Source: Candidatus Krumholzibacteriia bacterium (GTDB lineage: Bacteria > Krumholzibacteriota > Krumholzibacteriia > WVZY01 > JAKEHA01). From it: a stretch of DNA of 64,000 nucleotides. The notes beneath the pieces are model-generated. The model had not been told where the DNA came from. It did no database searches and saw only the letters and a list, made by a program, of their open reading frames with translations. Position numbers and translations under genes: made by a program. Positions within the stretch are counted from its first letter, which is position 1. Every line of letters begins with the position of its first letter. Below, one piece after another: positions 1 through 64,000 of this stretch. Where the stretch lies: the NCBI GenBank assembly GCA_029865265.1, contig JAOUHG010000017.1, positions 1 to 64,000 of the forward strand, in the 5' to 3' direction.

Positions 1-238
1 TGTCCTTGCTCGACGCCTCCTCGACGACGAACTTGTCCTCCGGGCTGCGACCGGTGTACTTCCCCGTCTCGGCGCACATCGGGCCGTCGGCCGCGATGAG
101 CCCCTCGCCGTTCATCACGAACTCCTCGTAGAGGGTCGCCGGCGTTGCGTTCCACATCACGCCGCCCAGGTTGGTCAGGCCGACGGCGTCAAGGCCGACC
201 TTCGGCGTGAACTCGCTGTTAGACATCGGAACCTCCAT
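1..238 (-). CDS. pckA: phosphoenolpyruvate carboxykinase (ATP), N-terminal fragment; the gene continues past the window start
   Basis: Minus-strand translation MEVPMSNSEFTPKVGLDAVGLTNLGGV...TGKYTGRSPEDKFVV matches the PckA N-terminus including the GRSP(K/E)DK phosphate-binding region. AAGGA and GGAGG RBS-like sequences sit upstream of the two candidate ATGs (238 and 226). Confidence 0.8.
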   Translation of the reverse strand, partial: MEVPMSNSEFTPKVGLDAVGLTNLGGVMWNATPATLYEEFVMNGEGLIAADGPMCAETGKYTGRSPEDKFVVEEASSKD

Positions 239-398
239 TTTGTCCTTTTATTGAAATTCGTCCCGCACGGTGCAGCCCTCCGGCGGTTCACGAAAGAACC
301 GGTTATGTGTCGGGATTTCAGGCGGATACTAGCGTATACCGCGGCTGCGTGCCACTGGCTTTTGGGCGGGTTGTCCCGCCGGGGCCCAGCGGGCGCCG

Positions 399-3300
399 TC
401 AGCGCACGCGCACCCGGTACGTGATGACGCCCGCCTGCCCCGGCGCCAGGTAGAACGGCGCGTTCCTGGAGAAGAGCACGCGCAGCGTGTGATCCAGCGG
501 GGTGAACTGGGCCTCGTCCGCGTCACCCGGGTCGAAGGTGAGGAAGACGGGAGCGCCCGCAGGCGGCTGCCAGCGCAGGTCGAGCCCGGCGCCAAAAGCA
601 TCCGGCTCCACGTCCAACCACTGCGAGACCGGGTCGATCAGAACCACGTTGGCCAGGCTGTCCGCGCCGACGTTGGCCAGCCGAACCGCGTACGTGATCA
701 CGTCGCCCGGCAGAGCATCGGTGCGGTCGAGTGACTTCTCGATCGAGAGCTTACCAAAACCCGGCGTCACCAGAATCGCGTCGCCGGCGGTAGCGGTGAG
801 AACGAGCGGCGTCCCCGAAACGGTCTGGGTGACGGTGATTGTGAACGTGGCGGTGGCACCCGGCAACGCTCCCGCGGGCACGAACACGCGCAGGATCAGG
901 TTGAGCACGCCACCGCCCGGGCCGGCGGGATCGAGGTCGCCGTCTGCCGGCACCAGGGGACGATCCGCTCCGTCCACGAGCCCGTTGCCGTTCACATCGA
1001 CGTACCACACACGCGTGAATGCCGAGTCACCCGCGGCAACGATGTCCGCGTGGCCCGCGGTGCGCGCATCCACACGGTGCGCGAAGTCCACCGCCCCGCC
1101 CGCCGGACCGCTGATCGTGCCGCCGTTGGTAATGGTGATGACCCCGACGTCCGCAAAGTTCACCGTGATGCTGTCGCCGGACGCCACCACCCCGGTCGAC
1201 ACGATGTCGGGCGTTAGCGACGCGAAACCGGAGGGGTTCTGTTCGGCAACAACAAGGCTGTCGGAGTGCACGAGCATCCTGTAGGTGCCGTCGCCGAGCG
1301 TTACCACGGCCGTGCCGCTGCGATTCTCCCGCACCAGCACGCCGCCGAGCCCCACGTCGCCGGCACCGAATACGCCATCGTGGTTGCGGTCGTCAAAGAC
1401 GGTTCCGCGCACCAGTGCGCGCGTCTCCGTGGTGAGCGCCGCGCTCTCGGCCAGGTTGGGCGGCCGGCTGGAAACGGCGTCGATGATGGCCACGTGGGCG
1501 CCGTTCGCGGAGACCGGTACGTCCACCCTGACGATGTAGTTGATGGACTGGCCCGGGTTGAGCAGGCGGCTCCAGAACGGCGCCGTGTGCGTCACCAGCG
1601 AATCGCCGACGGTAATGCTGCTGGCCGCCCAGCCCGCCGGAGGGGTCCACTGCACGCGGAATGAGTCCGGGAACGAACCGGCGTTGCGCAGGGCCAGCGC
1701 CGCCGTGAATACCGAGCCCGGCGCCGCACCGCGTATCGAACGCCCGCCCAGCCCGGTTCCGGCGGCGCCGAACACACCAAAGCCGTTGCCGTCGATGGCG
1801 TAATCGGGGCGCGGGGGGCCCACGACGCTTATGCGCGCGGCCAGACTCTCGAACGAGCCCGGACTGCTCTGCGAGGTGATGTCGAGGATGTACTGGAATG
1901 AGGCGATGCTCTCGCCCGCCGGAACCGTCACGCTGAACGTGTAGAGCCGCACCGCGCCGGCGGGAATGCTCCCGGTAACGAACGGCGAGGGTGATCCGTT
2001 GAAACGCGCGGTCCACGCGGGAATGGCGTTCCATTGCACGCGATACGAGTCCGCGCTGGGCCCGTGGTTCTGCAGCTCCACGGTGTAATTGAGTGTCGCG
2101 GGCGCCGGCGTGATCTGGAGTGAACTTCCGCCCGCGCCGCTGCCGATGGCGCCGAACACGTTGTGCCCGTTGCCGTCGATCAGGCCGTCGACGATCGCGG
2201 GCGGTACTACCACCAGGCGCCCGGTCACACTGTCCAGCAGGAACTGCTTGCTGTTCTTGCGGGCGTTCACGATGACATCGAAGGTGCCGCCCATCGAACC
2301 GGCGGGCACGATTACGCGGAGCGGGTATGTGCCCGCCGGAATGTTGGTCAGCGGCAGGTAGCCGCCGTTGAAGGTGACGTCCCAGCCCGCGGGAGCGGTC
2401 CAGGTGACGTCGAATCCGTTGGTGCCCGAGACATTCCGGATTTCAACCTGGTAGATCACGGTCGCGCCGGGGTTGACCGTCCGCACCGACGTGCCGCCCA
2501 GCCCGGTGTTGATGGGACCGTAGATGGCGGCGCCCTGGCCGTCGATCAGCACGTCCATCTCGTTGGCGCTCGCCACGCTGACCGAGGCCGACACGCTCTC
2601 CGTGACCACGGACGCCACCCGGGACGCGGCGTTCAGGATCGACTGGTAGGTTCCGAACGCGGCGGCCGCGGGAATCTGGATGCGCAAGGTGTAGAACGCC
2701 TGCGCGCCGCCGGCGATGGTCGGGGTAACCGTGGGCAACGCACGGTTGACGCCGTTGATGGTGATGGTCGCCGTCCACCCGGCGGCGGGAGGCGTCCACG
2801 AGAGCGAGAAGGAATCCGCGAGCGCACTCTCGTTCTGCACGGTGATGGGAAATGTCACCGTGGCGCCGCGCTCGCCGGCGTTCGAACTGCCGCCGCCGGC
2901 ACCGGTGCCGCTGGCGCCGTACACGTCGTTGCCGTTGGCGGAGATGATCATGTCGACGCGCGGTTCCAGCAGGCGAAGGATGCCGTGCACGGAGTCGAGC
3001 TTGTTGGCGTCCACCGTGGAGGCCGCGGTGAGGTAGAGGTCGTAGTCGTCCCCGCGGTTGGGCGACGGCACCTGCATCTGCAGCGTCATGGCCGCGCTGC
3101 CGCCCGCCGGGATACTGAGGGTCGTAAACGAGCCCGTGTACGTGGTGCCGTTGTAGACCACCGACGCGGCCAGACCCGCATCGCTGGTAAACGACACCGT
3201 GTACGCGCCCGCCGCGGTGCCGGTGTTCTTGAGCTGCAGTGCGAACGTGGCGGGAACGCCCCACGCGGATGTCTTCAAACCAAAGCCGCCCGCACCGCCG

Positions 3301-4358
3301 GGACCCACCGCACCCACGCCGTTGCCGTCGATGGTGAGGTCCGCGCCGTAGGTGGCGGCGGTCACGATGGCGCGCAGGCGCGCACTGTCCACGCGGCTGG
3401 ACTGCGCGGTGCTCTGCGCGTTGACGACCGTGTCATAGGTGCCCGCCGCGGTCCCCGGCGGTACGCGCACGCGCACCTTGTAGGTCACCGACGCGCCCGG
3501 CGCCAGCGAAGGCATGACGTACGGGAGCGCCTGCGTGGTTGCCCCGATTTTCAACCAGGCCGTCCAGCCCGCTGGCAACGTCGATGTGAGCCGGTAGGTG
3601 TCCGCCACCGTCCCCTCGTTCTCGATGCGCAGGTCATAAGTAAGGGTATCGCCGGCAATCGCGCTCCGGGTCGAGAGACCGCCGTTGCCGCTCCCCAGCG
3701 CGCCAAACACGTCGTCGCCGTTGCCGTCTACCGCCAGGTCGACCCACATGCGGTAGATCAGCGACACGTCGTCCACGTAGGTCCACGTCTCGTAGAGGTT
3801 GTCGAACAGGTTGGCCTGCTCGAAGTACAGCCGGACGGTCTGGCCGGCGTAGGCAATCACATCGTGCGACACCGGCAGCACGTTGTCGTCGCTGAGCCAG
3901 CCGCTGTCCTTGTAGATGTCGTTCCACTCGCTGAATGCGTACAGCAGCACGCGGCGCAGCACCGTGTTGCTGGTGGAACGGATGTCCGCGTAGAACGGGT
4001 CGTAGTAGTCGCTATCGTAGCCCTGCATGCGGATCTTGAAGTTGAGCACCGCGCTGGACACGCCGGCCGGGATGCTGACCGTCTGGTACATGTACGCGTG
4101 CGTGTCCGTTATCTGACCCACGTACTTGAAACCGAGCAGCGCCGAATAGCTGCCCGAGTACGGCATGTCCGGCTGCACCGAGTGGTCGGCGTAGGTCGCG
4201 TTGTTGGTGCCGCCGCGGAAGGCGCCGTGCACCCACGAGGAGCCAAACGTGCCCGTCTCGAAGCCGCCGTTGACCACCAGCTCCCCGGCCAGGGAAGCAA
4301 CCGGGAGCGTGAGCGCGACCAGCGCCGTCAGGATGCAGAACAGAAGGCGCTTCATCAC
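399..4358 (-). CDS. giant secreted repeat protein (1319 aa): N-terminal CBM4_9-like NGGFETG domain, six modules each beginning with a glycine-rich DGNGxxVFGAxGxGxGG motif followed by DUF11/CARDB-like β-sandwich units, one SdrD/Cna-B-like domain (GTVFDDRNHDGVFGAGDVGLGGVLV)
   Basis: Long ORF with signal peptide MMKRLLFCILTALVALTLPVASLAGE. Periodic repeat architecture seen directly. Its start (GTG 4358 / ATG 4355) overlaps the stop of the upstream gene (TGATG). The C-terminal ...VITYRVRVR segment resembles the C-termini of the 898-aa and 161-aa proteins of the same operon. Confidence 0.8.
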   Translation of the reverse strand: MMKRLLFCILTALVALTLPVASLAGELVVNGGFETGTFGSSWVHGAFRGGTNNATYADHSVQPDMPYSGSYSALLGFKYVGQITDTHAYMYQTVSIPAGVSSAVLNFKIRMQGYDSDYYDPFYADIRSTSNTVLRRVLLYAFSEWNDIYKDSGWLSDDNVLPVSHDVIAYAGQTVRLYFEQANLFDNLYETWTYVDDVSLIYRMWVDLAVDGNGDDVFGALGSGNGGLSTRSAIAGDTLTYDLRIENEGTVADTYRLTSTLPAGWTAWLKIGATTQALPYVMPSLAPGASVTYKVRVRVPPGTAAGTYDTVVNAQSTAQSSRVDSARLRAIVTAATYGADLTIDGNGVGAVGPGGAGGFGLKTSAWGVPATFALQLKNTGTAAGAYTVSFTSDAGLAASVVYNGTTYTGSFTTLSIPAGGSAAMTLQMQVPSPNRGDDYDLYLTAASTVDANKLDSVHGILRLLEPRVDMIISANGNDVYGASGTGAGGGSSNAGERGATVTFPITVQNESALADSFSLSWTPPAAGWTATITINGVNRALPTVTPTIAGGAQAFYTLRIQIPAAAAFGTYQSILNAASRVASVVTESVSASVSVASANEMDVLIDGQGAAIYGPINTGLGGTSVRTVNPGATVIYQVEIRNVSGTNGFDVTWTAPAGWDVTFNGGYLPLTNIPAGTYPLRVIVPAGSMGGTFDVIVNARKNSKQFLLDSVTGRLVVVPPAIVDGLIDGNGHNVFGAIGSGAGGSSLQITPAPATLNYTVELQNHGPSADSYRVQWNAIPAWTARFNGSPSPFVTGSIPAGAVRLYTFSVTVPAGESIASFQYILDITSQSSPGSFESLAARISVVGPPRPDYAIDGNGFGVFGAAGTGLGGRSIRGAAPGSVFTAALALRNAGSFPDSFRVQWTPPAGWAASSITVGDSLVTHTAPFWSRLLNPGQSINYIVRVDVPVSANGAHVAIIDAVSSRPPNLAESAALTTETRALVRGTVFDDRNHDGVFGAGDVGLGGVLVRENRSGTAVVTLGDGTYRMLVHSDSLVVAEQNPSGFASLTPDIVSTGVVASGDSITVNFADVGVITITNGGTISGPAGGAVDFAHRVDARTAGHADIVAAGDSAFTRVWYVDVNGNGLVDGADRPLVPADGDLDPAGPGGGVLNLILRVFVPAGALPGATATFTITVTQTVSGTPLVLTATAGDAILVTPGFGKLSIEKSLDRTDALPGDVITYAVRLANVGADSLANVVLIDPVSQWLDVEPDAFGAGLDLRWQPPAGAPVFLTFDPGDADEAQFTPLDHTLRVLFSRNAPFYLAPGQAGVITYRVRVR

Positions 4359-7300
4359 TTCAACCTCTCAAAGTCGGAGAGCATCCAGTCCGACAGGATC
4401 ATCTGGATGCGAATGCCGAATCCGTCGCTCCACGCGTCGGTCCCCGTGATGTCGGGATCATTGAAGCCGTTCGCGCTGTAGCCGGCGGCGAGACGCACCG
4501 AACGGTACACCATGCGGCCGATCTCGATGCCCGCCCCCGACTGCGACGATCCGCCGCCGCGCAGCACCACCGTGCGGCCCCACAGGTCGAGGTCCCACCC
4601 GCGGCCGAAGTGCCATATGTACTGCGCGAGCGCGAGATCGGTGTTGGTGTGTAGCGACACGCCGTAGCTCCAGTCCTCCACGTGCTTGTACGCATACTTG
4701 AGGCGCACCTCGTGCTCGGGATTGAACAGCATGTTCACGTCGGCCGACCCCACCACGCGCCAGCGAATCGCGTCCGGATCCACCGGCGTGTAGCGGTCGT
4801 AGTAGCTCTTGACCATGGCCAGCGACTGCAACGGCGCGTACGGCGAGCGGTAGGTGCCAGCCAGCGTGGTGTAGCACTGCGTGCCGTCCCGGTTCTGCGC
4901 CGCGCTGTTGAGCGCGAGGATGTTCTTGGCCAGCCAGGCAAACCCCCCGCCCAGTTGCTGCGCGGCGGCGATGCGCAGCAGGTGCTTGTCGCCGGGGCGT
5001 TCCCAGCGGTACTCGTACCCGCCGTCGACAAAGTAGCGCCCCGGCCGGCGCGCACTCAGCCCGGTGGTGAGGGATACGTACTCCTCGTCGCGGCGGCCTG
5101 AGAGCGAACTGAATGTCTCGATTCCGAGGGTGGCGCCGGTGTAGCGCCCCAGCGTGAGCGGCTGCCGGATTCCGCTCACCGCGCCCATGCGCGCGTCGCC
5201 CGCCGCGCGGTCCAGGGCGTAGCGCGTGTACGCCTGCGTGCCGCCCGCGGTGGTACCCTCGAGTCCCGCCGTCACCTGGTTGGTGGTGGAGCGCCCGGTC
5301 GCGGTGAGGTACTCGTGCGTGACCACCGCGCGGAAGCGCTGCGAGAGCGGCACGCCCAGGGTGGTGCGCAGGCGGTTCGGATAGTCGTCCACGATCTCGT
5401 TGCCGAGGTTCTGCTCCCACGTGGTCGCGAGGCCCGTGCCGCTACGGCTTCCCAGCGCGACCCCCAGCAGGGACAGCAACCCCTGGCTGTCGTCCTGCGG
5501 CTGGTCGTGTCGCGCCAGGCGCAGACCCGCGGACATTTCCACCAGCCGGCGTCGATAGTCCACGGTGGAGCGCAGTGTGCCACGGCGCTCGCCGGTGCGC
5601 TGCAACTCGTGCGAGTATCCGTCGGCGTTGAGTGCGAGCGCGCCGCGTCCCGCGAGGCGGCCCTCGAACCCTGCCTTGAGGCTCGCCAGTTCGCTGTCGG
5701 AGCCGCGGAACGACGGGTTGGAGAAGTCGCCGTCGACGCGGCGCAGGTACACGTCGAGCTTCGACATGCCGCGCTGTCCGCCCGCGCTCATCTTGAACGC
5801 GTTGCCGCTCCCGGTGAGGTCGTCCTCGCTGCGTGCAAACTCGCCCGCCAGGCGGAAACCGTGCATGCGCGCCTCCCCATCCACGCCGTACAGCGCGTAG
5901 CCCGGCGCATCGCCCGCGTTGGCAACCGCCGTGACGCCCGCGCGGTAGCGGTTGCCGCGCACCACGTCGCCGCGCGCACCAAACATGTACACGTCGGCGG
6001 CGCCGGTTTCGGTTTCGTAGGTCACCACGATGACGTTGGGATTGAGATCGCGATCCGTCACCGCCACCGGCTCCATAAACAGGATGGATCCGTCGTACGG
6101 GTTGATGATGTAGTCCCGGCGCCGCATCATCACCCGCGCCTCCAGCACCTTCTCGGACTGGTAACGCTGGCGCGTTTCTACGATCACCCGCTCGGAGTTC
6201 TCCACCAGCGGCGCGGCCGACAGGTAGTAGAACCCGCTGGTGCCGTCCGCGGGAATGTCGTCGGTGCGCGTCACCAGATCGGTCTGCGTGAGGAAGGCCC
6301 GGAACTGGTTGGGACCGTCCACCGCGCCGCCAGACAATCCCGTCACCACCTGGTGGTAGGTGAGGAACTCGCCCCGGTCGATGGGGGTCTGGAAGTCCGA
6401 GTAGCGCAGGAACGACTGGCCACGATCCAGCGAGACGTAGTTGCCGCCGCGCGCCGGCGCCGCGTACTGCACGGTGGATGCGTCGCCGTAGATCGGGTAC
6501 TGCTTCTCCGGGTCGGGCTGCTTGCGCAGCGGGTCGTCGTAGCGCTTGCGCGTGTCGAGCCGCGCGGTCACGCGCACCCCGCCCGGTGCCGCACCCTGCA
6601 CGAACGCGCGCGCTTCCGCCTCGGCGTCGAACCCGTCGCGGTAGTTCTCCACCCCGTCGCCGCTGCCCTCGCCGTGGGTGTGATACGCGCCCATCTTGAC
6701 GTCGACGATACCGGTGGCAAGCAACGGCCGTTGCGGGTTGACGAAGGCCACCTCGATCTGCGCGCGCATCCCGCTGGACTCCACCGCCACGCGACCGGCA
6801 CCGGTCTGGTGGCGCGGTCGCAACGGCACCGCGATGATTCCCTCGCGCGTGGCGACCTGCAGCCCGCGCTGCTCGGGCCGCGCGTCTTGCGCCGTGGTCA
6901 GGTCCGCACCCTCCACCACATCCACGATGAAGCCGTCCATCACCGGCAGGCCGAATCCGTCCCGTACCGCGAAGCGCAGCGTCGCCGTCGAACGTCCGTC
7001 GGCGGCGATCAGCGTGTTGTTATCCAGCGGCACGATCTCCGCGGGTTTCGTGGACAGCGCCACGCGCACGGTGTCCGTCGCCTCGCCGCCGCGTAGCAAC
7101 GACGCGCGTACCACGATCACGTTCCATCCCCCGCGCAAACGCACGCCGTACCACGTGGTGGTTTCCTCCTGGTGCGCAACGTCCACCGTCCGCTGCCCCA
7201 CCCGCTCCTCACCGATGGACTCGCCGTCGACAAGGAGCGACACGCGGCTTCCCAGCGGGTGGCGTGCGTGCACCGAAACCTGGTCGCGATCCACCGCAAC

Positions 7301-10123
7301 GAAGCCGTTGAGCGGGTCGAGGATGGAGACGACCCCCTCGTGCGGCGCCGGCGCGGGGTCTCCCGGGGGCACCAGCGGGGCGGGCGGTGCCGTACCCGCC
7401 GCGGACGCGGGAACCCGTTCCGTCCAGGTGGCGGCCTGCACCTGCGCGATGCTCGTGCGCGAGTCGCGGGGCGCGATGGTGATGGTGCGCCGCGTCGAAT
7501 CGGACGGCGCGGCGGCGTCATCCAGCCGCACGACGGCCGCGATGTCGCGGATCAACTGGGTATCCGCCTCCGCCACCATGAACGCAACCACGCAATCGAC
7601 GCTGCTCCCGCGCGCGAGTTCGTCGATGACGAACTCGCCGCCGGTTTCCGTTACCGGCACGCCGTCCAGCGTCACACCCACGCGCGCCACCTTCAGCGCG
7701 GCCGGAATGCTCAGGCGCAGGACCGCGCTCTGCGCGCGCTCCGAGGTGGTGGTGAGCCCCCAGCGCACCGTCGCACCCACCGAGTCGGGCAGTTCGGAAA
7801 GATCACGAATGGCCGTACCGATGCGCAGCGCGGGGTCGAGCGAGTTATTGGCGGGCGGGATCACGCTCACGTCGACGCGGCGATTCATGCCCCTGCCATC
7901 GGCGGTAGCGTTGCTGGCGATGGGCCGCGTGTCGCCGTAGCCAAGCACCAGGAAGCGCGACGTGGGAACGCCCATCGAAACCAGCACGTCGCGCACCGCC
8001 TCCGCGCGCGCCTCCGAGAGCTCCTGGTTGGACGCGAACGGGCCGGAACGCACGGGCAGGTTGTCGGTATGTCCCTCGACCAGCGCCGTGAACCCCGGAT
8101 GATCGACGAGAAACAGCGCCACCGGCAGCAGCTGGGAGCGCGCGCCAAACAGCAGTGTCGCCTTGCCCAGCGCGAACTGCGAACTGGGCAGGGTGAAGGT
8201 GGGGCCGGTGCGGGGGCGCGGCACCACGGTCACGTGCTCTTCGCACACCAGCGACGCGGTGCGCGCCACCGGCGGGACCACCGGCCTGCGCAGCGGGAAG
8301 GCCACGCGCACGTGCGCCGGCGCAATCAGGTGTACGAGGCGTTCGTTGGGGCGCTGCACGTGCGATTCCGTGACCGGCGGGCGCACCAGCTCGGTGCCCG
8401 CGGGGAGCGTGCTCTCGTCCAGCCGCACCACGCGCCAGCCCTCGAACACGTGGGGAATGGAGAACACGCCCGCGGAGTCGGTCACCGCGTACTCGCCGCT
8501 CTCGAGGTAGACAGACACGTTGCCCGCGCCGGCTTCGCCCTCGTCGCGGCGGCCGTCCTCGTTGTCGTCGATCCACACGTCGCCCAGCACGAATCCCTCG
8601 ATCCCGATTTCCTCGTTGTCGATGCGGATCGCCGCCACCACCTGGCCGGTGCGTGCGCTTCCACCGGTCTGCGCCTGGCCCGCGGCGATGCCCGCCACCC
8701 GCGCCCAGCCCTTGGACTCGCGGCTGTTCACGACAAACTTGATCGCGGTGCTCTTCGATTCACCGGGTGCAAGCGTGCCCACCGCCCAGGCGAGCTGGCC
8801 GCCGGACTGCGTCACACCGGTCCCCGCGACAAAGTCGAGCGCCGCGGGCGCGTCTTCCGAGACGACCACCTGGTCCACGCGCACCGAGTCGGTGCGGTTG
8901 CTGGCGGTGACGACCATGGTGACCACTTCGCCCAGCGAACCCGTGGCCTGACGGAAGGTCTGCTCCAGGCCGAGCATGGCGTACGCATCGGGCGCCCGTT
9001 CCACGGTCATCTCGCCGCGCACGCTGTTCACCGCGTTGGTGTCGGCCCGCGACTGCGCGCTGAACAGGACACTCGTCATCGGCCCCATCACTACCCGCAG
9101 CGGCGTGCCGGGGCTCGCCACCACCAGCCGCACCAGGCGCACCTCACCGGCCGCCAGTGCACCGATGCTGAAGCGGCCGGGCCGCGGCGACGCCGGATAC
9201 TGCACGCCGGCCGAATCCGTGCACGCGAGGGTTACACCGGGCGGCAACACGACGCCGTTGGCCAGGAAGACCTCCACGCTGTCCGCGTTGCCGGCGTTCT
9301 CGACGTCGGCACTGAACGCCACCGATTCGTCGTACAGGCCCACGGCCGCGCCGATCGCGTCGTCGGGTGATCCCTCGCCGCCGGGAAGCGCGCGCGGATT
9401 GCCGGCGGGCCCGATGAACACCAGCGCGGGCCCCGCCAGGCTGGTGACACTCACCACGGTCGCGTCGGTGGTTGGCGCAAGGAGCTTGCGCCGCGCGAGC
9501 GGCGCATTGGGATCCACCGCCGACGTGGCGCGCAACTCGACAAATGCGGTTCCCCTGCTCGATGCCGGCACCACGATGCCCACGTCCACCGGTGTCGACA
9601 TGCCCGCGAGCAGCGAGAGGAATGCCGGGTCGTTCTCTCCCGGGTCAAAGCGCCCGTTGCTGTTGCCGTCGAAGAAGAAGATCACGCCCGGCGTCACGAA
9701 CGACGACGGCGGAAGATTGGCCGCGGCCATCGACGCGGAGTCGGGCGCGTTGCCCAGGTTGTCCAGCGTGAGCCGGCAGTAGACGGTGTCACCGGGAGCG
9801 GCGGAAAGCTGGAACGCCGGCGCCGCCACTGTGCCCCCGGGCCCGACACGCAGCAGATACGTCTCCAGCACGCGCGTGTTGACGCTGTTGGACAGCGAAA
9901 AGTCGTTCGCGGAGGCGTTCGTGTAGTCGGCGGTGGCGGTGTTGACGACGTTGGTGCCGGCCGGGGTTACCTGGGCGCGTGCGGCGGACCACGGCACCAG
10001 CGGGGTCAGAACGGCGAGGATAGAAACGGCGTAAGCGGTTGCCTTCAAACGAAAAACGGCGAGCCCCGCCGCCGCTGTTTCTGGCGTCTTCCGCCTGCGA
10101 TTCTGCCCCTCGTTGCACTTCAT
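4355..10123 (-). CDS. giant envelope protein (~1923 aa): signal peptide, DUF11/CARDB-like repeats, Cna-B/SdrD-like domain, INTERNAL OmpA-C-like peptidoglycan-binding domain, Ig/BIG-like region, and a ~780-aa Tyr/Trp/Gly-rich C-terminal region of possible β-barrel character
   Basis: OmpA-C signature ...LVEGHTDNLPVRSGPFASNQELSEARAEAVRDVL...GYGDTRPIASNATADGRGMNRRVDV seen mid-protein. Probable start ATG 10123 (MKCNEG...; an alternative TTG gives MKATAYAVSILAVLTPLVPWSAARA-QV). The track ORF extends to 10258. The mature N-terminus AQVTPAGTNVVNTATADY parallels that of the 898-aa protein. Confidence 0.75.
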   Translation of the reverse strand: MKCNEGQNRRRKTPETAAAGLAVFRLKATAYAVSILAVLTPLVPWSAARAQVTPAGTNVVNTATADYTNASANDFSLSNSVNTRVLETYLLRVGPGGTVAAPAFQLSAAPGDTVYCRLTLDNLGNAPDSASMAAANLPPSSFVTPGVIFFFDGNSNGRFDPGENDPAFLSLLAGMSTPVDVGIVVPASSRGTAFVELRATSAVDPNAPLARRKLLAPTTDATVVSVTSLAGPALVFIGPAGNPRALPGGEGSPDDAIGAAVGLYDESVAFSADVENAGNADSVEVFLANGVVLPPGVTLACTDSAGVQYPASPRPGRFSIGALAAGEVRLVRLVVASPGTPLRVVMGPMTSVLFSAQSRADTNAVNSVRGEMTVERAPDAYAMLGLEQTFRQATGSLGEVVTMVVTASNRTDSVRVDQVVVSEDAPAALDFVAGTGVTQSGGQLAWAVGTLAPGESKSTAIKFVVNSRESKGWARVAGIAAGQAQTGGSARTGQVVAAIRIDNEEIGIEGFVLGDVWIDDNEDGRRDEGEAGAGNVSVYLESGEYAVTDSAGVFSIPHVFEGWRVVRLDESTLPAGTELVRPPVTESHVQRPNERLVHLIAPAHVRVAFPLRRPVVPPVARTASLVCEEHVTVVPRPRTGPTFTLPSSQFALGKATLLFGARSQLLPVALFLVDHPGFTALVEGHTDNLPVRSGPFASNQELSEARAEAVRDVLVSMGVPTSRFLVLGYGDTRPIASNATADGRGMNRRVDVSVIPPANNSLDPALRIGTAIRDLSELPDSVGATVRWGLTTTSERAQSAVLRLSIPAALKVARVGVTLDGVPVTETGGEFVIDELARGSSVDCVVAFMVAEADTQLIRDIAAVVRLDDAAAPSDSTRRTITIAPRDSRTSIAQVQAATWTERVPASAAGTAPPAPLVPPGDPAPAPHEGVVSILDPLNGFVAVDRDQVSVHARHPLGSRVSLLVDGESIGEERVGQRTVDVAHQEETTTWYGVRLRGGWNVIVVRASLLRGGEATDTVRVALSTKPAEIVPLDNNTLIAADGRSTATLRFAVRDGFGLPVMDGFIVDVVEGADLTTAQDARPEQRGLQVATREGIIAVPLRPRHQTGAGRVAVESSGMRAQIEVAFVNPQRPLLATGIVDVKMGAYHTHGEGSGDGVENYRDGFDAEAEARAFVQGAAPGGVRVTARLDTRKRYDDPLRKQPDPEKQYPIYGDASTVQYAAPARGGNYVSLDRGQSFLRYSDFQTPIDRGEFLTYHQVVTGLSGGAVDGPNQFRAFLTQTDLVTRTDDIPADGTSGFYYLSAAPLVENSERVIVETRQRYQSEKVLEARVMMRRRDYIINPYDGSILFMEPVAVTDRDLNPNVIVVTYETETGAADVYMFGARGDVVRGNRYRAGVTAVANAGDAPGYALYGVDGEARMHGFRLAGEFARSEDDLTGSGNAFKMSAGGQRGMSKLDVYLRRVDGDFSNPSFRGSDSELASLKAGFEGRLAGRGALALNADGYSHELQRTGERRGTLRSTVDYRRRLVEMSAGLRLARHDQPQDDSQGLLSLLGVALGSRSGTGLATTWEQNLGNEIVDDYPNRLRTTLGVPLSQRFRAVVTHEYLTATGRSTTNQVTAGLEGTTAGGTQAYTRYALDRAAGDARMGAVSGIRQPLTLGRYTGATLGIETFSSLSGRRDEEYVSLTTGLSARRPGRYFVDGGYEYRWERPGDKHLLRIAAAQQLGGGFAWLAKNILALNSAAQNRDGTQCYTTLAGTYRSPYAPLQSLAMVKSYYDRYTPVDPDAIRWRVVGSADVNMLFNPEHEVRLKYAYKHVEDWSYGVSLHTNTDLALAQYIWHFGRGWDLDLWGRTVVLRGGGSSQSGAGIEIGRMVYRSVRLAAGYSANGFNDPDITGTDAWSDGFGIRIQMILSDWMLSDFERLK

Positions 10124-10229
10124 CTCTAGTAACGCGTTTCGGCCGCCGCACGCGGGGGAGCCTGGAAGGCTCCACCCGCGTACGCGACCGAGTAAGAAGA
10201 CCGCTTTCTTATGAAAAGCGTCCGATTGT

Positions 10230-12926
10230 CTACTGGATGCGCACCGTGAACCCCACACCCGCGGTCGAACTGCCGCCCGCGAGGAGATTTCCCGTGAACA
10301 CCCACCGCACGTTGGTCACGTTGGCGTCGTAACCGGCCGGCGCACCACCGCCGCCGCTCGCCGGTGCGTAGGCCCACGTGGCACCGTTGTCGTCGGAGAA
10401 CTCGATGGCGATACCCGTCACCGATGCCGGCGCCGTGCCGGAGGTCTCCGAGCCCACCTGGAACTGCGTCCACGTCGGAACCGCGTCATAGATGATGATC
10501 GACGTGAGCGAGGCACTGCCCAGGTTCTGGTAGTCGACCGTGTAGGTCAGATCGGTACCCGGGGCCTGGTTGCCGGCGGGGCTGACCACCTTGGTGAGGC
10601 TCAGGTTGCCGGCGGTGATGGTGGTAACGTCGGTGGCGCTGTCGAACACCAGCGTCACCTGGCCGGTGGCGGTCAGCACGCCCACCTCCACCGTTCCCAC
10701 CGAAGCGCCCGCGGGCACCGTGAGTCGAACGCTGATGTTGGCACTGGCACCCGGCGCGAGCAGGATGCTCGTGATGGGCGTACTGGTCGCATCGAGGAAC
10801 ACGTAGCCCCAGCCCTGCGAGGAGACGTAGGTCAGGTCGAAGGTATCGCCCGTGTTACCCGTGTTGGTCACGGTGTGCGCGTAGGTGACGGTACCGCCGG
10901 CCGTTGCATTGCCCGCGTTGTCCGGATCGAACAACACCGACGCGAGCGTGTTCACCGTCACCGTGTTGACGATGGTGTCGCTCTGGGTGCCGTTGACCGT
11001 GGACGTGGCTGTGAAGGAGACGTTGTTGAGCCCCGGCGCGGTGGCCGCCGGCACAGTGACGCGCGCGATCAGGTTGATTTCAACACCCGCCGCCACCGGC
11101 CCCGTTGAGGCGACCGGCGTGAGTTCGCCAGCGTCGAGGATGCCGTTGCCGTTGGCGTCGATGTGGTAGGTGACCGTCCAGCCACCCGGCAGGACCGACG
11201 ACAGCGTGAAGTTGTCATTGGAACCGCCGTTGTTGATCACGTCGAGCGCAAAGTTGACCGACGCGCCCGGGTTGGCGTTCAGGTTGCGAGCAACGTTGTT
11301 GGTCGTCCCGGGGGCGCCGTCATAGTTACCGATATCCACGCTGGCCGGCAGCACCGAGGTAATGCTGTCGGTGGTCAAGTTGTCCGCCAGCGGATCATTG
11401 GACGAGCGGGCCAGGATGACTGCGTTGAACGGACCGCCCGCACCCTGCGAGCCCGGAATCACCAGGCGGACGACGATGTCGGCCGTCGCACCGGGGGCCA
11501 GCGAGCCTACGTCCGGGGTTCCGTCGAAGTTGCTGTCCGCGAGCGGCGTAACGCCGTCGGCGCGGTAGAACAACACCGACCACGTACCCGGGATGTTGGA
11601 CGCGCCGTCCAGCAGCACGTTGACCACGTCGGCCGCGTTGCCGTCGTTGCGGATGGTGTTGACGAACGTCACCGACGTATTGGCATACGCGGTGGCGATG
11701 GTCTGCACGTCATCGTCGAAACCGGGACCGGTGCCGGCACCCGGGTTGCCCACAGGACCGATGAGCACCGTCGCCAGCGTACCGACCGTGACCGGCGCGT
11801 TGTTGGAGGTGACGATGGTCGGATCCGGTGTCACCACGCTGTTGTCCACGTAGGCGAGTGCCGCGGTGTTGTTGAGCACACCGGGCGTCATGCCCACCGG
11901 AACCGTCACCTGGTACTGGAACGAGTAGCTCTGCCCCGCCACGATGGCACCGTTGGCGATGTACGCCACCGCGATGTCACCCGCCGCAGGCACGAGGCCC
12001 CACGCCCAGGTCTCGGGGCTTCCCGCCGTCGAGCTGCCGGTGGGCAGGTAGAGGACGGTGCCGCCGGCCGGCGAACCAGTGGGTGTTCCGAAGATCGCCA
12101 GCGGGTTGCCGCTTGCCGGGTTGAGCGGGATGATGTCGTACATGAGAACGCCGGTCAGGGCCACCGAAGCAACCGTGACGCCGTTCGCGCTGTTGGTGCC
12201 GGAGTTGGAACCGGTGAAGGTGTAGGTGATCTGATCACCGTCGTAGACCAGCGCGGGGGCGCCGGCCAGGTTCGCGGTCATCACCGCGTCGTTGACCACG
12301 GTGGTGAGGTGGTAGTTGCGCGTGTCAACCTGACCCGCGTCCGCCACCGAGGTACCCTGCACGCCGACGTAGGCCAGCTGGCCCGCCGTGGCCGTGCCCG
12401 GCACGGTATACGCGACAATGAGGTTCGCCGACGTGCCGGCCGCCATGGGCCCAAACACGCCCGGGACACCGCCTGCGCTGATCGCGGGCTCGCCCGCGTT
12501 GACAACGCCGTTGCCGTTCACGTCGTGATAGATGGTCACGCCCGAGAGCGCGAGTATCATGGTGGTGTTGGCGGCATCGATCAACGGCTGCAGCGTGTAG
12601 CTGTCGTTGTCGTTGCCGGTATTCGAGAGCGTGTAGCTGTAGTACACGGTCTGCCCGCCAATGGCGTTCTGCGCCATGGCCGGCGTCACCGGCGGGGTCT
12701 CGCCGGAGTCGTCGGGCAGGATCGATACGCTGTACACGGGCAGGACGACCGTGATCACTTCATTGGAAAGCGAGGTATACGTGTTGCCGATCAGGTCCTC
12801 GTAGGTGGCAGAGGCGCGGTTGCGGATCTGCGTGCCGGCCGGCGTCGTCTGCGCGAACGCCGAGGCGGCAAACATGGCCACCATAACGAGGGCGAGGACG
12901 GCAAGCGAGAGAATGCGCTTGTTCAT
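10230..12926 (-). CDS. secreted DUF11/CARDB-like β-sandwich repeat protein (898 aa)
   Basis: Strong RBS AGGAGGA upstream of ATG 12926. Signal peptide MNKRILSLAVLALVMVAMFAASAFA-QTTPAGTQIRNRASATYED. Repeated TYTxxVxNxG-type DUF11 motifs and glycine-rich GNPGAGTGPG linkers. The C-terminal VRWVFTGN...GFTVRIQ block is shared with its operon partners. Confidence 0.8.
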   Translation of the reverse strand: MNKRILSLAVLALVMVAMFAASAFAQTTPAGTQIRNRASATYEDLIGNTYTSLSNEVITVVLPVYSVSILPDDSGETPPVTPAMAQNAIGGQTVYYSYTLSNTGNDNDSYTLQPLIDAANTTMILALSGVTIYHDVNGNGVVNAGEPAISAGGVPGVFGPMAAGTSANLIVAYTVPGTATAGQLAYVGVQGTSVADAGQVDTRNYHLTTVVNDAVMTANLAGAPALVYDGDQITYTFTGSNSGTNSANGVTVASVALTGVLMYDIIPLNPASGNPLAIFGTPTGSPAGGTVLYLPTGSSTAGSPETWAWGLVPAAGDIAVAYIANGAIVAGQSYSFQYQVTVPVGMTPGVLNNTAALAYVDNSVVTPDPTIVTSNNAPVTVGTLATVLIGPVGNPGAGTGPGFDDDVQTIATAYANTSVTFVNTIRNDGNAADVVNVLLDGASNIPGTWSVLFYRADGVTPLADSNFDGTPDVGSLAPGATADIVVRLVIPGSQGAGGPFNAVILARSSNDPLADNLTTDSITSVLPASVDIGNYDGAPGTTNNVARNLNANPGASVNFALDVINNGGSNDNFTLSSVLPGGWTVTYHIDANGNGILDAGELTPVASTGPVAAGVEINLIARVTVPAATAPGLNNVSFTATSTVNGTQSDTIVNTVTVNTLASVLFDPDNAGNATAGGTVTYAHTVTNTGNTGDTFDLTYVSSQGWGYVFLDATSTPITSILLAPGASANISVRLTVPAGASVGTVEVGVLTATGQVTLVFDSATDVTTITAGNLSLTKVVSPAGNQAPGTDLTYTVDYQNLGSASLTSIIIYDAVPTWTQFQVGSETSGTAPASVTGIAIEFSDDNGATWAYAPASGGGGAPAGYDANVTNVRWVFTGNLLAGGSSTAGVGFTVRIQ

Positions 12927-12938
12927 TGTTCCGTCCTC

Positions 12939-13424
12939 CTATCGAACGACCGCGCGGTAAGCCAGGGTGACCTGCTCCGCGGGTTCGAGTTCATCGTTGA
13001 GGGTCCAGCGGACGTGCGTCACCATGCTGGCGGGCGCGTCCTTCCACACTTCCTTGCCGTCGACAACCGTGCGGATGCGAACCGGCCAGGCATGAAACGT
13101 CTTGCCGTTGTCCACGCTGAACGTGACCGCGGCGCCACCCGGCTGCGTGGCCGTGCGGACGACGTACTCGGTTCCCGACGGAATCGGGTCGGTGATCGAA
13201 ACCGTGCGAACCGCGGTCTCTCCGCCGTTGGCGTAGGTGAGGCGGTACTCGATGAGATCCCTGGGAGAAGCCTCTCCCGCGGGCACGAACAACTCCTCGC
13301 CGGTCTCCTCGGCGACGAGCACTTTCCAAGCTTCGATATTCCCCGTCAGCGGACCGGAACCGATGGCGGCACCGGCCACGAACAAGACGGCGAAGATCGT
13401 CAGCAACATCACGGCGCGACGCAT
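12939..13424 (-). CDS. small secreted single-domain DUF11/CARDB-like protein (161 aa), first gene of the giant-protein operon
   Basis: GGAGG RBS 9 nt upstream of ATG 13424. Signal peptide MRRAVMLLTIFAVLFVAGAAIG. DUF11-like core LIEYRLTYANGGETAVRTVSITDPIPSGTEYV. Its stop lies 12 nt from the start of the 898-aa gene. The upstream part of the track ORF (to 13637) is probably untranslated. Confidence 0.65.
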   Translation of the reverse strand: MRRAVMLLTIFAVLFVAGAAIGSGPLTGNIEAWKVLVAEETGEELFVPAGEASPRDLIEYRLTYANGGETAVRTVSITDPIPSGTEYVVRTATQPGGAAVTFSVDNGKTFHAWPVRIRTVVDGKEVWKDAPASMVTHVRWTLNDELEPAEQVTLAYRAVVR

Positions 13425-13864
13425 GGGCGCTACCTCCTGGATGGCGCGAATAGACGAAATGCCGGCGTGACCCCCCTGAGGGGTTCCGCTCCGGCAAGCG
13501 CGCGGCAACTGACCGCGCGTCCGCGCCGGTCTCCCCGGCCGCGGTTCACGGTGCAGAGGGCAAGGACCATTCCACAGAAGGGCGCATGGTTCCCCCATGG
13601 GTGGCATGGCGCCCCGGCGGGTATCCCTGCGGATCATGGCAACTTATTGTTTCTAAGTTTGTTACAGGGGAAGCTGGGCGGGAATTACAGGCCGCGGAAG
13701 AGAATCACGCGGAAGCCCAGGGCACCGCGCCGGCACCGGCCGGGAAATGCAAATTGACCGGTCACCGGCGGCGGGCCGGCCAATATGAAGCCAGCGCGCC
13801 TGGCGGGCAGGGGGTGGGACAGAGATTGTTGAAAATTCTACAGCCACTGGACTATATTCCACAC

Positions 13865-14920
13865 ATGACGCGACCCATTCCAGGCTGGAGAATCCTCCTC
13901 ATCGCGGCCATCACCGCGGCGACGGTTTCGTTCCACTACGGGCTCCTCGTGCCCGACTCCCACGGCGGCGTGCTGCACGCCATCCACGGGCGACTGTGCT
14001 ACATCCCCATCATTCTGGCGGCGGTCTGGTACGGCGTGCGCGGCGGGCTCATCACCGCGCTGGCCATCACCCTGCTCACCCTTCCCTACGCGCGTCTGAA
14101 GGGCATCACCGACCACCACACACTGCTGGGCGAGTACACCGAGATGGTGTTCTACGTGGCCATCGGTCTCATGACCGGCGTCCTCATCGAGCGGCAGTGG
14201 CGCGAGCGGCGGCGCAGCGAATCCCTGCAACGCGAACTCGCCAGGCAGGAACGGCTGTCGTCGCTCGGCCAGATGGCAGCGGGACTCGCGCACGAGATCC
14301 GCAATCCGCTTGGTTCCATCCAGGGCGCCGCGGAGATGCTGGGGGACCGCGCGCCGGCCGGCACGCGCGAAGGCGAGTTGTTCGACGTGTTGCGCAAGGA
14401 ATCGCTCCGGCTGGGAGCGGTGGTGAACGACTTCCTCGGCTTTGCCCGGCCGCGCCCGCCGGAACTCGCGCCCGTCGACGTCGCGGCGGCGGTCGAGCGC
14501 GCCGCAGCGCAGATGGAACTGGACGCGTCGGCGCGGGGCGTCAGCATCGCGCGCTCCGTGGAAGCCGATCTCCCCGTGCTGCAGGCGGACGAGGGACAGC
14601 TGCACCAGGTCCTGCTCAATCTGCTGATGAACGCAATCGCCGCCAGCACGGACGGCGGCCGCGTGGAGATTTCCGCCGCGCGCACGCACCGCGACGGCGT
14701 GCCCTGCGTGGCGCTGCGCGTGCACGATACCGGCGCCGGCATTCCCGAGGACGTGCTGCCACGCATCTTCGACCCGTTCTTCACCACGCGTGAGAGCGGA
14801 ACCGGGCTGGGGCTGTCGATCTCGCACGGCATCATCCGTGAGCACGGCGGCTGGATCGACGCGAGGAGCCGCCCCTTCGGGGGCACCACGATTTCCGTCA
14901 TTCTGCCGGCGGGGGAATAA
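13865..14920 (+). CDS. membrane sensor histidine kinase (HisKA + HATPase_c) with a small polytopic N-terminal membrane domain
   Basis: H-box LAHEIRNPLGSIQGAAEML, G-boxes DTGAGIPEDVLPRIFDPFFTT and GTGLGLSISHGII. Hydrophobic N-terminus MTRPIPGWRILLIAAITAATV... Divergent from the DUF11 operon. Its stop is 4 nt from the response-regulator start. Confidence 0.85.
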   Translation: MTRPIPGWRILLIAAITAATVSFHYGLLVPDSHGGVLHAIHGRLCYIPIILAAVWYGVRGGLITALAITLLTLPYARLKGITDHHTLLGEYTEMVFYVAIGLMTGVLIERQWRERRRSESLQRELARQERLSSLGQMAAGLAHEIRNPLGSIQGAAEMLGDRAPAGTREGELFDVLRKESLRLGAVVNDFLGFARPRPPELAPVDVAAAVERAAAQMELDASARGVSIARSVEADLPVLQADEGQLHQVLLNLLMNAIAASTDGGRVEISAARTHRDGVPCVALRVHDTGAGIPEDVLPRIFDPFFTTRESGTGLGLSISHGIIREHGGWIDARSRPFGGTTISVILPAGE

Positions 14921-14924
14921 CGCC

Positions 14925-16277
<1,353 letters not shown>

Positions 16278-16393
16278 GCCCGCGGTGCCAGGGTGGCACA
16301 GCACCGGGACTTCGTGCTAACCTGTCGAGCCCGCGCGTGCCGTCACGCGCGACGCAACCACCAACGTCCCCCGCATTGCAAAGGAGTGAACAG

Positions 16394-19324
16394 TTGCGAC
16401 GCGTCGTCCTGTTTTGCCTCGCGGCGATCGCCGCTGTGAGCGCGGTGCCCGCCGCGGCGGCGGACTACTTTCAGCAGTTCGTCCACTATACCATCCGGGT
16501 TCAGCTCGACACGGAGCGCAAGTGGATTTCCGGCTCGGAGACGATTGTCTATGCGAACAACTCGCCGGACACGCTGCGCGAGTTCTACCTCCACCTCTAT
16601 CCCAACGCGTTTCGCGACAAGAACGTCCCCTACCAGAAGGACGAGAATCGCAAGTACAACCTGACCCTGCGCGACGTCCCCGGGGACCACAAGGGATGGC
16701 TGGACCTGCGCGGGGTGCGCGTGGGTGCGGACTCGGTGACGGTGACGGTGGAGGGGACCCTCGCGCACATGGACCTCCCCCGCCCCCTCGCGCCCGGCGA
16801 CTCGATGACCATTTCCTTCGATTTCGACGGCAAGGTGCGCAAGGGCGCGGACCGCTCCGGCTACAAGGGGGATCACTACGACTTCGCCCAGTGGTACCCC
16901 AAGGTGGTCGTGTACGATGAAAAGGGGTTCCACCCCGACCAGTTCATGACCGGCGAGTTCTACGGGGAGTTCGGCACCTTCGACGTGCACATCGAACTGC
17001 CGTCGCATTTCGTCGTGGTCGCAACCGGAACCGTGCAGAGCGGCGACCCGGGCTGGGACTACAACCCGCCGCACGAGAAGAACGCGCCCCGGCGCAAAGC
17101 GGACGGCGGCAGCAAGACCGTGCATTTCCACGCCCAGAGGGTGCACGACTTCGCCTGGTGCGCCGATCCCAGCTACGTCGTGCAGGACACCACGCTCGAC
17201 GGCATCGAAATCCGCAGCGCCTACCGGCGCTCCAGCGCGAAGACCTGGGAGGATTCCACCCTGGCGCACGCGGTGCGCGCCATCAAGTGGTACGGCAGCA
17301 AGGTGGGCAGGTACCCCTACCCGCAGATCACGGTGGCGGAGATGCTGCGCGGCGGCGGCATGGAGTACCCGATGTTCGTCATGGACGGCCGCGCCAGCGA
17401 GGGTCTGGTGATGCACGAGATCGGCCACGTGTACTTCTACGGAATCCTCGCCAACGACGAGCGGGAGGAGGCGTGGCTGGACGAGGGCTTCGCGACCTTC
17501 ATGACCGCGTGGTACAACACCGAGACCCACGGACCCTGGGGTGATACCAGCGAGTGGAACTTCTACCAGCGCATCACGCCCCAGTACAACATCTGGGAGA
17601 AGTACCGGCGCAACGTGTTCGACCTGGAGCGCCGCCACTACGGCGAGCGCGTCTCGTTCCGCGCCGAGGACTACATCCACTCATACCGCGCCAACGTGTA
17701 CGACAAGGCCGCGCTCACCCTCAACACCATCAAGTTCGTGGCCGGGGACGAGAAGTTCGTGCAGATCCTGCACGATTACTTCGACAAATGGCAGTTCAAG
17801 CACGTCAACGAGGATCGTTTCCGCGAGGTGTGCGAGAACGTGACGCAGTGGGACCTGTCGCGCCAGTTCGAGCAGTGGCTGCACACCACCAAGACGGTCG
17901 ACTACCAGCTGGAAAAGGTGGGCTCGCGGCCGGATTCGAGCGGCGTCGTCACCGAGGTCCTGGTGCGCCGCCTCGGCGAACTCTACTGCCCCATCCAGGT
18001 GGACTACACGCTCCCCGACGGCAGCGTGCGCTCGGAGCGTCTCGACGCGCGCGACCGCACCATGCGCAGCCGCATGAAGCTTCCCGCCGAGCCCGTGCGC
18101 GTCGAGATCAACCCGAACAACGAGATCATGGACCGCAACCTGTCGGACAACGTGCTGCCGCGGCGCAAGGACCTGCAGTTCGACTGGCCCAACAACGACT
18201 ACTATCCCGAGGACGCCTATCAGATCCGGCACCGCCCCGCCATCTGGTACAACGACGTCGACGGCGCCAAGGTGGGCTATCACTTCTCGGGCAGCATGCA
18301 CGGCTGGTCACGCCGCCTGCAGCTGGGCCTGTACTACGGCGCCATGTCGGACCGCCTCGACTTCTCGGCGTCGTTCGAGCAGCCCAAGTACTGGTTCAAG
18401 AGCAACTCGACCTTCCGGGTGGCGGGCTACAAGATGGAAGGCCGCCAGCAGGCCACCGTGGACTTCCGTTTCAACAGGCGCGCCAAACTGCTGGAGCCAC
18501 CCACCCAGGAGTTCCTCATCGGGTACGGCTACCACGAGTTGCGCGCACCGCGCTACCTCGTGAGCCCCGAGATCTACGACACGTTGCAGGCCGACACCGG
18601 GCCGTACTTCGGCTACTCGGTGGACCCGCAGCTCGACGTGGCCGCCACACGCCTCGAAGGCGGGCTGCGGCTGGGACGCAGCTGGTTCGGCGGCGACTAC
18701 AAGTACGAACGCCTCGAACTGGCGCTCACCACGCACTCGCGCCCGCAAGTGACGGGCGGCGTGGACACGCGCCTGCGTCTGTTCGCCGGCTTCGGGGGCG
18801 GCGGCATGCCCACCCAGAGAAGGTTCAACCTGGCGGGCGCGGGTCCGGTGGCGCAGGGAGAGAAGTTCTGGCTGCGTTCGCCGGGCGCGGTACCGCCGGA
18901 CCTGAACTACCTGGAACCGGGGGATGGAAACCTGCGCGGTTACTTCGATGGAACCTTCGGTGTCAACAAGCTGGTGGCGTTCAACGGCGAACTCGGCACG
19001 CGCGTGAAACTGTTCGGTCTTGAGAAGAAGGCGGCAAAGCTGGTGGGAACGTTGTCGTGGTACGGTTTCTACGACGCGGGCTGGATTCTCGACACCAGCA
19101 ACCCGATTTCATCGAGCGGGCGCGTGCAGTCCCTGGTGGACGGCGGCGTGCTGGATGCAACGCTGCAGGACGCGGGGGTGGGCATCCGCTCACACGTGGC
19201 GTGGCCGTTCTGGGATTTCACCTGGCGCCTCGACGTGCCCTTCTGGGTGAGCAACCCCGAGGTCAACGCCGAAACGGACACGGTCGACTTCCGCTACCTG
19301 TTCAGCCTGACTGCAACTTTCTAG
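16394..19324 (+). CDS. M1-family zinc aminopeptidase domain fused to a C-terminal Omp85/surface-antigen-type β-barrel (type Vd autotransporter-like architecture)
   Basis: AAAGGAGTG RBS then TTG 16394 giving the signal peptide MRRVVLFCLAAIAAVSAVPAAAADY (track ORF starts at 16337). M1 N-domain, GAMEN-like GGMEYP, HEIGH-x18-WLDEGFA gluzincin motif. The C-terminal ~400 aa carries RRFNLAGAG...NLRGYFDG (Omp85 RFxLGG / L6 VRGY-type motif) and ends ...FRYLFSLTATF with a terminal aromatic β-signal. Confidence 0.8.
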   Translation: MRRVVLFCLAAIAAVSAVPAAAADYFQQFVHYTIRVQLDTERKWISGSETIVYANNSPDTLREFYLHLYPNAFRDKNVPYQKDENRKYNLTLRDVPGDHKGWLDLRGVRVGADSVTVTVEGTLAHMDLPRPLAPGDSMTISFDFDGKVRKGADRSGYKGDHYDFAQWYPKVVVYDEKGFHPDQFMTGEFYGEFGTFDVHIELPSHFVVVATGTVQSGDPGWDYNPPHEKNAPRRKADGGSKTVHFHAQRVHDFAWCADPSYVVQDTTLDGIEIRSAYRRSSAKTWEDSTLAHAVRAIKWYGSKVGRYPYPQITVAEMLRGGGMEYPMFVMDGRASEGLVMHEIGHVYFYGILANDEREEAWLDEGFATFMTAWYNTETHGPWGDTSEWNFYQRITPQYNIWEKYRRNVFDLERRHYGERVSFRAEDYIHSYRANVYDKAALTLNTIKFVAGDEKFVQILHDYFDKWQFKHVNEDRFREVCENVTQWDLSRQFEQWLHTTKTVDYQLEKVGSRPDSSGVVTEVLVRRLGELYCPIQVDYTLPDGSVRSERLDARDRTMRSRMKLPAEPVRVEINPNNEIMDRNLSDNVLPRRKDLQFDWPNNDYYPEDAYQIRHRPAIWYNDVDGAKVGYHFSGSMHGWSRRLQLGLYYGAMSDRLDFSASFEQPKYWFKSNSTFRVAGYKMEGRQQATVDFRFNRRAKLLEPPTQEFLIGYGYHELRAPRYLVSPEIYDTLQADTGPYFGYSVDPQLDVAATRLEGGLRLGRSWFGGDYKYERLELALTTHSRPQVTGGVDTRLRLFAGFGGGGMPTQRRFNLAGAGPVAQGEKFWLRSPGAVPPDLNYLEPGDGNLRGYFDGTFGVNKLVAFNGELGTRVKLFGLEKKAAKLVGTLSWYGFYDAGWILDTSNPISSSGRVQSLVDGGVLDATLQDAGVGIRSHVAWPFWDFTWRLDVPFWVSNPEVNAETDTVDFRYLFSLTATF

Positions 19325-20421
19325 GACGCCGACGCGATGACCGCCGCGGCCGCCTCGTCGACCATGGCGTCGGAGAGTTCCGCGTACATCGGCAGCGACA
19401 CGATGCTCGCTACCACCTTCTCCGCCACCGGGAACGCGCCCTGCTTCAGACCCAGATACGCATACGCGGGTTGCAGGTGCAGGGGAATGGGGTAGTGGAT
19501 TCCCGCACCGATTCCCTTCTCCTTGAGCTGCGCGAGCGTGCGCTCGCGATCCGGAACCCGCACCACGTACAAATGGTAGACGTGCCGCCGCCCCGCGGTT
19601 GCGCTGATGGGGACCACCGCCGAGCCGGCGAAGGCCCGGTCGTAACGCGCGGCGCGCGAGCGGCGCGCCTCCGTCCATGCCTCCAGGTGGCGCAGCTTCA
19701 CGTCCAGCACCGCCGCCTGCATGGCGTCGAGCCGGTAGTTCCATCCTTCGTAGAGATGATGGTACTTCTCGCGGCTACCGTGGTCGGCGAGCGCGCGCAT
19801 CAACGACGCCGCGTCGGCATCGTCGGTGGCGACGAGCCCGCCGTCTCCGTACGCACCCAGGTTCTTCCCCGGGTAGAAACTGAACGCGGTGGTATCGCCC
19901 AGCGTCTTGCCGCGGTCGCCGCCGATGTCGGCGCCGTGCGACTGCGCCGCATCCGCCACCACGCGCAACTTCCTGCGCGCGGCGATGTCGCGCACCGCAT
20001 CCATATCCGCCGGCTGCCCGTAGAGGTGCACCGGGACGATGGCACGCGTGCGCGGCGTGATGGCCGCTTCGATCCTGGCGGGATCTATCAACTGGGTCGC
20101 CTCGTCCACATCCACCAGCACCGGCCGCGCACCCGCGTGGGTGATGGCCTCGGTGGTGGCAATGAACGTGTTGCAGGCGGTGATGACCTCATCGCCCGGC
20201 TTCACGCCGGCGCCGAGCAGTGCCAGGTGCAGGGCCGATGTTCCGCTGCAACTGCCAACACCGTGCTCGGCGCCGCTGTAGCGGGCGAAATTGCGCTCGA
20301 AACCTCGAACGGCTTCGCCGCCAATGAAGTGACAGCTCTCAACCACGCCCGCTATGGCGGCGTCGATTTCGGGCTTGATGGAGGCGTACTGCGCCTTGAG
20401 GTCGAGGAACGGGATGGCCAT
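19321..20421 (-). CDS. DegT/DnrJ/EryC1/StrS-family PLP-dependent sugar aminotransferase (ArnB/perosamine-synthase-like)
   Basis: MAIPFLDLKAQYASIKPEIDAAI...SALHLALLGAGVKPGDEVITACNTFIATTEAI...DAAQSHG is typical of the family. AGGTAGGA RBS upstream of ATG 20421. The 5' part of the track ORF (to 20748) is not used. Confidence 0.85.
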   Translation of the reverse strand: MAIPFLDLKAQYASIKPEIDAAIAGVVESCHFIGGEAVRGFERNFARYSGAEHGVGSCSGTSALHLALLGAGVKPGDEVITACNTFIATTEAITHAGARPVLVDVDEATQLIDPARIEAAITPRTRAIVPVHLYGQPADMDAVRDIAARRKLRVVADAAQSHGADIGGDRGKTLGDTTAFSFYPGKNLGAYGDGGLVATDDADAASLMRALADHGSREKYHHLYEGWNYRLDAMQAAVLDVKLRHLEAWTEARRSRAARYDRAFAGSAVVPISATAGRRHVYHLYVVRVPDRERTLAQLKEKGIGAGIHYPIPLHLQPAYAYLGLKQGAFPVAEKVVASIVSLPMYAELSDAMVDEAAAAVIASAS

Positions 20422-20650
20422 GTCGATCCTACCTGGAGCTTTCCTGATTAATGAAAGATGGGCACGACGGGCGTTACCACGCGGGAAACACCGCACGATA
20501 TGCGGCTCGGGAATGCATCGATCGTACCATATTCGCGCGTGCACCGGCAACTCCGTCGGCTTCCCCTCCTGCGGCGCTCGTTGACACCCGGCGGAACCGG
20601 CCCGTACACTGCCGCCATCCCCGCGAGAAACGGGGCCGAGGTGCAGCCAC

Positions 20651-21778
20651 TTGACCCCTGACCGCAGAACACTGCTTGCCCTGTTCTCCTTCGCCTTCGG
20701 CGTCCGCATCCTGTATGCGGCCCTGATGGGAGGCGATGCGAGCGTCATCCCCTTGCACGAGACCTACGCCTATCTGGTGGCCGCGCGCATGGTGCCGGAC
20801 TGGAACTGGGTCACCACGCCGTTTTCTCCCGCCGCGCCCGGCTACCTGATGGCGCTGGCCGCGGCGTTCAAGCTGGCGGGGGTGTCGTGGTGGACGGCGG
20901 TGCTGCTCAATACCGTTCTCGGCGCGGGAACAGCCCTGTTCCTGTACCGCATCGGCGAGCAGCGGCTGGGGCGCCTGGTGGGGCTCGCCTCGGCGCTCTG
21001 GCTGGGTGGCAGCATCAGCCAGATCCACTACGCCGGCCTGGCGGTGCGCGACGTGATGACCACCTTCATGGTGGTGTGGTTCACCTATTCCCTGGTGAAG
21101 GTGTTCTCCCGCATGCGCGCTGCGGTGTGGTCGGGTTTCCTCTACCTTCTGCTGGTTTACACCGAACCGATGTTCGTCCTGATGCTGCCGGTGATCGTCC
21201 TGTTCCTGGCGCTGCGCGCGACCCACCACCGGGCCCTCAATCTCCAGTATATGTTCCTCTTCCTGGCCACCGTGTTCGTGCTGGCGGTTCCATGGACGAT
21301 TCGCAATTACGTGGTCTACCGGGATTTCGTTCCCGTCAGCCTGGAGGCGTCGCGCTATACCTCCCCGGCCCGGCTGCAGGACAGGGCCAGCGCCGCTCCC
21401 GAGGGCGCACCCGGTTTCGTGCACAACACCGTCGAGTACTGGCGCTTCGCCCGCTTCCGCGAAGCGCCGGGCAATGCGGCCATCGGTCTGCGCCCGGAAC
21501 CGGCCTGGTCACTGCGCCACAACCTGGCCACCATCGTCAGCTTCGGCCTGCTGCTGCCATTCTTCGCGGCCGGCGTCGCTTTCGCGTGGCGCAAGCGGCA
21601 ACGCGCGCCCGTGGTGCTGGCCGGCATCGTCGCGTGTCACGCCATCCTGCGCGGTTTCCTGGGCGGGAGCAACGAGGCACGACTGCCCATGGAGCCGCTG
21701 ATCATCCTGCTCGCCTTCTACGGACTGCGTGAGTTGCTGGAGGCGCGGCGCAGCGCCGGAGACGACGCGAGCGCCTAG
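20651..21778 (+). CDS. GT-C-fold membrane glycosyltransferase (GT39/GT83, ArnT/PMT-like), 375 aa
   Basis: Polytopic membrane protein. ArnT/PMT-like N-terminal loop with acidic motif (IPLHETYAYL). Divergent from the DegT aminotransferase. TTG start at 20651 with GAGGTG upstream; the start is uncertain. Confidence 0.6.
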   Translation: MTPDRRTLLALFSFAFGVRILYAALMGGDASVIPLHETYAYLVAARMVPDWNWVTTPFSPAAPGYLMALAAAFKLAGVSWWTAVLLNTVLGAGTALFLYRIGEQRLGRLVGLASALWLGGSISQIHYAGLAVRDVMTTFMVVWFTYSLVKVFSRMRAAVWSGFLYLLLVYTEPMFVLMLPVIVLFLALRATHHRALNLQYMFLFLATVFVLAVPWTIRNYVVYRDFVPVSLEASRYTSPARLQDRASAAPEGAPGFVHNTVEYWRFARFREAPGNAAIGLRPEPAWSLRHNLATIVSFGLLLPFFAAGVAFAWRKRQRAPVVLAGIVACHAILRGFLGGSNEARLPMEPLIILLAFYGLRELLEARRSAGDDASA

Positions 21779-23316
21779 GGCGCTGCCCGCAGGTCGCGGC
21801 CACTCATGGCCGCCGGGACCGGAACACCCAGATAGTCCAGAATGGTGGGCGCGATATCGCGCAACGATCCGTCGGAGATGAGCGCGCCGCGGTAGGACGG
21901 ATCCACCAGGATGCAGGGAACGGGGTTGGTGGTGTGCGCGGTATGCGGGCCACCGGTCTTCGGATCCAGCATCAGTTCCGCGTTACCGTGATCGGCGATG
22001 ACGATGGCCACGTAACGCTTCAGATCCAGCTCGCCCATCACCCGCCCCACGCACGCATCCACCGTCTCGCACGCCGTGATCGCCGCGGACAGCACGCCGG
22101 TGTGCCCCACCATGTCGGGGTTGGCGAAGTTGCACACCAGGTAGTCGTGCCGGTCGGCCCGCAGTTCGGCGATGAGCGCATCGCACACCTCGTTGGCGCT
22201 CATCTCCGGTTGAAGGTCGTAGGTGGCAACCTTCGCCGATGGAATCAGAATCCGGGTTTCCCCGCCGAACTCGTGCTCCTCGCCCCCGTTGAAAAAGTAG
22301 GTCACGTGCGCATACTTCTCCGTTTCGGCGATGCGCAACGTCTTCATTCCGGCGGCGGCAGCGGTATCGGCGAGGATGTCGGTGCGGGACTCGGGCGGAA
22401 AAGCCACCGGGAGGTCGAAACCATCCTCGTAGTAGCGCGCCATGCACACGTATCCAACCTTCGGCTTCTTATCGCGCTGGAAGCCGTCGAAGGATTCATC
22501 GGTGAAGGCGTGCGTGATCTGCCGCGCGCGGTCGGCGCGAAAATTGAAAAACACCAGCACGTCCCCGTCGGCCACCACACCCGGCGTCCCGCCGGGGGGC
22601 ACGATGGCCACCGGCTCCACGAACTCGTCGGTGACACCCGCGGCGTAGGAGCGCTTCACCGCATCAACCGCGTCGGTCGCCCGCTCCCCCTTGCCCAGCG
22701 TGTACAGGTCGTACGCCTTGCGTGTCCGCTCCCAACGCTTGTCACGGTCCATCGCGTAGTAGCGTCCGATGATCGTCGCGATGCGCGCGTTGCCGAGCGC
22801 GGCGGTCTTCTCCTCCAGGAGTTTGAGATAACCCTCGCCGCCATGGGGCGAGGTGTCGCGGCCATCGAGAATGGCATGCACCATGACATTGCCCACGCCC
22901 CGCTCCTTCGCCATGTCGAGCAGCGCGTCCAGGTGTCGCTGGTGGCTATGCACGCCCCCGTCGGAAACGAGTCCCACCAAGTGCAACGTGCCACCCTGGC
23001 GAAGCGCGTCCATCGCCTCGCGCAGCGCCGGTATCTTCTGGAATGACCCGTCCGCAATCGACCGATCGATGCGCACGATGTCCTGGTACACGATCCGCCC
23101 GGCGCCGATGTTGAGGTGGCCGACCTCGCTGTTTCCCATCTGCCCCTCGGGCAGCCCCACCCAGGGACCCGACGCCTCGATGAGCGTGTGCGAATACTTC
23201 TCCCACAACGCGTCCACGTTGGGGGTGTTCGCCAGCCGCACAGCGTTGTTCTCGCTTTGTTCGCGCCAACCCCACCCGTCCAGGATCAGGAGCAGTACCT
23301 TCCTGCGCACCGTCAT
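21775..23316 (-). CDS. gpmI: 2,3-bisphosphoglycerate-independent phosphoglycerate mutase
   Basis: MTVRRKVLLLILDGWGWR...GNSEVGHLNIGAGRIVYQD...ADHGNAE matches the iPGM family end to end. ATG 23316 overlaps the upstream stop (ATGA). The track ORF 21775..24336 is extended by antisense overlap. Confidence 0.9.
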   Translation of the reverse strand: MTVRRKVLLLILDGWGWREQSENNAVRLANTPNVDALWEKYSHTLIEASGPWVGLPEGQMGNSEVGHLNIGAGRIVYQDIVRIDRSIADGSFQKIPALREAMDALRQGGTLHLVGLVSDGGVHSHQRHLDALLDMAKERGVGNVMVHAILDGRDTSPHGGEGYLKLLEEKTAALGNARIATIIGRYYAMDRDKRWERTRKAYDLYTLGKGERATDAVDAVKRSYAAGVTDEFVEPVAIVPPGGTPGVVADGDVLVFFNFRADRARQITHAFTDESFDGFQRDKKPKVGYVCMARYYEDGFDLPVAFPPESRTDILADTAAAAGMKTLRIAETEKYAHVTYFFNGGEEHEFGGETRILIPSAKVATYDLQPEMSANEVCDALIAELRADRHDYLVCNFANPDMVGHTGVLSAAITACETVDACVGRVMGELDLKRYVAIVIADHGNAELMLDPKTGGPHTAHTTNPVPCILVDPSYRGALISDGSLRDIAPTILDYLGVPVPAAMSGRDLRAAP

Positions 23317-25574
23317 TGAGATCCCCTCACCGCGGCCAGTTTCTCCAGGTTCACAAGAGCGGTCTGGTTTCCGGGGTCCAGCCGCAACGCCTCGCGGAAC
23401 TGTTCCTCCGCCTCGTCGAAGCGGCGCTGCATCGCGTACACCGACCCCAGCGTCACCCGTCCGTTGGCGTAGCCCGGCTCGGTCTTGACCGCCGCCTCGG
23501 CAAAGCGCGTTCCCTCTTCGATGTGTCCGGTTTCGATGTACATCACCGCAAGATTGTTCATGGCGTAGAAGTCGTCCGGCTTGAGTGCGATGCACTTGCG
23601 CAACGCCTCCTCCGCCTCCGGGTACATCTTGAGCTTGCCGTAGCACACGGCAATGTTGTTGTACGCGCTGTAGAAATTGGGGCGCATGCGGATGGCTTCC
23701 TTGTACGCCTCCACCGCCTTCTGATACTCGCCGCGCTGCTGGTAGCGCTGCCCCAGGTTGTTCTGCGCGTCCGCGTTGTCGGGCGTCAGATACCCGAGCG
23801 CTTCCAACTTCTTCATGGTTTCTTCGGTGGCGGCGGCGTCTGCGGTTCCGGCCTGGCTTTCGCGCTCCCGGTTCAGGGTGGCAACGACCTCCGGGCTGAA
23901 GCCCGCCACCACCTCCGGCTCGAACGCGTCGGTCAGCGGCTGGCCGGGCATGTCGCTCGCGCGCGGCAGCCCCGCCAGCGCGAGTACGGTGGGCGCGATG
24001 TCCATGATGGTCGCACCCTCCAGGACGTGCCCCTGCTTCACCCCCGCACCATAGAAACCCACGATCCCGTCCAGGCGGTGCCACTTGGCCGCGTTCCCGG
24101 CCCAGATTTCGGGCCGATTGCGCAGGCGCGACTCGTCGGCCTTGAATCCGTGGTCCGAGATCACCATCAGCACGGTATTGTCGTCCATCGCCGCCATCAA
24201 CTCGCCCAGAATACGGTCCTGCAGCACGTACGCCTCTTCGACCGCGCGATGGTAGCGCTGGTACTCGTCGGCGGGAATGTCCGGCATGCGCGGCGGCGCG
24301 TGCAGCATGAACAGGTGACTCATTGCGTCCACCCATTCGAAGTAGACGGCGAGAACGTCAGGTGCGTTCGTCTCCATCGCGTGCAGCGCGATGTTGCGGA
24401 AGCTCATCGTCGACGCGTAGAGATGAATGAGATTGTTGACCGGATCTTTGGGGTCGAAGGCGCCACGGTGTCGCTTGATCTCCGCGGGGGTGAGGGCGAC
24501 GAACTGTGCAATCTCCGGATCGGGCACCGCATCACCGTGCACCACCAGGCGCGACAACTCGTCGTCGCGTGACGACGGATAGACGCTGGTGGCGGCGGCA
24601 CGCGCGGTATCGGTGGGCGCGTACGCGAGGTAGCCGAACTTGTCGGTGACCATCAGACCGTTGACGGTTTCGGCGGGATCCGTCGCCAGCCAGCCGATGA
24701 CGGCAACGCTGCGGCCGAAGTCGCCGAGAACGTTCCAGAACGCATCCACGCGGCGGTACAGCCGGCTGATGGGAACGCGCGCACCGCTCTCGGGATCCAC
24801 CACGGTGAAATTCAGAATCCCGTGGTCCTCCGGGTAGCGGCCCGTGGCCATGGTGGTCCACAGCAGCGGGGACAGCATGGGCTCTTCGCTGCGCAGCGGC
24901 CCGGAAGTCCCCTCGCGCACCAGGCGGGCGAAGTTGGGCAGCCGCCCCGCGTCCATCAGCGGCCGCAGATTCAGCCAGTCGCCTCCGTCCACGCCCACGA
25001 TGATCAACCGGCGCGGCGCCGGGCCGTGAACGCCCGCTGCCGCGGCCTCAAGGGAACGGTCCCCCCAGCGCAGCAGTGTGGCGCCCTTCAGCGCGATGCC
25101 CAGGGGCTGGAGTTCGTCACGGATGCGCGCCGTCACACCGGCTGCGAATGCGTCGGCATCGTTGGACGTGGGCGTCGACGCCGCCTCGATCTCCCCCGCC
25201 GCAACCACAAGACGTTCGATGCCTCCCTCGAAGTCCGCGGAAAACCGTTCGTAGAGCGGGCGGGCCGAACCGGGCGGGATGTCGAGGTCGATGCGAAAGG
25301 CAACCGCCACCGAACGGCTGTCCTGAAAGATGACCGGGAAGGATGCGCCGTCCGCTTCCCCGGAAGGAACGCGATAGCTGCGCGCACCCAGCGGATATCG
25401 CACCAGGTGCTTTCCGGGTCCCACGAAGTGCCACCCCGGACCCACCACCTCGAACGCTCCGCCGGGCGACTCGCGCACCGCCTCGAAACCGCCCGGCACG
25501 CGCCGCAGGCCGAACGCGGCGGCGAGCACGAGGATGGCCGCGATGGCGGCGATGATCAATCGGGTTGGTTTCAT
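23313..25574 (-). CDS. alkaline-phosphatase-superfamily (type I phosphodiesterase/nucleotide pyrophosphatase or sulfatase-like) membrane-anchored protein with C-terminal TPR repeats
   Basis: N-terminal TM helix MKPTRLIIAAIAAILVLAAAF. AlkP-core motifs (GVDGGDW, LMVISDHGF). The C-terminal ~200 aa are TPR-like (AYNNIAVCYGKLKMYPEAEEALRKCIALKPDD...). Confidence 0.75.
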   Translation of the reverse strand: MKPTRLIIAAIAAILVLAAAFGLRRVPGGFEAVRESPGGAFEVVGPGWHFVGPGKHLVRYPLGARSYRVPSGEADGASFPVIFQDSRSVAVAFRIDLDIPPGSARPLYERFSADFEGGIERLVVAAGEIEAASTPTSNDADAFAAGVTARIRDELQPLGIALKGATLLRWGDRSLEAAAAGVHGPAPRRLIIVGVDGGDWLNLRPLMDAGRLPNFARLVREGTSGPLRSEEPMLSPLLWTTMATGRYPEDHGILNFTVVDPESGARVPISRLYRRVDAFWNVLGDFGRSVAVIGWLATDPAETVNGLMVTDKFGYLAYAPTDTARAAATSVYPSSRDDELSRLVVHGDAVPDPEIAQFVALTPAEIKRHRGAFDPKDPVNNLIHLYASTMSFRNIALHAMETNAPDVLAVYFEWVDAMSHLFMLHAPPRMPDIPADEYQRYHRAVEEAYVLQDRILGELMAAMDDNTVLMVISDHGFKADESRLRNRPEIWAGNAAKWHRLDGIVGFYGAGVKQGHVLEGATIMDIAPTVLALAGLPRASDMPGQPLTDAFEPEVVAGFSPEVVATLNRERESQAGTADAAATEETMKKLEALGYLTPDNADAQNNLGQRYQQRGEYQKAVEAYKEAIRMRPNFYSAYNNIAVCYGKLKMYPEAEEALRKCIALKPDDFYAMNNLAVMYIETGHIEEGTRFAEAAVKTEPGYANGRVTLGSVYAMQRRFDEAEEQFREALRLDPGNQTALVNLEKLAAVRGSQ

Positions 25575-25708
25575 TGGTTGATGCTCAAGGAACGGCGGGC
25601 ACGAAACCCCGGCGAGACGCGCGTCGCGGAACCTGTTTCAAGGGTACGGCCGCGCGGCGAAGCCCGTCAAGCGGCCACGATTCGATGGTACACCAGCGCG
25701 CCACTCTC

Positions 25709-25714
25709 TATAAT
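25709..25714 (+). promoter_or_regulatory. perfect TATAAT -10 hexamer 6 nt upstream of the GT2 gene ATG (candidate leaderless-mRNA promoter)
   Basis: ctcTATAATgcgtccATG seen directly in a divergent intergenic region; no SD sequence before the ATG. Confidence 0.35.
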
Positions 25715-25720
25715 GCGTCC

Positions 25721-26599
25721 ATGCCTCCCGAAACCACGCCGGCCATCGCCGTCATCGTCCTCACCTGGAACGGCCGTGACCTCACGCTCGACTGCCTCGA
25801 CTCACTCGCGAAGGTCACCACACCCGGCGTGAGCGTGCTGGTGGTCGACAACGCCTCCAGCGACGGCACCGTGGAGGCGGTCCGCGAGAGATTCGGTGCG
25901 CGCGTCACCGTCCTCTCCAACCCCGCCAACCTGGGCTACGCGGCCGGCAACAACGCCGGCATCCGGCGTGCGCTCGACGACGGCGCCACGCATATCGTCC
26001 TTTTGAACAACGACACCCTGGTGGATCCCGCCTTCATCGCCGAGCTCGCCGGCGGCCTCGACGGCACGCCCGGCGGTGGGATCGCGGGCCCCAAGATCTA
26101 CTATTCAACACCGCCGGACCGGATCTGGTTCGCCGGTGGAGAGGTGTCGATGTGGCGGGGCACGGCGCGGCACATCGGCATCCGGGAGACCGATCGCGGC
26201 CAGTACGACACACCGCGGCCGGTGGGCTACGTGAGCGGCTGCGCCCTGATGGCGCGGCGCGAGGTCTTCGAGCGGGTCGGCATGCTCGACCCGTCGTACC
26301 GGGCGTATTTCGAGGACACCGACTTCTGCGTCCGGGCCTCCCGGGCCGGGTTCGGGATCCGCTACGTCCCCACCGCGAAGGTCTGGCACCGCATTTCGGC
26401 CAGCACCGGCGGACAACTGTCGCGGCGCAAGGCCACGCGCAAGCTCGCGAGCGCGCGGCGCTTCTTCTGCCGCTATGCGCGCCCCTGGCACTGGCTCACC
26501 ATTCCTTTATTTTTCACCCTCGATGTGATAAGAATAGGCGTCCTGATCCTGGCGGGCCGCATTCGAGATGGCGGCCCACCCCCGCAGTCCACACCCTGA
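25721..26599 (+). CDS. family-2 glycosyltransferase (rhamnosyltransferase/WbbL-like)
   Basis: AIAVIVLTWNGRDLTLDCLDSL...VVDNASSDGT...NLGYAAGNNAG... matches the GT2 N-terminal Rossmann region. DxD-like motifs present. Confidence 0.8.
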   Translation: MPPETTPAIAVIVLTWNGRDLTLDCLDSLAKVTTPGVSVLVVDNASSDGTVEAVRERFGARVTVLSNPANLGYAAGNNAGIRRALDDGATHIVLLNNDTLVDPAFIAELAGGLDGTPGGGIAGPKIYYSTPPDRIWFAGGEVSMWRGTARHIGIRETDRGQYDTPRPVGYVSGCALMARREVFERVGMLDPSYRAYFEDTDFCVRASRAGFGIRYVPTAKVWHRISASTGGQLSRRKATRKLASARRFFCRYARPWHWLTIPLFFTLDVIRIGVLILAGRIRDGGPPPQSTP

Positions 26600-26620
26600 G
26601 CCTCGGGCGGTCCTTCCAGC

Positions 26621-27484
26621 ATGAAGATTGCGATCTTCGGTGTCAGCGGTCAGCTCGGCCGTGACGTCGCCGGCGCGCTTTCCGCACACCAGGTGGAAGG
26701 CGTCGACCACGCGCGCGCCGACATCCGCGACGAAGACAACGTGCGCCGCGTGGTGGAAGCGCTGCGGCCCGACTGGGCCATCAACTGCGCGGCCATGACC
26801 CACGTGGACGGCTGCGAACGCGACCCGCTGGCGGCGTTCGAAAACAACGCCCTCGGCGCCCGCGTCCTCGCGCGCGCGTGCGCGGCGAACAACGCGCGCC
26901 TGCTGCAGATCAGCACCGACTACGTGTTCGACGGCTGCAAGGGCAGCGCGTACGTGGAGACCGACCTGCCCCGCCCCCTCAACGCCTACGGGATATCCAA
27001 GCTTGCCGGGGAACACTTTGCGCGTTACGAGTGCCCCCGGACGGTGGTGGTGCGGACCAGCGGGCTCTACGGCGTCCACGTGTGCCGCGGCAAGGGGAGC
27101 AATTTCGTGGAGACGATGCTGGCGCGGGCGGGCGGCGAAGACGCGATGCGTGTGGTGGCGGACGAACGCCTCACCCCCACCTACACCGCCGATCTCGCGG
27201 CACAGATTCGCGGCATGATCGAGGCCGCCGTGGCGCCCGGCGTCTACCACGCCACCAACGCGGGCGACTGCTCGTGGCACGAGTTCACCGTCGAACTGTT
27301 GCGGCTTGCCGGCGTCACCGCGCAGGTCCAGCCGATCCGCGCCGCGGACTGGAAATCGCCCGCCCGGCGGCCGGCCAACTCCGTCCTCGAGAATCGCGCG
27401 TTGCAGGCGCTGGATCTGGACGTCATGCCCGAATGGCGGGACGCCCTGTCGCGCTACGTGACCGTGCGCGCGACCGCGGCATGA
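26621..27484 (+). CDS. rfbD: dTDP-4-dehydrorhamnose reductase
   Basis: MKIAIFGVSGQLGRDV...STDYVFDG...YHATNAG matches the RmlD family over the full length. Confidence 0.85.
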   Translation: MKIAIFGVSGQLGRDVAGALSAHQVEGVDHARADIRDEDNVRRVVEALRPDWAINCAAMTHVDGCERDPLAAFENNALGARVLARACAANNARLLQISTDYVFDGCKGSAYVETDLPRPLNAYGISKLAGEHFARYECPRTVVVRTSGLYGVHVCRGKGSNFVETMLARAGGEDAMRVVADERLTPTYTADLAAQIRGMIEAAVAPGVYHATNAGDCSWHEFTVELLRLAGVTAQVQPIRAADWKSPARRPANSVLENRALQALDLDVMPEWRDALSRYVTVRATAA

Positions 27485-27485
27485 C

Positions 27486-27737
27486 TCAGAACAAGAGATG
27501 CAGGAGCATCGCGGCGAAGCCGACCGACAATCCGACGGCCACGAACCCGATCAGCACGGCCACGCCGACGGCAATGGCCGGCACGACCAGTACGGCGGCA
27601 AATACACCCTTGAGCAACGCGAAACCGAGCTTCAGCGGAAGCAGCACGATGGCCAGAACGGCATGGAGCACAAACGCCCCCAGCAGGATCGAACCCACCA
27701 GGAGACCCATGAGAATGAATGCCGAGAATTCGATCAT
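27486..27737 (-). CDS. very hydrophobic small membrane protein (83 aa, 2-3 predicted TM helices), hypothetical
   Basis: ATG-initiated ORF exactly filling the rfbD-to-peptidase gap. Sequence MIEFSAFILMGLLVGSILLGAFVLHAVLAIVLLPLKLGF... Its start codon overlaps the divergent peptidase ATG (cATGa). The competing plus-strand frame encodes a low-complexity T/A/N/P-rich stretch. Confidence 0.45.
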   Translation of the reverse strand: MIEFSAFILMGLLVGSILLGAFVLHAVLAIVLLPLKLGFALLKGVFAAVLVVPAIAVGVAVLIGFVAVGLSVGFAAMLLHLLF

Positions 27738-30480
27738 GACCTCCCTCCCGGGCCGGCGTGACCGGCGCCGTTACGGACCGCTCTACACCGGCACGGCCCG
27801 CGCATTCAATGAGGGCCCGGCGCGGCTCCGGGCGGCGCTGCCGCGCGCGGCGGCGGCGGTGGCGGGCATGTTGACGGCGGCGGCGGCCGTTGCGGCCATG
27901 GCGGGCGGCAAGCCGGCCTCGCTCGCGCCCGATCCGCTCCAGTACGTGTCCCCCAGCCGCGCCTTCCGCACCCTGCACACGGCGCTCGATCTCGATATCG
28001 ACCTGGAAGGACAGCGCATCGCCGGCAGCGTCACCCACACCCTCCAGTCTCTTAGACCGCTCGTGGCGGAGATTGGTTTCAACTGTGTCGAACTTACCGT
28101 GGATTCGGTCACCGTGGACGGCCACCGCGCCGCGTTCGACTATCCGGTCTCGGCGGGCCAGAACACCTCGTGGATCAGCGGCGCGGCGGAGGCGGTGGCG
28201 GACGACCAGCTCGTGGTGAAGCTGCCGCAGGCCCTCGCCCGCGGCGAGGAGGCGCAGGTGCGCGTGTACTACCGGGGCGCCCCCAAAATCGGCCTGTACT
28301 GGATCCCCACCGAGAAGGGCATCCCCGAGAAGCGCTGGGAGGTGTGGTCGCAGGGCGAGGGCGAGGACAACCGCTACTGGATCCCGTGCTTCGACTACCC
28401 CAACGACCGCGCCACCTTCGAGGGGCGCTTCCGGGTGCCACACGGATACACCGCCATCTCCAACGGCGCCCTGGTCGAGAAGAAAGACGTGGGAGACAAG
28501 ACCGAGTTCTACTGGAAGCTCGAGCAGTCGCAGGTGAGCTACCTCATCATGCTCGCGGTGGCGAAGTACCGCGTGTACGAACAGAAGTGGAACGACGTGG
28601 ACGTGTGGTACGTGGTTCCGCCCGACGCGGACGACGCCACCATCCTGCGCGGCTACGGCCTCACCGGCGACATGATGGAGTACTTCTCGAAGGAGATCGG
28701 CATCGACTACCCGTACACCAAGTACGCGCAGGTGGTGGTGCAGAACTTCATCTACGGCGGCATGGAGAACACCACCGCCACCACCATGAACATGCGCACG
28801 CTGTACGACGAGCGCGAAGGCCTCACGCGCACCGAGCGCTCCCTGGTGGCGCACGAGCTCGCCCACCAGTGGTACGGCGACCTGCTCACCTGCCGCGAGT
28901 GGAGCCAGATGTGGCTCAACGAGGGCTTCGCCACCTACTACGCCTATCTCTACGAGGAACACCACGCCGGCGATGACGCCTTCCGCTACAAGATGCTGGA
29001 GGCGCAGCGCAAGGTGGTGGTGAGCGACGACGCCGACCCGCGGCCCATGGTGGTGGACTTCTACAACCGCCGCGACGCGCGCAACAACACCAACGTCTAC
29101 AACCGCGGCGCCAGTGTGCTGCACATGCTGCGCTTCCTCTTGGGCGACGAGATGTACCGCGCCACCATCCACGAATACACCCGGCGTCACGCCCACTCGG
29201 TGGTGGAGACGCAGGACCTCATGCGGGCGGTGCGCGACGTGACTGGCGAGAACCTCGACTGGTTCTTCGAGCAGTGGGTGTTCCTGGCCGGCTACCCGAA
29301 GTTCCGCGTCAGCAAGGACTGGGACCGCGAAACCGGTGTCCTGCACATGCGCGTGGAGCAGACCCAGGTGGCGGAGGGACTGGTGCCGGTGTTCCGCGTG
29401 CCGCTGGACGTGGAGATTGCGTGGGAGGGCGGCACGCGCACGCAGCGCATCGTGGCGGAACGAGCGTCGCAGGACTACTACTTCTCCGTCCCCGCCGAAC
29501 CGAAGATGGTGGTCTTCGACAAGGGCGGGTGGATTCCCAAGACGCTGGACTTCCCACGCCGGTTGGAAGAGCTGCTGTACACGCTCGAGCAAGGCGACTT
29601 TGCCGCGCGCGTGGATGCGGCACTGGCTCTGGGCAGCATGGGCGCCGACGCGCGCACCGCCCCGGTATTGCGCGCGGTGCTGCAATCCGACCAGTACTGG
29701 GGCCTGCGCCGCGAAGCAGCGCTGGCGCTGGGCGCGGCGGGAACGCCGGCTGCGCGCGACGTGCTCGTCGAAGGCCTCGGGCTGGATGACGCGCGGGTAA
29801 GGCTGGCCTGCGCCGAGGCGCTGGGCGGTTTCCACCGCGACGCGGTGGCCGCGGCCGCGCTGGAAAAGGCCATCAACAACGACCGCGCGTACGGCGTACG
29901 CGTGCAGGCCGTCAGCAGCCTCGTGAAGACGGGCGACGACCGCGCGTCAATGGTGTGTGTTGCGGCACTCAAGCAGGAGTCGGACCGCAGCTCCGTGCGC
30001 GCCGTCGCCATCGAGGGACTGGCCGCGCTCAAGGACCCCGCGGCGATGGACCGCGTTCGTCCGTACTGCACGCCGGGCAACCGGCGCGACCAGCGCCACC
30101 CGGCCATCAAGGCGTACGCATCCCTCGCCCGCGAGCTGACGAAGGAATCCGACCGGCGGCGCGCGGCCGAGTTCCTCGCGCCGTTCCTGGACGACTGGTA
30201 CCTGCGCACCCGCGAGGCGGTGATCGACGCCTTGATCACCATTGGCGATCCGGGCTCGGTGGGCACCCTGGAGCGGGTGGCGACCGGCGATCCGCTTGCC
30301 GCCGTGCGCGACCGGGCCCGCAAAGGCGCCGAGCGCATCCGGGCCGAACACGCCACCCGTTCCGGTAAGACCACCACCGCCGCGGAGCTCGAGGAGTTGA
30401 AGCGCCGCGTGGCCACCCTGGAGGACGACCTGCGCGAGGCCCGCAAGGCCCTGGCGGGAAGCGACGGCCCGGACGAGTGA
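27736..30480 (+). CDS. M1-family zinc aminopeptidase with C-terminal HEAT/PBS-lyase-type repeats
   Basis: GGMENTTATT (GAMEN) and HELAHQWYGD...WLNEGFATY (HEXXH-x18-E) motifs. The C-terminal ~300 aa are α-helical repeats (ALALGSMGADARTAPVLRAVL...). The start is uncertain: ATG 27736 (MTSLPGRRDRRR... with a long signal-like leader), or ATG 27481 overlapping the rfbD stop, or an internal ATG/GTG near 27850. Confidence 0.8.
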   Translation: MTSLPGRRDRRRYGPLYTGTARAFNEGPARLRAALPRAAAAVAGMLTAAAAVAAMAGGKPASLAPDPLQYVSPSRAFRTLHTALDLDIDLEGQRIAGSVTHTLQSLRPLVAEIGFNCVELTVDSVTVDGHRAAFDYPVSAGQNTSWISGAAEAVADDQLVVKLPQALARGEEAQVRVYYRGAPKIGLYWIPTEKGIPEKRWEVWSQGEGEDNRYWIPCFDYPNDRATFEGRFRVPHGYTAISNGALVEKKDVGDKTEFYWKLEQSQVSYLIMLAVAKYRVYEQKWNDVDVWYVVPPDADDATILRGYGLTGDMMEYFSKEIGIDYPYTKYAQVVVQNFIYGGMENTTATTMNMRTLYDEREGLTRTERSLVAHELAHQWYGDLLTCREWSQMWLNEGFATYYAYLYEEHHAGDDAFRYKMLEAQRKVVVSDDADPRPMVVDFYNRRDARNNTNVYNRGASVLHMLRFLLGDEMYRATIHEYTRRHAHSVVETQDLMRAVRDVTGENLDWFFEQWVFLAGYPKFRVSKDWDRETGVLHMRVEQTQVAEGLVPVFRVPLDVEIAWEGGTRTQRIVAERASQDYYFSVPAEPKMVVFDKGGWIPKTLDFPRRLEELLYTLEQGDFAARVDAALALGSMGADARTAPVLRAVLQSDQYWGLRREAALALGAAGTPAARDVLVEGLGLDDARVRLACAEALGGFHRDAVAAAALEKAINNDRAYGVRVQAVSSLVKTGDDRASMVCVAALKQESDRSSVRAVAIEGLAALKDPAAMDRVRPYCTPGNRRDQRHPAIKAYASLARELTKESDRRRAAEFLAPFLDDWYLRTREAVIDALITIGDPGSVGTLERVATGDPLAAVRDRARKGAERIRAEHATRSGKTTTAAELEELKRRVATLEDDLREARKALAGSDGPDE

Positions 30481-30645
30481 CCCAAGGGTTGTGGCCACGA
30501 AATTGGGTCTCCGGCATGGTAAGACGCTTTTATGAATAAAGTTACGGGGCTGGCCGTGAACCGGCGCGGCACGTCGGGCCAAGCTGGTGCCCCAGGGGGA
30601 GATGGCCCCGCGCCGGGGACATTCTCCCGGCCACGACCTTTGGAT

Positions 30646-30674
30646 TTGACATTGCTAAACCTTTCACATAGTCT
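30646..30674 (+). promoter_or_regulatory. σ70-type promoter candidate for the atp operon (TTGACA-17-TAGTCT) in an AT-rich island
   Basis: tttggaTTGACAttgctaaacctttcacaTAGTCTcttaacgg about 100 nt upstream of atpZ. A GGAGATTATCTCC palindrome lies between the promoter and the ATG. Confidence 0.45.
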
Positions 30675-30779
30675 CTTAACGGTTGCTGACGGGAGCACCT
30701 GTCCGGTAGAGTCGGGCGTCTTGAGGAATGGGCCCAACGGCTCCGCCGGCGCATCGGAGATTATCTCCTGGTCCGGCTC

Positions 30780-31040
30780 ATGAAGCCGGAGAAGGAACGG
30801 TACAACTGGGCACGTCAGGCGGGGTTGCTGTCGACGATCCCGTTTCTGATGGCGGTGCCCCCGATCGCCGGTCTTCTGATCGGCCGCTATCTCGATAAGA
30901 AGTTCAACCTACAACCCCTATTCACCATCGTCCTGCTGCTGCTGGGGTTCGCCGCGGGTGTGCGTGAAGTTGCACTCGTAATCAAGAAGGCGAATGCCCC
31001 CTCCGATGGAGACGACAAGCGTGATCGAAGCACGAAATAG
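30780..31040 (+). CDS. AtpZ/Atp1-type small membrane protein encoded at the head of the F-ATPase operon (putative F0F1-ATPase subunit family)
   Basis: 86 aa with two hydrophobic helices (LLSTIPFLMAVPPIAGLLIGRYLD / LFTIVLLLLGFAAGV). First gene of the atp cluster. Confidence 0.7.
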   Translation: MKPEKERYNWARQAGLLSTIPFLMAVPPIAGLLIGRYLDKKFNLQPLFTIVLLLLGFAAGVREVALVIKKANAPSDGDDKRDRSTK

Positions 31041-31464
31041 CGTAGCGACCGCCGCCTGGTCGGCCGTCGATGCGGACCTGCTCAGTCGCGTGCGCAAGAC
31101 CTCGCTCGTGCTGGGCATCGTCGTCGGTATTCCGCTCACCTTTTACTTTGGATTGATGGCGGGCGCGGCGTGGTTGGCGGGTATGGTATGGTCGCTGATC
31201 AATCTGGCGCTCATTGCAGCGGTCGTGAAGCGCGTGCTGGCCGATGAACGCGACAAGACGGCCATCGTCATCGCGCTGGCCATCAAGTTTCCCGTTCTAT
31301 ACGCCGCCGGACTGGCCTTGCTGGCGGTGCTGCACCTGCCGGCCGCATGGCTGGTGGCCGGCTTCACCTGGCCGCTGTTCGTCGCCGTCATGAAGGCCGC
31401 GGGACGCGCCTACCTCGGTCTCGACGAGACACGCGGACCCCGTAGACAAGGATTGGAATCGTGA
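31006..31464 (+). CDS. atpI: ATP synthase protein I (AtpI-like, 4 TM)
   Basis: Polytopic membrane protein directly upstream of atpB. Its stop overlaps the atpB GTG (GTGA). The start is uncertain: track ATG 30994, ATG 31006 (METTSV), or a GTG near 31089; all ATGs overlap the atpZ 3' end. Confidence 0.6.
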   Translation: METTSVIEARNSVATAAWSAVDADLLSRVRKTSLVLGIVVGIPLTFYFGLMAGAAWLAGMVWSLINLALIAAVVKRVLADERDKTAIVIALAIKFPVLYAAGLALLAVLHLPAAWLVAGFTWPLFVAVMKAAGRAYLGLDETRGPRRQGLES

Positions 31465-32333
31465 GTCTGACCCATCTGATCGAGCGAATCGCGGGCAACG
31501 GGATGCTGCGCCTCGTCACCGAGGTCGCCGAAGACGTCGCGCACGGCGAGGCCCACGACATGGCCCACGAGGAAGCCGCCCACGAGCTGCCCAACTGGAT
31601 CACGCTGATCCTGGAGTTCGTCCACAACCCCGCCGTGAAGGGCTTCCTGCACGAGTGGGAGGGCATGATCTTCTCGTTCGCCATCGCCGGCCTGCTCATC
31701 GTGGTGGCGCGGCTGGCCTCGCGCAACCCGCAGATGATTCCGGGGCGCCTGCAGAACGTGGTGGAGATGGTGGTGGAGGGATTGTCGAACTTCATCATCG
31801 GCATCCTCGGTCCGCGTGGGAGGCAGTTCGTTCCCTTCCTGGGCACGCTGTTCGTCTACATCCTGGCCATGAACCTCTCCGGTGTGCTGCCCCTGGGCAA
31901 GTCGCCCACCGCGAGCCCCAACACCACCGTGGCGCTGGCGCTGTGCGTGTTCCTGTATTCGAACTGGATCGGGCTTCGGAGCAACGGCCCCGTCGGCTAT
32001 CTCAAGCACCTGGCGGGTTCGCCCAAGAGCCCGGTGGAGTGGGCCTTCGTGCCCATCATGTTGCCGATTCACATTCTCGGCGAGATCGCACGTCCGGTAA
32101 GCCTGTCGCTGCGACTCTTCGGCAACGTATCCGGCGAAGACGTGCTGCTGTTTGCTTTCTGCAGCCTCGGCGTCACCGCGCTGTCGTTCGCCAATTCGCC
32201 CATCGGCATTCCGTTCCAGGTACCGTTCATCCTGCTGGCATTCTTGACGAGTTTCATTCAGGCGCTGGTGTTCACACTATTGAGCACCATCTATATCCTG
32301 CTGTGGCTGCCCCACGAAGACGAGGGGCACTAG
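31461..32333 (+). CDS. atpB: F0F1 ATP synthase subunit a
   Basis: Conserved stator arginine region VSLSLRLFGNVSGEDVLL and C-terminal ...LVFTLLSTIYILLWL. GTG start. Confidence 0.9.
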   Translation: MSLTHLIERIAGNGMLRLVTEVAEDVAHGEAHDMAHEEAAHELPNWITLILEFVHNPAVKGFLHEWEGMIFSFAIAGLLIVVARLASRNPQMIPGRLQNVVEMVVEGLSNFIIGILGPRGRQFVPFLGTLFVYILAMNLSGVLPLGKSPTASPNTTVALALCVFLYSNWIGLRSNGPVGYLKHLAGSPKSPVEWAFVPIMLPIHILGEIARPVSLSLRLFGNVSGEDVLLFAFCSLGVTALSFANSPIGIPFQVPFILLAFLTSFIQALVFTLLSTIYILLWLPHEDEGH

Positions 32334-32377
32334 TTCCTGTTTCCCAAACCCAAACGTAACCTGAGGAGGTTATTGAA

Positions 32378-32611
32378 ATGGACGCATCAACCGCTCTGGG
32401 CTTTGCCCTCCCCATCGGCCTGGGCCTGGCCGCCATCGGCTCGGGCATCGGCTTCAGCCGCGCCATCGGCTCGGCCATGGAGGCCATCGGCCGCCAGCCG
32501 GAGGCTTCCGGCAAGATTCAGACCGCGATGATCATCGGCGCCGGGCTCATCGAAGCGCTCACGATCTACGCGTTCGTCACCGTGTTCCTGCTCATGGGCA
32601 AGATCCAGTAA
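32378..32611 (+). CDS. atpE: F0F1 ATP synthase subunit c
   Basis: 77-aa hairpin proteolipid MDASTALGFALPIGLGLAAIGSGIGFSRAIG...LIEALTIYAFVTVFLLM with the conserved carboxylate (E in LIEAL). AGGAGG RBS. Confidence 0.9.
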   Translation: MDASTALGFALPIGLGLAAIGSGIGFSRAIGSAMEAIGRQPEASGKIQTAMIIGAGLIEALTIYAFVTVFLLMGKIQ

Positions 32612-32676
32612 CCGGGGTTCTTTCCCCTGTCAGACGGCCGTGTGGCGCGTGACGGCGCGTGGCCGAGGAGTGTGAG

Positions 32677-33171
32677 ATGGAACTTCAGTGGAAAGCATTA
32701 CTGACCCAGGTCGTTGGCTTCCTCATCGTCCTGTGGCTGTTGCGCAAGTACGCGTGGGACAAGCTGCTCGCGTTCATCGAGAAACGCCGCGAGACCATCG
32801 CGGCGGAGTTCGAGAGCATCGAGCGCACCAGGGCCGACGCGGATGCGCTGCGCCGCAAGTACGATGAAGAGCTGGCGGGCATCGAGGCCACCCGGCGCGC
32901 GCGCATCCAGGAGGCGGCGCACGAGGCCAGCGGCATCGCGGGCAAAATCCGCGACGAGGCCCGCCAGGAAGCCGTCGACATGCGCGTCAAGGCCACCCAG
33001 GACATCGGCATGGAAATGGACAAGGCCAACGCGACCTTCCGGGACCAGATGGTCGACGCCGTGCTCACCGCCACCGAGAAGCTGATCCGCCAGCGGCTCG
33101 ACGACGCGCAGCACCGGCGCCTGATCAACGAGTACCTGGACGAAGTGGCCAACCGGCCGGCGGGACGATAG
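32677..33171 (+). CDS. atpF: F0F1 ATP synthase subunit b
   Basis: Single N-terminal TM (LTQVVGFLIVLWLL) then a long charged coiled coil. GAGGAG RBS before ATG 32677 (track GTG 32659). Confidence 0.85.
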   Translation: MELQWKALLTQVVGFLIVLWLLRKYAWDKLLAFIEKRRETIAAEFESIERTRADADALRRKYDEELAGIEATRRARIQEAAHEASGIAGKIRDEARQEAVDMRVKATQDIGMEMDKANATFRDQMVDAVLTATEKLIRQRLDDAQHRRLINEYLDEVANRPAGR

Positions 33172-33174
33172 ACG

Positions 33175-33723
33175 ATGGTCCTTTCCGGAGTCGGCAAACG
33201 CTACGCGGTGGCGCTGTTCAATGCGGCCAGGGCGGAGGACGTGCTGGACCAGGTCTACGGCGACGCGGTCAGCTTTGCGAGGGTGCTCAAGGCGGAGCGT
33301 TCGTTCAAGCGCTTCCTGGAGTCTCTGCAGGCCACGTCGGACGAGAAGAAGGACCTCGTGGTCAAGGTCATCGGCGACCGCGCGTCCGGCCTCTTCGTCA
33401 AGTTCGTGCTGCTCCTGATCGACAAGAAGCGCATGGCGAACTACGCGGAGATCGAGAAGGCGTTCGAGGCGTTGTACGACGAGGAGCGCGGCATCGTGGA
33501 GGTGGCGCTGGTGACCGCCGTTCCGCTGGACCTCGAACTGGAGCGCAAGGCCAAGGCCACCATCGAGAAGCGCACGGGCAAGACGGCCAAGATTGTCAAG
33601 CGCGTGGACCCCGGCGTGATCGGCGGCGTGATCATGATTGCGGGCGACCAGATCATCGACGGCAGCATCCGCAACCATCTCGCGGAGATGCGGCAGGAGC
33701 TGCTCGCGTTGCGGGTACGTTAG
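33175..33723 (+). CDS. atpH: F0F1 ATP synthase subunit delta (OSCP)
   Basis: Position in the operon and an OSCP-like sequence (YAVALFNAA...[60 protein letters not shown]). Confidence 0.85.
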
Positions 33724-33757
33724 AGACACATCGAATAGAATACCGAGGAGTGAGAGC

Positions 33758-35284
<1,527 letters not shown>

Positions 35285-35293
35285 CGCAATCCA

Positions 35294-36205
35294 ATGGCGA
35301 CACTACTCGATCTCAAACAGCGCATCCGGTCTGTCGAGAACATCGGCAAGATCACGCGCGCCATGCAGCTGGTGGCGGCCGCCAAGCTCAACCGGGCGCA
35401 GTCGCGCGCGCACGGGGTTCGTCCCTACACCGACGAGCTCGACCGGGTGCTGGGCGGACTGGCCGGCGGCGGCATGGAAGAATCCGAGGACGTCTCGGTG
35501 GAGTTCACCTACGCCGACGAAAGACCGCCGGTGCGGACCACGCTGGGGCGTCTGTTCTCGCAGCACGAGGTAAAGAAGCCGGGCATCGTGCTGGTGACCG
35601 GCGACCGCGGGCTGTGCGGCGCGTTCAACACCAACCTGATCCGCGCAGCACAGCAGTTCATGAACGAGAATTCGGACAAGGACTGCAAGCTCATCACCAT
35701 CGGCAAGAAGGGGCAGGCGTTCTACCGCCGCCGCTCCACACCGGTCGTGTTCAGCAGGACGGGTATCAGCGACAAGCTGGAGCTGGCCGAGGTCAAGGAG
35801 ATCACCGGCAAGCTGATCGAACTGTACGCGAACGACGAGGTGGACGCGCTCTACTTCATCTTTGCCAAGTCCATCCGCGCCGCGCTGTACAAGATTACGG
35901 TGCAGAAGTTCCTGAGCATCCCGCCGGTGGCAGGCGCGGGCGCGGACGACAACTACATCATCGAGCCCGGGCGAGACGAGCTGTTCGCGGATCTGCTGCC
36001 GCTCTACGCCACCTCGCTGGTGTTCTCGGCGCTGGCGGATTCGTTCGCCTCCGAGTACGGCGCGCGCATGGCGGCCATGCAGCAGGCCACCAAGAACGCG
36101 GAAGAGAAACTGGGAGACCTGGTCATCGAGAGAAACCGGCTCCGCCAGGCCACGATCACGCGCGAACTCGCGGAGATCGTGGGCGGCGCCGAAGCCCTCA
36201 AGTAG
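35294..36205 (+). CDS. atpG: F0F1 ATP synthase subunit gamma
   Basis: MATLLDLKQRIRSVENIGKITRAMQLVAAAKL...ITRELAEIVGGAEAL matches the gamma-subunit termini. Confidence 0.95.
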   Translation: MATLLDLKQRIRSVENIGKITRAMQLVAAAKLNRAQSRAHGVRPYTDELDRVLGGLAGGGMEESEDVSVEFTYADERPPVRTTLGRLFSQHEVKKPGIVLVTGDRGLCGAFNTNLIRAAQQFMNENSDKDCKLITIGKKGQAFYRRRSTPVVFSRTGISDKLELAEVKEITGKLIELYANDEVDALYFIFAKSIRAALYKITVQKFLSIPPVAGAGADDNYIIEPGRDELFADLLPLYATSLVFSALADSFASEYGARMAAMQQATKNAEEKLGDLVIERNRLRQATITRELAEIVGGAEALK

Positions 36206-36213
36206 CACCCTGA

Positions 36214-37653
<1,440 letters not shown>

Positions 37654-37671
37654 GCGGAGAGGAACCGACGT

Positions 37672-37947
37672 ATGGTCACGCAACCCAAGTTCAGCTTCAA
37701 GGTGCTCACCCCCAACCGCAAGGCGTTCGACGGCGACGTCGTGTCGATCGTCGCCCCGGGCGGTGCGGGCTACCTGGGCGTGCTCGCCAACCACGCGCCG
37801 CTCATTACAACGGTGCAGACCGGCGAGCTCACCGTGAAGCTCCCCGACAACCGCGTGAGCCACTACACGGTGGGACGCGGCTTGTTGAAAGTTGCCAACA
37901 ACCAGGTGGTCCTCTTGACGGAATCGGTGGAGGAAACGAAGGGGTAG
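37672..37947 (+). CDS. atpC: F0F1 ATP synthase subunit epsilon, short form (91 aa; β-sandwich only, no C-terminal helical hairpin)
   Basis: N-terminal domain similarity (FKVLTPNRKAFDGDVVSIVAPGGAGYLGVLANHAPLIT). The stop follows immediately and is succeeded by a strong terminator. Confidence 0.85.
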   Translation: MVTQPKFSFKVLTPNRKAFDGDVVSIVAPGGAGYLGVLANHAPLITTVQTGELTVKLPDNRVSHYTVGRGLLKVANNQVVLLTESVEETKG

Positions 37948-37978
37948 GCGTACTCGCGTCCGTTGGTATGAATGAAGA

Positions 37979-38010
37979 GGGCCGGCTCTGGCGAGTCGGC
38001 CCTTTCTTTT
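37979..38010. terminator. rho-independent terminator between the convergent atpC and histidine-kinase genes (10-bp GC stem, TGGC loop, TTTCTTTT tract)
   Basis: GGGCCGGCTCtggcGAGTCGGCCCTTTCTTTTGG seen directly. A T-richer tract on the other side (TCTTCATTCAT) may allow bidirectional use. Confidence 0.7.
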
Positions 38011-38035
38011 GGTTGGGACGTAGTGTTGAACGGTC

Positions 38036-39775
38036 TTACGCGCCGTCGATGATGTCGTGCGTCTCCGGCATGGGGGTGGTGCCCATGGTGGCGCTGCCTT
38101 CTTCGTGGCTGCGCAGGAAGTCGGTGGTGCCCACCGGCACCATGAACGCGAACACGCTGCCCGCGCCCGACTTGCTCTCCACCCATATCTTGCCGCCGTG
38201 CAGCTCCACGATGTGCTTGGCGATGGCCAGCCCGATGCCCAGCCCGCCCCGGCGCCGCGTGGACGAACCATCGAGTTGCCGGAAGGTATCGAAGATACGC
38301 GGCATCTTCTCCTCGGGGATCCCCTGCCCGGTGTCGGCCACCCGCACCACCACGCCCTCGTCGGTGCGCTCGGTGACGAGGGTCACGTGTCCGCCCGCCT
38401 CGGTGAACTTGATGGCGTTCTGCGCCAGGCACATCACCACCTGGCCGATGCGGCGGTTGTCGATGTACACCACCGGCACGTCGTAGCCGGGCTGGAAGGT
38501 GACCTGGATGCCCTTCTCCTCGGCGGTAGCGAGGATCTTGGGCCACAGCGAGCGCACCACGTCGTGGATGTGCGACAGGGTGAAGCTCAGCATGGTGCCG
38601 GTGACTTCGAGCTTGGAGAGATCCAGCAGGTCGTTGATGAGGCGCAGCAGGTTGCCGCCGTTGTCTGCGATCACGTCCAGGAAGTGGCGGCGGTCGGCGT
38701 CGCCCACGATGCCGTCGCGCAGCGCCTCGGTGTAGGCGATGATCACCGAGAGCGGCGTGCGCAGCTCGTGGCTGATGTTGGCCAGGAACTCGGTCTTCAT
38801 CTCGTCCACTTCGCGCAGCTTCTGGTTGGCGTCCTGCAGGTTGCGGTTCTGCAGGATGATCTGCTGCTCCAGCATCTTGCGCTGGGTGATGTCGTGCACC
38901 AGCGCCTGGATGAAGGTGTCCTTCTTGATCTGAATCAGGCTCGCGCTGATGTCCACGTAGAGCACGTTGCCGTCGCGGCTCACCAGGCGGCGGTCGGTGA
39001 ACAAGCGCGACTTCTGGCTCATGATGTTGATGAAATCGCGCCGCGCCTGGAACTGGTCCTCGGTGGGAAACAGGTCGAAGAACGACTTGCGCAGCAGGTC
39101 CGCCTCGGGCAGCCCCAGCACCTCGCAGCACTGGCGGTTCACCTCCACCAGGCGGCCGGTGTTGCGGTCGATGAGCATGATGATGTCGCTGGCGTTGCGC
39201 TGCAGGGTGCGGTAGCGCTCGCCGAGATCCTTGGCGTCGCGCAGGAGCAGCGCGTGCTCGATGGCGCCGCTGGCGATGTTGCCGCAGTTGACCATCTTCT
39301 CCAGGTCGGTGTCGCTGAAGGCGTTGGCGGTGTACGAGCCCGCGTTGAGCGTCCCGATGACGTTGCCGTGCGCGATCAGCGGCACCACCATGTCGCAGCG
39401 CAGGTTCTCCTCCTGCACCACTTCCGTGAAGCGGCCGTCCGAGGCGACGTCACGCCGCAGGAGCGCCCGCTTGTTCATCGCCACCCAGCCGATGATGGTG
39501 GTCTCGTCCAGCGGCACCGGCCGGCCCTCGCCGATGCGCTCGCCCCCGACGTCCTCCTTATAGATGTGCTGCAGCGACAGGTGCCGCCCGCCGCTCTCCA
39601 TCAGGGCGATGCTGGAGCGGTCGAAATCGACCAGCAGGGAGAGCTCGCGCGTGATGGCGGCGAGGATGTCGTCCAGTTCCGTGTGCTGGAGGATGGTGCT
39701 GGCAATGCGCACCATGGCCAGCAGTTCCGCGTTGAGGCGGCTGGTGGACGATGGTTTCTTTGTGCGGTCGCTCAT
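38036..39775 (-). CDS. cytoplasmic sensor histidine kinase with GAF and PAS domains (orphan; no cognate regulator adjacent)
   Basis: No TM segments. GAF-like N-region, PAS (IMLIDRNTGRLVEVNRQCCEVLGL), H-box ISHELRTPLSVIIAYTEAL, HATPase (DTGQGIPEEKMPRIFDTF...GLGIGLAIAKHIVELHGGKIWV). ATG 39775 (MSDRTKK); the track ORF extends to 39907. Confidence 0.85.
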   Translation of the reverse strand: MSDRTKKPSSTSRLNAELLAMVRIASTILQHTELDDILAAITRELSLLVDFDRSSIALMESGGRHLSLQHIYKEDVGGERIGEGRPVPLDETTIIGWVAMNKRALLRRDVASDGRFTEVVQEENLRCDMVVPLIAHGNVIGTLNAGSYTANAFSDTDLEKMVNCGNIASGAIEHALLLRDAKDLGERYRTLQRNASDIIMLIDRNTGRLVEVNRQCCEVLGLPEADLLRKSFFDLFPTEDQFQARRDFINIMSQKSRLFTDRRLVSRDGNVLYVDISASLIQIKKDTFIQALVHDITQRKMLEQQIILQNRNLQDANQKLREVDEMKTEFLANISHELRTPLSVIIAYTEALRDGIVGDADRRHFLDVIADNGGNLLRLINDLLDLSKLEVTGTMLSFTLSHIHDVVRSLWPKILATAEEKGIQVTFQPGYDVPVVYIDNRRIGQVVMCLAQNAIKFTEAGGHVTLVTERTDEGVVVRVADTGQGIPEEKMPRIFDTFRQLDGSSTRRRGGLGIGLAIAKHIVELHGGKIWVESKSGAGSVFAFMVPVGTTDFLRSHEEGSATMGTTPMPETHDIIDGA

Positions 39776-39940
39776 GGTGCGCAACGCCGGGGGATACCGG
39801 TCCGTACCCGGATGCGGCGCATGCCGCCCGGGAAGGACCGGGTTTCCGGTCGTTCCCGGATGTGCACGAAGCGTTCCAAAGGGGGCGATTGTTCGCGCCG
39901 TAACCATATGCTAGACTGGCAGTTCTAACCGACGACCGGC

Positions 39941-42091
39941 ATGGCGAAGTCAAAGAAGCAAAAGAAGTCACACGCCACGGGTGCGGGCACTCCGCGGCCC
40001 GGCGCCCGCGACCGGCTCGACGTGGCGACGCCCTTCTCGTGGCGCAACCACGCCGACCGCATCGATGTCGCCATCGTGCTGGGCGTGGCGTTGCTGCTGC
40101 GCCTCACCTTCTTCTTTCTCAACCAGAAGCTCAACCCGACCTTCAGCTTCCCCATCATGGACGCGCTCTACCACCACGAGTGGGCGCAGGACCTGGTGGC
40201 GGGTGGCACGCGCGGCACCGATGCATTTTTCCGCGGACCGCTGTACCCGTATTTTCTCTCGTTTCTGTACCGGGTGAGCGGGTCGAGCATTGCCTTTGCG
40301 GTGTTCGTGCAGCACGTCATCGGCGCGCTCACCGCGGGGCTCATCTACCTGACCGCGCGCGAGCTGTTCTCGCGCACCGTGGCGCTGGTGGCGGGGCTGA
40401 CCACGGCGCTGTACTGGGTGCTAGTGTACATGGAAGGCGATCTCCTCATCGAGACCACCTTCATCTTCCTGAACACGCTGGCCATGCTGCTATTGCTGCA
40501 GGGGACCAGGCGGCACTCGCTGGTTCGCCTGGCCGTGGGCGGGTTCGTGCTGGGACTGGCGACCATCGATCGTCCCAGCATCCTGGTGTTCTTCCCCGCC
40601 ATCCCCATCGCGCTGTACCTCGCGGGCCGCCGGCGCCCGGCGGGCGCGCGCGGCTGGCTGCGGCAGACAATTGTAGTGGCGGTGGCGTGTGCCATTCCCA
40701 TCGCGCCGGTGATGGTGCGCAACTACGTGGTCGCCCGCGCCATCGTTCCCGTGGGCGCATCCGGCGGCGTAAACTTCTACATCGGCAACAACCCCGCCTC
40801 CGACGGCTCCACCGCCATCGTGCCGGGAACGCGCGCCGACTGGTGGGGCGGCTATAACGACGCCATCGCCCTCGCCGAGCGCGCCACTGGCAAGAAGCTC
40901 ACCCTGGCCGAGGTGTCCGACTACTACTTCCAGCGCGGCTTCGACTACATCCGCACCCAGCCGGAGCAGGCATGGCGCCTCATGGGCAAGAAGTTCATGA
41001 TGTTCTGGGGAGCGGGCGAACGCGCCAACGACAAGTACATCTACTTCTTCTGGCATCTGGCGGGCATGAAGTACGTGCCGTTGCCCGGCTTCTGGCTCAT
41101 CGGGCCGCTGGCCCTGCTGGGCGGGTTCCTCCTGTGGCGGCGCCGCGCAGAACTGGCCATGTTCTACCTGTTCGTCATCGTCTACTCGCTGGGCGTGGTG
41201 GTGTTCTTCGTGAACGCGCGCTTCCGGCTGCCCGTCATCCCCGTGCTCACCCTCTTCTCCGGCTACGCCACCGTGTACCTGGTGCGCGCATTTCGTGAGC
41301 GGCAGTTCGGCGTGGTACGCGCAATCGTGGTTCTCGCCGCCGCGGCCCTGCTGGTGAACTCGGACTACGCCTACCAGAAACAGATGCGCGCCTACTCGGA
41401 CGCTTTCTCGAACTATACGCTCGGCAACGCCTACCTCAAGATGGGGATGGAAGGCACCGCGCTCAATCACTTCTCGCGCGCCGCCGAGATCAACGCCGAA
41501 TCACCCACCCCGGCCTACCGCGCCATCCAGCGCGAGGTCGACTACAACCTCGGCGTGCTGTTGTGGAAGAGCGGGTTGTGTTCGCGCACCATCGAGGTGC
41601 TGGAACGCGTGGGCGGCAACGACGAACTCGCCCGCCACGCGCTCGACTGCCTGGGCGACTGTTACCTCAAGCGCCAGGACCTCGCCAGCGCGCAGCGCGT
41701 GTACGAGCACCTGCTGCAGCTCTCTCCGTCGGACCAGCGCGCCATCACCGGACTCGCCCGCTGCGCGGCCATGACGGGTGACACCGACAAGGCGCTGAGC
41801 ATGCTCAACGAGATCGTCGATCCCACGCGGGCCGTGTACCCGCCGGCCTTCCTGGCGCTCGCGGAGATCCAGCGCAGCACCGGCAACATCGACGCGGCCA
41901 TCGAGAGCTACACCCACATCGCCCAACTGCTGGGCTATGAACGCCAGGGCTACATCGCGCTGGCCGAGCTGTACAGCCGTAAGGGCGACAAGGCCGCGGC
42001 ACTGCAGGCGCTGGAGCAGGCCGCCTTCCACTCCCCGCCCAACGACCCCACCATCCAGCAGCTCTCGGCCGCCATCCGCGCGGGACGATGA
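39941..42091 (+). CDS. GT-C-fold (GT39/PMT/ArnT-like) membrane glycosyltransferase with C-terminal TPR domain (716 aa)
   Basis: About 11 predicted TM helices with a DALYHHEW acidic loop motif near the N-terminus. C-terminal TPR repeats (YNLGVLLWKSG..., LGDCYLKRQDLASAQRVYEHLLQLSP...). Confidence 0.75.
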   Translation: MAKSKKQKKSHATGAGTPRPGARDRLDVATPFSWRNHADRIDVAIVLGVALLLRLTFFFLNQKLNPTFSFPIMDALYHHEWAQDLVAGGTRGTDAFFRGPLYPYFLSFLYRVSGSSIAFAVFVQHVIGALTAGLIYLTARELFSRTVALVAGLTTALYWVLVYMEGDLLIETTFIFLNTLAMLLLLQGTRRHSLVRLAVGGFVLGLATIDRPSILVFFPAIPIALYLAGRRRPAGARGWLRQTIVVAVACAIPIAPVMVRNYVVARAIVPVGASGGVNFYIGNNPASDGSTAIVPGTRADWWGGYNDAIALAERATGKKLTLAEVSDYYFQRGFDYIRTQPEQAWRLMGKKFMMFWGAGERANDKYIYFFWHLAGMKYVPLPGFWLIGPLALLGGFLLWRRRAELAMFYLFVIVYSLGVVVFFVNARFRLPVIPVLTLFSGYATVYLVRAFRERQFGVVRAIVVLAAAALLVNSDYAYQKQMRAYSDAFSNYTLGNAYLKMGMEGTALNHFSRAAEINAESPTPAYRAIQREVDYNLGVLLWKSGLCSRTIEVLERVGGNDELARHALDCLGDCYLKRQDLASAQRVYEHLLQLSPSDQRAITGLARCAAMTGDTDKALSMLNEIVDPTRAVYPPAFLALAEIQRSTGNIDAAIESYTHIAQLLGYERQGYIALAELYSRKGDKAAALQALEQAAFHSPPNDPTIQQLSAAIRAGR

Positions 42092-43023
42092 AGCGCGCCG
42101 CAGGCGCACCGCGCATCGCGGTGCTCGACATCGGCACCAACTCCATGAAGCTGCTGGTGGCCACCAGCGACGGCCGCCACGTGCGCCCGATCCACTTCGC
42201 ACGTGTCACCACCCGCCTCGGTACCGGCCTGCACAAAAACGGGCGCATCTCGCCCGCGGCCACGGCACGCGCGGTGGATGCGGCCCGCAAGCTCGTCGCC
42301 GAGGCGCGGCGAAACGGCGCCACGCATGTGGTCGCAGTGGGAACCTACGCATTTCGCGCGGCGGAGAACGGCGCCCGGGTGGCGAAGAAGATCGAACGCG
42401 CCACCGGCGTCGGGGTGCACATCCTCTCCGGCCGCGAGGAGGCGCGCATGGCCTTCCTCTCAGCACGCTCGCACATGGAACGCGCGCCGGCGTCGGCGTT
42501 GATGCTCGATGTGGGGGGCGGGTCGGCGCAGCTCGTGGCCGCGCGCGGCACCACCATCGTGGGCGTCACCTCGCTGCCGCTGGGCGCGCTGCGGTTGACC
42601 GAGCGCTTTCTTCACCACGACCCCATCGAGCCCGGCGAGTACCTGCAAATGAAACGCACCATCGAGCGTGCGGTTCATCCGGTGATTGCGAAGCACGCGC
42701 TCCGTGCGCCGCGCGCGGTCTTCATGGCCGTGGGCGGCTCCGCCACCACCGCGCTGGCCATGGCGCGGCACGATGCGAGCGGGCGTCTGTGGCAGGGAAG
42801 CATGACGCTGGCCGAACTGCGTCAACTGGAACGGGCATGTCTGGGCAAGACCATCGCGGCACGAAAGCGCATGCCGGGGCTTCCTGCCGACCGCGCAGAC
42901 ATCATCCCCGCCGGCATTGCTGTGGTCCTCGCCGTCATGGGCGCGGCGCACAAGCGCGTGGCGCACATCACCGGCGGCGGCGTGCGCGAGGGCGTGGTGC
43001 TGACTATGGCGCGGGAGAATTGA
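42088..43023 (+). CDS. Ppx/GppA-family phosphatase (exopolyphosphatase / guanosine pentaphosphate phosphohydrolase, ASKHA fold)
   Basis: IAVLDIGTNSMKLLVA...VVAVGTYAFRAAENG...LMLDVGGGSAQLV are the Ppx/GppA N-domain motifs. ATGA overlap with the upstream stop. Confidence 0.8.
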   Translation: MKRAAGAPRIAVLDIGTNSMKLLVATSDGRHVRPIHFARVTTRLGTGLHKNGRISPAATARAVDAARKLVAEARRNGATHVVAVGTYAFRAAENGARVAKKIERATGVGVHILSGREEARMAFLSARSHMERAPASALMLDVGGGSAQLVAARGTTIVGVTSLPLGALRLTERFLHHDPIEPGEYLQMKRTIERAVHPVIAKHALRAPRAVFMAVGGSATTALAMARHDASGRLWQGSMTLAELRQLERACLGKTIAARKRMPGLPADRADIIPAGIAVVLAVMGAAHKRVAHITGGGVREGVVLTMAREN

Positions 43024-43756
43024 GCCAGCGCGCGATGGCCGCGCCGAACAGCGTCCACGGGATGACGTCCGGCGGCGCCGCGGCCAGCTCAACCGTCTCT
43101 CCCCCCACCGGGTGCGGAAAGCGCAGGCGCGCGGCGTGCAGCGCGATGGCGCGTTCCGGCAACGGCTCGGGCGCGCGGTACTTCAGGTCCCCCAGCAGCG
43201 GAAATCCTGCCGCCGAGAATTGCAGCCGGATCTGGTGGTGCCGCCCCGTGCGCGGGTTGATCTCCACCAGCGATACCATCCGCGCCGGCGCCTTGCGGCG
43301 GCGATCGCGCGTCGGCAACGTCAACTCGGAGCGAGCCAGCACGCGGTATTCGAGCGACGCCTCGCGGGCGCGCGGGCCGTCCGCAGCGGCCATGCGCGAG
43401 CGGGTGTGCGTGCGCTCGATGAAACCACTCAACTCGCCGGTGTCGTCCGGCATCGATCCCACCACCACCGCAAGGTAGCACTTCTCCACCACCCGGTCGT
43501 GAAACGCGCGCGCCAGGCGCGACGCCGCCTTGGAGGTGCGCGCAAATACCATTACGCCGGACACCGGCCGGTCGATGCGGTGCACCAGCCCCAGGTACAC
43601 GTCGCCGGGCTTGGCGTAGCGCTCCTTGATGTACGCGCGCGCCTGCGCCAGCGCGGTCGGGTCGCCCGTGCGGTCGCCCTGGGCCAGCAGGCCCGCCGGT
43701 TTGAGGACGCCGAGCAGGTGGTTGTCTTCGAGGAGGACCTGGATGTGTTGCGTCAT
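43004..43756 (-). CDS. RluA-family pseudouridine synthase
   Basis: HRIDRPVSGVMVFARTSKAA catalytic-Asp motif and ...GDLKYRA... C-region. ATG 43756 (MTQHIQVLLEDNHLLGVLKP). Confidence 0.8.
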   Translation of the reverse strand: MTQHIQVLLEDNHLLGVLKPAGLLAQGDRTGDPTALAQARAYIKERYAKPGDVYLGLVHRIDRPVSGVMVFARTSKAASRLARAFHDRVVEKCYLAVVVGSMPDDTGELSGFIERTHTRSRMAAADGPRAREASLEYRVLARSELTLPTRDRRRKAPARMVSLVEINPRTGRHHQIRLQFSAAGFPLLGDLKYRAPEPLPERAIALHAARLRFPHPVGGETVELAAAPPDVIPWTLFGAAIARWLNSPAP

Positions 43757-43806
43757 GGGTTCCCGGGAATGGGCCCCGGCGCCCGCCGGGAGCCACCCGG
43801 CCTCGC

Positions 43807-43836
43807 TTGACCGCCCATGCCCGCTCCACCTATACT
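43807..43836 (+). promoter_or_regulatory. σ70-type promoter candidate (TTGACC-18-TATACT) upstream of the ABC/arc operon
   Basis: cgcTTGACCgcccatgcccgctccaccTATACTcccc about 30 nt upstream of the ABC ATPase ATG. Confidence 0.4.
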
Positions 43837-43868
43837 CCCCAGATTGCCCACACGAGCAAGTGCAAATC

Positions 43869-44795
43869 ATGATAGAAGTTAGCAGTCTAACCAAATCCTA
43901 CGGCAAAGTCGAGGCCGTGCGCGGCGTCTCCTTCCGGGTGGCCCCCGGCGAGGTCTACGGCCTGCTGGGCCCCAACGGGGCCGGCAAGTCCACCATTATC
44001 GGCATCCTCTCCGGCCTGGTGCTGCCTTCCTCGGGCGAGGCGCGCATCGGCGGGCACGACGTGGTGCGCGATTCGCTGGCCGCCAAGCGCATCCTCGGCG
44101 TGGTGCCGCAGCAGTCCATCGTGATCGAAGAGCTGAGCGCCCTCGCCAACTGCATGTTCTTTGGTTCCCTCTATAATGTGGAGGCGCGCGTGCTCAAGGA
44201 GCGCTCCCGCGAACTGCTGGACTGGATGGAACTGTCCGACCACGCCGGCAAGCCGGCGGGCACGTTTTCCGGCGGCATGCTGCGTCGGCTCACGCTCGTG
44301 CTGGGCATCCTGCACGAACCCGGGGCGCTGATTCTCGACGAACCCACCACCGGGCTGGATCCCCAGACACGCCTGCTCCTGCTGGAACGGATACGCGATA
44401 TCGCCGGCAAGGGCACGGCGGTGCTCATGAGCACGCACCACCTGGAGGAGGCCGAGCGCCTGTGCAGGCGGGTGGGCATCATCGACGAGGGACGCATCAT
44501 CAAGGAAGGCACGCTGGAGAGCCTGCGCGCGGAGGTCTCCGACGTGCAGCTGTTCAGCCTGCGCGGCACCTTCGACCGCGCGCGCCTGCGCGGCGTGGTC
44601 GCAACCCTCGCCGGCGCGGAGATCCTGCTGGACGAGGCGGACGAGGCTGTGGTGGCGGTGCCCAGCGGGAGCGCACACGCATCGCGCCTGATCGAGCTGG
44701 CCGCCTCTCTCGAACAGGTCAACGAGGTCGCCATCAAGCCCCCCTCGCTCGAGAGTCTTTTTATCCGGCTCACCGGGCGTGAGCTCCGGGAGTGA
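43869..44795 (+). CDS. ABC transporter ATP-binding protein (ABC-2/CcmA-like exporter ATPase)
   Basis: Walker [10 protein letters not shown], signature FSGGMLRRL, Walker [13 protein letters not shown]-loop. ATG 43869 ([12 protein letters not shown]). Confidence 0.9.
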
Positions 44796-44799
44796 TTCG

Positions 44800-46050
44800 A
44801 TGATCCAGTATCGCGTGGACTCCGAAGTCGGGAAGCTTCGCAAGGTCCTCGTGCATCGCCCCGATCTGAGCCTGCGCCGCCTGACCCCGTCTAACTGCGA
44901 GGAACTGCTCTTCGACGACGTGCTGTGGGTGCGCAAGGCCCGCGGCGAGCACGACAAGTTCGTGGGCCACCTGGAGCGGCGCGGCGTGGAGGTGTACTAC
45001 CTCGACGACCTGCTCGCCGAGGTGCTGCGCATTCCGGAAGCACGTTCGTTCGTGATCGACAAGACCGTCACCCGCCTCACCGTGGGTGCCGCACTGGTGA
45101 AGGACTTCCGCGCCTACCTGATGGAACTGGATCCCCGGCGCCTCTCCGCCATCCTCATCGGCGGGCTGGCGCGCGTGGAGATCGACGACAGCTTCCTGCG
45201 CAAGCACTCGCTCACCCTGGCCACCATGGACCCGTTCGACTTCGTGCTGCCGCCGCTGCCCAACTCCATCTTCACGCGCGACGCTTCGTCGTGGATCTAC
45301 AACGGCGTATCCCTCAACCCCATGTACTTCGAGGCGCGCCAGCTGGAAGTGGTGCACGTGGCCGCCATCTACAACTGGCACCCGATGTTCGCCGACGCCG
45401 ACTTCGAGTTCTGGTTCCCCGACCAGGACGAGCAGGGCCGCTTCATCCAGGAGGACTGGGGCCGCGCGTCGCTGGAGGGCGGCGACGTGATGCCCATCGG
45501 CAACAAGACGGTGCTGGTGGGGATCGGCGAGCGCACCACCGCGCAGATGGTGGAGCGGCTGGCGCAGTCGATGTTCCGCTACGAAGCCGCCGAACGCATC
45601 ATCGCCTGCCAGATGTCCAAGGATCGCGCGCACATGCACCTGGACACCATCTTCACCATGGTGGACCGCGACGCGGTGACACTCTACCCCAAGGTGAGCG
45701 ACAAGATCCGCGCCTTCAGCCTGCGCCCGGGCGACAAACCCGGCCAGCTGGACGTCACCGTGGAGAAGAACTTCCTGGAAGCGGTCGCCGACGCACTCAA
45801 GGTAAAGAAACTGCGCGTGATCGGCACCGGCGGCGACGAGTACCAGGCGGAACGGGAGCAGTGGGACGACGGCAACAACCTGGTGGCCATCGAACCCGGC
45901 GTGGTGGTGGCCTACTCCAAGAACGAATACACCAACAAACGCCTTCGCAAGGCGGGCATCAAGGTGCTCACCATCGACGGCTCGGAACTGGGACGCGGTC
46001 GCGGCGGCGGTCATTGCATGACCTGTCCCCTGCTGCGCGATCCCATCTGA
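44800..46050 (+). CDS. arcA: arginine deiminase
   Basis: Full-length ADI similarity: [29 protein letters not shown], catalytic Cys in [23 protein letters not shown] before ATG 44800. Confidence 0.95.
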
Positions 46051-46064
46051 TTGCGGAGAACAAC

Positions 46065-47069
46065 ATGGGCAACATCGACCTCAAGAACCGGCACTTCCTC
46101 AAGGACCTCGATTTCTCGAAGGAGGAACTGCTCTACCTGCTCGACCTGTCGAAGGCGCTCAAGCAGGAGAAGAAGGCGCGGCGAGAGATGCAGCGCCTCA
46201 AGGGGCGCAACATCGCGCTTATCTTCGAGAAGACCTCCACGCGCACGCGTTGCGCGTTCGAGGTGGCAGCCTTCGACCAGGGCGCGCACGTCACCTACCT
46301 GGGGCCCTCCGGCACCCAGATCGGCCACAAGGAGACCATGAAGGACACCGCGCGCGTGCTGGGGCGCATGTACGACGCCATCGAGTACCGCGGCTTCGCG
46401 CAGACCACGGTGGAAACACTGGCCGAGTTCGCCGGGGTGCCGGTGTACAACGGCCTCACCGACGAGTTCCACCCCACCCAGGTACTGGCCGACGTGCTCA
46501 CCATGGTGGAGCACTGCGACAAGCCCATCGAGCAGATTTCTTTCTGTTATCTGGGCGACGCGCGCAACAACATGGGCAACTCGCTCATGGCCGGCGCCGC
46601 CATCCTGGGCATGGATGTGCGGCTGGCCGCACCCCGCTCCTGCTGGCCGGAGGAAGCGCTGGTGCAGCGGTGCCGGGCCATCGCCGAAAAGAGCGGCGCG
46701 CGCATCCTGCGCACCGAAGACGTGGCCGCGGGGGTCAAGGGCGTTGACTTCCTGTACACCGACGTATGGGTTTCCATGGGCGAGCCCGAATCGAAATGGG
46801 CGGAGCGCATCCAGGTGATGAAGCCCTACCAGGTGAACCGGCGCGTGCTCGATCTCACCGGCAACCCCGAGGTGAAGTTCCTGCACTGCCTGCCGGCCTT
46901 CCACAACCGCGACACCAGGGTGGGCGAGTCGATCTACCAGCAGCACGGCCTGGACGGACTGGAAGTCACCGAGGACGTGTTCGAATCGAAACACTCAATC
47001 GTGTTCGACCAGTCCGAGAACCGCCTCCACACGATCAAAGCAGTGATGGTTGCCACCATCGGCGAGTAA
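46065..47069 (+). CDS. arcB: ornithine carbamoyltransferase (catabolic, ADI pathway context)
   Basis: STRTR carbamoyl-phosphate motif, HCLP, full-length OTC similarity. GGAGAA RBS. The track shows it as the 3' part of a fused 714-aa ORF. Confidence 0.9.
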
Positions 47070-47072
47070 GTC

Positions 47073-47981
47073 ATGCCGCGCCGCCGCATCGTCATCGCAC
47101 TCGGAGGCAACGCCCTGCTCAAGCGGGGCGAGCCGCTCACCGTTGCCAACCAGCGCGCCAACGTGCGCGCGGCGGCGCTGGCCATCGCGCCCATCACCGA
47201 CGGCAACGACATCGTGATTTCGCATGGCAACGGTCCGCAGGTGGGCATGCTGGCGCTGCAGGCCGCGCACTCCGATTCGGGCACGCCGCTCGACGTGCTC
47301 GGCGCCGAGACCGAGGGCATGATCGGTTACATGATCGAACAGGAACTCGGCAACTGCGTGCCCTTCGAGCGCCCCCTCGCCACCATGCTCACCATGGTGG
47401 AGGTGGACCCGGACGACCCCGCATTCCAGAACCCGACCAAGCCCATCGGACCCATGTACACCGAGGCGGAGGCGAAGCAGCTCGCCGAGCAGAAGGGATG
47501 GACGGTGGCCGCGGATGGAACCGGCTGGCGGCGCGTGGTGCCGTCTCCGCTGCCCAAGAGAATCTTCGAGATCCGCCCCATCAAGTGGCTGATCGAGAAG
47601 CAGACCATCGTGATCTGCGCCGGCGGCGGCGGCATCCCCACCATGTACCGGGGCGAGACCCTGGTGGGCGCGGAGGTGGTCATCGACAAGGACCGCGCCA
47701 GCGCGGTGCTGGCGCGGGAAGTGAACGCGGATCTACTGGTGCTGGCCACCGACGTGGCCGGCGTCTTCGCGGACTGGGGCACGGCGAATCACCGGCTGAT
47801 CCGGCACGCCACGCCCGCGCAACTGCGTGAACAGCGCTTCGGCGCCGGCTCCATGGGACCCAAGGTGGAGGCGGCCATTGCCTTCGTCAAGGAAACCGGC
47901 AAACGCGCGGCCATCGGGTCGCTGGAAGAAATCGGGCAGATCGTCGCGGGTGAGGCCGGGACGATCATCGAACGCTCGTAA
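47073..47981 (+). CDS. arcC: carbamate kinase
   Basis: [16 protein letters not shown]...[11 protein letters not shown]...GGGIP matches carbamate kinase throughout. Confidence 0.9.
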
Positions 47982-47993
47982 GGCCCTGGGACG

Positions 47994-49199
47994 ATGCACT
48001 TCCTGCGCATGTACTGGCGGCGCACGCTGCGCAAACCGGGCTCGATCCTCCTGTGGCTCGCCGTTCCCTTCGTGTTCATGGGCATCTACCAGCTCGCGTT
48101 CGGAAACGACGGGGGCACGCCGCGCATCGGGATTGCCATCGTGGATCAGGACAGTTCGCTGGTGAGCGGGCTGGTGCAGAGCGCATTCGACCGCGGCCCG
48201 GTGGGCGACATCATCACCACCATCCCCGCCGCGAACCTCGCCGAAGTCGAGGCACGCTTCGCAGCCGGTGATGCCTCGGCGGCTCTCGTTATTCCCGCCG
48301 GCTTCGGCGACCGCCTGCTGCGCATGGAGCCGGACACGCTGCGTCTGCTGCGCAATCCGCGCCACGCCATCGGACCCCAGGTGGCGGAGGGCGTGGTGGG
48401 CACGCTCATCACCGTCGCCAACGGCGCGCTGGGACAATTCGCCGCCCCCATGGGAACGGTGCGCGGCCTGCTGGAGGGCGGAGAGCCTCCGACGGGAGAC
48501 GAGGTCGGCGCCGTATCGCAGCAGTTCTACGCCGCCAGCCGCAACGTCACCGGTTTCGGCGCGTTGCAGAACGTCGACGTCACCGTCGTCGACGACGCGG
48601 GCGCAACCGACGATTTCAACATGGCGGCGCTCTTTTTTCCCGGGCTGGTGATGTTCGGACTGCTCACCGTCTCGCTTCGCCTCGAGCACGCGTTTCTCAT
48701 GGATCGCCGCAACCACGTGACGCGCCGCTTTGTCACCGCGCCGGTGTCGCCGTGGCGGGTGGCACTGGAACAGCGTCTGTATACGGCGTCGTTCGCCTAC
48801 GTGGTGGGCATCGTGGCGGGAACCCTGGGCGGCATCATCTGGCGCATCCCCCCGCACGGCCTCTTCACCGCCAACCTGGTGGTTGCGGCGCTGGCCCTGT
48901 TCATCGCCGGCATCAACGGCATCATCTTCTCGCTCAACGACTCGCCGCGCGCGGTGGGCGCCATCAGTTCGCTGGTCATGATCTTTCTCACCATTCTGGG
49001 CGGCGGTTTCTTTCCGGCCGAGTTTACGCCCGGGACCTTCAAGGCCATCGCAGCCTGGATTCCCACCGGAACCGCCAACCTGGCCCTGACGCGTGCGCTG
49101 ACCGGGCGGGAGATCGGCGTGTCGCTGCCGTTGTACGCGCTGACCTGCGTGGCCTTCTTCAGCGCCGGTGTCCTGTCCGGCCGACGGAGGATCATCTAG
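47994..49199 (+). CDS. ABC-2 family transporter permease
   Basis: N-terminal TM, large extracytoplasmic loop, then 5 C-terminal TM helices: the typical ABC-2 permease topology. Confidence 0.75.
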   Translation: MHFLRMYWRRTLRKPGSILLWLAVPFVFMGIYQLAFGNDGGTPRIGIAIVDQDSSLVSGLVQSAFDRGPVGDIITTIPAANLAEVEARFAAGDASAALVIPAGFGDRLLRMEPDTLRLLRNPRHAIGPQVAEGVVGTLITVANGALGQFAAPMGTVRGLLEGGEPPTGDEVGAVSQQFYAASRNVTGFGALQNVDVTVVDDAGATDDFNMAALFFPGLVMFGLLTVSLRLEHAFLMDRRNHVTRRFVTAPVSPWRVALEQRLYTASFAYVVGIVAGTLGGIIWRIPPHGLFTANLVVAALALFIAGINGIIFSLNDSPRAVGAISSLVMIFLTILGGGFFPAEFTPGTFKAIAAWIPTGTANLALTRALTGREIGVSLPLYALTCVAFFSAGVLSGRRRII

Positions 49200-50315
49200 A
49201 TGCGCCCCGCGTGGTGGACCATCGCCCGGCTGGAGCTCACGCTCGCCATCCGCGACCGCGGCTCGGTGATCTGGTCGTTGATCGCGCCCATTGTCATGGC
49301 GTGGATATTCGGCTCCATGTTCGGCGGCAACGCGGACGCCCCCGCGCCGACGCGCGCGGCCCTCGATGGCGGCGCCAATCCCCCCGCGGTGGTATCGTTC
49401 GTGGCCGGCGTGCTCGGCGCACACGGCGTGGTGGTCGACTCGGCGGGCGCGGTACGGGTGGAGCTCCCCGACAGTCTGCTCGCGAAGCTGCGCGACGGCC
49501 AGGCCGCCACCGCCCGTATCCACAAGGGCGACGCCAGCGACCTGCGCGCGCAATCCGTGGGCGCCAACGTGCGCGACGCCCTGTACCGCATGGCCTTCGA
49601 GCGCCGCACCATCGAAACGGCGGTCCGGGAAGGGCGCACGCGGGTGTCGCCGGCGGGTGACACGCCGCTCGCGCTGAAGATGGAGACGCTGGGCGCGGCG
49701 CCCCGGATCCCGACGGGTTCCGAGCACACCCTCCCGGCCATGCTGGTGATGTTCATCATGTTCCAGCTCACCACCTTCTTCCTGGGGATGTGGGTGGAGG
49801 ATCTCAGGAGCGGAAAAACACGGCGCATCACCATGAGTCCCACGCGCACGCGCGACATCCTCTTCGCCCAGATCGTGGCGCGGCTGGCGTGGGGCACCCT
49901 GCAGGTGGCCATCATTCTCGGCCTGGGGTCGATGATCCTCGGCGTGCACCTGGAGGCCGCGCCACTCCCGCTCGCCGCGTTGATCGGCGCGTACATGCTT
50001 GCGGCGGCGTCGCTGGGGATGCTGCTGGCCTCGTTCTTCAAGTCCCCGGAGAAGGCCGGCGCCATCGGCGTGATCGTTTCGCTGGTGATGGCCGCACTGG
50101 GCGGTTGCTGGTGGCCGCTGGAGATGGTGCCCGACGCCATGCGCCGGGTGGCGCTGGTGTTCCCCACCGGCCAGGCCATGGACGCGCTGGGAGAGATGAC
50201 CGCACTGGGCACCGCCGCGCCGTTTCCGCTGTCAAACGTGGTGGTGCTGCTGGCGATGGCGTCTATCATGATGCCCTTCGCCACGCGCCGCATGCGCATT
50301 CAGATGACCAGCTGA
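49200..50315 (+). CDS. ABC-2 family transporter permease (second subunit)
   Basis: Same topology as the preceding gene. Its start abuts the previous stop. Confidence 0.75.
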   Translation: MRPAWWTIARLELTLAIRDRGSVIWSLIAPIVMAWIFGSMFGGNADAPAPTRAALDGGANPPAVVSFVAGVLGAHGVVVDSAGAVRVELPDSLLAKLRDGQAATARIHKGDASDLRAQSVGANVRDALYRMAFERRTIETAVREGRTRVSPAGDTPLALKMETLGAAPRIPTGSEHTLPAMLVMFIMFQLTTFFLGMWVEDLRSGKTRRITMSPTRTRDILFAQIVARLAWGTLQVAIILGLGSMILGVHLEAAPLPLAALIGAYMLAAASLGMLLASFFKSPEKAGAIGVIVSLVMAALGGCWWPLEMVPDAMRRVALVFPTGQAMDALGEMTALGTAAPFPLSNVVVLLAMASIMMPFATRRMRIQMTS

Positions 50316-50336
50316 TGTTGGTGGAAGGAGATTCCC

Positions 50337-51986
50337 GTGAAGACGTCCGATCTCGCACTCATTGCGGCGGCGGCCATCGCAGCCGCGCTGTCCATTGCCA
50401 CCGCCGCAAATACCGGCATGTCCGAAGCGCGCATGCGCGAGCACATCCGCTACCTCGCCTCCGATGAGCTCGGCGGCCGCGCACCCGGTTCGCGGGGCGA
50501 GGATCTCGCCGTGACCTACCTCACCGAGCAGTTGAAGGCGGTGGGTTGCGCACCCGGCAACCCGGACGGCAGCTTCACGCAGACGGTCCCACTGTACGGC
50601 TTCACCGTGACCAACGCCCCCACCCTCACCGTGAACCGCATGGACGGAGGGTCGAGGGAGTTTGCATCCGGCAGCGAGTTCGTCGGATGGACGATGCGCC
50701 AGACCACCTCCAGCGCGGTCGAGGACGCGGAACTGGTCTTCGTCGGCTACGGCGTGGACGCACCCGAGTACAACTGGAACGACTACCGGGACACCGAGGT
50801 GGCCGGGAAGATCGTGGTGATCCTGGTCAACGACCCGCCGCTCGAGGACGCGTCGATGTTCGGCGGGCGCGCCATGACCTACTACGGACGCTGGACCTAC
50901 AAGTACGAGGCGGCGGCGGAGAAGGGCGCGCTGGGTGCGATCATCGTGCACAACACGCAGGACGCGGGCTACCCCTGGGCGGTGGTGGAGAACAGCTGGT
51001 CGGGCGAACAGTTCGACGTGGTGCGCGCGGACGAGGGTGCCGGCCGTTGCGCGCTGGAGTCGTGGATCACCGAGGACGCGGCGCGCGAACTGTTTGCGAT
51101 GGCGGACCGCGACTTCGACGCCGAGAAAGCCGCGGCGGCGACGGCGACGTTCCGGGCGTACCCGCTGGGCCTGCGCGCATCGGCCCGCATCGAGAACGCG
51201 GCGCACACCATCGAGTCGCGCAACGCCGTGGCGCGGGTGGAAGGGTCCGATCCGGTGCTGCGAAACGAGATCGTCGTCTTTACCGCCCACTGGGATCATC
51301 TGGGCATCGGCAAGCCGGCCGACGGGGATTCCATCTACAACGGCGCCCTCGACAACGCCACCGGTGTCTCCGGCGTAATGGAAATCGCCGCGCGCTTTGC
51401 GGAGGAAAAGAAGTCGTTGAAGCGCAGCGCCCTGTTTGTCTTCACCACCGGCGAGGAGAGCGGCCTGCTGGGCGCCACGCACTACGTGGAGAATCCGCTG
51501 TATCCACTGACGCACACCGTCGCCGTGATCAATGTGGATGGACTCAACGTGTGGGGTCGCACGAGCGACATGGTGGTGGTGGGGTACGGCCAGTCGGACC
51601 TCGACCAGCTGCTGCGCGACGTGATCGCCGCCATGGACCGCACCATCGCACCCGACAGCGAACCCGAGAAGGGTTACTACTACCGTTCCGACCACTTCCC
51701 CTTCGCCCGCGCCGGCGTGCCCGCGCTGTACGCGGACAGCGGTGTGGAGTTCCGGGAGCGGCCGCAGGGCTGGGGAATGGAGCGCCGGCGCGAGTACGTG
51801 GCCCAGCGCTACCACAAACCGCAGGACGAATACTCCGAAGCGTGGGACCTGTCCGGTGCGCTGGAGGACATGGAGGCGCTGTTCCAGGTGGGTTACACGC
51901 TGGCCTCAACCGACCGTGTGGCGCAGTGGAGCGAGAAGAGCGAATTCCGCCGCGTGCGCGAAGACATGATGCGCGGCTCCAAGTAA
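50337..51986 (+). CDS. secreted M28-family zinc aminopeptidase (with PA-like insert)
   Basis: GGAAGGAGA RBS then GTG 50337. Signal peptide MKTSDLALIAAAAIAAALSIATAA. M28 zinc-ligand blocks (AHWDHLG, NGALDNATG, TGEESGLLG). Confidence 0.85.
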   Translation: MKTSDLALIAAAAIAAALSIATAANTGMSEARMREHIRYLASDELGGRAPGSRGEDLAVTYLTEQLKAVGCAPGNPDGSFTQTVPLYGFTVTNAPTLTVNRMDGGSREFASGSEFVGWTMRQTTSSAVEDAELVFVGYGVDAPEYNWNDYRDTEVAGKIVVILVNDPPLEDASMFGGRAMTYYGRWTYKYEAAAEKGALGAIIVHNTQDAGYPWAVVENSWSGEQFDVVRADEGAGRCALESWITEDAARELFAMADRDFDAEKAAAATATFRAYPLGLRASARIENAAHTIESRNAVARVEGSDPVLRNEIVVFTAHWDHLGIGKPADGDSIYNGALDNATGVSGVMEIAARFAEEKKSLKRSALFVFTTGEESGLLGATHYVENPLYPLTHTVAVINVDGLNVWGRTSDMVVVGYGQSDLDQLLRDVIAAMDRTIAPDSEPEKGYYYRSDHFPFARAGVPALYADSGVEFRERPQGWGMERRREYVAQRYHKPQDEYSEAWDLSGALEDMEALFQVGYTLASTDRVAQWSEKSEFRRVREDMMRGSK

Positions 51987-52094
51987 CCGGGAGGGTGTGA
52001 CGTCACTTCGCGGCGAGTTCCGCAGCGCGACTGCCAGATGGAGTTCTGTCGCGCGAGGACTGTCTGAGCAAGCGAAGAGACGTCGCGCCCGACC

Positions 52095-52931
52095 CTACTG
52101 CGTATCGCGCAGCGCCTGCTCGCCCGCGGTGAGTTTGGCTTCCGCGGCTTCGTAGCCCGCCTTGACCGCCTCGTCCATGCGGTTGTAGTCCTCGATCTTG
52201 AGGTCCGGATCGAGCGGCGGGCGGATGAGTACCTCCGGCGGATTCAACGACAGGCGCATCGACGTCACTGGGCCCTGCGGAATGTCGATGGACTTCATCA
52301 GCATCTCAAAAATCAGCGGACGCTTGCCGCGCTTGAGCGGCGTGCGCACCTTCTCCCACAACGACCGCTCGTCCTCGAACACCAGCCGGCGGTCCGCCGG
52401 CGCCGAGGTATCCACCGCCACCACCGGCGCCAGCGTCATGCTGCGAATCACGTCCACCGGCAGGTTGTTGAGCAGGCTCCCGTCGATGAGCACCCGCCCC
52501 ACGTGTTTCACGGCGGCGAAAATTCCGGGCAGCGCGCTGGTGGCGCGCAGCGCGGGCAGCAGTTTGCCCTGGTTGAGGACCACCAGGCGGCCGCGCTGCA
52601 CGTCCACGGCCGTAACCGCCAGCGGAATCTTGAGGTCCTCGAAGTTCTGCGGCAGGTGCTTCTCCAGGTGGCGGGTCACCCCCTTGCCGCCGATGAGCCC
52701 GCCCATGCTGCTGCGGTCCAGCAGGCCCATGAGATCGAGCCCGCCGAACATCTCTTCGATCTGCGCCGCCTTGAACCCGGCCGCGTGCAGCGCGCCGATG
52801 ATGCCGCCCATGGAACAGCCGGCGATGGCCTGCACGCGCAGACCGCGCTCTTCGATGGAGCGAAGCACGCCGATGTGCGCATAGCCGCGCGCACCGCCGC
52901 CGCCGAGCACCAGACCCACCCTGACCGCCAT
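52095..52931 (-). CDS. patatin-like phospholipase
   Basis: GGGARGYAHIGVL oxyanion motif, GCSMGG (GxSxG) nucleophile, DGS catalytic Asp (LIDGSLLNN). Confidence 0.9.
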   Translation of the reverse strand: MAVRVGLVLGGGGARGYAHIGVLRSIEERGLRVQAIAGCSMGGIIGALHAAGFKAAQIEEMFGGLDLMGLLDRSSMGGLIGGKGVTRHLEKHLPQNFEDLKIPLAVTAVDVQRGRLVVLNQGKLLPALRATSALPGIFAAVKHVGRVLIDGSLLNNLPVDVIRSMTLAPVVAVDTSAPADRRLVFEDERSLWEKVRTPLKRGKRPLIFEMLMKSIDIPQGPVTSMRLSLNPPEVLIRPPLDPDLKIEDYNRMDEAVKAGYEAAEAKLTAGEQALRDTQ

Positions 52932-53042
52932 GAAGACCTCCGTGTTTCGCGGCGGTGATTATTCGCGCTCCCGCCGCCCGCTGTCAACGAGTGATGCGCG
53001 CGGCCTTGACCCGTTTCCGGCCGGCGGATAGTATCGGCGGCG

Positions 53043-53585
53043 ATGCGTGCCCTGTTCCTGCCGATGCTGCTCCTCCTGCTCACCGCCTGCGCCACGGTGC
53101 AGTACAGCCACGACTGGGACGTGACGGCCGATTTCGGCCGCTACCGCACCTACGCGTGGATGCCAGCACCCCCCGACAGCACCCCGGCGAACGCCGATGC
53201 CGCACGCGCCGGCGGCACCCTGATCGAACGCCGCGTGCGCGCGGCGGTGGACGCCGCCATGCTGGCGCACGGGTTCAGCGCCGACGAAGACCACCCCGAC
53301 GTGCGGGTGGCGTATCACACCGGTCTCAAGGACAAGATGAACATCACCGACTGGGGCTACCCGTACGCCGGCAACTACTGGGGATGGGAGGGTCGTGACG
53401 TCGACGTGGAGAACTACACCGAGGGAACCCTGGTGGTCGACCTGCTCGACGCGGACTCGCACGACCTGGTGTGGCGCGGCATGGCCAGCGGCGAAATCCA
53501 CCCCCGCAGCACGCCGCAGGAACGCGACCATGCCATGAAGCAGATCGTCGCGAAGATGTTCGAAGAATACCCACCGAAGCGCTGA
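53043..53585 (+). CDS. DUF4136-family lipoprotein
   Basis: Lipobox LLLLTAC; ~180 aa. NITDWGYPYAGNYWGWEG...LVVDLLDADSHDLVWRG is typical of DUF4136. Confidence 0.7.
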   Translation: MRALFLPMLLLLLTACATVQYSHDWDVTADFGRYRTYAWMPAPPDSTPANADAARAGGTLIERRVRAAVDAAMLAHGFSADEDHPDVRVAYHTGLKDKMNITDWGYPYAGNYWGWEGRDVDVENYTEGTLVVDLLDADSHDLVWRGMASGEIHPRSTPQERDHAMKQIVAKMFEEYPPKR

Positions 53586-53596
53586 CCCGCCCGCGG

Positions 53597-55102
53597 CTAG
53601 CGCGCGGCCGCGAAGTCCAGCCCCAGCACCCAGCGCGTCCACGTGTAGGTGAACAGCGTCACCAGCACGATCCCGATCCAGTCCACCACCCAGCCCGCGC
53701 GCATCATGTCGCGCGCGGTGACACGGTGCGTCCCGTAGACGATGGTGTTGGGCGGTGTCGCCACCGGCAGCATGAAACCGCACGAGGCGGCGAGGGTCGC
53801 GGGCAGCATGAGCAGGAGCGGGTGCATGCCCTTGGCGGTCGCCAGCGCCGCCAGCACGGGCAACGAAACCTGCGCCAGCGCGGTGTTGGACGCCAGCTCG
53901 CCCAGAAAGCAGATGCCCGCCACCAGCAGGAAGATCATCAACAGCGGCGGCACGCCCGCGAGCCCCCCCAGGCTCGCACCCAGGTAGTCCGACAGGCCGG
54001 AGCGCTGGAACGCGTCGGCGAGCGCAAAACCGCCGCCGAACAGGATCACCACGTCCCACGGCAGCTTGCCGAACGCGCTCGCATCCAGAATCGGTCCCGG
54101 CCGCGAGCGCGCCGGCACCATGAACAGCAGGATGGCCACGCCCACCGCCACCACACCGTCCCCCACCCGCCCCGCGAAGCCGCCCCGCGATGCCCAGCCG
54201 CGCACGGTCGTGTCGCCCAGGGTGAGGTCCGCGCGCGTGACCACCAGCGCCACGAACACGAAGAACAGCACCATCACGACGCGTTGCTCGAACGGCATCC
54301 GTCCCAGCCCGGCGTAGTCGCGGCGCAGCAACCCGCGATTGACCACCACCGCACAGCCGCGCAACGCCGTGGCACGGAAGTACAGGAACAGCAGCACGAA
54401 CATCACCACCGACACCGGCGCCGCCATCAGCATCCACGACAGGAAGGTCACCGGCGTCACCCCGGGGGCGGCCATGGCGTACACGCGCGAGAAGACCAGG
54501 TTGGGCGGGGTGCCGATGAGCGTGGCCATGCCACCCACCGACGCCGCGTAGGCAGCGCCCAGCAGCATGGCCCGGGTGAGTCCCTGCGCGGCGGCGCGGT
54601 CCTCGTGTTCAACACTTCCCACCAGGGAGAGGATGATGGGGATCATGATCAACATGGACGCCGTATTCGACACCCACCACGAGATCATCCAGGTGACACC
54701 CATCACGCCCAGCAGGATCATCGCCGGGCTCTTGCCGATCCACACCAGGATGCGCAACGCGATGCGGCGGTCCAGCCCGGTGGTCTGCATCCCGATGGCC
54801 AGCATGAAGCCACCCAGGAACAGGAAGATGATGTCGTTCATGTAGGCGGCGGCAACCTGGCCCGCGCTGGCGAACGCAAACAGGGGCAGCAGCACCACCG
54901 GGAACAGCGCGGTGACGGCCAGCGGCACCGCCTCGGTGAGCCAGTACATCGCCATCAATACCGCGACCGCCAGGGTCCGCCCCACCTCCGGGCGCTCCGG
55001 CACCGGATTGACACCCACCAGCACCAGCACGAACAACACCAGGCCCAGCAGGAGCGCCAGAATGCGCATCCGCGGCCACCAGCGGGAACGGTCAGCTACC
55101 AT
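53597..55102 (-). CDS. DASS/SLC13-family anion:sodium symporter (divalent anion/dicarboxylate/sulfate)
   Basis: Polytopic membrane protein with the duplicated hairpin motifs of the family (MATLIGTPPNLVF and LPVATPPNTIVYG). Confidence 0.8.
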   Translation of the reverse strand: MVADRSRWWPRMRILALLLGLVLFVLVLVGVNPVPERPEVGRTLAVAVLMAMYWLTEAVPLAVTALFPVVLLPLFAFASAGQVAAAYMNDIIFLFLGGFMLAIGMQTTGLDRRIALRILVWIGKSPAMILLGVMGVTWMISWWVSNTASMLIMIPIILSLVGSVEHEDRAAAQGLTRAMLLGAAYAASVGGMATLIGTPPNLVFSRVYAMAAPGVTPVTFLSWMLMAAPVSVVMFVLLFLYFRATALRGCAVVVNRGLLRRDYAGLGRMPFEQRVVMVLFFVFVALVVTRADLTLGDTTVRGWASRGGFAGRVGDGVVAVGVAILLFMVPARSRPGPILDASAFGKLPWDVVILFGGGFALADAFQRSGLSDYLGASLGGLAGVPPLLMIFLLVAGICFLGELASNTALAQVSLPVLAALATAKGMHPLLLMLPATLAASCGFMLPVATPPNTIVYGTHRVTARDMMRAGWVVDWIGIVLVTLFTYTWTRWVLGLDFAAAR

Positions 55103-55753
55103 CTACACTCCGTCGTAGCCACGCCACAGGTAGAGTGTGCCCACCGTCCGGTACGGGCGCCAGGCCTCCGCGATCCGCTCCAGGCGACCCGGCTTCGTGC
55201 CCCGGCGCAGGCGGTAGCGCGACGCCATCGCCTTGCGCAGACCCAGGTCGCCCACCGGAAAGACATCCAGACGGTTGAGCGCAAAGATGAGAAACATGTG
55301 TGCCGACCAGTCCCCCACGCCCTTGATCGCCGTCAGGCGGGCGATCACCTGTTCGTCACTCATGCGGGCAAACGTACGCAGCGTGACGCGATTGCGGGAG
55401 AAGTCCTCGGCGACGTTGCGCACGTACACCGCCTTGGAACGCGACAACCCGCACGCAATCAGTTCCTGCGGCGAAAGCGCCAGGATACCCGCCGGGCCCG
55501 GCCGTCCGCCCCCCAGGGCCGCGGCGAGGCGCGCGTAGATGGAGCGTGCGGCGTGGGTGGAGAGCTGCTGCGAAACGATCGTCTCCAGCATGACCTGGAA
55601 CGCGTTGGTGGTGGCGTGCAGATCGTAGGTGCCAAAGCGCTGCACCAGATCCGCCACCACCGGATCGCTTGCCCGCAGGTGTGCGGCCGCGCGCCGCATT
55701 TCGCGGTCGAGCCCCGCCTGCCGTGAAGAACTGCGCCGGTCGAGCCATGCCAT
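55103..55753 (-). CDS. HhH-GPD DNA glycosylase (AlkA / 3-methyladenine glycosylase II-like)
   Basis: Helix-hairpin-helix LTAIKGVGDWSAHMFLIFAL followed by the catalytic-Asp loop VFPVGDLGLRKAM. Start ATG near 55753 (MAWLDRR). Confidence 0.75.
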   Translation of the reverse strand: MAWLDRRSSSRQAGLDREMRRAAAHLRASDPVVADLVQRFGTYDLHATTNAFQVMLETIVSQQLSTHAARSIYARLAAALGGGRPGPAGILALSPQELIACGLSRSKAVYVRNVAEDFSRNRVTLRTFARMSDEQVIARLTAIKGVGDWSAHMFLIFALNRLDVFPVGDLGLRKAMASRYRLRRGTKPGRLERIAEAWRPYRTVGTLYLWRGYDGV

Positions 55754-55857
55754 GCCGCAATCATATCCGCACGGCGCGCGCCGGGAAAGGGGATGCTTCG
55801 CCGGAAGTTCCATTGAAGCGACGGGCCGGTTCTGCTAGCGTGGGTGCCGGAAGGCCT

Positions 55858-57099
55858 ATGAGCGCGCCCGACGAACACACCATCATCCACGAGTGGAACC
55901 CGCGCCCCGCGGCGCCTCCCTACCCGCTCAAGCTGAACGACGAGACCCTGCGCGACGGCCTGCAGTCGCCGTCGGTGTTCAATCCCGCCATCGCCGACAA
56001 GCTCGAGATTCTGCACTTCATGGAGGATCTGGGGCTCTACTCCGCCGCCATCGGCCTGCCCGCCGCCGGACCCCGCGCGTTCGAGGACGTGCTGGCCATC
56101 GCGGGCGAGATCGCGCGGGCGCGGCTCAAGATCTACCCGTACTGCGCGGCGCGCACGCACCAGAACGACATCCTCCCCATCATCGACATCCAGCAGAAGA
56201 CCGGCATCAAGGTGCAGGCGGCGCTGTTCATCTTCTCCAGCCCCATCCGCCAGCTCGCGGAGGACTGGACCGTGGACAAGCTGCTCAAGGTGAGCGAGGC
56301 GGCCATCGAGTTTGCGCACAAGAACGAGGTGCCGGTGATGTACGTCACCGAGGACACCACGCGCGCCCAGCCCGAAACCCTGGAGCGTCTCTACCAGATG
56401 GCGATCGACATGAACGTGGAGCGCCTGTGCATCTCCGACACCGTGGGCCATGCCACGCCGGGTGGCGCCGAGACCCTGGTGCGGTTCGTGCGCTCCCTCG
56501 TCACGCGTTCCGGCAAGGACATCGGGGTGGACTGGCACGGGCACCGCGACCGCGACCTGGCGGTGGCCAACGCGATGGCGGCGTTCTACGCCGGCGCGGA
56601 CCGCATCCACGGATCCATGCTCGGGATCGGCGAGCGGGTGGGCAACGCACCCATCGATTCGCTCATGGTGAATTTCAAACTGATGGGCGTGTTCGATCAG
56701 GATCTCACCCGGCTCCCCGCCTACGCGCGCAAGGTATCCGACGCGTGCCGGGTGCCCATCCCCGACAACTATCCCATTCTGGGCAAGGATGCCTTCCGCA
56801 CCCAGACCGGCGTGCATGCCGACGCCATCGTCAAGGCCTACAAGAAGGGTGACGCGTGGCTGGCCAACCGGATATACAGCGGGGTTCCGGCCGACGAGGT
56901 CGGCCTCGCACAGGTCATCGAAGTGGGGCCGATGAGCGGGAAGTCCAACGTGCGCTACTGGCTGGAATCACGCGGCATCGAAGCCACCGACGCGATGGTG
57001 GATCGCATTTTCGAGCGCGCCAAGCAGGTCGACTACATTCTCCCTGATGGGGAGATTATCGAGATCGTCGAGAAGATCCGGGGCGGGGCGGCGCGCTGA
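55858..57099 (+). CDS. HMGL-like DRE-TIM metallolyase (2-isopropylmalate / homocitrate / citramalate synthase family), short form without LeuA C-terminal regulatory domain
   Basis: LRDGLQ substrate/metal motif, HGHRDRDLAVANAMAAFYAGADRIHGSMLGIGERVGNAPID (HxH metal ligands). GGAAGG RBS before ATG 55858. Confidence 0.75.
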   Translation: MSAPDEHTIIHEWNPRPAAPPYPLKLNDETLRDGLQSPSVFNPAIADKLEILHFMEDLGLYSAAIGLPAAGPRAFEDVLAIAGEIARARLKIYPYCAARTHQNDILPIIDIQQKTGIKVQAALFIFSSPIRQLAEDWTVDKLLKVSEAAIEFAHKNEVPVMYVTEDTTRAQPETLERLYQMAIDMNVERLCISDTVGHATPGGAETLVRFVRSLVTRSGKDIGVDWHGHRDRDLAVANAMAAFYAGADRIHGSMLGIGERVGNAPIDSLMVNFKLMGVFDQDLTRLPAYARKVSDACRVPIPDNYPILGKDAFRTQTGVHADAIVKAYKKGDAWLANRIYSGVPADEVGLAQVIEVGPMSGKSNVRYWLESRGIEATDAMVDRIFERAKQVDYILPDGEIIEIVEKIRGGAAR

Positions 57100-57112
57100 C
57101 GGGCGTCGCCGC

Positions 57113-57790
57113 CTACTTGCGATACAACGCCTTCACGCCACCCCAGGTGGTCGCTTCGACGCCGACCACGTTGTCCTGCGCGACGATCCGGAAACGCGGA
57201 GTGCCTTCGAATGCACCGTTGGCGTTCTTGTCCGAGAACGCGATGATCTCCAGACCCGTTGAGCCCACCCAGGTGAAGCGGTGCACGCCCGTGTCCGAGT
57301 AGAAACCATTGCCGATGCTGGTCAGGACCTCGATGGGCGCGAGCTGCGACGTCAGCGCGCCGATGGGGGCACCGTCGATGAACACCTGCACCAGCGACGA
57401 GGGCGGGTCCGGCCAGAAGCGCAGACACAGGCTGCCGAGCGTGCGCGGCGAGGTGCCGAAACCGTCCACGATAACGTCGAAGTTGTTGCCCAGCGTGACG
57501 TACTCGTTCTGCCCCGAGGGCGACGGCTCGAACGCGGTGATAATGGGTGCGCGGTAGAGCTCCACCGGGATGCGCGACTCCGCACGGTCCCACAGCATCT
57601 GCCCGCCGACCGCATAGGCAGCATCGAAGCGGGCGTCGCCGGGCGACACGAGTTCATAGCGTCCCGCGTCGAAGCGGCACACTGCCGGTGAACTTGGATA
57701 AAGCAGATAGGACGGTTCGGCGTGGACGCGGCCCGCAAACGCGGTCGCGCACAGAATCAGGCCGAGCACGATGCCCTTTTTCGTGCCCAT
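57113..57790 (-). CDS. secreted hypothetical protein (225 aa)
   Basis: Signal peptide MGTKKGIVLGLILCATAFAGRVHA-EP. No recognisable catalytic motif. The upstream part of the track ORF is not used. Confidence 0.55.
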   Translation of the reverse strand: MGTKKGIVLGLILCATAFAGRVHAEPSYLLYPSSPAVCRFDAGRYELVSPGDARFDAAYAVGGQMLWDRAESRIPVELYRAPIITAFEPSPSGQNEYVTLGNNFDVIVDGFGTSPRTLGSLCLRFWPDPPSSLVQVFIDGAPIGALTSQLAPIEVLTSIGNGFYSDTGVHRFTWVGSTGLEIIAFSDKNANGAFEGTPRFRIVAQDNVVGVEATTWGGVKALYRK

Positions 57791-58155
57791 AGCTATTGTC
57801 TCGACCTCCGCGTCTGACCCGCTGGTTCGTACTGCCGGGCCGCGCTGCTGCACAAAACGTTGTTGCACTGTCGCGAAGGGACGCGGCCCGGGGCCGCGAC
57901 GAACTGCTCCTTCCCCCGCAGAAACGCGCATGAGTATAGCACAAATCGGCCCTGACATGAAGCGGGGGATGCGGGTGGCGTGGGGCCCGACGATCTACTT
58001 GATTAATTGACAGGGGCTTGCCCGGCCCGGTGTGGGTCCGGGCGGCGGGGGGCTTTGTGGTTTTCCACCGGCACGCCCGGTGCTACACTGCCCCTCGTTG
58101 CCGCCCCTGCCATGCTTCGCCCCGCGCGGCCGGACCGCGCCAAGGAGGACTCTCG

Positions 58156-59826
58156 ATGCAGCGCAATCTCCGACTTGCCCTTCTCACAGCCCTGTTGCTC
58201 GCCGGTGCTGCCGGCTGCGGCGGGGGCGGTGACCACGCGGATGGCAACGGCGGCGATTCCACCTTGGCGGTCCACACCGGTTCGGGCCCGCGGCCGGGCG
58301 GCACCGTGATCCGGCGCCTCGAGTCGGAGTGCAAGACGCTCAACTGGGTGCTGTACACGACGGCGTACGAGAACTTCGTCCTGCGCCACATCTACGACCC
58401 CGTCATCGACTACGACGAGAACGGCGACCTGGTGCCGGTGCTGGCGGCCGCGCTTCCCGAAGTGAGCGCGGACCACCTGCGCGTCACCATCCGGTTGCGC
58501 AAGGACATCCACTGGCAGGACGGCGTGCCGATTACGTCGCGCGACGTAAAGTTCGCACTCAGCAAGATCCAGGACCCCAGCGTGCCGGCGCTCAACAAGC
58601 TGGCCTACTTCGAGAAACTGGACCGCCTGGAGACGCCGGACGACCACACGCTGGTGTTCGTGTGGAAGGAACCGTTTGCGCCGGGCATGTACGCCCTCAC
58701 CCAGCTGTGGCCCATCCCCGAGCACATCTACGGCAAGGGTGACTTTCTCACCAACCCCGCCAACCGCAAGCCGGTGGGCAGCGGGCCCTTCATGCTCGAC
58801 GAGTGGCGCTCGGGCCAGTACATCAGCCTGAAGCGCTACGACGACTACCACGGCAAGAAGGCCTACCTGGATCGCATCATCTTCAAGGTGGTCGAGGACG
58901 ACGCGGTCGCACTCAACATGCTCAAGACGGGGGAACTCGACGAGATGCGCGTCACCCAGCTGCAGTGGGAGAAGCAGACCGTCTCTCCCGAGTTCACGGC
59001 CGGCTTCAACAAGTACCAGTACTACTTCCCGCAGTACAACTTCATCACCTACAACTGCCGCACGGTGTGGTTCTCCGATCCGCGCGTGCGTCTGGCGATG
59101 ACGTTCCTGTTCGACCGCGAGAGCATCAACAACAAGATCTACTCGGGCTATGCACGGCTGGTGAGCGGGCCCTTCTACATCAACTCGTGGGCCTACGACA
59201 AGACGGTGAAACCGCACCCCTTCGACCCCCAACGCGCGCGCGAACTGCTCGACGAGGCCGGATGGACGGACAGCAACGGCGACGGCGTCCGCGACAAGAA
59301 CGGCAAGAAGTTCGAGTTCGAGCTGGGCATCGCCCACGGCAGCAACACGGCGGCACAGTTTGCACAACTGCTGCAGGAGGAGTGCGGCAAGTCGGGCATC
59401 CGCGTGAACATCCGGCAGATCGAGGGCTCCACGTTCTTCGACCGTATCGATAAGGGCGAGTTCGACGCGTGTACGCTGGGGTGGACGCTGGACCTCGACC
59501 CCGACGTCTATGACACCTTCCACTCCAGCAAGGTCCCGCCCAACGGGCTCAATCAGGGCGCGTACTCCAACGCCTCGGTGGACAGCCTGCTCGTGGCCGG
59601 ACGCACCGAATTCGACCAGAGCAAGCGTGCCGCCATCTACCACCGCGTGCACCGGATCATGCACCAGGATCCGCCCTACACCTTCATCAACGCGGTGCCG
59701 GAAAAGCGGCCCATCGCCAGGCGCATCCAGGGCGTCATGATTTCACCCAAGGGGCCCTACGACTTCTGGCCGGGGGCGAACTACTGGTGGGTCGACGAGG
59801 GCGCCGCCAGCGTCGCGTCCGACTGA
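58156..59826 (+). CDS. ABC transporter substrate-binding lipoprotein, family 5 (DppA/OppA/NikA-like)
   Basis: AAGGAGG RBS, lipobox LLLAGAAGC, full-length SBP_bac_5 similarity (...GSGPFMLDEWRSGQYISLKRYDDY...). Confidence 0.85.
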   Translation: MQRNLRLALLTALLLAGAAGCGGGGDHADGNGGDSTLAVHTGSGPRPGGTVIRRLESECKTLNWVLYTTAYENFVLRHIYDPVIDYDENGDLVPVLAAALPEVSADHLRVTIRLRKDIHWQDGVPITSRDVKFALSKIQDPSVPALNKLAYFEKLDRLETPDDHTLVFVWKEPFAPGMYALTQLWPIPEHIYGKGDFLTNPANRKPVGSGPFMLDEWRSGQYISLKRYDDYHGKKAYLDRIIFKVVEDDAVALNMLKTGELDEMRVTQLQWEKQTVSPEFTAGFNKYQYYFPQYNFITYNCRTVWFSDPRVRLAMTFLFDRESINNKIYSGYARLVSGPFYINSWAYDKTVKPHPFDPQRARELLDEAGWTDSNGDGVRDKNGKKFEFELGIAHGSNTAAQFAQLLQEECGKSGIRVNIRQIEGSTFFDRIDKGEFDACTLGWTLDLDPDVYDTFHSSKVPPNGLNQGAYSNASVDSLLVAGRTEFDQSKRAAIYHRVHRIMHQDPPYTFINAVPEKRPIARRIQGVMISPKGPYDFWPGANYWWVDEGAASVASD

Positions 59827-59833
59827 TGACGAG

Positions 59834-60811
59834 ATGCTGCAATACACGCTGCGGCGCCTCCTGTACCTTGTCCCCACGCTGATCGGCATCACGATCGTCA
59901 CGTTCGTCGTGATCAACCTGGCACCGGGCGATCCGGTGGAGTTGATCAATCGCGGGCAGATGGACGCACGCGTCTCCCCGCAGGCCTATCAGAACATGCT
60001 CCACCTGTACGGGCTCGACGACCCCATCCACGTCCGCTACGCCACCTGGCTCAAGCGTCTGATGACCCTGGATTTCGGCAACTCGTTCCTGGATCACCGG
60101 CCCGTCATGGAGAAGATTGCGGAACGGTTGCCGGCCACCCTGATTCTGAACATCACCTCGCTGGTGGCGGCGCTGATGCTCTCGGTGCCGCTGGGGTTGT
60201 ACGCGGCAATGCGACAGAACTCGACCTTCGACAAGGTCGGCGGCGCCACACTGTACTTTCTGTATTCACTGCCCGAGTTCTGGGTGGCGCTGCTGCTCAT
60301 CATGCTGTTCGGTGTCAAGCTGCGCCTGCTTCCCTTCCACGGCATGGAATCCATGGACGCGCACAACCTGGGCTTCTTCGCCTACGGGTGGGACCGCTTT
60401 CTGCACATGCTCCTGCCGGTCACCTGCCTCACCTATGGTTCGCTCGCGTATCTCTCGCGCTTCGTGCGCGGTTCGTCGCTGGAAGTCATCCGCCAGGACT
60501 ACATCCGCACGGCGCGCGCCAAGGGGCTGGGCGAAAAACAGATCGTGTACCGGCACGTCTTCCGCAACACGCTGATCCCGGTGCTCACCCTGCTGGGTCT
60601 GCTGCTCCCCACGCTCATCAGCGGCAGCATCATCCTGGAGTCGATCTTCTCGTGGCCGGGTGTGGGCGAGCTCTTCTTCACGTCGGTGCGCGCGCGCGAC
60701 TACCCGGTGGTGATGGGGTTGAGCTTCATTACGGCGGTGCTGGTTCTGATCAGCACGCTGGTTGCGGACCTGCTGTACGCGTGGGCCGACCCACGGGTGA
60801 CCTACCGATGA
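59834..60811 (+). CDS. ABC transporter permease (DppB/OppB-like)
   Basis: MLQYTLRRLLYLVPTLIGITIVTFVVINLAPGDP is the canonical start. EAA-type loop (DYIRTARAKGL). Confidence 0.9.
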   Translation: MLQYTLRRLLYLVPTLIGITIVTFVVINLAPGDPVELINRGQMDARVSPQAYQNMLHLYGLDDPIHVRYATWLKRLMTLDFGNSFLDHRPVMEKIAERLPATLILNITSLVAALMLSVPLGLYAAMRQNSTFDKVGGATLYFLYSLPEFWVALLLIMLFGVKLRLLPFHGMESMDAHNLGFFAYGWDRFLHMLLPVTCLTYGSLAYLSRFVRGSSLEVIRQDYIRTARAKGLGEKQIVYRHVFRNTLIPVLTLLGLLLPTLISGSIILESIFSWPGVGELFFTSVRARDYPVVMGLSFITAVLVLISTLVADLLYAWADPRVTYR

Positions 60812-61890
60812 GCAACGGCGCCACCATCCAGACACCGCCGCCCGGCGGCGTCCCCGAGGCACTGGCCCGCAAGAGCCCCGGCTTTGCGCGCATCGTCTGG
60901 CGGCGGCTGCGCGCGGACCGCTTCGCCATGGCGGGTCTCATCGTGATCGGCTTCTTCTTTCTTGTGTCGTGGTTTGCGCCGGTGATCGCGAACAACCGTC
61001 CCATCATCATGCGCTGGAACGAGCGGATACTCTTCCCCGCGGTGGCCCAGATGTTCCCCCTCCGCTTCGTCATGAAGTACCCGGAGCTGACCAGTGTCGA
61101 GTTCGACGCCATCAAGCACGACGCATCGGTTGGGCTGGTGATGCCGCCGGTCAAGTATTCGCCCATCGCCACCTCGCTCGACCATCGCCTGTTGCCGCCG
61201 GATCACAACCACCCGCTGGGAACCGACGAGCTGGGGCGCGACGTCCTCGCGCGCATGGTGCATGGAACCACGATCTCGCTGAAGGTGGGGCTGGTGGCGG
61301 TGGGAATCTCGCTGGTCATCGGACTGCTGGTGGGAGCGCTGGCGGGCTACTACGGGGGGCTGGCTGACATCCTGCTGTCGCGGCTCATCGAAATCGTGAT
61401 CTGCTTTCCCTTCCTGTTCCTGATCCTGGCGGTCATCGCGTTCCTGCCGCCCAACATCTATAACGTGATGATCGTAATCGGCATCACGCGCTGGACGGAC
61501 ATCGCGCGCTACACGCGGGCCGAGTTCGTGCGCTTGAAGAACCGGGAGTTCACCGAGGCGGCGCGCGCGCTGGGCGCCAGCGACGGCAAGATCATCCTGC
61601 GCCACATCCTCCCCAATTCACTCGCGCCCGTGCTGGTGACGGCGACCTTCAGCATCGCCAGCGCCATCCTCATCGAGGCCGCGCTCAGTTTTCTCGGCCT
61701 GGGCACGCAGCCGCCCACACCCAGCTGGGGCGGACTGCTGGCCAGTGCGCGGGAACAGGATTTTGCGTGGTGGCTGACCACCTACCCCGGCATCGCCATC
61801 TTTCTCAGTGTTACCGCGTATAACCTGCTCGGAGAGGGCCTGCGCGACGCGAGCGATCCGCGCGCCGCGATCGGCGTTTCCCTGCGCTGA
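60808..61890 (+). CDS. ABC transporter permease (DppC/OppC-like)
   Basis: ATGA overlap with the upstream stop. N-terminal TM then a binding-protein-dependent permease core (TEAARALGASDGKIILRHILPNSLAPVLV). Confidence 0.85.
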   Translation: MSNGATIQTPPPGGVPEALARKSPGFARIVWRRLRADRFAMAGLIVIGFFFLVSWFAPVIANNRPIIMRWNERILFPAVAQMFPLRFVMKYPELTSVEFDAIKHDASVGLVMPPVKYSPIATSLDHRLLPPDHNHPLGTDELGRDVLARMVHGTTISLKVGLVAVGISLVIGLLVGALAGYYGGLADILLSRLIEIVICFPFLFLILAVIAFLPPNIYNVMIVIGITRWTDIARYTRAEFVRLKNREFTEAARALGASDGKIILRHILPNSLAPVLVTATFSIASAILIEAALSFLGLGTQPPTPSWGGLLASAREQDFAWWLTTYPGIAIFLSVTAYNLLGEGLRDASDPRAAIGVSLR

Positions 61891-62770
61891 CCGGCGCGGG
61901 CTGGCAGCGCGGGCACAGATGCGTTCCCCGCTGCGACACCTCGATGCGCTCGATCACCGTGCGGCAGCGCCGGCACGCTTTTCCCTCGCGTCCGTACACC
62001 GACAGACGCAGTTGGAACGCCCCGCTGGATCCGTCCGGGCGGCGGTAGTCGCGGATGGTGGTACCGCTGGCAGCGATGGCGCGTTCCAGGATGACGCGGG
62101 CGGCACGCAGCAACCGCGCGGCCTGCGCAACGGCGGCGTCTCCCGGCGTCAGCGGGTGGATGCGGGTCGCAAACAGCAGTTCGTCCACGTAGATGTTGCC
62201 CAGCCCGGAGACGATGCGCTGGTCGAGCAGCAGCGCCTTGAGCGGCGCCCGGCGCCCGGAGAGCCGCCGGGCCAGCTCGCGCGGCCGCATGGCGAAGGGA
62301 TCGGGGCCAAAGTCGAACGACGCTGCCACCGCCGCACCGTCCCCCACGAAGAAGTAACCGAAGCGCCGCGGATCGACGTAGCGCAGTTCGCTCCCGTCGG
62401 CAAAGAGAATGCGTGCGTGGAGGTGCGCCTCGCGCGGCACCTGCCGCGCGTCGGCCGCGAACAGGAGCTTTCCGGTCATGCCGAGATGCACAACCAGGAA
62501 CAGCTCACGGGTCCTGTCGTCGATCACCCCGCCGCCTGACGCGGCGGGGGCCCCATCGACGACACCCGCTCGCCCTGCCTGCAAGCGCATCATGATGGCC
62601 TTGCCGAAGCGCTCCACGCCCTCGATGCGCGCGCCCGCCAGCGTCCCCACGCGGAGGCTGCCGCGCCGGTACAGGTCCGGCGCGGTGAGCCGGGCGCGCA
62701 CGACGGTCCGCCCCGGCAGCACCGGGGCCAGCTCGCGCACGACGGTTTCGACTTCGGGCAGTTCAGGCAT
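61811..62770 (-). CDS. mutM: formamidopyrimidine-DNA glycosylase
   Basis: MPELPEVETV N-terminal catalytic Pro/Glu. H2TH. C4 zinc finger CRRCRTVIERIEVSQRGTHLCPRCQ. A basic C-terminal extension of ~30 aa overlaps the convergent permease gene. Confidence 0.85.
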   Translation of the reverse strand: MPELPEVETVVRELAPVLPGRTVVRARLTAPDLYRRGSLRVGTLAGARIEGVERFGKAIMMRLQAGRAGVVDGAPAASGGGVIDDRTRELFLVVHLGMTGKLLFAADARQVPREAHLHARILFADGSELRYVDPRRFGYFFVGDGAAVAASFDFGPDPFAMRPRELARRLSGRRAPLKALLLDQRIVSGLGNIYVDELLFATRIHPLTPGDAAVAQAARLLRAARVILERAIAASGTTIRDYRRPDGSSGAFQLRLSVYGREGKACRRCRTVIERIEVSQRGTHLCPRCQPAPVSAGKRRSRRADRSRRAGPLRAGYTR

Positions 62771-62838
62771 GGGTGACAGGACCTCCGAATGTGTGTAGAA
62801 TAGCCGATCCGGGCCCCGAGTCCTACGGCCCAGGCCGC

Positions 62839-64000
62839 ATGAAAAAATCGATCCAGCAGATTCTCTTCGACGAGGTGCTTCCGCGCGTCCAGAAGCCCGG
62901 CCAGTACGCCGGCGGCGAGCGCAACATCATCGTCAAGGACCACGCATCCGTGGACCTCAAGGTCGCGCTGGCCTTCCCCGACACCTACGCCATCGGCATG
63001 TCCCACCTGGGACTGCGCATCCTCTACCAGCTCATCAACGACCGCGAGGACGCCTGCGCCGAGCGCGTGTTCGCGCCCTGGATCGACATGGAGGACGAGT
63101 TGCGCCGGCGCGAACTGCCCCTGGTGACCCTGGAGACCTTCACGCCGCTGGACCGCTTCGACGTGATCGGCTTCTCCATGCAGTACGAGCTGGGCTTCAC
63201 CAACCTGCTCAACATGCTGGAGATGTCTCGCATCCCGGTCCTGACCGCGGACCGCGGCATCAACGACCCGGTGATCCTCGGGGGCGGCTCCATCACCCTG
63301 GCCATGGAGCCGGTGGCACCGTTCTTCGACGCCATCCTGGTGGGCGACGCCGAAGACGTCATCCACAAGGCGCTCGACATCATCAAGGCGTGGCGCAGGA
63401 GCGGCCGCCCGCGCGCCGAGCTGCACCGCGACCTGTGCGCCATCCCCGGCATGTACGTCCCCTCCCACTACGAGGTGGACTACCACCCCGACGGCACCAT
63501 CGCGGAGATACGCAACCTCGCGCCAGCGCCGTCCAGCATTCCCAAGACCACGGTGTGGGACCTCGAGAACGCGACCTTTCCGGTGCGGCCGGTGATTCCC
63601 AACGTGGAAGTCATCCACGACCGTATCAACATCGAGATCATGCGCGGTTGCCCCAACCAGTGCCGCTTCTGCCAGGCGGTGCAGCACTACCGCCCGCTCA
63701 AGATGCGCACCATCGAGACCGTGCTGGCGCTGGCCGAGCAGTCGTACCGCGAGACCGGCTACGACGAGATCAGCCTCACCAGCCTGTCCACGGCGGACTA
63801 TCCCGGCATCGTGGACCTGCTGACCGCCATCTCGGATCGTTTCCGCTCGCGCCGCGTCAACGTGTCGCTGCCGTCCCTGCGCGTTGGGCCCGAGCTCAAG
63901 AGACTCCCCGGCCTCACCAGCACCGTGCGCAAGTCGGGGCTGACCATGGCGCCGGAGGTGGCCACCGACCGGCTGCGCGAGGTCATCCGCAAGCCCATCA
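62839..64000 (+). CDS. B12-binding-domain-containing radical SAM protein (TIGR03960-like), 5' fragment; the gene continues past the window end
   Basis: MKKSIQQILFDEVLPRVQKPGQYAGGERN... then the radical-SAM cluster IMRGCPNQCRFCQ. No stop before the window end. Confidence 0.75.
   Translation, partial: MKKSIQQILFDEVLPRVQKPGQYAGGERNIIVKDHASVDLKVALAFPDTYAIGMSHLGLRILYQLINDREDACAERVFAPWIDMEDELRRRELPLVTLETFTPLDRFDVIGFSMQYELGFTNLLNMLEMSRIPVLTADRGINDPVILGGGSITLAMEPVAPFFDAILVGDAEDVIHKALDIIKAWRRSGRPRAELHRDLCAIPGMYVPSHYEVDYHPDGTIAEIRNLAPAPSSIPKTTVWDLENATFPVRPVIPNVEVIHDRINIEIMRGCPNQCRFCQAVQHYRPLKMRTIETVLALAEQSYRETGYDEISLTSLSTADYPGIVDLLTAISDRFRSRRVNVSLPSLRVGPELKRLPGLTSTVRKSGLTMAPEVATDRLREVIRKPI

What the first reader, a model, noticed from the sequence alone, without database searches (positions are those of the whole stretch)
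16394..19324. M1 zinc aminopeptidase fused to a C-terminal Omp85-type β-barrel: a type Vd-like autotransporter with a peptidase passenger
The N-terminal ~520 aa are a complete M1 gluzincin: β-sandwich N-domain, GGMEYP exopeptidase motif, HEIGH-x18-E. The C-terminal ~400 aa carry the Omp85 hallmarks RRFNLAGAG (RFxLGG) and NLRGYFDG (L6 VRGY/F motif) and end in an aromatic β-signal ...FSLTATF. Described type Vd systems (PlpD, FplA) carry patatin passengers. An M1 peptidase passenger would be a new cargo class for Omp85-fused secretion and would display an aminopeptidase on the cell surface. A σ70-less TTG start with a strong RBS gives a clean Sec signal.
Basis: partly seen in the sequence, partly recalled or inferred. 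Interest (0 to 1): 0.8.

Follow-up and report, generated by a model that had tools for sequence, protein, structure and literature searches.

The report
M1 aminopeptidase fused to POTRA-less Omp85 barrel
One gene encodes a complete zinc aminopeptidase joined to a BamA-like outer-membrane barrel; the fusion is real, conserved across many FCB-type phyla and apparently undescribed, but it lacks the POTRA domain of type Vd autotransporters and nothing shows the enzyme reaches the cell surface.

Summary

It is not an assembly artefact. Full-length homologues occur in MAGs labelled as about ten phyla, mostly FCB-group (Krumholzibacteriota to Gemmatimonadota, Marinimicrobia and Bacteroidota).

The "type Vd-like autotransporter" reading is only partly supported:
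- There is no POTRA. The segment between enzyme and barrel is the M1 family's own beta-sandwich "domain III" plus a short, highly conserved linker.
- In effect the barrel replaces the helical domain IV of ordinary M1 enzymes.
- The barrel belongs to a narrow Omp85 subfamily that also exists as stand-alone (noNterm-type) barrels.
- Gene neighbours in distant lineages are envelope folding and proteolysis genes (DsbD, TlpA-like redoxin, PPIase, DegP, M16).

My best reading is an outer-membrane-anchored aminopeptidase facing the periplasm (about 0.55). Surface display is the main rival (about 0.3). Topology could not be settled with these tools. I rate it a new variant of a known kind, of moderate to high interest.

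The parts
16381..16386 (+). Ribosome-binding site AAGGAG, 7 nt upstream of the TTG start
   Evidence: Read directly. No sigma-70-like promoter and no sigma-54-like promoter was found in the 116-nt upstream spacer.
16394..19324 (+). Whole gene: 976 codons plus a TAG stop
   Evidence: Single open frame. Length and ends match more than 100 full-length homologues.
16394..16462 (+). Type-I Sec signal peptide (aa 1-23; inferred cleavage AAA|D)
   Evidence: Sequence. Predicted helix 2-22. The same layout, followed by YFQQ/YWQQ, is seen in 184 relatives, none with a lipobox.
16463..17227 (+). M1 N-terminal beta-sandwich domain (aa 24-278)
   Evidence: AF2 secondary structure. Foldseek alignment to ERAP/IRAP.
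17228..17881 (+). M1 thermolysin-like catalytic domain (aa 279-496). Contains GGMEY (17354-17368), HEIGH...E364 (17414-17485) and catalytic Tyr436 (17699-17701).
   Evidence: Pfam PF01433 E=4.9e-15. Motif positions and invariance. PDB profile hits to M1 enzymes.
17903..18109 (+). All-beta domain (aa 504-572), equivalent to M1 'domain III'; not a POTRA
   Evidence: Six strands and no helix. BLASTP to the conventional M1 paralogue in this window runs through aa 570, matching the segment before that protein's HEAT repeats. Foldseek aligns ~600 columns with four-domain M1 enzymes.
18110..18217 (+). Short, highly conserved linker (aa 573-608; N576, I578, D580 and N586 invariant, D597, P599, Y603 and P605 at 90% or more; consensus 'DWPNNxYYPEDAYQIR')
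   Evidence: Conservation. Residues 575-587 co-vary with domain III, e.g. 505-585. Strand 592-596 is kept in the barrel-only model. The segment is absent from stand-alone barrels of the same subfamily.
18218..19321 (+). 16-stranded Omp85-type beta-barrel (aa 609-976)
18803..18967 (+). Loop 6 (aa 804-858) between strands 11 and 12, carrying the invariant LRGY (aa 847-850, nt 18932-18943)
   Evidence: Motif definition (L/M)RG(W/Y) from PMC11358297.
19067..19081 (+). FYDAG (aa 892-896), the FxDxG lid-lock partner on strand 13
   Evidence: F892 and D894 invariant, G896 in 41 of 42. Strand assignment. Motif definition from PMC11358297.
19301..19321 (+). C-terminal beta-signal FSLTATF (terminal aromatic residue)
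   Evidence: Terminal F in 39 of 42, aromatic in 41 of 42.

Best explanation
The gene encodes an outer-membrane-anchored M1 zinc aminopeptidase.

Steps shown here:
- The gene makes one polypeptide with a Sec signal.
- It carries a catalytically complete M1 module: N-domain, catalytic domain and beta-sandwich domain III.
- A 36-residue conserved linker follows.
- The C-terminus is a POTRA-less, 16-stranded Omp85-family barrel with an intact loop-6/strand-13 lid-lock and a terminal aromatic beta-signal.
- The barrel occupies the position where ordinary M1 enzymes have their helical domain IV.

Steps inferred:
- After Sec export, the barrel is inserted into the outer membrane by the host's BAM machinery.
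- Strand 1 of every structurally characterised Omp85 barrel begins at the periplasmic face, and the linker is short and packed against domain III. The peptidase therefore most likely stays rigidly mounted under the periplasmic mouth of the barrel.
- There it removes N-terminal residues from oligopeptides. These could be imported peptides or products of envelope endoproteases such as DegP and M16 enzymes, which are its neighbours in other lineages.
- The barrel probably derives from a stand-alone (noNterm-type) Omp85. It serves mainly as the membrane anchor and as a structural substitute for domain IV.
For: - Architecture and active site.
- Omp85 identity of the barrel.
- No POTRA, and domain III identity of aa 504-572.
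- Conservation of the whole fusion at 27-95% identity, in MAGs labelled Krumholzibacteriota, Latescibacterota, KSB1, Marinimicrobia, Gemmatimonadota, Calditrichota, Zixibacteria, Eisenbacteria and Bacteroidota.
- Narrow barrel subfamily (669 of 1.84e9 representatives) that includes genuine stand-alone barrels with their own signal peptides.
- Periplasmic lean, point 1: linker residues 575-587 co-vary with domain III, leaving only about 20 residues before strand 1.
- Periplasmic lean, point 2: strand 592-596 persists in the barrel-only model. There the only unpaired bridge residues outside loops 6 and 8 (extracellular by standard Omp85 topology) are 698 and 701, in periplasmic turn T3.
- Periplasmic lean, point 3: the best linker-barrel couplings cluster on periplasmic turn T5 and the periplasmic ends of strands 1, 2 and 10.
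- Gene context, Marinimicrobia/KSB1-type loci (19 of 80): the gene lies directly downstream of a TlpA-like redoxin and DsbD, near a cyclophilin-FKBP PPIase, and is often followed by DegP/HtrA.
- Gene context, about eight Krumholzibacteria-type loci: an M16 peptidase lies just upstream.
Against: - The orientation of the peptidase was not observed.
- The coevolution test was statistically null: in the top 30 pairs, 10 were periplasmic against 8.2 expected. Its precision was low, with 3 of the top 10 barrel pairs consistent with hairpin register.
- A lipid anchor would be a cheaper way to tether a periplasmic enzyme. Strict conservation of the functional Omp85 hallmarks (LRGY, FxDxG, short strand 16) fits a barrel that does more than anchor.
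- Type Vd systems and FhaC's helix H1 are precedents for N-terminal segments that cross Omp85-type pores.
- The gene-neighbour evidence comes from distant lineages. The window's own neighbours are uninformative (two-component system, DegT aminotransferase) and are syntenic only in close relatives.
Confidence: 0.55

Rival explanations
1. Type V-like self-export. The Omp85 barrel, alone or as a hybrid with BamA during assembly, translocates the N-terminal M1 module to the cell surface. The module stays attached through the linker threaded through the pore and scavenges amino acids from external peptides. This would be a POTRA-less relative of type Vd.
For: - An N-terminal enzyme fused to a 16-strand Omp85 barrel is the general layout of PlpD and FplA.
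- The barrel keeps every hallmark of working Omp85 proteins.
- A type Va autotransporter with an aminopeptidase passenger exists: AaaA, used for nitrogen acquisition from peptides.
- The family is widespread in MAGs of several environmental phyla, including marine Flavobacteriales and Marinimicrobia. From general knowledge, these are protein-degrading heterotrophs, for which surface peptide trimming would be useful.
Against: - No POTRA.
- The linker is short, conserved and packed on domain III, leaving about 20 residues to cross a lumen already occupied by loop 6.
- The passenger would be a 550-residue, three-domain zinc enzyme with no repetitive fold to drive vectorial folding.
- The closest barrel relatives are stand-alone barrels, not patatin fusions.
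- Neighbours in other lineages are periplasmic folding and proteolysis factors.
Confidence: 0.3
2. Envelope quality-control machine. The barrel is an active Omp85 that engages unfolded or stalled outer-membrane proteins at its lateral seam. The attached M1 module degrades or processes them. This would make it a fused analogue of a BAM-associated protease such as E. coli BepA (that comparison is from general knowledge).
For: - Lid-lock motifs are retained and strand 16 is short (six residues), as in insertase-type Omp85s.
- DsbD, TlpA-like, PPIase and DegP neighbours occur in 19 of 80 loci.
- Heinz and Lithgow proposed periplasmic quality control for their enzyme-Omp85 'Metallo' subfamily.
- The family is deeply and broadly conserved across phyla, as expected of housekeeping envelope functions.
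Against: - M1 enzymes are exopeptidases that need a free N-terminus and usually act on short peptides, which makes them poor at clearing whole misfolded proteins.
- No partner such as TamB or Bam lipoproteins is conserved next to the gene.
- The narrow barrel subfamily is far from BamA/TamA in sequence, with no PDB sequence hit even using a profile.
Confidence: 0.12
3. Artefact: two separate genes (a peptidase and an Omp85) joined by a frameshift, sequencing error or chimeric assembly.
For: In one marine Flavobacteriales cluster the locus is annotated as two pieces, 'aminopeptidase N, partial' (778 aa) and 'membrane protein' (329 aa). Split versions therefore exist, or are miscalled, in some assemblies.
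Against: - The frame is uninterrupted here.
- Independent assemblies from many phyla give the same full-length protein with collinear domains.
- The junction region is among the most conserved parts of the protein.
- AF2 models the whole chain as one compact body (pTM 0.88).
Confidence: 0.01

Closest known systems
Type Vd autotransporters (PlpD of Pseudomonas aeruginosa, FplA of Fusobacterium nucleatum)
   Same: One polypeptide with a Sec signal, an N-terminal enzyme and a C-terminal 16-stranded Omp85/TpsB-like barrel.
   Different: Type Vd has a single POTRA between passenger and barrel, and all known passengers are patatin-like lipases. Here there is no POTRA, the enzyme is an M1 metallopeptidase joined by its own domain III plus a short rigid linker, and secretion is unproven.
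Non-POTRA Omp85 subfamilies of Heinz & Lithgow 2014 ('Metallo' PF00149-Omp85, WD40-Omp85, noNterm) and the noNterm Omp85s of Leptospira
   Same: - Omp85 barrel without POTRA.
- An enzyme domain fused N-terminally ('Metallo').
- Stand-alone barrels as likely ancestors.
- Lid-lock motifs retained.
- Function and topology unknown.
   Different: The N-terminal module here is Peptidase_M1 (PF01433), which is not among the ten described subfamilies. The stand-alone relatives tested (P0189, P0207) matched no Pfam family at E<=0.001, so no match to a DUF5982-type model appeared, if Pfam holds one. This would in effect be an eleventh architecture.
Conventional M1 aminopeptidases (PepN, ERAP1/2, IRAP; the two-domain M1 of PDB 6a8z, deposited as 'Zinc metalloprotease, putative'; the paralogue at window 26878-30480)
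   Same: N-domain, thermolysin-like catalytic domain with HExxH-x18-E, the Glu of GxMEN, a catalytic Tyr, and the beta-sandwich domain III.
   Different: The helical (HEAT/ARM-like) domain IV that caps the active site is replaced by a membrane barrel. The exopeptidase motif reads GGMEY rather than GxMEN. Sequence identity to the paralogue is only 24%.
AaaA of P. aeruginosa (type Va autotransporter with aminopeptidase passenger)
   Same: An aminopeptidase physically coupled to an outer-membrane barrel in one polypeptide, with a role in nitrogen acquisition from peptides.
   Different: The barrel is a 12-stranded classical autotransporter barrel, not Omp85. From general knowledge, the AaaA passenger belongs to peptidase family M28, not M1.
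BamA / TamA / Sam50
   Different: No POTRA domains. Only 13-16% identity. A family profile finds no PDB Omp85 by sequence.

Membership tests
Peptidase family M1 (gluzincin aminopeptidases) | Zinc-binding HExxH-x18-E | tested here: met
   H341-E-I-G-H345 ... E364. H341, E342 and H345 are invariant; E364 is present in 41 of 42.
Peptidase family M1 (gluzincin aminopeptidases) | Exopeptidase motif GxMEN (its Glu binds the substrate amino group) | tested here: inconclusive
   GGMEY at 321-325. G322 and E324 are invariant and M323 is in 41 of 42, but Asn is replaced by a conserved Tyr (41 of 42). The key Glu is present. The effect of N to Y is unknown.
Peptidase family M1 (gluzincin aminopeptidases) | Catalytic Tyr, and a profile score above the curated threshold | tested here: met
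   Y436 is invariant in 'VYxK'. PF01433 scores 56.2 bits against a cut-off of 27.7. All 42 members hit it.
Peptidase family M1 (gluzincin aminopeptidases) | M1 fold (N-domain + thermolysin-like domain, with or without domain III) | tested here: met
   Foldseek to IRAP/ERAP1/ERAP2: E 4.5e-24 to 1e-21, probability 1.00, ~600 aligned columns.
Peptidase family M1 (gluzincin aminopeptidases) | Aminopeptidase activity | not testable with these tools
   Needs an enzyme assay.
Omp85/TpsB superfamily | 16-stranded C-terminal beta-barrel structurally matching BamA/TamA/FhaC | tested here: met
Omp85/TpsB superfamily | Loop-6 (L/M/V)RG(Y/F/W) motif and FxDxG on strand 13 (lid-lock) | tested here: met
   L847 R848 G849 Y850 lies in the loop between strands 11 and 12, with RGY invariant. 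F892-x-D894-x-G896 lies on strand 13. Motif definition from PMC11358297.
Omp85/TpsB superfamily | Pfam Omp85 (PF01103) score above the gathering threshold | tested here: not met
   For this protein the score is 12.3 bits (E=0.12) against 24, and only when the C-terminus is scanned alone. Homologues do hit the model: 18 of the 120 top clusters by precomputed hits, and a best E of 2e-12. The family is therefore a divergent member.
Omp85/TpsB superfamily | Periplasmic POTRA domain(s) N-terminal to the barrel (present in BamA, TamA, TpsB and PlpD; absent in the noNterm, WD40 and 'Metallo' subfamilies) | tested here: not met
   No POTRA family scores at E<=10. Residues 497-608 contain no alpha-helix apart from a 3-residue turn. 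Residues 504-570 align to M1 domain III.
Type Vd autotransporter | Single POTRA linking passenger and barrel | tested here: not met
   Same evidence as the POTRA row for the Omp85/TpsB superfamily. Definition from PMC6555100.
Type Vd autotransporter | Patatin-like lipase passenger | tested here: not met
   The passenger-position module is Peptidase_M1. The patatin genes seen are separate neighbours in some distant loci.
Type Vd autotransporter | Passenger translocated to the cell surface and/or released | not testable with these tools
   Indirect sequence evidence is inconclusive, with a slight periplasmic lean.
noNterm-type / enzyme-fused non-POTRA Omp85 (Heinz & Lithgow scheme) | Omp85 barrel with no POTRA, and barrel sequence related to stand-alone barrels | tested here: met
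   The barrel profile retrieves stand-alone barrels with their own signal peptides (P0189, P0207, P0228, P0242, P0244, P0251, P0255, P0258; E 1e-21 to 1e-29). They begin at the same 'PDxWYNxxDG' strand 1.
Type Va (classical) autotransporter | 12-stranded barrel with an alpha-helical linker in the pore | tested here: not met
   The barrel has 16 strands and the linker contains no helix.

The most novel reading that the evidence does not exclude
The barrel is not a passive anchor. In one version, a POTRA-less Omp85 exports its own N-terminal M1 enzyme, giving a new type V subclass whose cargo is a surface aminopeptidase. In the other version, the barrel, sitting where M1 domain IV normally caps the active site, acts as a conduit that feeds peptides from outside directly into a peptidase docked at its periplasmic mouth.

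Either version would identify a widespread outer-membrane peptide-processing device in uncultivated lineages, including marine Flavobacteriales and Marinimicrobia. It would also give a molecular candidate for cell-associated aminopeptidase activity measured in environmental samples.
Probability: 0.3. Interest if true: 0.8.

Novelty: new variant of a known kind. Interest (0 to 1): 0.6.

Why it matters
- Omp85 proteins are the core machines of outer-membrane biogenesis and type V secretion. Their known N-terminal partners are POTRA domains, plus a few poorly understood exceptions. This family adds a well-defined, catalytically intact enzyme fused directly to the barrel.
- The fusion is conserved across about ten phylum-level labels, which argues for a selected function rather than a curiosity.
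- It bears on two open questions. One is what POTRA-less Omp85 barrels do. The other is whether an Omp85 barrel can handle a large globular N-terminal domain without a POTRA.
- If the enzyme is surface-exposed, the cargo range of type V secretion widens, and abundant marine and soil heterotrophs gain a defined cell-surface aminopeptidase.
- If it is periplasmic, it shows a way of building an outer-membrane-tethered periplasmic enzyme in which a membrane barrel replaces a soluble regulatory domain.
- Public databases currently label these proteins only 'M1 family metallopeptidase', so the membrane half goes unnoticed.

Tried and rejected
1. Single-sequence Pfam and NCBIfam scans for Omp85/POTRA gave only M1 and a sub-threshold Omp85 hit.
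2. A family profile of the barrel against all PDB sequences gave no Omp85 hit, only chance PP2A matches at E>=0.5. Fold comparison was needed instead.
3. Foldseek of the full-length model against PDB was swamped by M1 enzymes, so a barrel-only model was made.
4. The AFDB50 fold library, wanted for comparing the barrel with PlpD-type and noNterm barrels, was not available.
5. The window's own neighbours were tested as functional partners. They are conserved only in close relatives, so this is plain synteny.
6. No sigma-70-like or sigma-54-like promoter lies upstream. This is despite a TGGCAC at 16294-16299 and a sigma-54-dependent response regulator gene immediately upstream. There is no intrinsic terminator downstream.
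7. Mean-field DCA on 247 homologues (Neff 201), meant to decide the topology, gave too weak a signal. There was no significant enrichment for either barrel face.
8. Comparing loops and turns between stand-alone and fused barrels showed differences on both faces, so it was not diagnostic.
9. N-termini were checked for lipoboxes or extended signal regions. None were found.
10. A search for a cultivated host found only MAG-derived sequences among the listed relatives.
11. Literature searches for any M1-Omp85 description found nothing.
12. Two ~400-aa 'stand-alone' hits (P0172, P0182) turned out to be fragments of fusions and were discarded.


Full report

Yes.
- One search lists a single open frame at 16337..19324 on the + strand.
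- The TTG at 16394 lies 7 nt downstream of AAGGAG and gives 976 aa.
- More than 100 homologue clusters of 965-990 aa align from residue 1 to residue 976, which fixes both ends.
- The N-terminus (LRRVVLFCLAAIAAVSAVPAAAA|DYFQQ) is an ordinary type-I Sec signal. The same arrangement, a signal peptide followed at once by YFQQ/YWQQ, is seen in 184 full-length relatives, and none has a convincing lipobox.
- The stop codon is TAG at 19322-19324.

**2. The peptidase half**
- Pfam Peptidase_M1 scores E=4.9e-15. A family profile hits M1 structures in the PDB, the best being the 474-residue chain 6a8z, deposited as 'Zinc metalloprotease, putative'.
- The full-length AF2 model built on 42 sequences is very confident (mean pLDDT 91.3, pTM 0.88). 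It matches IRAP, ERAP1 and ERAP2 with Foldseek E~1e-23 over ~600 columns.
- Catalytic residues are in place and conserved: GGMEY 321-325, H341-E-x-x-H345, E364 and Y436. The one departure from the textbook motif is Tyr in place of the Asn of GxMEN.

**3. The barrel half**
- This protein alone does not pass Pfam's Omp85 threshold (E=0.12, 12.3 bits against 24).
- Homology is nevertheless clear at the family level. 18 of the 120 best clusters carry a precomputed PF01103 hit. In my 42-sequence alignment, which deliberately included many of those, 18 members hit it with a best E of 2e-12.
- AF2 predicts 16 strands (609-974). A 55-residue loop between strands 11 and 12 holds the invariant LRGY, and an invariant F-x-D-x-G lies on strand 13. 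This is the Omp85 'lid-lock' as defined in PMC11358297.
- In sequence the barrel is remote. A profile finds no PDB Omp85.

**4. What lies between the two halves**

- Type Vd autotransporters are defined by passenger + one POTRA + 16-strand barrel, and every known passenger is a lipase (PMC6555100).
- Here residues 504-572 form six beta-strands with no helix. A POTRA is beta-alpha-alpha-beta-beta. No POTRA model scores even at E<=10.
- BLASTP against a conventional M1 paralogue in the same window (26878..30480; M1_N + M1 + HEAT repeats) aligns residues 297-570 with its residues 600-878. That runs through the beta-sandwich lying just before the paralogue's HEAT domain.
- So 504-572 is M1 'domain III', and the Omp85 barrel stands where ordinary M1 enzymes have helical domain IV.
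- A 36-residue linker (573-608) follows. It is among the most conserved stretches of the protein.

**5. Distribution**

The fusion is not an assembly accident.
- They also occur in Calditrichota, Zixibacteria, Eisenbacteria and Bacteroidota (Flavobacteriales, Chitinophagales).
- The window itself is closest to Krumholzibacteria MAGs.
- Sources name these proteins only 'M1 family metallopeptidase', 'aminopeptidase N' or 'hypothetical protein'.

**6. Relatives of the barrel**
- A barrel profile searched against 1.84 billion representatives finds only 669 proteins at E<=1e-3, so this is a narrow Omp85 subfamily.
- Most hits are M1 fusions or fragments of them.
- At least eight are genuine stand-alone barrels of ~395-435 aa. 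Each has its own signal peptide and starts at the same 'PDxWYNxxDG' strand 1.
- This places the family beside the 'noNterm' and enzyme-fused non-POTRA subfamilies of Heinz & Lithgow. Their ten architectures do not include an M1 fusion (PMC4104836).
- No paper describing the architecture was found.

**7. Genomic context**
- In the window, the gene follows a histidine kinase and a sigma-54-dependent response regulator on the same strand. It converges on a DegT-family aminotransferase. These neighbours are shared only with close relatives. No sigma-54 or sigma-70 promoter was detectable upstream.
- Across distant loci, two recurrent neighbourhoods appear.
  - In 19 of 80 loci (Marinimicrobia/KSB1-type) the gene lies 0-30 nt downstream of a TlpA-like redoxin preceded by DsbD. 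A cyclophilin-FKBP isomerase and a patatin lie upstream, and DegP/HtrA often follows directly.
  - In about eight Krumholzibacteria-type loci an M16 peptidase lies just upstream.
- All of these are envelope protein-folding or proteolysis functions.

**8. Which side of the membrane?**

This could not be settled.

Indirect points:
- (a) In all solved Omp85 proteins, strand 1 starts at the periplasmic face. The loop-length pattern here fits the standard topology: short L1-L3 and long L4, L6, L7 and L8.
- (b) Coevolution links linker residues 575-587 to domain III (505-585 is the second-strongest pair; also 527-585, 511-581 and 571-587). Only about 20 residues therefore remain before strand 1.
- (c) Strand 592-596 survives in the barrel-only model. 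There the only free bridge residues outside loops 6 and 8 are 698 and 701, in periplasmic turn T3.
- (d) The best linker-barrel couplings cluster at periplasmic turn T5 and the periplasmic ends of strands 1, 2 and 10. The formal enrichment test is null, however, and DCA precision is low.

Together with the neighbours, this leans towards a periplasmic enzyme mounted under the barrel. It is not proof.

**9. Verdict**
- 'Type Vd-like autotransporter' is partly supported. The fusion to an Omp85 barrel is real, but the defining POTRA is absent and export is untested.
- Best explanation: an outer-membrane-anchored, periplasm-facing M1 aminopeptidase whose barrel derives from a noNterm-type Omp85 and replaces domain IV (0.55).
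- Rivals: POTRA-less self-export to the surface (0.3), an Omp85-based quality-control device (0.12), and artefact (0.01).
- Novelty: a new variant of a known kind, in effect an eleventh Omp85 architecture.
- Interest: 0.6. The family is broad, the question it raises is sharp and directly testable, and the annotation in public databases misses the membrane half.

Noticed in passing
window 26878-30480 (+): A second, conventional M1 peptidase paralogue: Peptidase_M1_N + Peptidase_M1 + HEAT repeats, in an ORF of 1200 aa whose first ~365 aa may be an over-extended start. It is only 24% identical to the fusion over the catalytic domain and domain III. It was useful as an internal control showing that the barrel replaces the HEAT domain.
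   Followed up: partly
window 19321-19324: The stop codon of the fusion gene (TAG, 19322-19324) and the stop of the convergent DegT-family aminotransferase gene (19321-19323 on the - strand) overlap within the palindrome CTAG. There is no intergenic space and no terminator-like hairpin between the two genes.
   Followed up: partly
window 13586-16277 (+) and spacer 16278-16393: A histidine kinase and an NtrC-type sigma-54-dependent response regulator lie immediately upstream on the same strand. The spacer contains TGGCAC (16294-16299), which resembles a -24 element, but no TTGC at the -12 position. No match to TGGCAC-N5-TTGC within 2 mismatches falls in the spacer. This adjacency is kept only in relatives of 64% identity or more.
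   Followed up: partly
window 4355-13637 (-): A run of large ORFs for putative cell-envelope proteins. One is 1967 aa with DUF11 and OmpA-family domains, followed by DUF11/DUF7507 ORFs of 898 aa and 232 aa. The 898-aa and 232-aa ORFs are syntenic in relatives L003-L008.
   Followed up: no
window 23313-25574 (-): An ORF combining Band_7/SPFH, a type I phosphodiesterase/sulfatase-like domain and multiple TPR repeats. It lies next to the iPGM gene and a family-2 glycosyltransferase. The ORF boundaries in this GC-rich stretch overlap other ORFs and were not resolved.
   Followed up: no
protein clusters of P0365, marine Flavobacteriales/Bacteroidia MAGs: The orthologous locus is repeatedly annotated as two adjacent proteins, 'aminopeptidase N, partial' (778 aa) and 'membrane protein' (329 aa, seen on 14 contigs). 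Other members of the same 90% cluster are intact at 1060 aa. This could be a recurrent frameshift or assembly error, or a genuinely split gene.
   Followed up: no
protein P0190: A 727-aa fusion fragment in which the HExxH zinc motif appears to be lost (…LNLMGLMITQQ… where relatives have …HEVGHNY…) while the barrel hallmarks are kept. It may be a catalytically dead member, which would imply a role for the barrel independent of peptidase activity. No Pfam M1 hit was found.
   Followed up: no
loci L032-L076 (e.g. L050 5260-5985, L066 3304-5292, L052 7725-9224): A conserved envelope gene cluster surrounds the fusion gene in Marinimicrobia/KSB1-type genomes. The order is OMP decarboxylase, phosphoribosyltransferase, cyclophilin-FKBP PPIase, patatin, DsbD, TlpA-like redoxin, M1-Omp85, DegP. 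The redoxin gene often overlaps the start of the fusion gene by a few bases, which suggests co-transcription.
   Followed up: partly
protein P0181: One 941-aa relative carries a precomputed PF03865 (ShlB/FhaC/HecB, TpsB-type barrel) hit together with PF01433. This shows that profile assignment of this divergent barrel wavers between the Omp85 and TpsB models.
   Followed up: no

Follow-up and report, generated by a model that had tools for sequence, protein, structure and literature searches.

A single insertion of arginine deiminase genes into an ABC-2 exporter operon of Krumholzibacteria, at the junction of ATPase and permease

Introduction

The arginine deiminase (ADI) pathway takes arginine to citrulline and then to ornithine and carbamoyl phosphate, with ATP formed, and yields one ATP per arginine. 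An ArcD antiporter, of the APC type or the DcuC/YfcC type, is common in ADI clusters and not obligatory, and antiport by ArcD costs no ATP. In a 64,000-nucleotide stretch of DNA from a Candidatus Krumholzibacteriia bacterium (the window), the arcABC genes lie between the ATPase gene and the two permease genes of an ABC-2 transporter, and a gene for an M28 peptidase follows. Does the transporter serve the pathway in ArcD's place, do these genes form a unit for the fermentation of peptides, or did an ordinary ADI cassette enter an operon to which it has no functional tie? An earlier note on this DNA had proposed the first two, as an arginine-import/ornithine-export solution or as a peptide-to-arginine-to-ATP module. 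The layout was not described in the literature searched on Krumholzibacteria and arginine, or on ADI with arcD and ABC transporters.

Results

Seven closely packed genes occupy the + strand of the window from 43869 to 51986, in the order ABC ATPase, arcA, arcB, arcC, permease 1, permease 2 and M28 peptidase. The gaps between them are, in order, 4, 14, 3, 12, 0 and 21 nt, the stop codon of permease 1 directly abutting the start codon of permease 2. Next to the ATPase gene, on its 5' side, an RluA-like pseudouridine synthase is encoded divergently (minus strand), and the M28 gene is followed by a convergent patatin gene. Gene and domain calls bore out the content, order, strand and end coordinates given in the earlier note. 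Its count of eight same-strand genes with 4-22 bp spacing was revised to seven, with gaps of 0-21 nt and neighbours that diverge and converge. We rejected a + strand ORF at 43112-43810 as an eighth gene, as it had no family match and the minus-strand pseudouridine synthase is the real gene there. An Rfam search of 42500-52800 returned no RNA element or riboswitch at E <= 0.1. The layout is shared by at least 10 species-level genomes, assembled independently of one another, and is therefore not a product of chance or an assembly artefact; an assembly chimera was ruled out by the identical layout in independent assemblies of several projects.

Family scores place the three arc products in a conventional ADI pathway, with activity predicted. 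ArcA (44800..46050, +, 416 aa; Pfam ADI 8.7e-125) scored 556 bits against the NCBIfam arginine deiminase model, where the curated cut-off is 414, and aligned over its full length with the Pseudomonas aeruginosa ADI 1RXX (E 1.6e-137). That alignment showed that it keeps the motifs FTRD, EGGDVMP, HLDT and GGGHCMTCP, which we take to be catalytic (FTRD/EGGDV/HLDT/GGGHCMTCP) as in the P. aeruginosa enzyme. Translation of ArcB (46065..47069, +, 334 aa; Pfam OTCace_N and OTCace) was read from the ATG at 46065, 14 nt after arcA. Both OTCase domains were found, and the score of 535.6 bits against NCBIfam NF003286 (curated cut-off 515) identifies it by family as an ornithine carbamoyltransferase with a predicted catabolic role. 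ArcC (47073..47981, +, 302 aa; Pfam AA_kinase) exceeded the cut-offs of both carbamate kinase models, with 457.5 bits for NCBIfam NF009008 (cut-off 361) and 392.3 bits for TIGR00746, arcC (cut-off 358). The GC3 of the arc genes matches that of the flanking genes.

The arcABC genes form a 3.2-kb block that separates the ATPase gene from the permease genes. The ATPase (43869..44795, +, 308 aa; Pfam ABC_tran, PF00005, 1.1e-26) is DrrA/ABCA-like with a C-terminal regulatory domain. Its best NCBIfam match was the drrA subfamily at 269.9 bits, under the cut-off of 312, so that it is a relative of DrrA and not an equivalog, and its closest solved structures were the nucleotide-binding domains of ABCA7, ABCA4 and ABCA1 together with 4YER. 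Permease 1 (47994..49199, +, 401 aa; ABC2_membrane_3 8.1e-24) and permease 2 (49200..50315, +, 371 aa; ABC2_membrane_3 4.5e-26, ABC2_membrane 7.4e-21) each have about six transmembrane segments in hydropathy profiles, with an N-terminal segment, a large outer loop and five further segments; in permease 1 the extracytoplasmic loop is about 170 aa long. A database protein labelled Candidatus Krumholzibacteria is 100% identical to permease 2. Sequence searches returned no homologue of solved structure for either permease, and a domain scan found no solute-binding protein gene in the seven-gene operon. With its DrrA/ABCA-like nucleotide-binding domain, its ABC2_membrane_3 permeases and no binding protein, the transporter is classed, from its sequence, as a heterodimeric ABC-2 (type V) system of exporter type.

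The last gene (50337..51986, +) encodes a 549-aa M28 metallopeptidase with a PA domain (Peptidase_M28 8.1e-44; PA 8.3e-06), which scored 150 bits against PF04389 where the cut-off is 21.3. Its translation contains HWDH, DNATG, GEESGL, NVDG and YHKPQD; from knowledge of the family we take HWDH/DNATG/GEESG/NVDG/H...D to be the metal-ligand motifs. The window protein and five orthologues share a hydrophobic, signal-peptide-like N-terminus. As the earlier note had said, the window also contains an Opp/Dpp-like importer (Opp-like SBP/B/C genes, 58003-61890) and two M1 peptidases (c. 16.3-19.3 kb; 26878-30480), and the note's suggestion of a proteolytic lifestyle agrees with our results: this neighbourhood fits a peptide-degrading organism.

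Synteny in relatives, which the earlier note had suggested as a check, showed how the locus looks in the absence of the arc genes. Seven distinct arc-less loci (L003/L004, L016, L018, L088, L089, L090 and L015) share the same neighbourhood, in the order HK, PMT-TPR, Ppx, RluA on the minus strand, ATPase, permease 1, permease 2 and M28, and in all of them permease 1 comes straight after the ATPase. L015 followed this layout as far as permease 2, where its contig ends; the other loci carry M28 linked to the ABC-2 genes. The arc genes therefore do split an ABC-2 operon, as had been claimed, and the unsplit ATPase-permease-permease-M28 version exists at the same place. The arrangement in other phyla was similar. 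ATPase and permeases were contiguous in all 56 loci that hold both the ATPase and permease 2, and the distance between these two genes was 1124-1718 nt, which fits only permease 1 and so leaves no arc genes between them. Among 66 loci from other phyla, 65 had no arc-like gene nearby, and the sole exception was an OTC-like match, 36% identical and on the opposite strand.

We built a neighbour-joining tree from ATPase, permease 1 and permease 2, in which the arc-bearing loci (the window, L001, L002, L006, L008, L009, L010, L013, L017 and L085) were monophyletic and nested among arc-less relatives, with bootstrap support of 200/200. Two of them, L002 and L085, carry a variant with only arcA and arcC. 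The nested position of the arc-bearing clade indicates one entry of arcABC into a pre-existing operon, followed by vertical inheritance. The arc-bearing stem branch was 0.093, within the range of the other internal branches, and shows no acceleration of the transporter when arc was acquired. The junction between ATPase and arcA is conserved, with a gap of 4-7 nt across arc-bearing loci; its sequence is TTCG(ATG) in four relatives as well as in the window and differs slightly in the others. ArcA proteins of the clade are 75-96% identical to that of the window, while the next relatives reach at most 69%, and many ArcA matches come from contigs equal in length to those with permease matches; this identity gap and this agreement indicate that the whole clade has arcA in this position. 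A recent horizontal acquisition, or one by a mobile element, was ruled out by the GC3 match, the similar dS of the genes, the conserved junctions and the lack of repeats, as no flanking repeats or mobile-element scars were found around the arc insert beyond chance.

All seven genes had dN/dS values of 0.05-0.26 (0.05-0.10 for arcA) with similar dS, and are thus under purifying selection. The nested arrangement spans a deep divergence, with permease identity down to about 51%. Selection for co-expression may account for its long persistence; in arc-less relatives, however, the order of the genes around it is just as conserved.

The seven genes appear to be co-transcribed, judging from their spacing and from the conservation of a promoter motif. 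A scan of 43000-52600 for the sigma-70 consensus gave a single promoter-like match, TTGACC-N18-TATACT (43807..43836, +), about 33 nt 5' of the ATPase start codon; in a single sequence such a match is at chance level (0.8 expected). In the alignment, however, TTGAC-N17/18-(C)TATACT was conserved at an unchanged position 5' of the ATPase in 10 arc-bearing and three arc-less loci, and the site probably serves as the promoter of the whole seven-gene unit. No ANR- or ArgR-type site stood out by eye in the 58-nt upstream region. If arcABC, the permeases or both were read from promoters inside upstream coding sequence, the nesting would have no regulatory meaning. The scan covers sigma-70 consensus sites only, with matches at chance level, and promoters of Krumholzibacteria are uncharacterised, so that such internal promoters have some room. 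Yet gaps of 0-21 nt give no intergenic space, no terminator-like site was found in the + strand gaps, and the sole conserved promoter motif stands upstream of the ATPase. The ancestral unit, moreover, must have been read through the ATPase/permease junction because the permeases need the ATPase. We consider separate transcription units quite unlikely.

The absence of arcD reported in the earlier note was true of the whole window: Pfam scans that took in every plausible ORF of the 64 kb detected neither an APC-family nor a DcuC/YfcC-family transporter. Related loci likewise gave no match to these families over a span of about 10 kb. The remaining transporters in the window are a DASS/CitMHS carrier (53597-55102, minus strand), the Opp-like genes and the F1Fo ATPase. 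We rejected the DASS/CitMHS carrier as a hidden arc-specific ArcD, as it has the same neighbourhood position in arc-less relatives.

It is very unlikely, in our estimate, that the ABC-2 system was recruited to ADI in ArcD's place, to export ornithine or citrulline or to import arginine. The 64 kb without an ArcD-type carrier speak for such a role, as do the purifying selection on every component and the fact that arcABC have kept their tight position amid the transporter genes across at least 10 genomes at species level. However, the orthologous transporter occurs without arc genes in sister lineages and in other phyla, its stem branch shows no acceleration, and an alignment of permease 2 from arc-bearing and arc-less members has 81 invariant columns. 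Its nucleotide-binding domain is of exporter type and it has no binding protein. Pumping of arginine or ornithine by an ABC transporter would also cancel the gain from ADI, because the pathway makes one ATP per arginine and, by established bioenergetics, an ATP-driven step would use it up. The nearest ADI clusters elsewhere likewise have no adjacent arcD. Replacement of ArcD by the ABC-2 system is thus not supported. The earlier note had allowed that these genes might be an unrelated exporter, and this was the outcome: since ATPase and permeases are contiguous without arc in relatives and in other phyla, the transporter is older than the arc genes and independent of them.

A dedicated peptide module, in which M28 would free N-terminal arginine for fermentation by ADI and the operon would be selected as a unit, we regard as unlikely. 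The M28 gene is co-oriented, starts 21 nt after permease 2 and encodes a signal-peptide-like N-terminus; the M1 peptidases and the Opp-like importer are nearby; and the protein is weakly similar to Bacillus subtilis YwaD, whose PDB entry name states an Arg/Lys/Leu preference, as well as to the Vibrio leucyl aminopeptidase. In contrast, the link between M28 and ABC-2 predates the arc insertion, being present in L003, L016, L018 and L088-L090, and one arc-bearing lineage (L011-L013) has no M28 3' of permease 2. Arginine freed outside the cell would also need an importer, and the operon encodes none. With the older M28-ABC-2 link and the loss of M28 in L011-L013, the module proposed in the earlier note comes down to opportunistic co-expression at most.

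Discussion

We think it likely that an ordinary ADI cassette was inserted once into a conserved exporter-M28 operon and now rides on the host promoter. Before the insertion the host operon encoded an exported M28 aminopeptidase along with a heterodimeric ABC-2 (type V) exporter. The arcA-arcB-arcC cassette landed at the junction between ATPase and permease 1 in an ancestor of one Krumholzibacteria sub-clade, to be inherited vertically thereafter, and would be transcribed from the sigma-70-type promoter of the host operon, with the seven genes as one unit. The enzymes are predicted to turn cytoplasmic arginine into ornithine, NH3 and CO2 with a gain of one ATP. The arginine probably comes from imported peptides, most plausibly oligopeptides that enter through Opp/Dpp-type importers and are then broken down by peptidases inside the cell; alternatively, it may enter by a carrier encoded elsewhere. 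The exporter and M28 would retain their older, arc-independent role, and their tie to arc would be one of hitch-hiking co-expression, apparently with no functional coupling.

Compared with P. aeruginosa arcDABC, the Krumholzibacteria cluster has the same three enzymes in the same arcA-arcB-arcC order and the same inferred chemistry. It differs in that neither the cluster nor the 64-kb window has arcD, and in that arcABC lack their own promoter region and are embedded in a different operon, with an ABC ATPase gene ending 4 nt ahead of them and its permease gene starting 12 nt behind. The closest ArcA and ArcB outside the clade (65-69% identity) belong to ADI clusters of other environmental bacteria, such as L086 (Gemmatimonadota) and L087, that have no arcD beside arcA/B. 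L086 consists of arcAB only; L087 is a full arcABC set, and a carrier of the DcuC family (ArcD-like) is encoded 5 kb from it. Unlike the window cluster, these stand alone: each has an upstream intergenic region of its own, and no transporter operon encloses it.

The transporter resembles DrrAB, ABCA-like and YbhFSR/NatAB-type exporters in having a nucleotide-binding domain nearest drrA/ABCA, two ABC2_membrane_3 permeases and no binding protein, and in its relatives the gene order is likewise ATPase and then permeases. In this clade, however, the ATPase gene is 3.2 kb from the permease genes, with unrelated catabolic genes between them. This separation is an organisational and not a functional feature. 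The peptidase shares M28 catalytic motifs, a PA domain and an export signal with the Vibrio proteolyticus leucyl aminopeptidase and B. subtilis YwaD, but it resembles them only distantly (E 7e-09 and weaker) and differs in its conserved place at the end of an ABC-2 operon.

These results assign a predicted, ATP-yielding arginine fermentation to a sub-clade of uncultured Krumholzibacteria, which helps to reconstruct the metabolism of these inhabitants of soil and sediment. The locus is a clean, datable case of a catabolic cassette placed inside a transporter operon, between ATPase and permease genes, and retained over long evolutionary time with neither function disabled. It also calls for caution in guilt-by-association annotation, as the tight packing here would record history, by hitch-hiking on a promoter, and does not show that the genes work in one pathway. 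We see the nesting as a curiosity of evolution, with no sign of a new system for arginine transport.

There is only a very slight chance that the layout was made functional after capture, with the exporter disposing of an ADI end product or the ATP from ADI powering export. If true, such a reading of the layout would amount to a new way to run the ADI pathway without ArcD. The end products considered for a co-opted exporter were ornithine, citrulline or a polyamine. In the powering version, ATP-making arginine fermentation would be co-expressed with an ATP-consuming exporter and a peptidase under anoxic, energy-limited conditions.

Gene content and transcription of the arc-bearing unit

The window has a GC content of about 67%, and the unit at 43869-51986 (+) comprised seven genes, identified by Pfam and NCBIfam as an ABC ATPase (43869-44795), arcA (44800-46050), arcB (46065-47069), arcC (47073-47981), ABC-2 permease 1 (47994-49199), ABC-2 permease 2 (49200-50315) and an M28/PA-domain peptidase (50337-51986), all on the plus strand and separated by gaps of 4, 14, 3, 12, 0 and 21 nt. 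Permease 2 matched a protein named as Candidatus Krumholzibacteria at 100% identity, which assigns the window to an uncultured bacterium of that group. The gene assignments agreed with the earlier note, which described arcABC lying between the ATPase and the permeases of an ABC-2 exporter and followed by an M28 peptidase. Its count of eight genes was one too many, since the 5' neighbour, an RluA-like pseudouridine synthase, is divergent and the 3' neighbour, a patatin, is convergent. ArcA, ArcB and ArcC all exceeded the curated cut-offs, and the alignment of ArcA with 1RXX, the enzyme of Pseudomonas aeruginosa, covered the full length and showed the catalytic motifs retained. The absence of ArcD was likewise confirmed for the 64-kb window, which encoded no APC-type or DcuC-type carrier. 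Literature searches returned no description of arcABC within an exporter operon. The ADI cassette itself is ordinary, and the unusual part is its genomic address.

The sole sigma-70-like site in 43000-52600 was TTGACC-N18-TATACT at 43807-43836, a single match at chance level. Both hexamers were kept at the same position 5' of the ATPase gene in ten loci with arc and three without, whereas the sequence around them varied, as would be expected of a real promoter. No terminator-like site was found on the plus strand in any intergenic gap of the unit. Together with the gaps of 0-21 nt, this suggests that the seven genes would be read as a single transcript from an ancestral promoter upstream of the ATPase. 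No Rfam element was found at the operon. The 5' leader that runs up to the ATPase start (43837-43871, CAAGTGCAAATCATG) was nearly invariant among arc-bearing relatives and showed no obvious Shine-Dalgarno sequence.

The arc genes split an older ABC-2 operon

We assembled permease 2 relatives and their contigs, added a scan of one genome per GTDB species, and placed the window proteins on all loci (L numbers below) by tblastn. In 56 of 56 loci that held both genes in other phyla (among them Acidobacteriota, Verrucomicrobiota and Planctomycetota), 1124-1718 nt separated the ATPase from permease 2, which leaves room for just permease 1, and none of the 56 had arc genes in between. The more distant Krumholzibacteria-like loci (L003/L004, L015, L016, L018, L088, L089 and L090) shared the flanks of the window (histidine kinase, PMT-TPR protein, Ppx and RluA (-)), had ATPase, permease 1 and permease 2 contiguous, and carried no arc genes at the locus. 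M28 came next after permease 2 wherever the contig extended there; the L015 contig stops at permease 2. Arc genes were located exactly at the ATPase/permease 1 junction in the window, L001, L002, L006, L008, L009, L010, L013, L017 and L085, and the truncated contigs L005, L007 and L012 matched this layout over their extent. Synteny in relatives, a check proposed in the earlier note, thus showed the arc insertion splitting an ABC-2 operon that is contiguous in arc-less loci. The ATPase-permease 1 spacer of arc-less loci was 95-280 nt in some (L088, 5697-5792; L089, 5512-5792) versus 1-17 nt in others, and a spacer of the longer kind may once have been where the cassette landed.

A tree of the three transporter proteins placed the loci with arc in one clade, nested among those without it, in 200 of 200 NJ bootstraps. 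The ATPase-to-arcA gap was conserved at 4-7 nt; it read TTCG(ATG) in four relatives as well as in the window, and differed slightly in the others. Third-position GC of the arc genes equalled that of their neighbours, synonymous divergence was alike in arc and flanking genes, and no flanking repeats marking a mobile element were found around the insert. ArcA was 75-96% identical to the window protein within the clade and only 64-69% in the nearest sequences beyond it (from Gemmatimonadota, Chloroflexota and other groups). These results are most simply explained if the cassette moved a single time, long ago, into an operon that was already there and has been passed on vertically since. The L002/L085 lineage would later have lost arcB, and the L011-L013 lineage M28. 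Slightly odd as it is, the arrangement is real and conserved, and its explanation is an ordinary one: an ADI cassette of the standard kind would be hitch-hiking inside an older exporter/peptidase operon.

The sister lineages L002 (6602-8771) and L085 (8001-10149) had arcC directly after arcA, with gaps of 7 and 4 nt, and no arcB at the locus, so that an OTC encoded elsewhere must serve or the pathway is incomplete. In L011 (1191-1727), L012 (3439-3912) and L013 (11263-11736) a DUF4136 lipoprotein gene lay directly 3' of permease 2 and M28 was missing. The long contigs L001 (5588-7863) and L002 (5670-6594) showed frameshifts, with arcA across three frames and arcB and the ATPase across two each. 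Because the pieces remained highly conserved relative to the window proteins (87-96% identity for arc, 67-74% for the ATPase), the frameshifts probably stem from indels in long-read assembly and not from gene decay.

Relation of the exporter and peptidase to the ADI pathway

The ABC-2 transporter probably does not serve the ADI pathway. The ABC-2/M28 module is older than the arc genes, and in sister lineages it functions with no arc genes beside it. Import is unlikely, because the ATPase belongs to the DrrA/ABCA class of exporters and no solute-binding protein accompanies the exporter genes. The non-canonical route for arginine import and ornithine export suggested earlier was not upheld. Each arginine degraded by the ADI pathway gives one ATP, and the advantage of the ArcD exchanger is that it spends none; an ATP-driven arginine or ornithine pump would leave no net yield. 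Outside the clade, the closest ADI clusters had no adjacent arcD either, so that a cluster without it is nothing exceptional in these lineages. The stem branch on which arc arrived (0.093) was not unusually long, and 81 columns of permease 2 were invariant across arc-bearing and arc-less members. That the exporter was co-opted, or that ATP supply is purposely linked to export, is very improbable. All seven genes had dN/dS of 0.05-0.26, indicating purifying selection, and the pathway and the exporter both appear to be kept functional alongside each other. Sequence comparison detected no solved homologue of the permeases. One permease 2 homologue (P0115, on a 13.8-kb contig) had 510 aa, about 140 aa more than any other, which may reflect a fusion or a mis-called start.

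The idea of a peptide-to-arginine-to-ATP module was upheld for the lifestyle that it implies but not for the operon. The M28 protein carries a predicted export signal, and M1 peptidases and an Opp-like importer are encoded nearby in the window, which makes peptide degradation a reasonable lifestyle. Peptides are the favoured source of arginine. However, the operon is not a purpose-built module, because the M28/ABC-2 link precedes arc and one arc-bearing lineage lost M28.

Neighbouring genes

The Opp/Dpp-like solute-binding protein, OppB and OppC genes (58003-61890, +) were followed by an Fpg glycosylase gene (-) instead of ATPase genes, and the ATPases of this importer must therefore be encoded elsewhere. 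Arc-less L088-L090 had a compact order at 9800-11800 of M28, HhH-GPD glycosylase (-), a hypothetical gene (-) and Opp solute-binding protein. Compared with these, the window lineage had genes for patatin, DUF4136, a DASS/CitMHS carrier and an HMGL-like protein added (52095-57099), so that this region took up several insertions. Four consecutive genes at 399-13643 (-) encoded very large surface-type proteins with DUF11 repeats, of about 1320, 1990, 900 and 230 aa; an OmpA domain was present in one of them. About 6 kb upstream of the unit lay a complete operon for F1Fo ATP synthase (30780-37947, +), with a small AtpZ/I-like gene among its members. Arc-less relatives (L003, L088) likewise had this operon in synteny with the histidine kinase and ABC-2 region.
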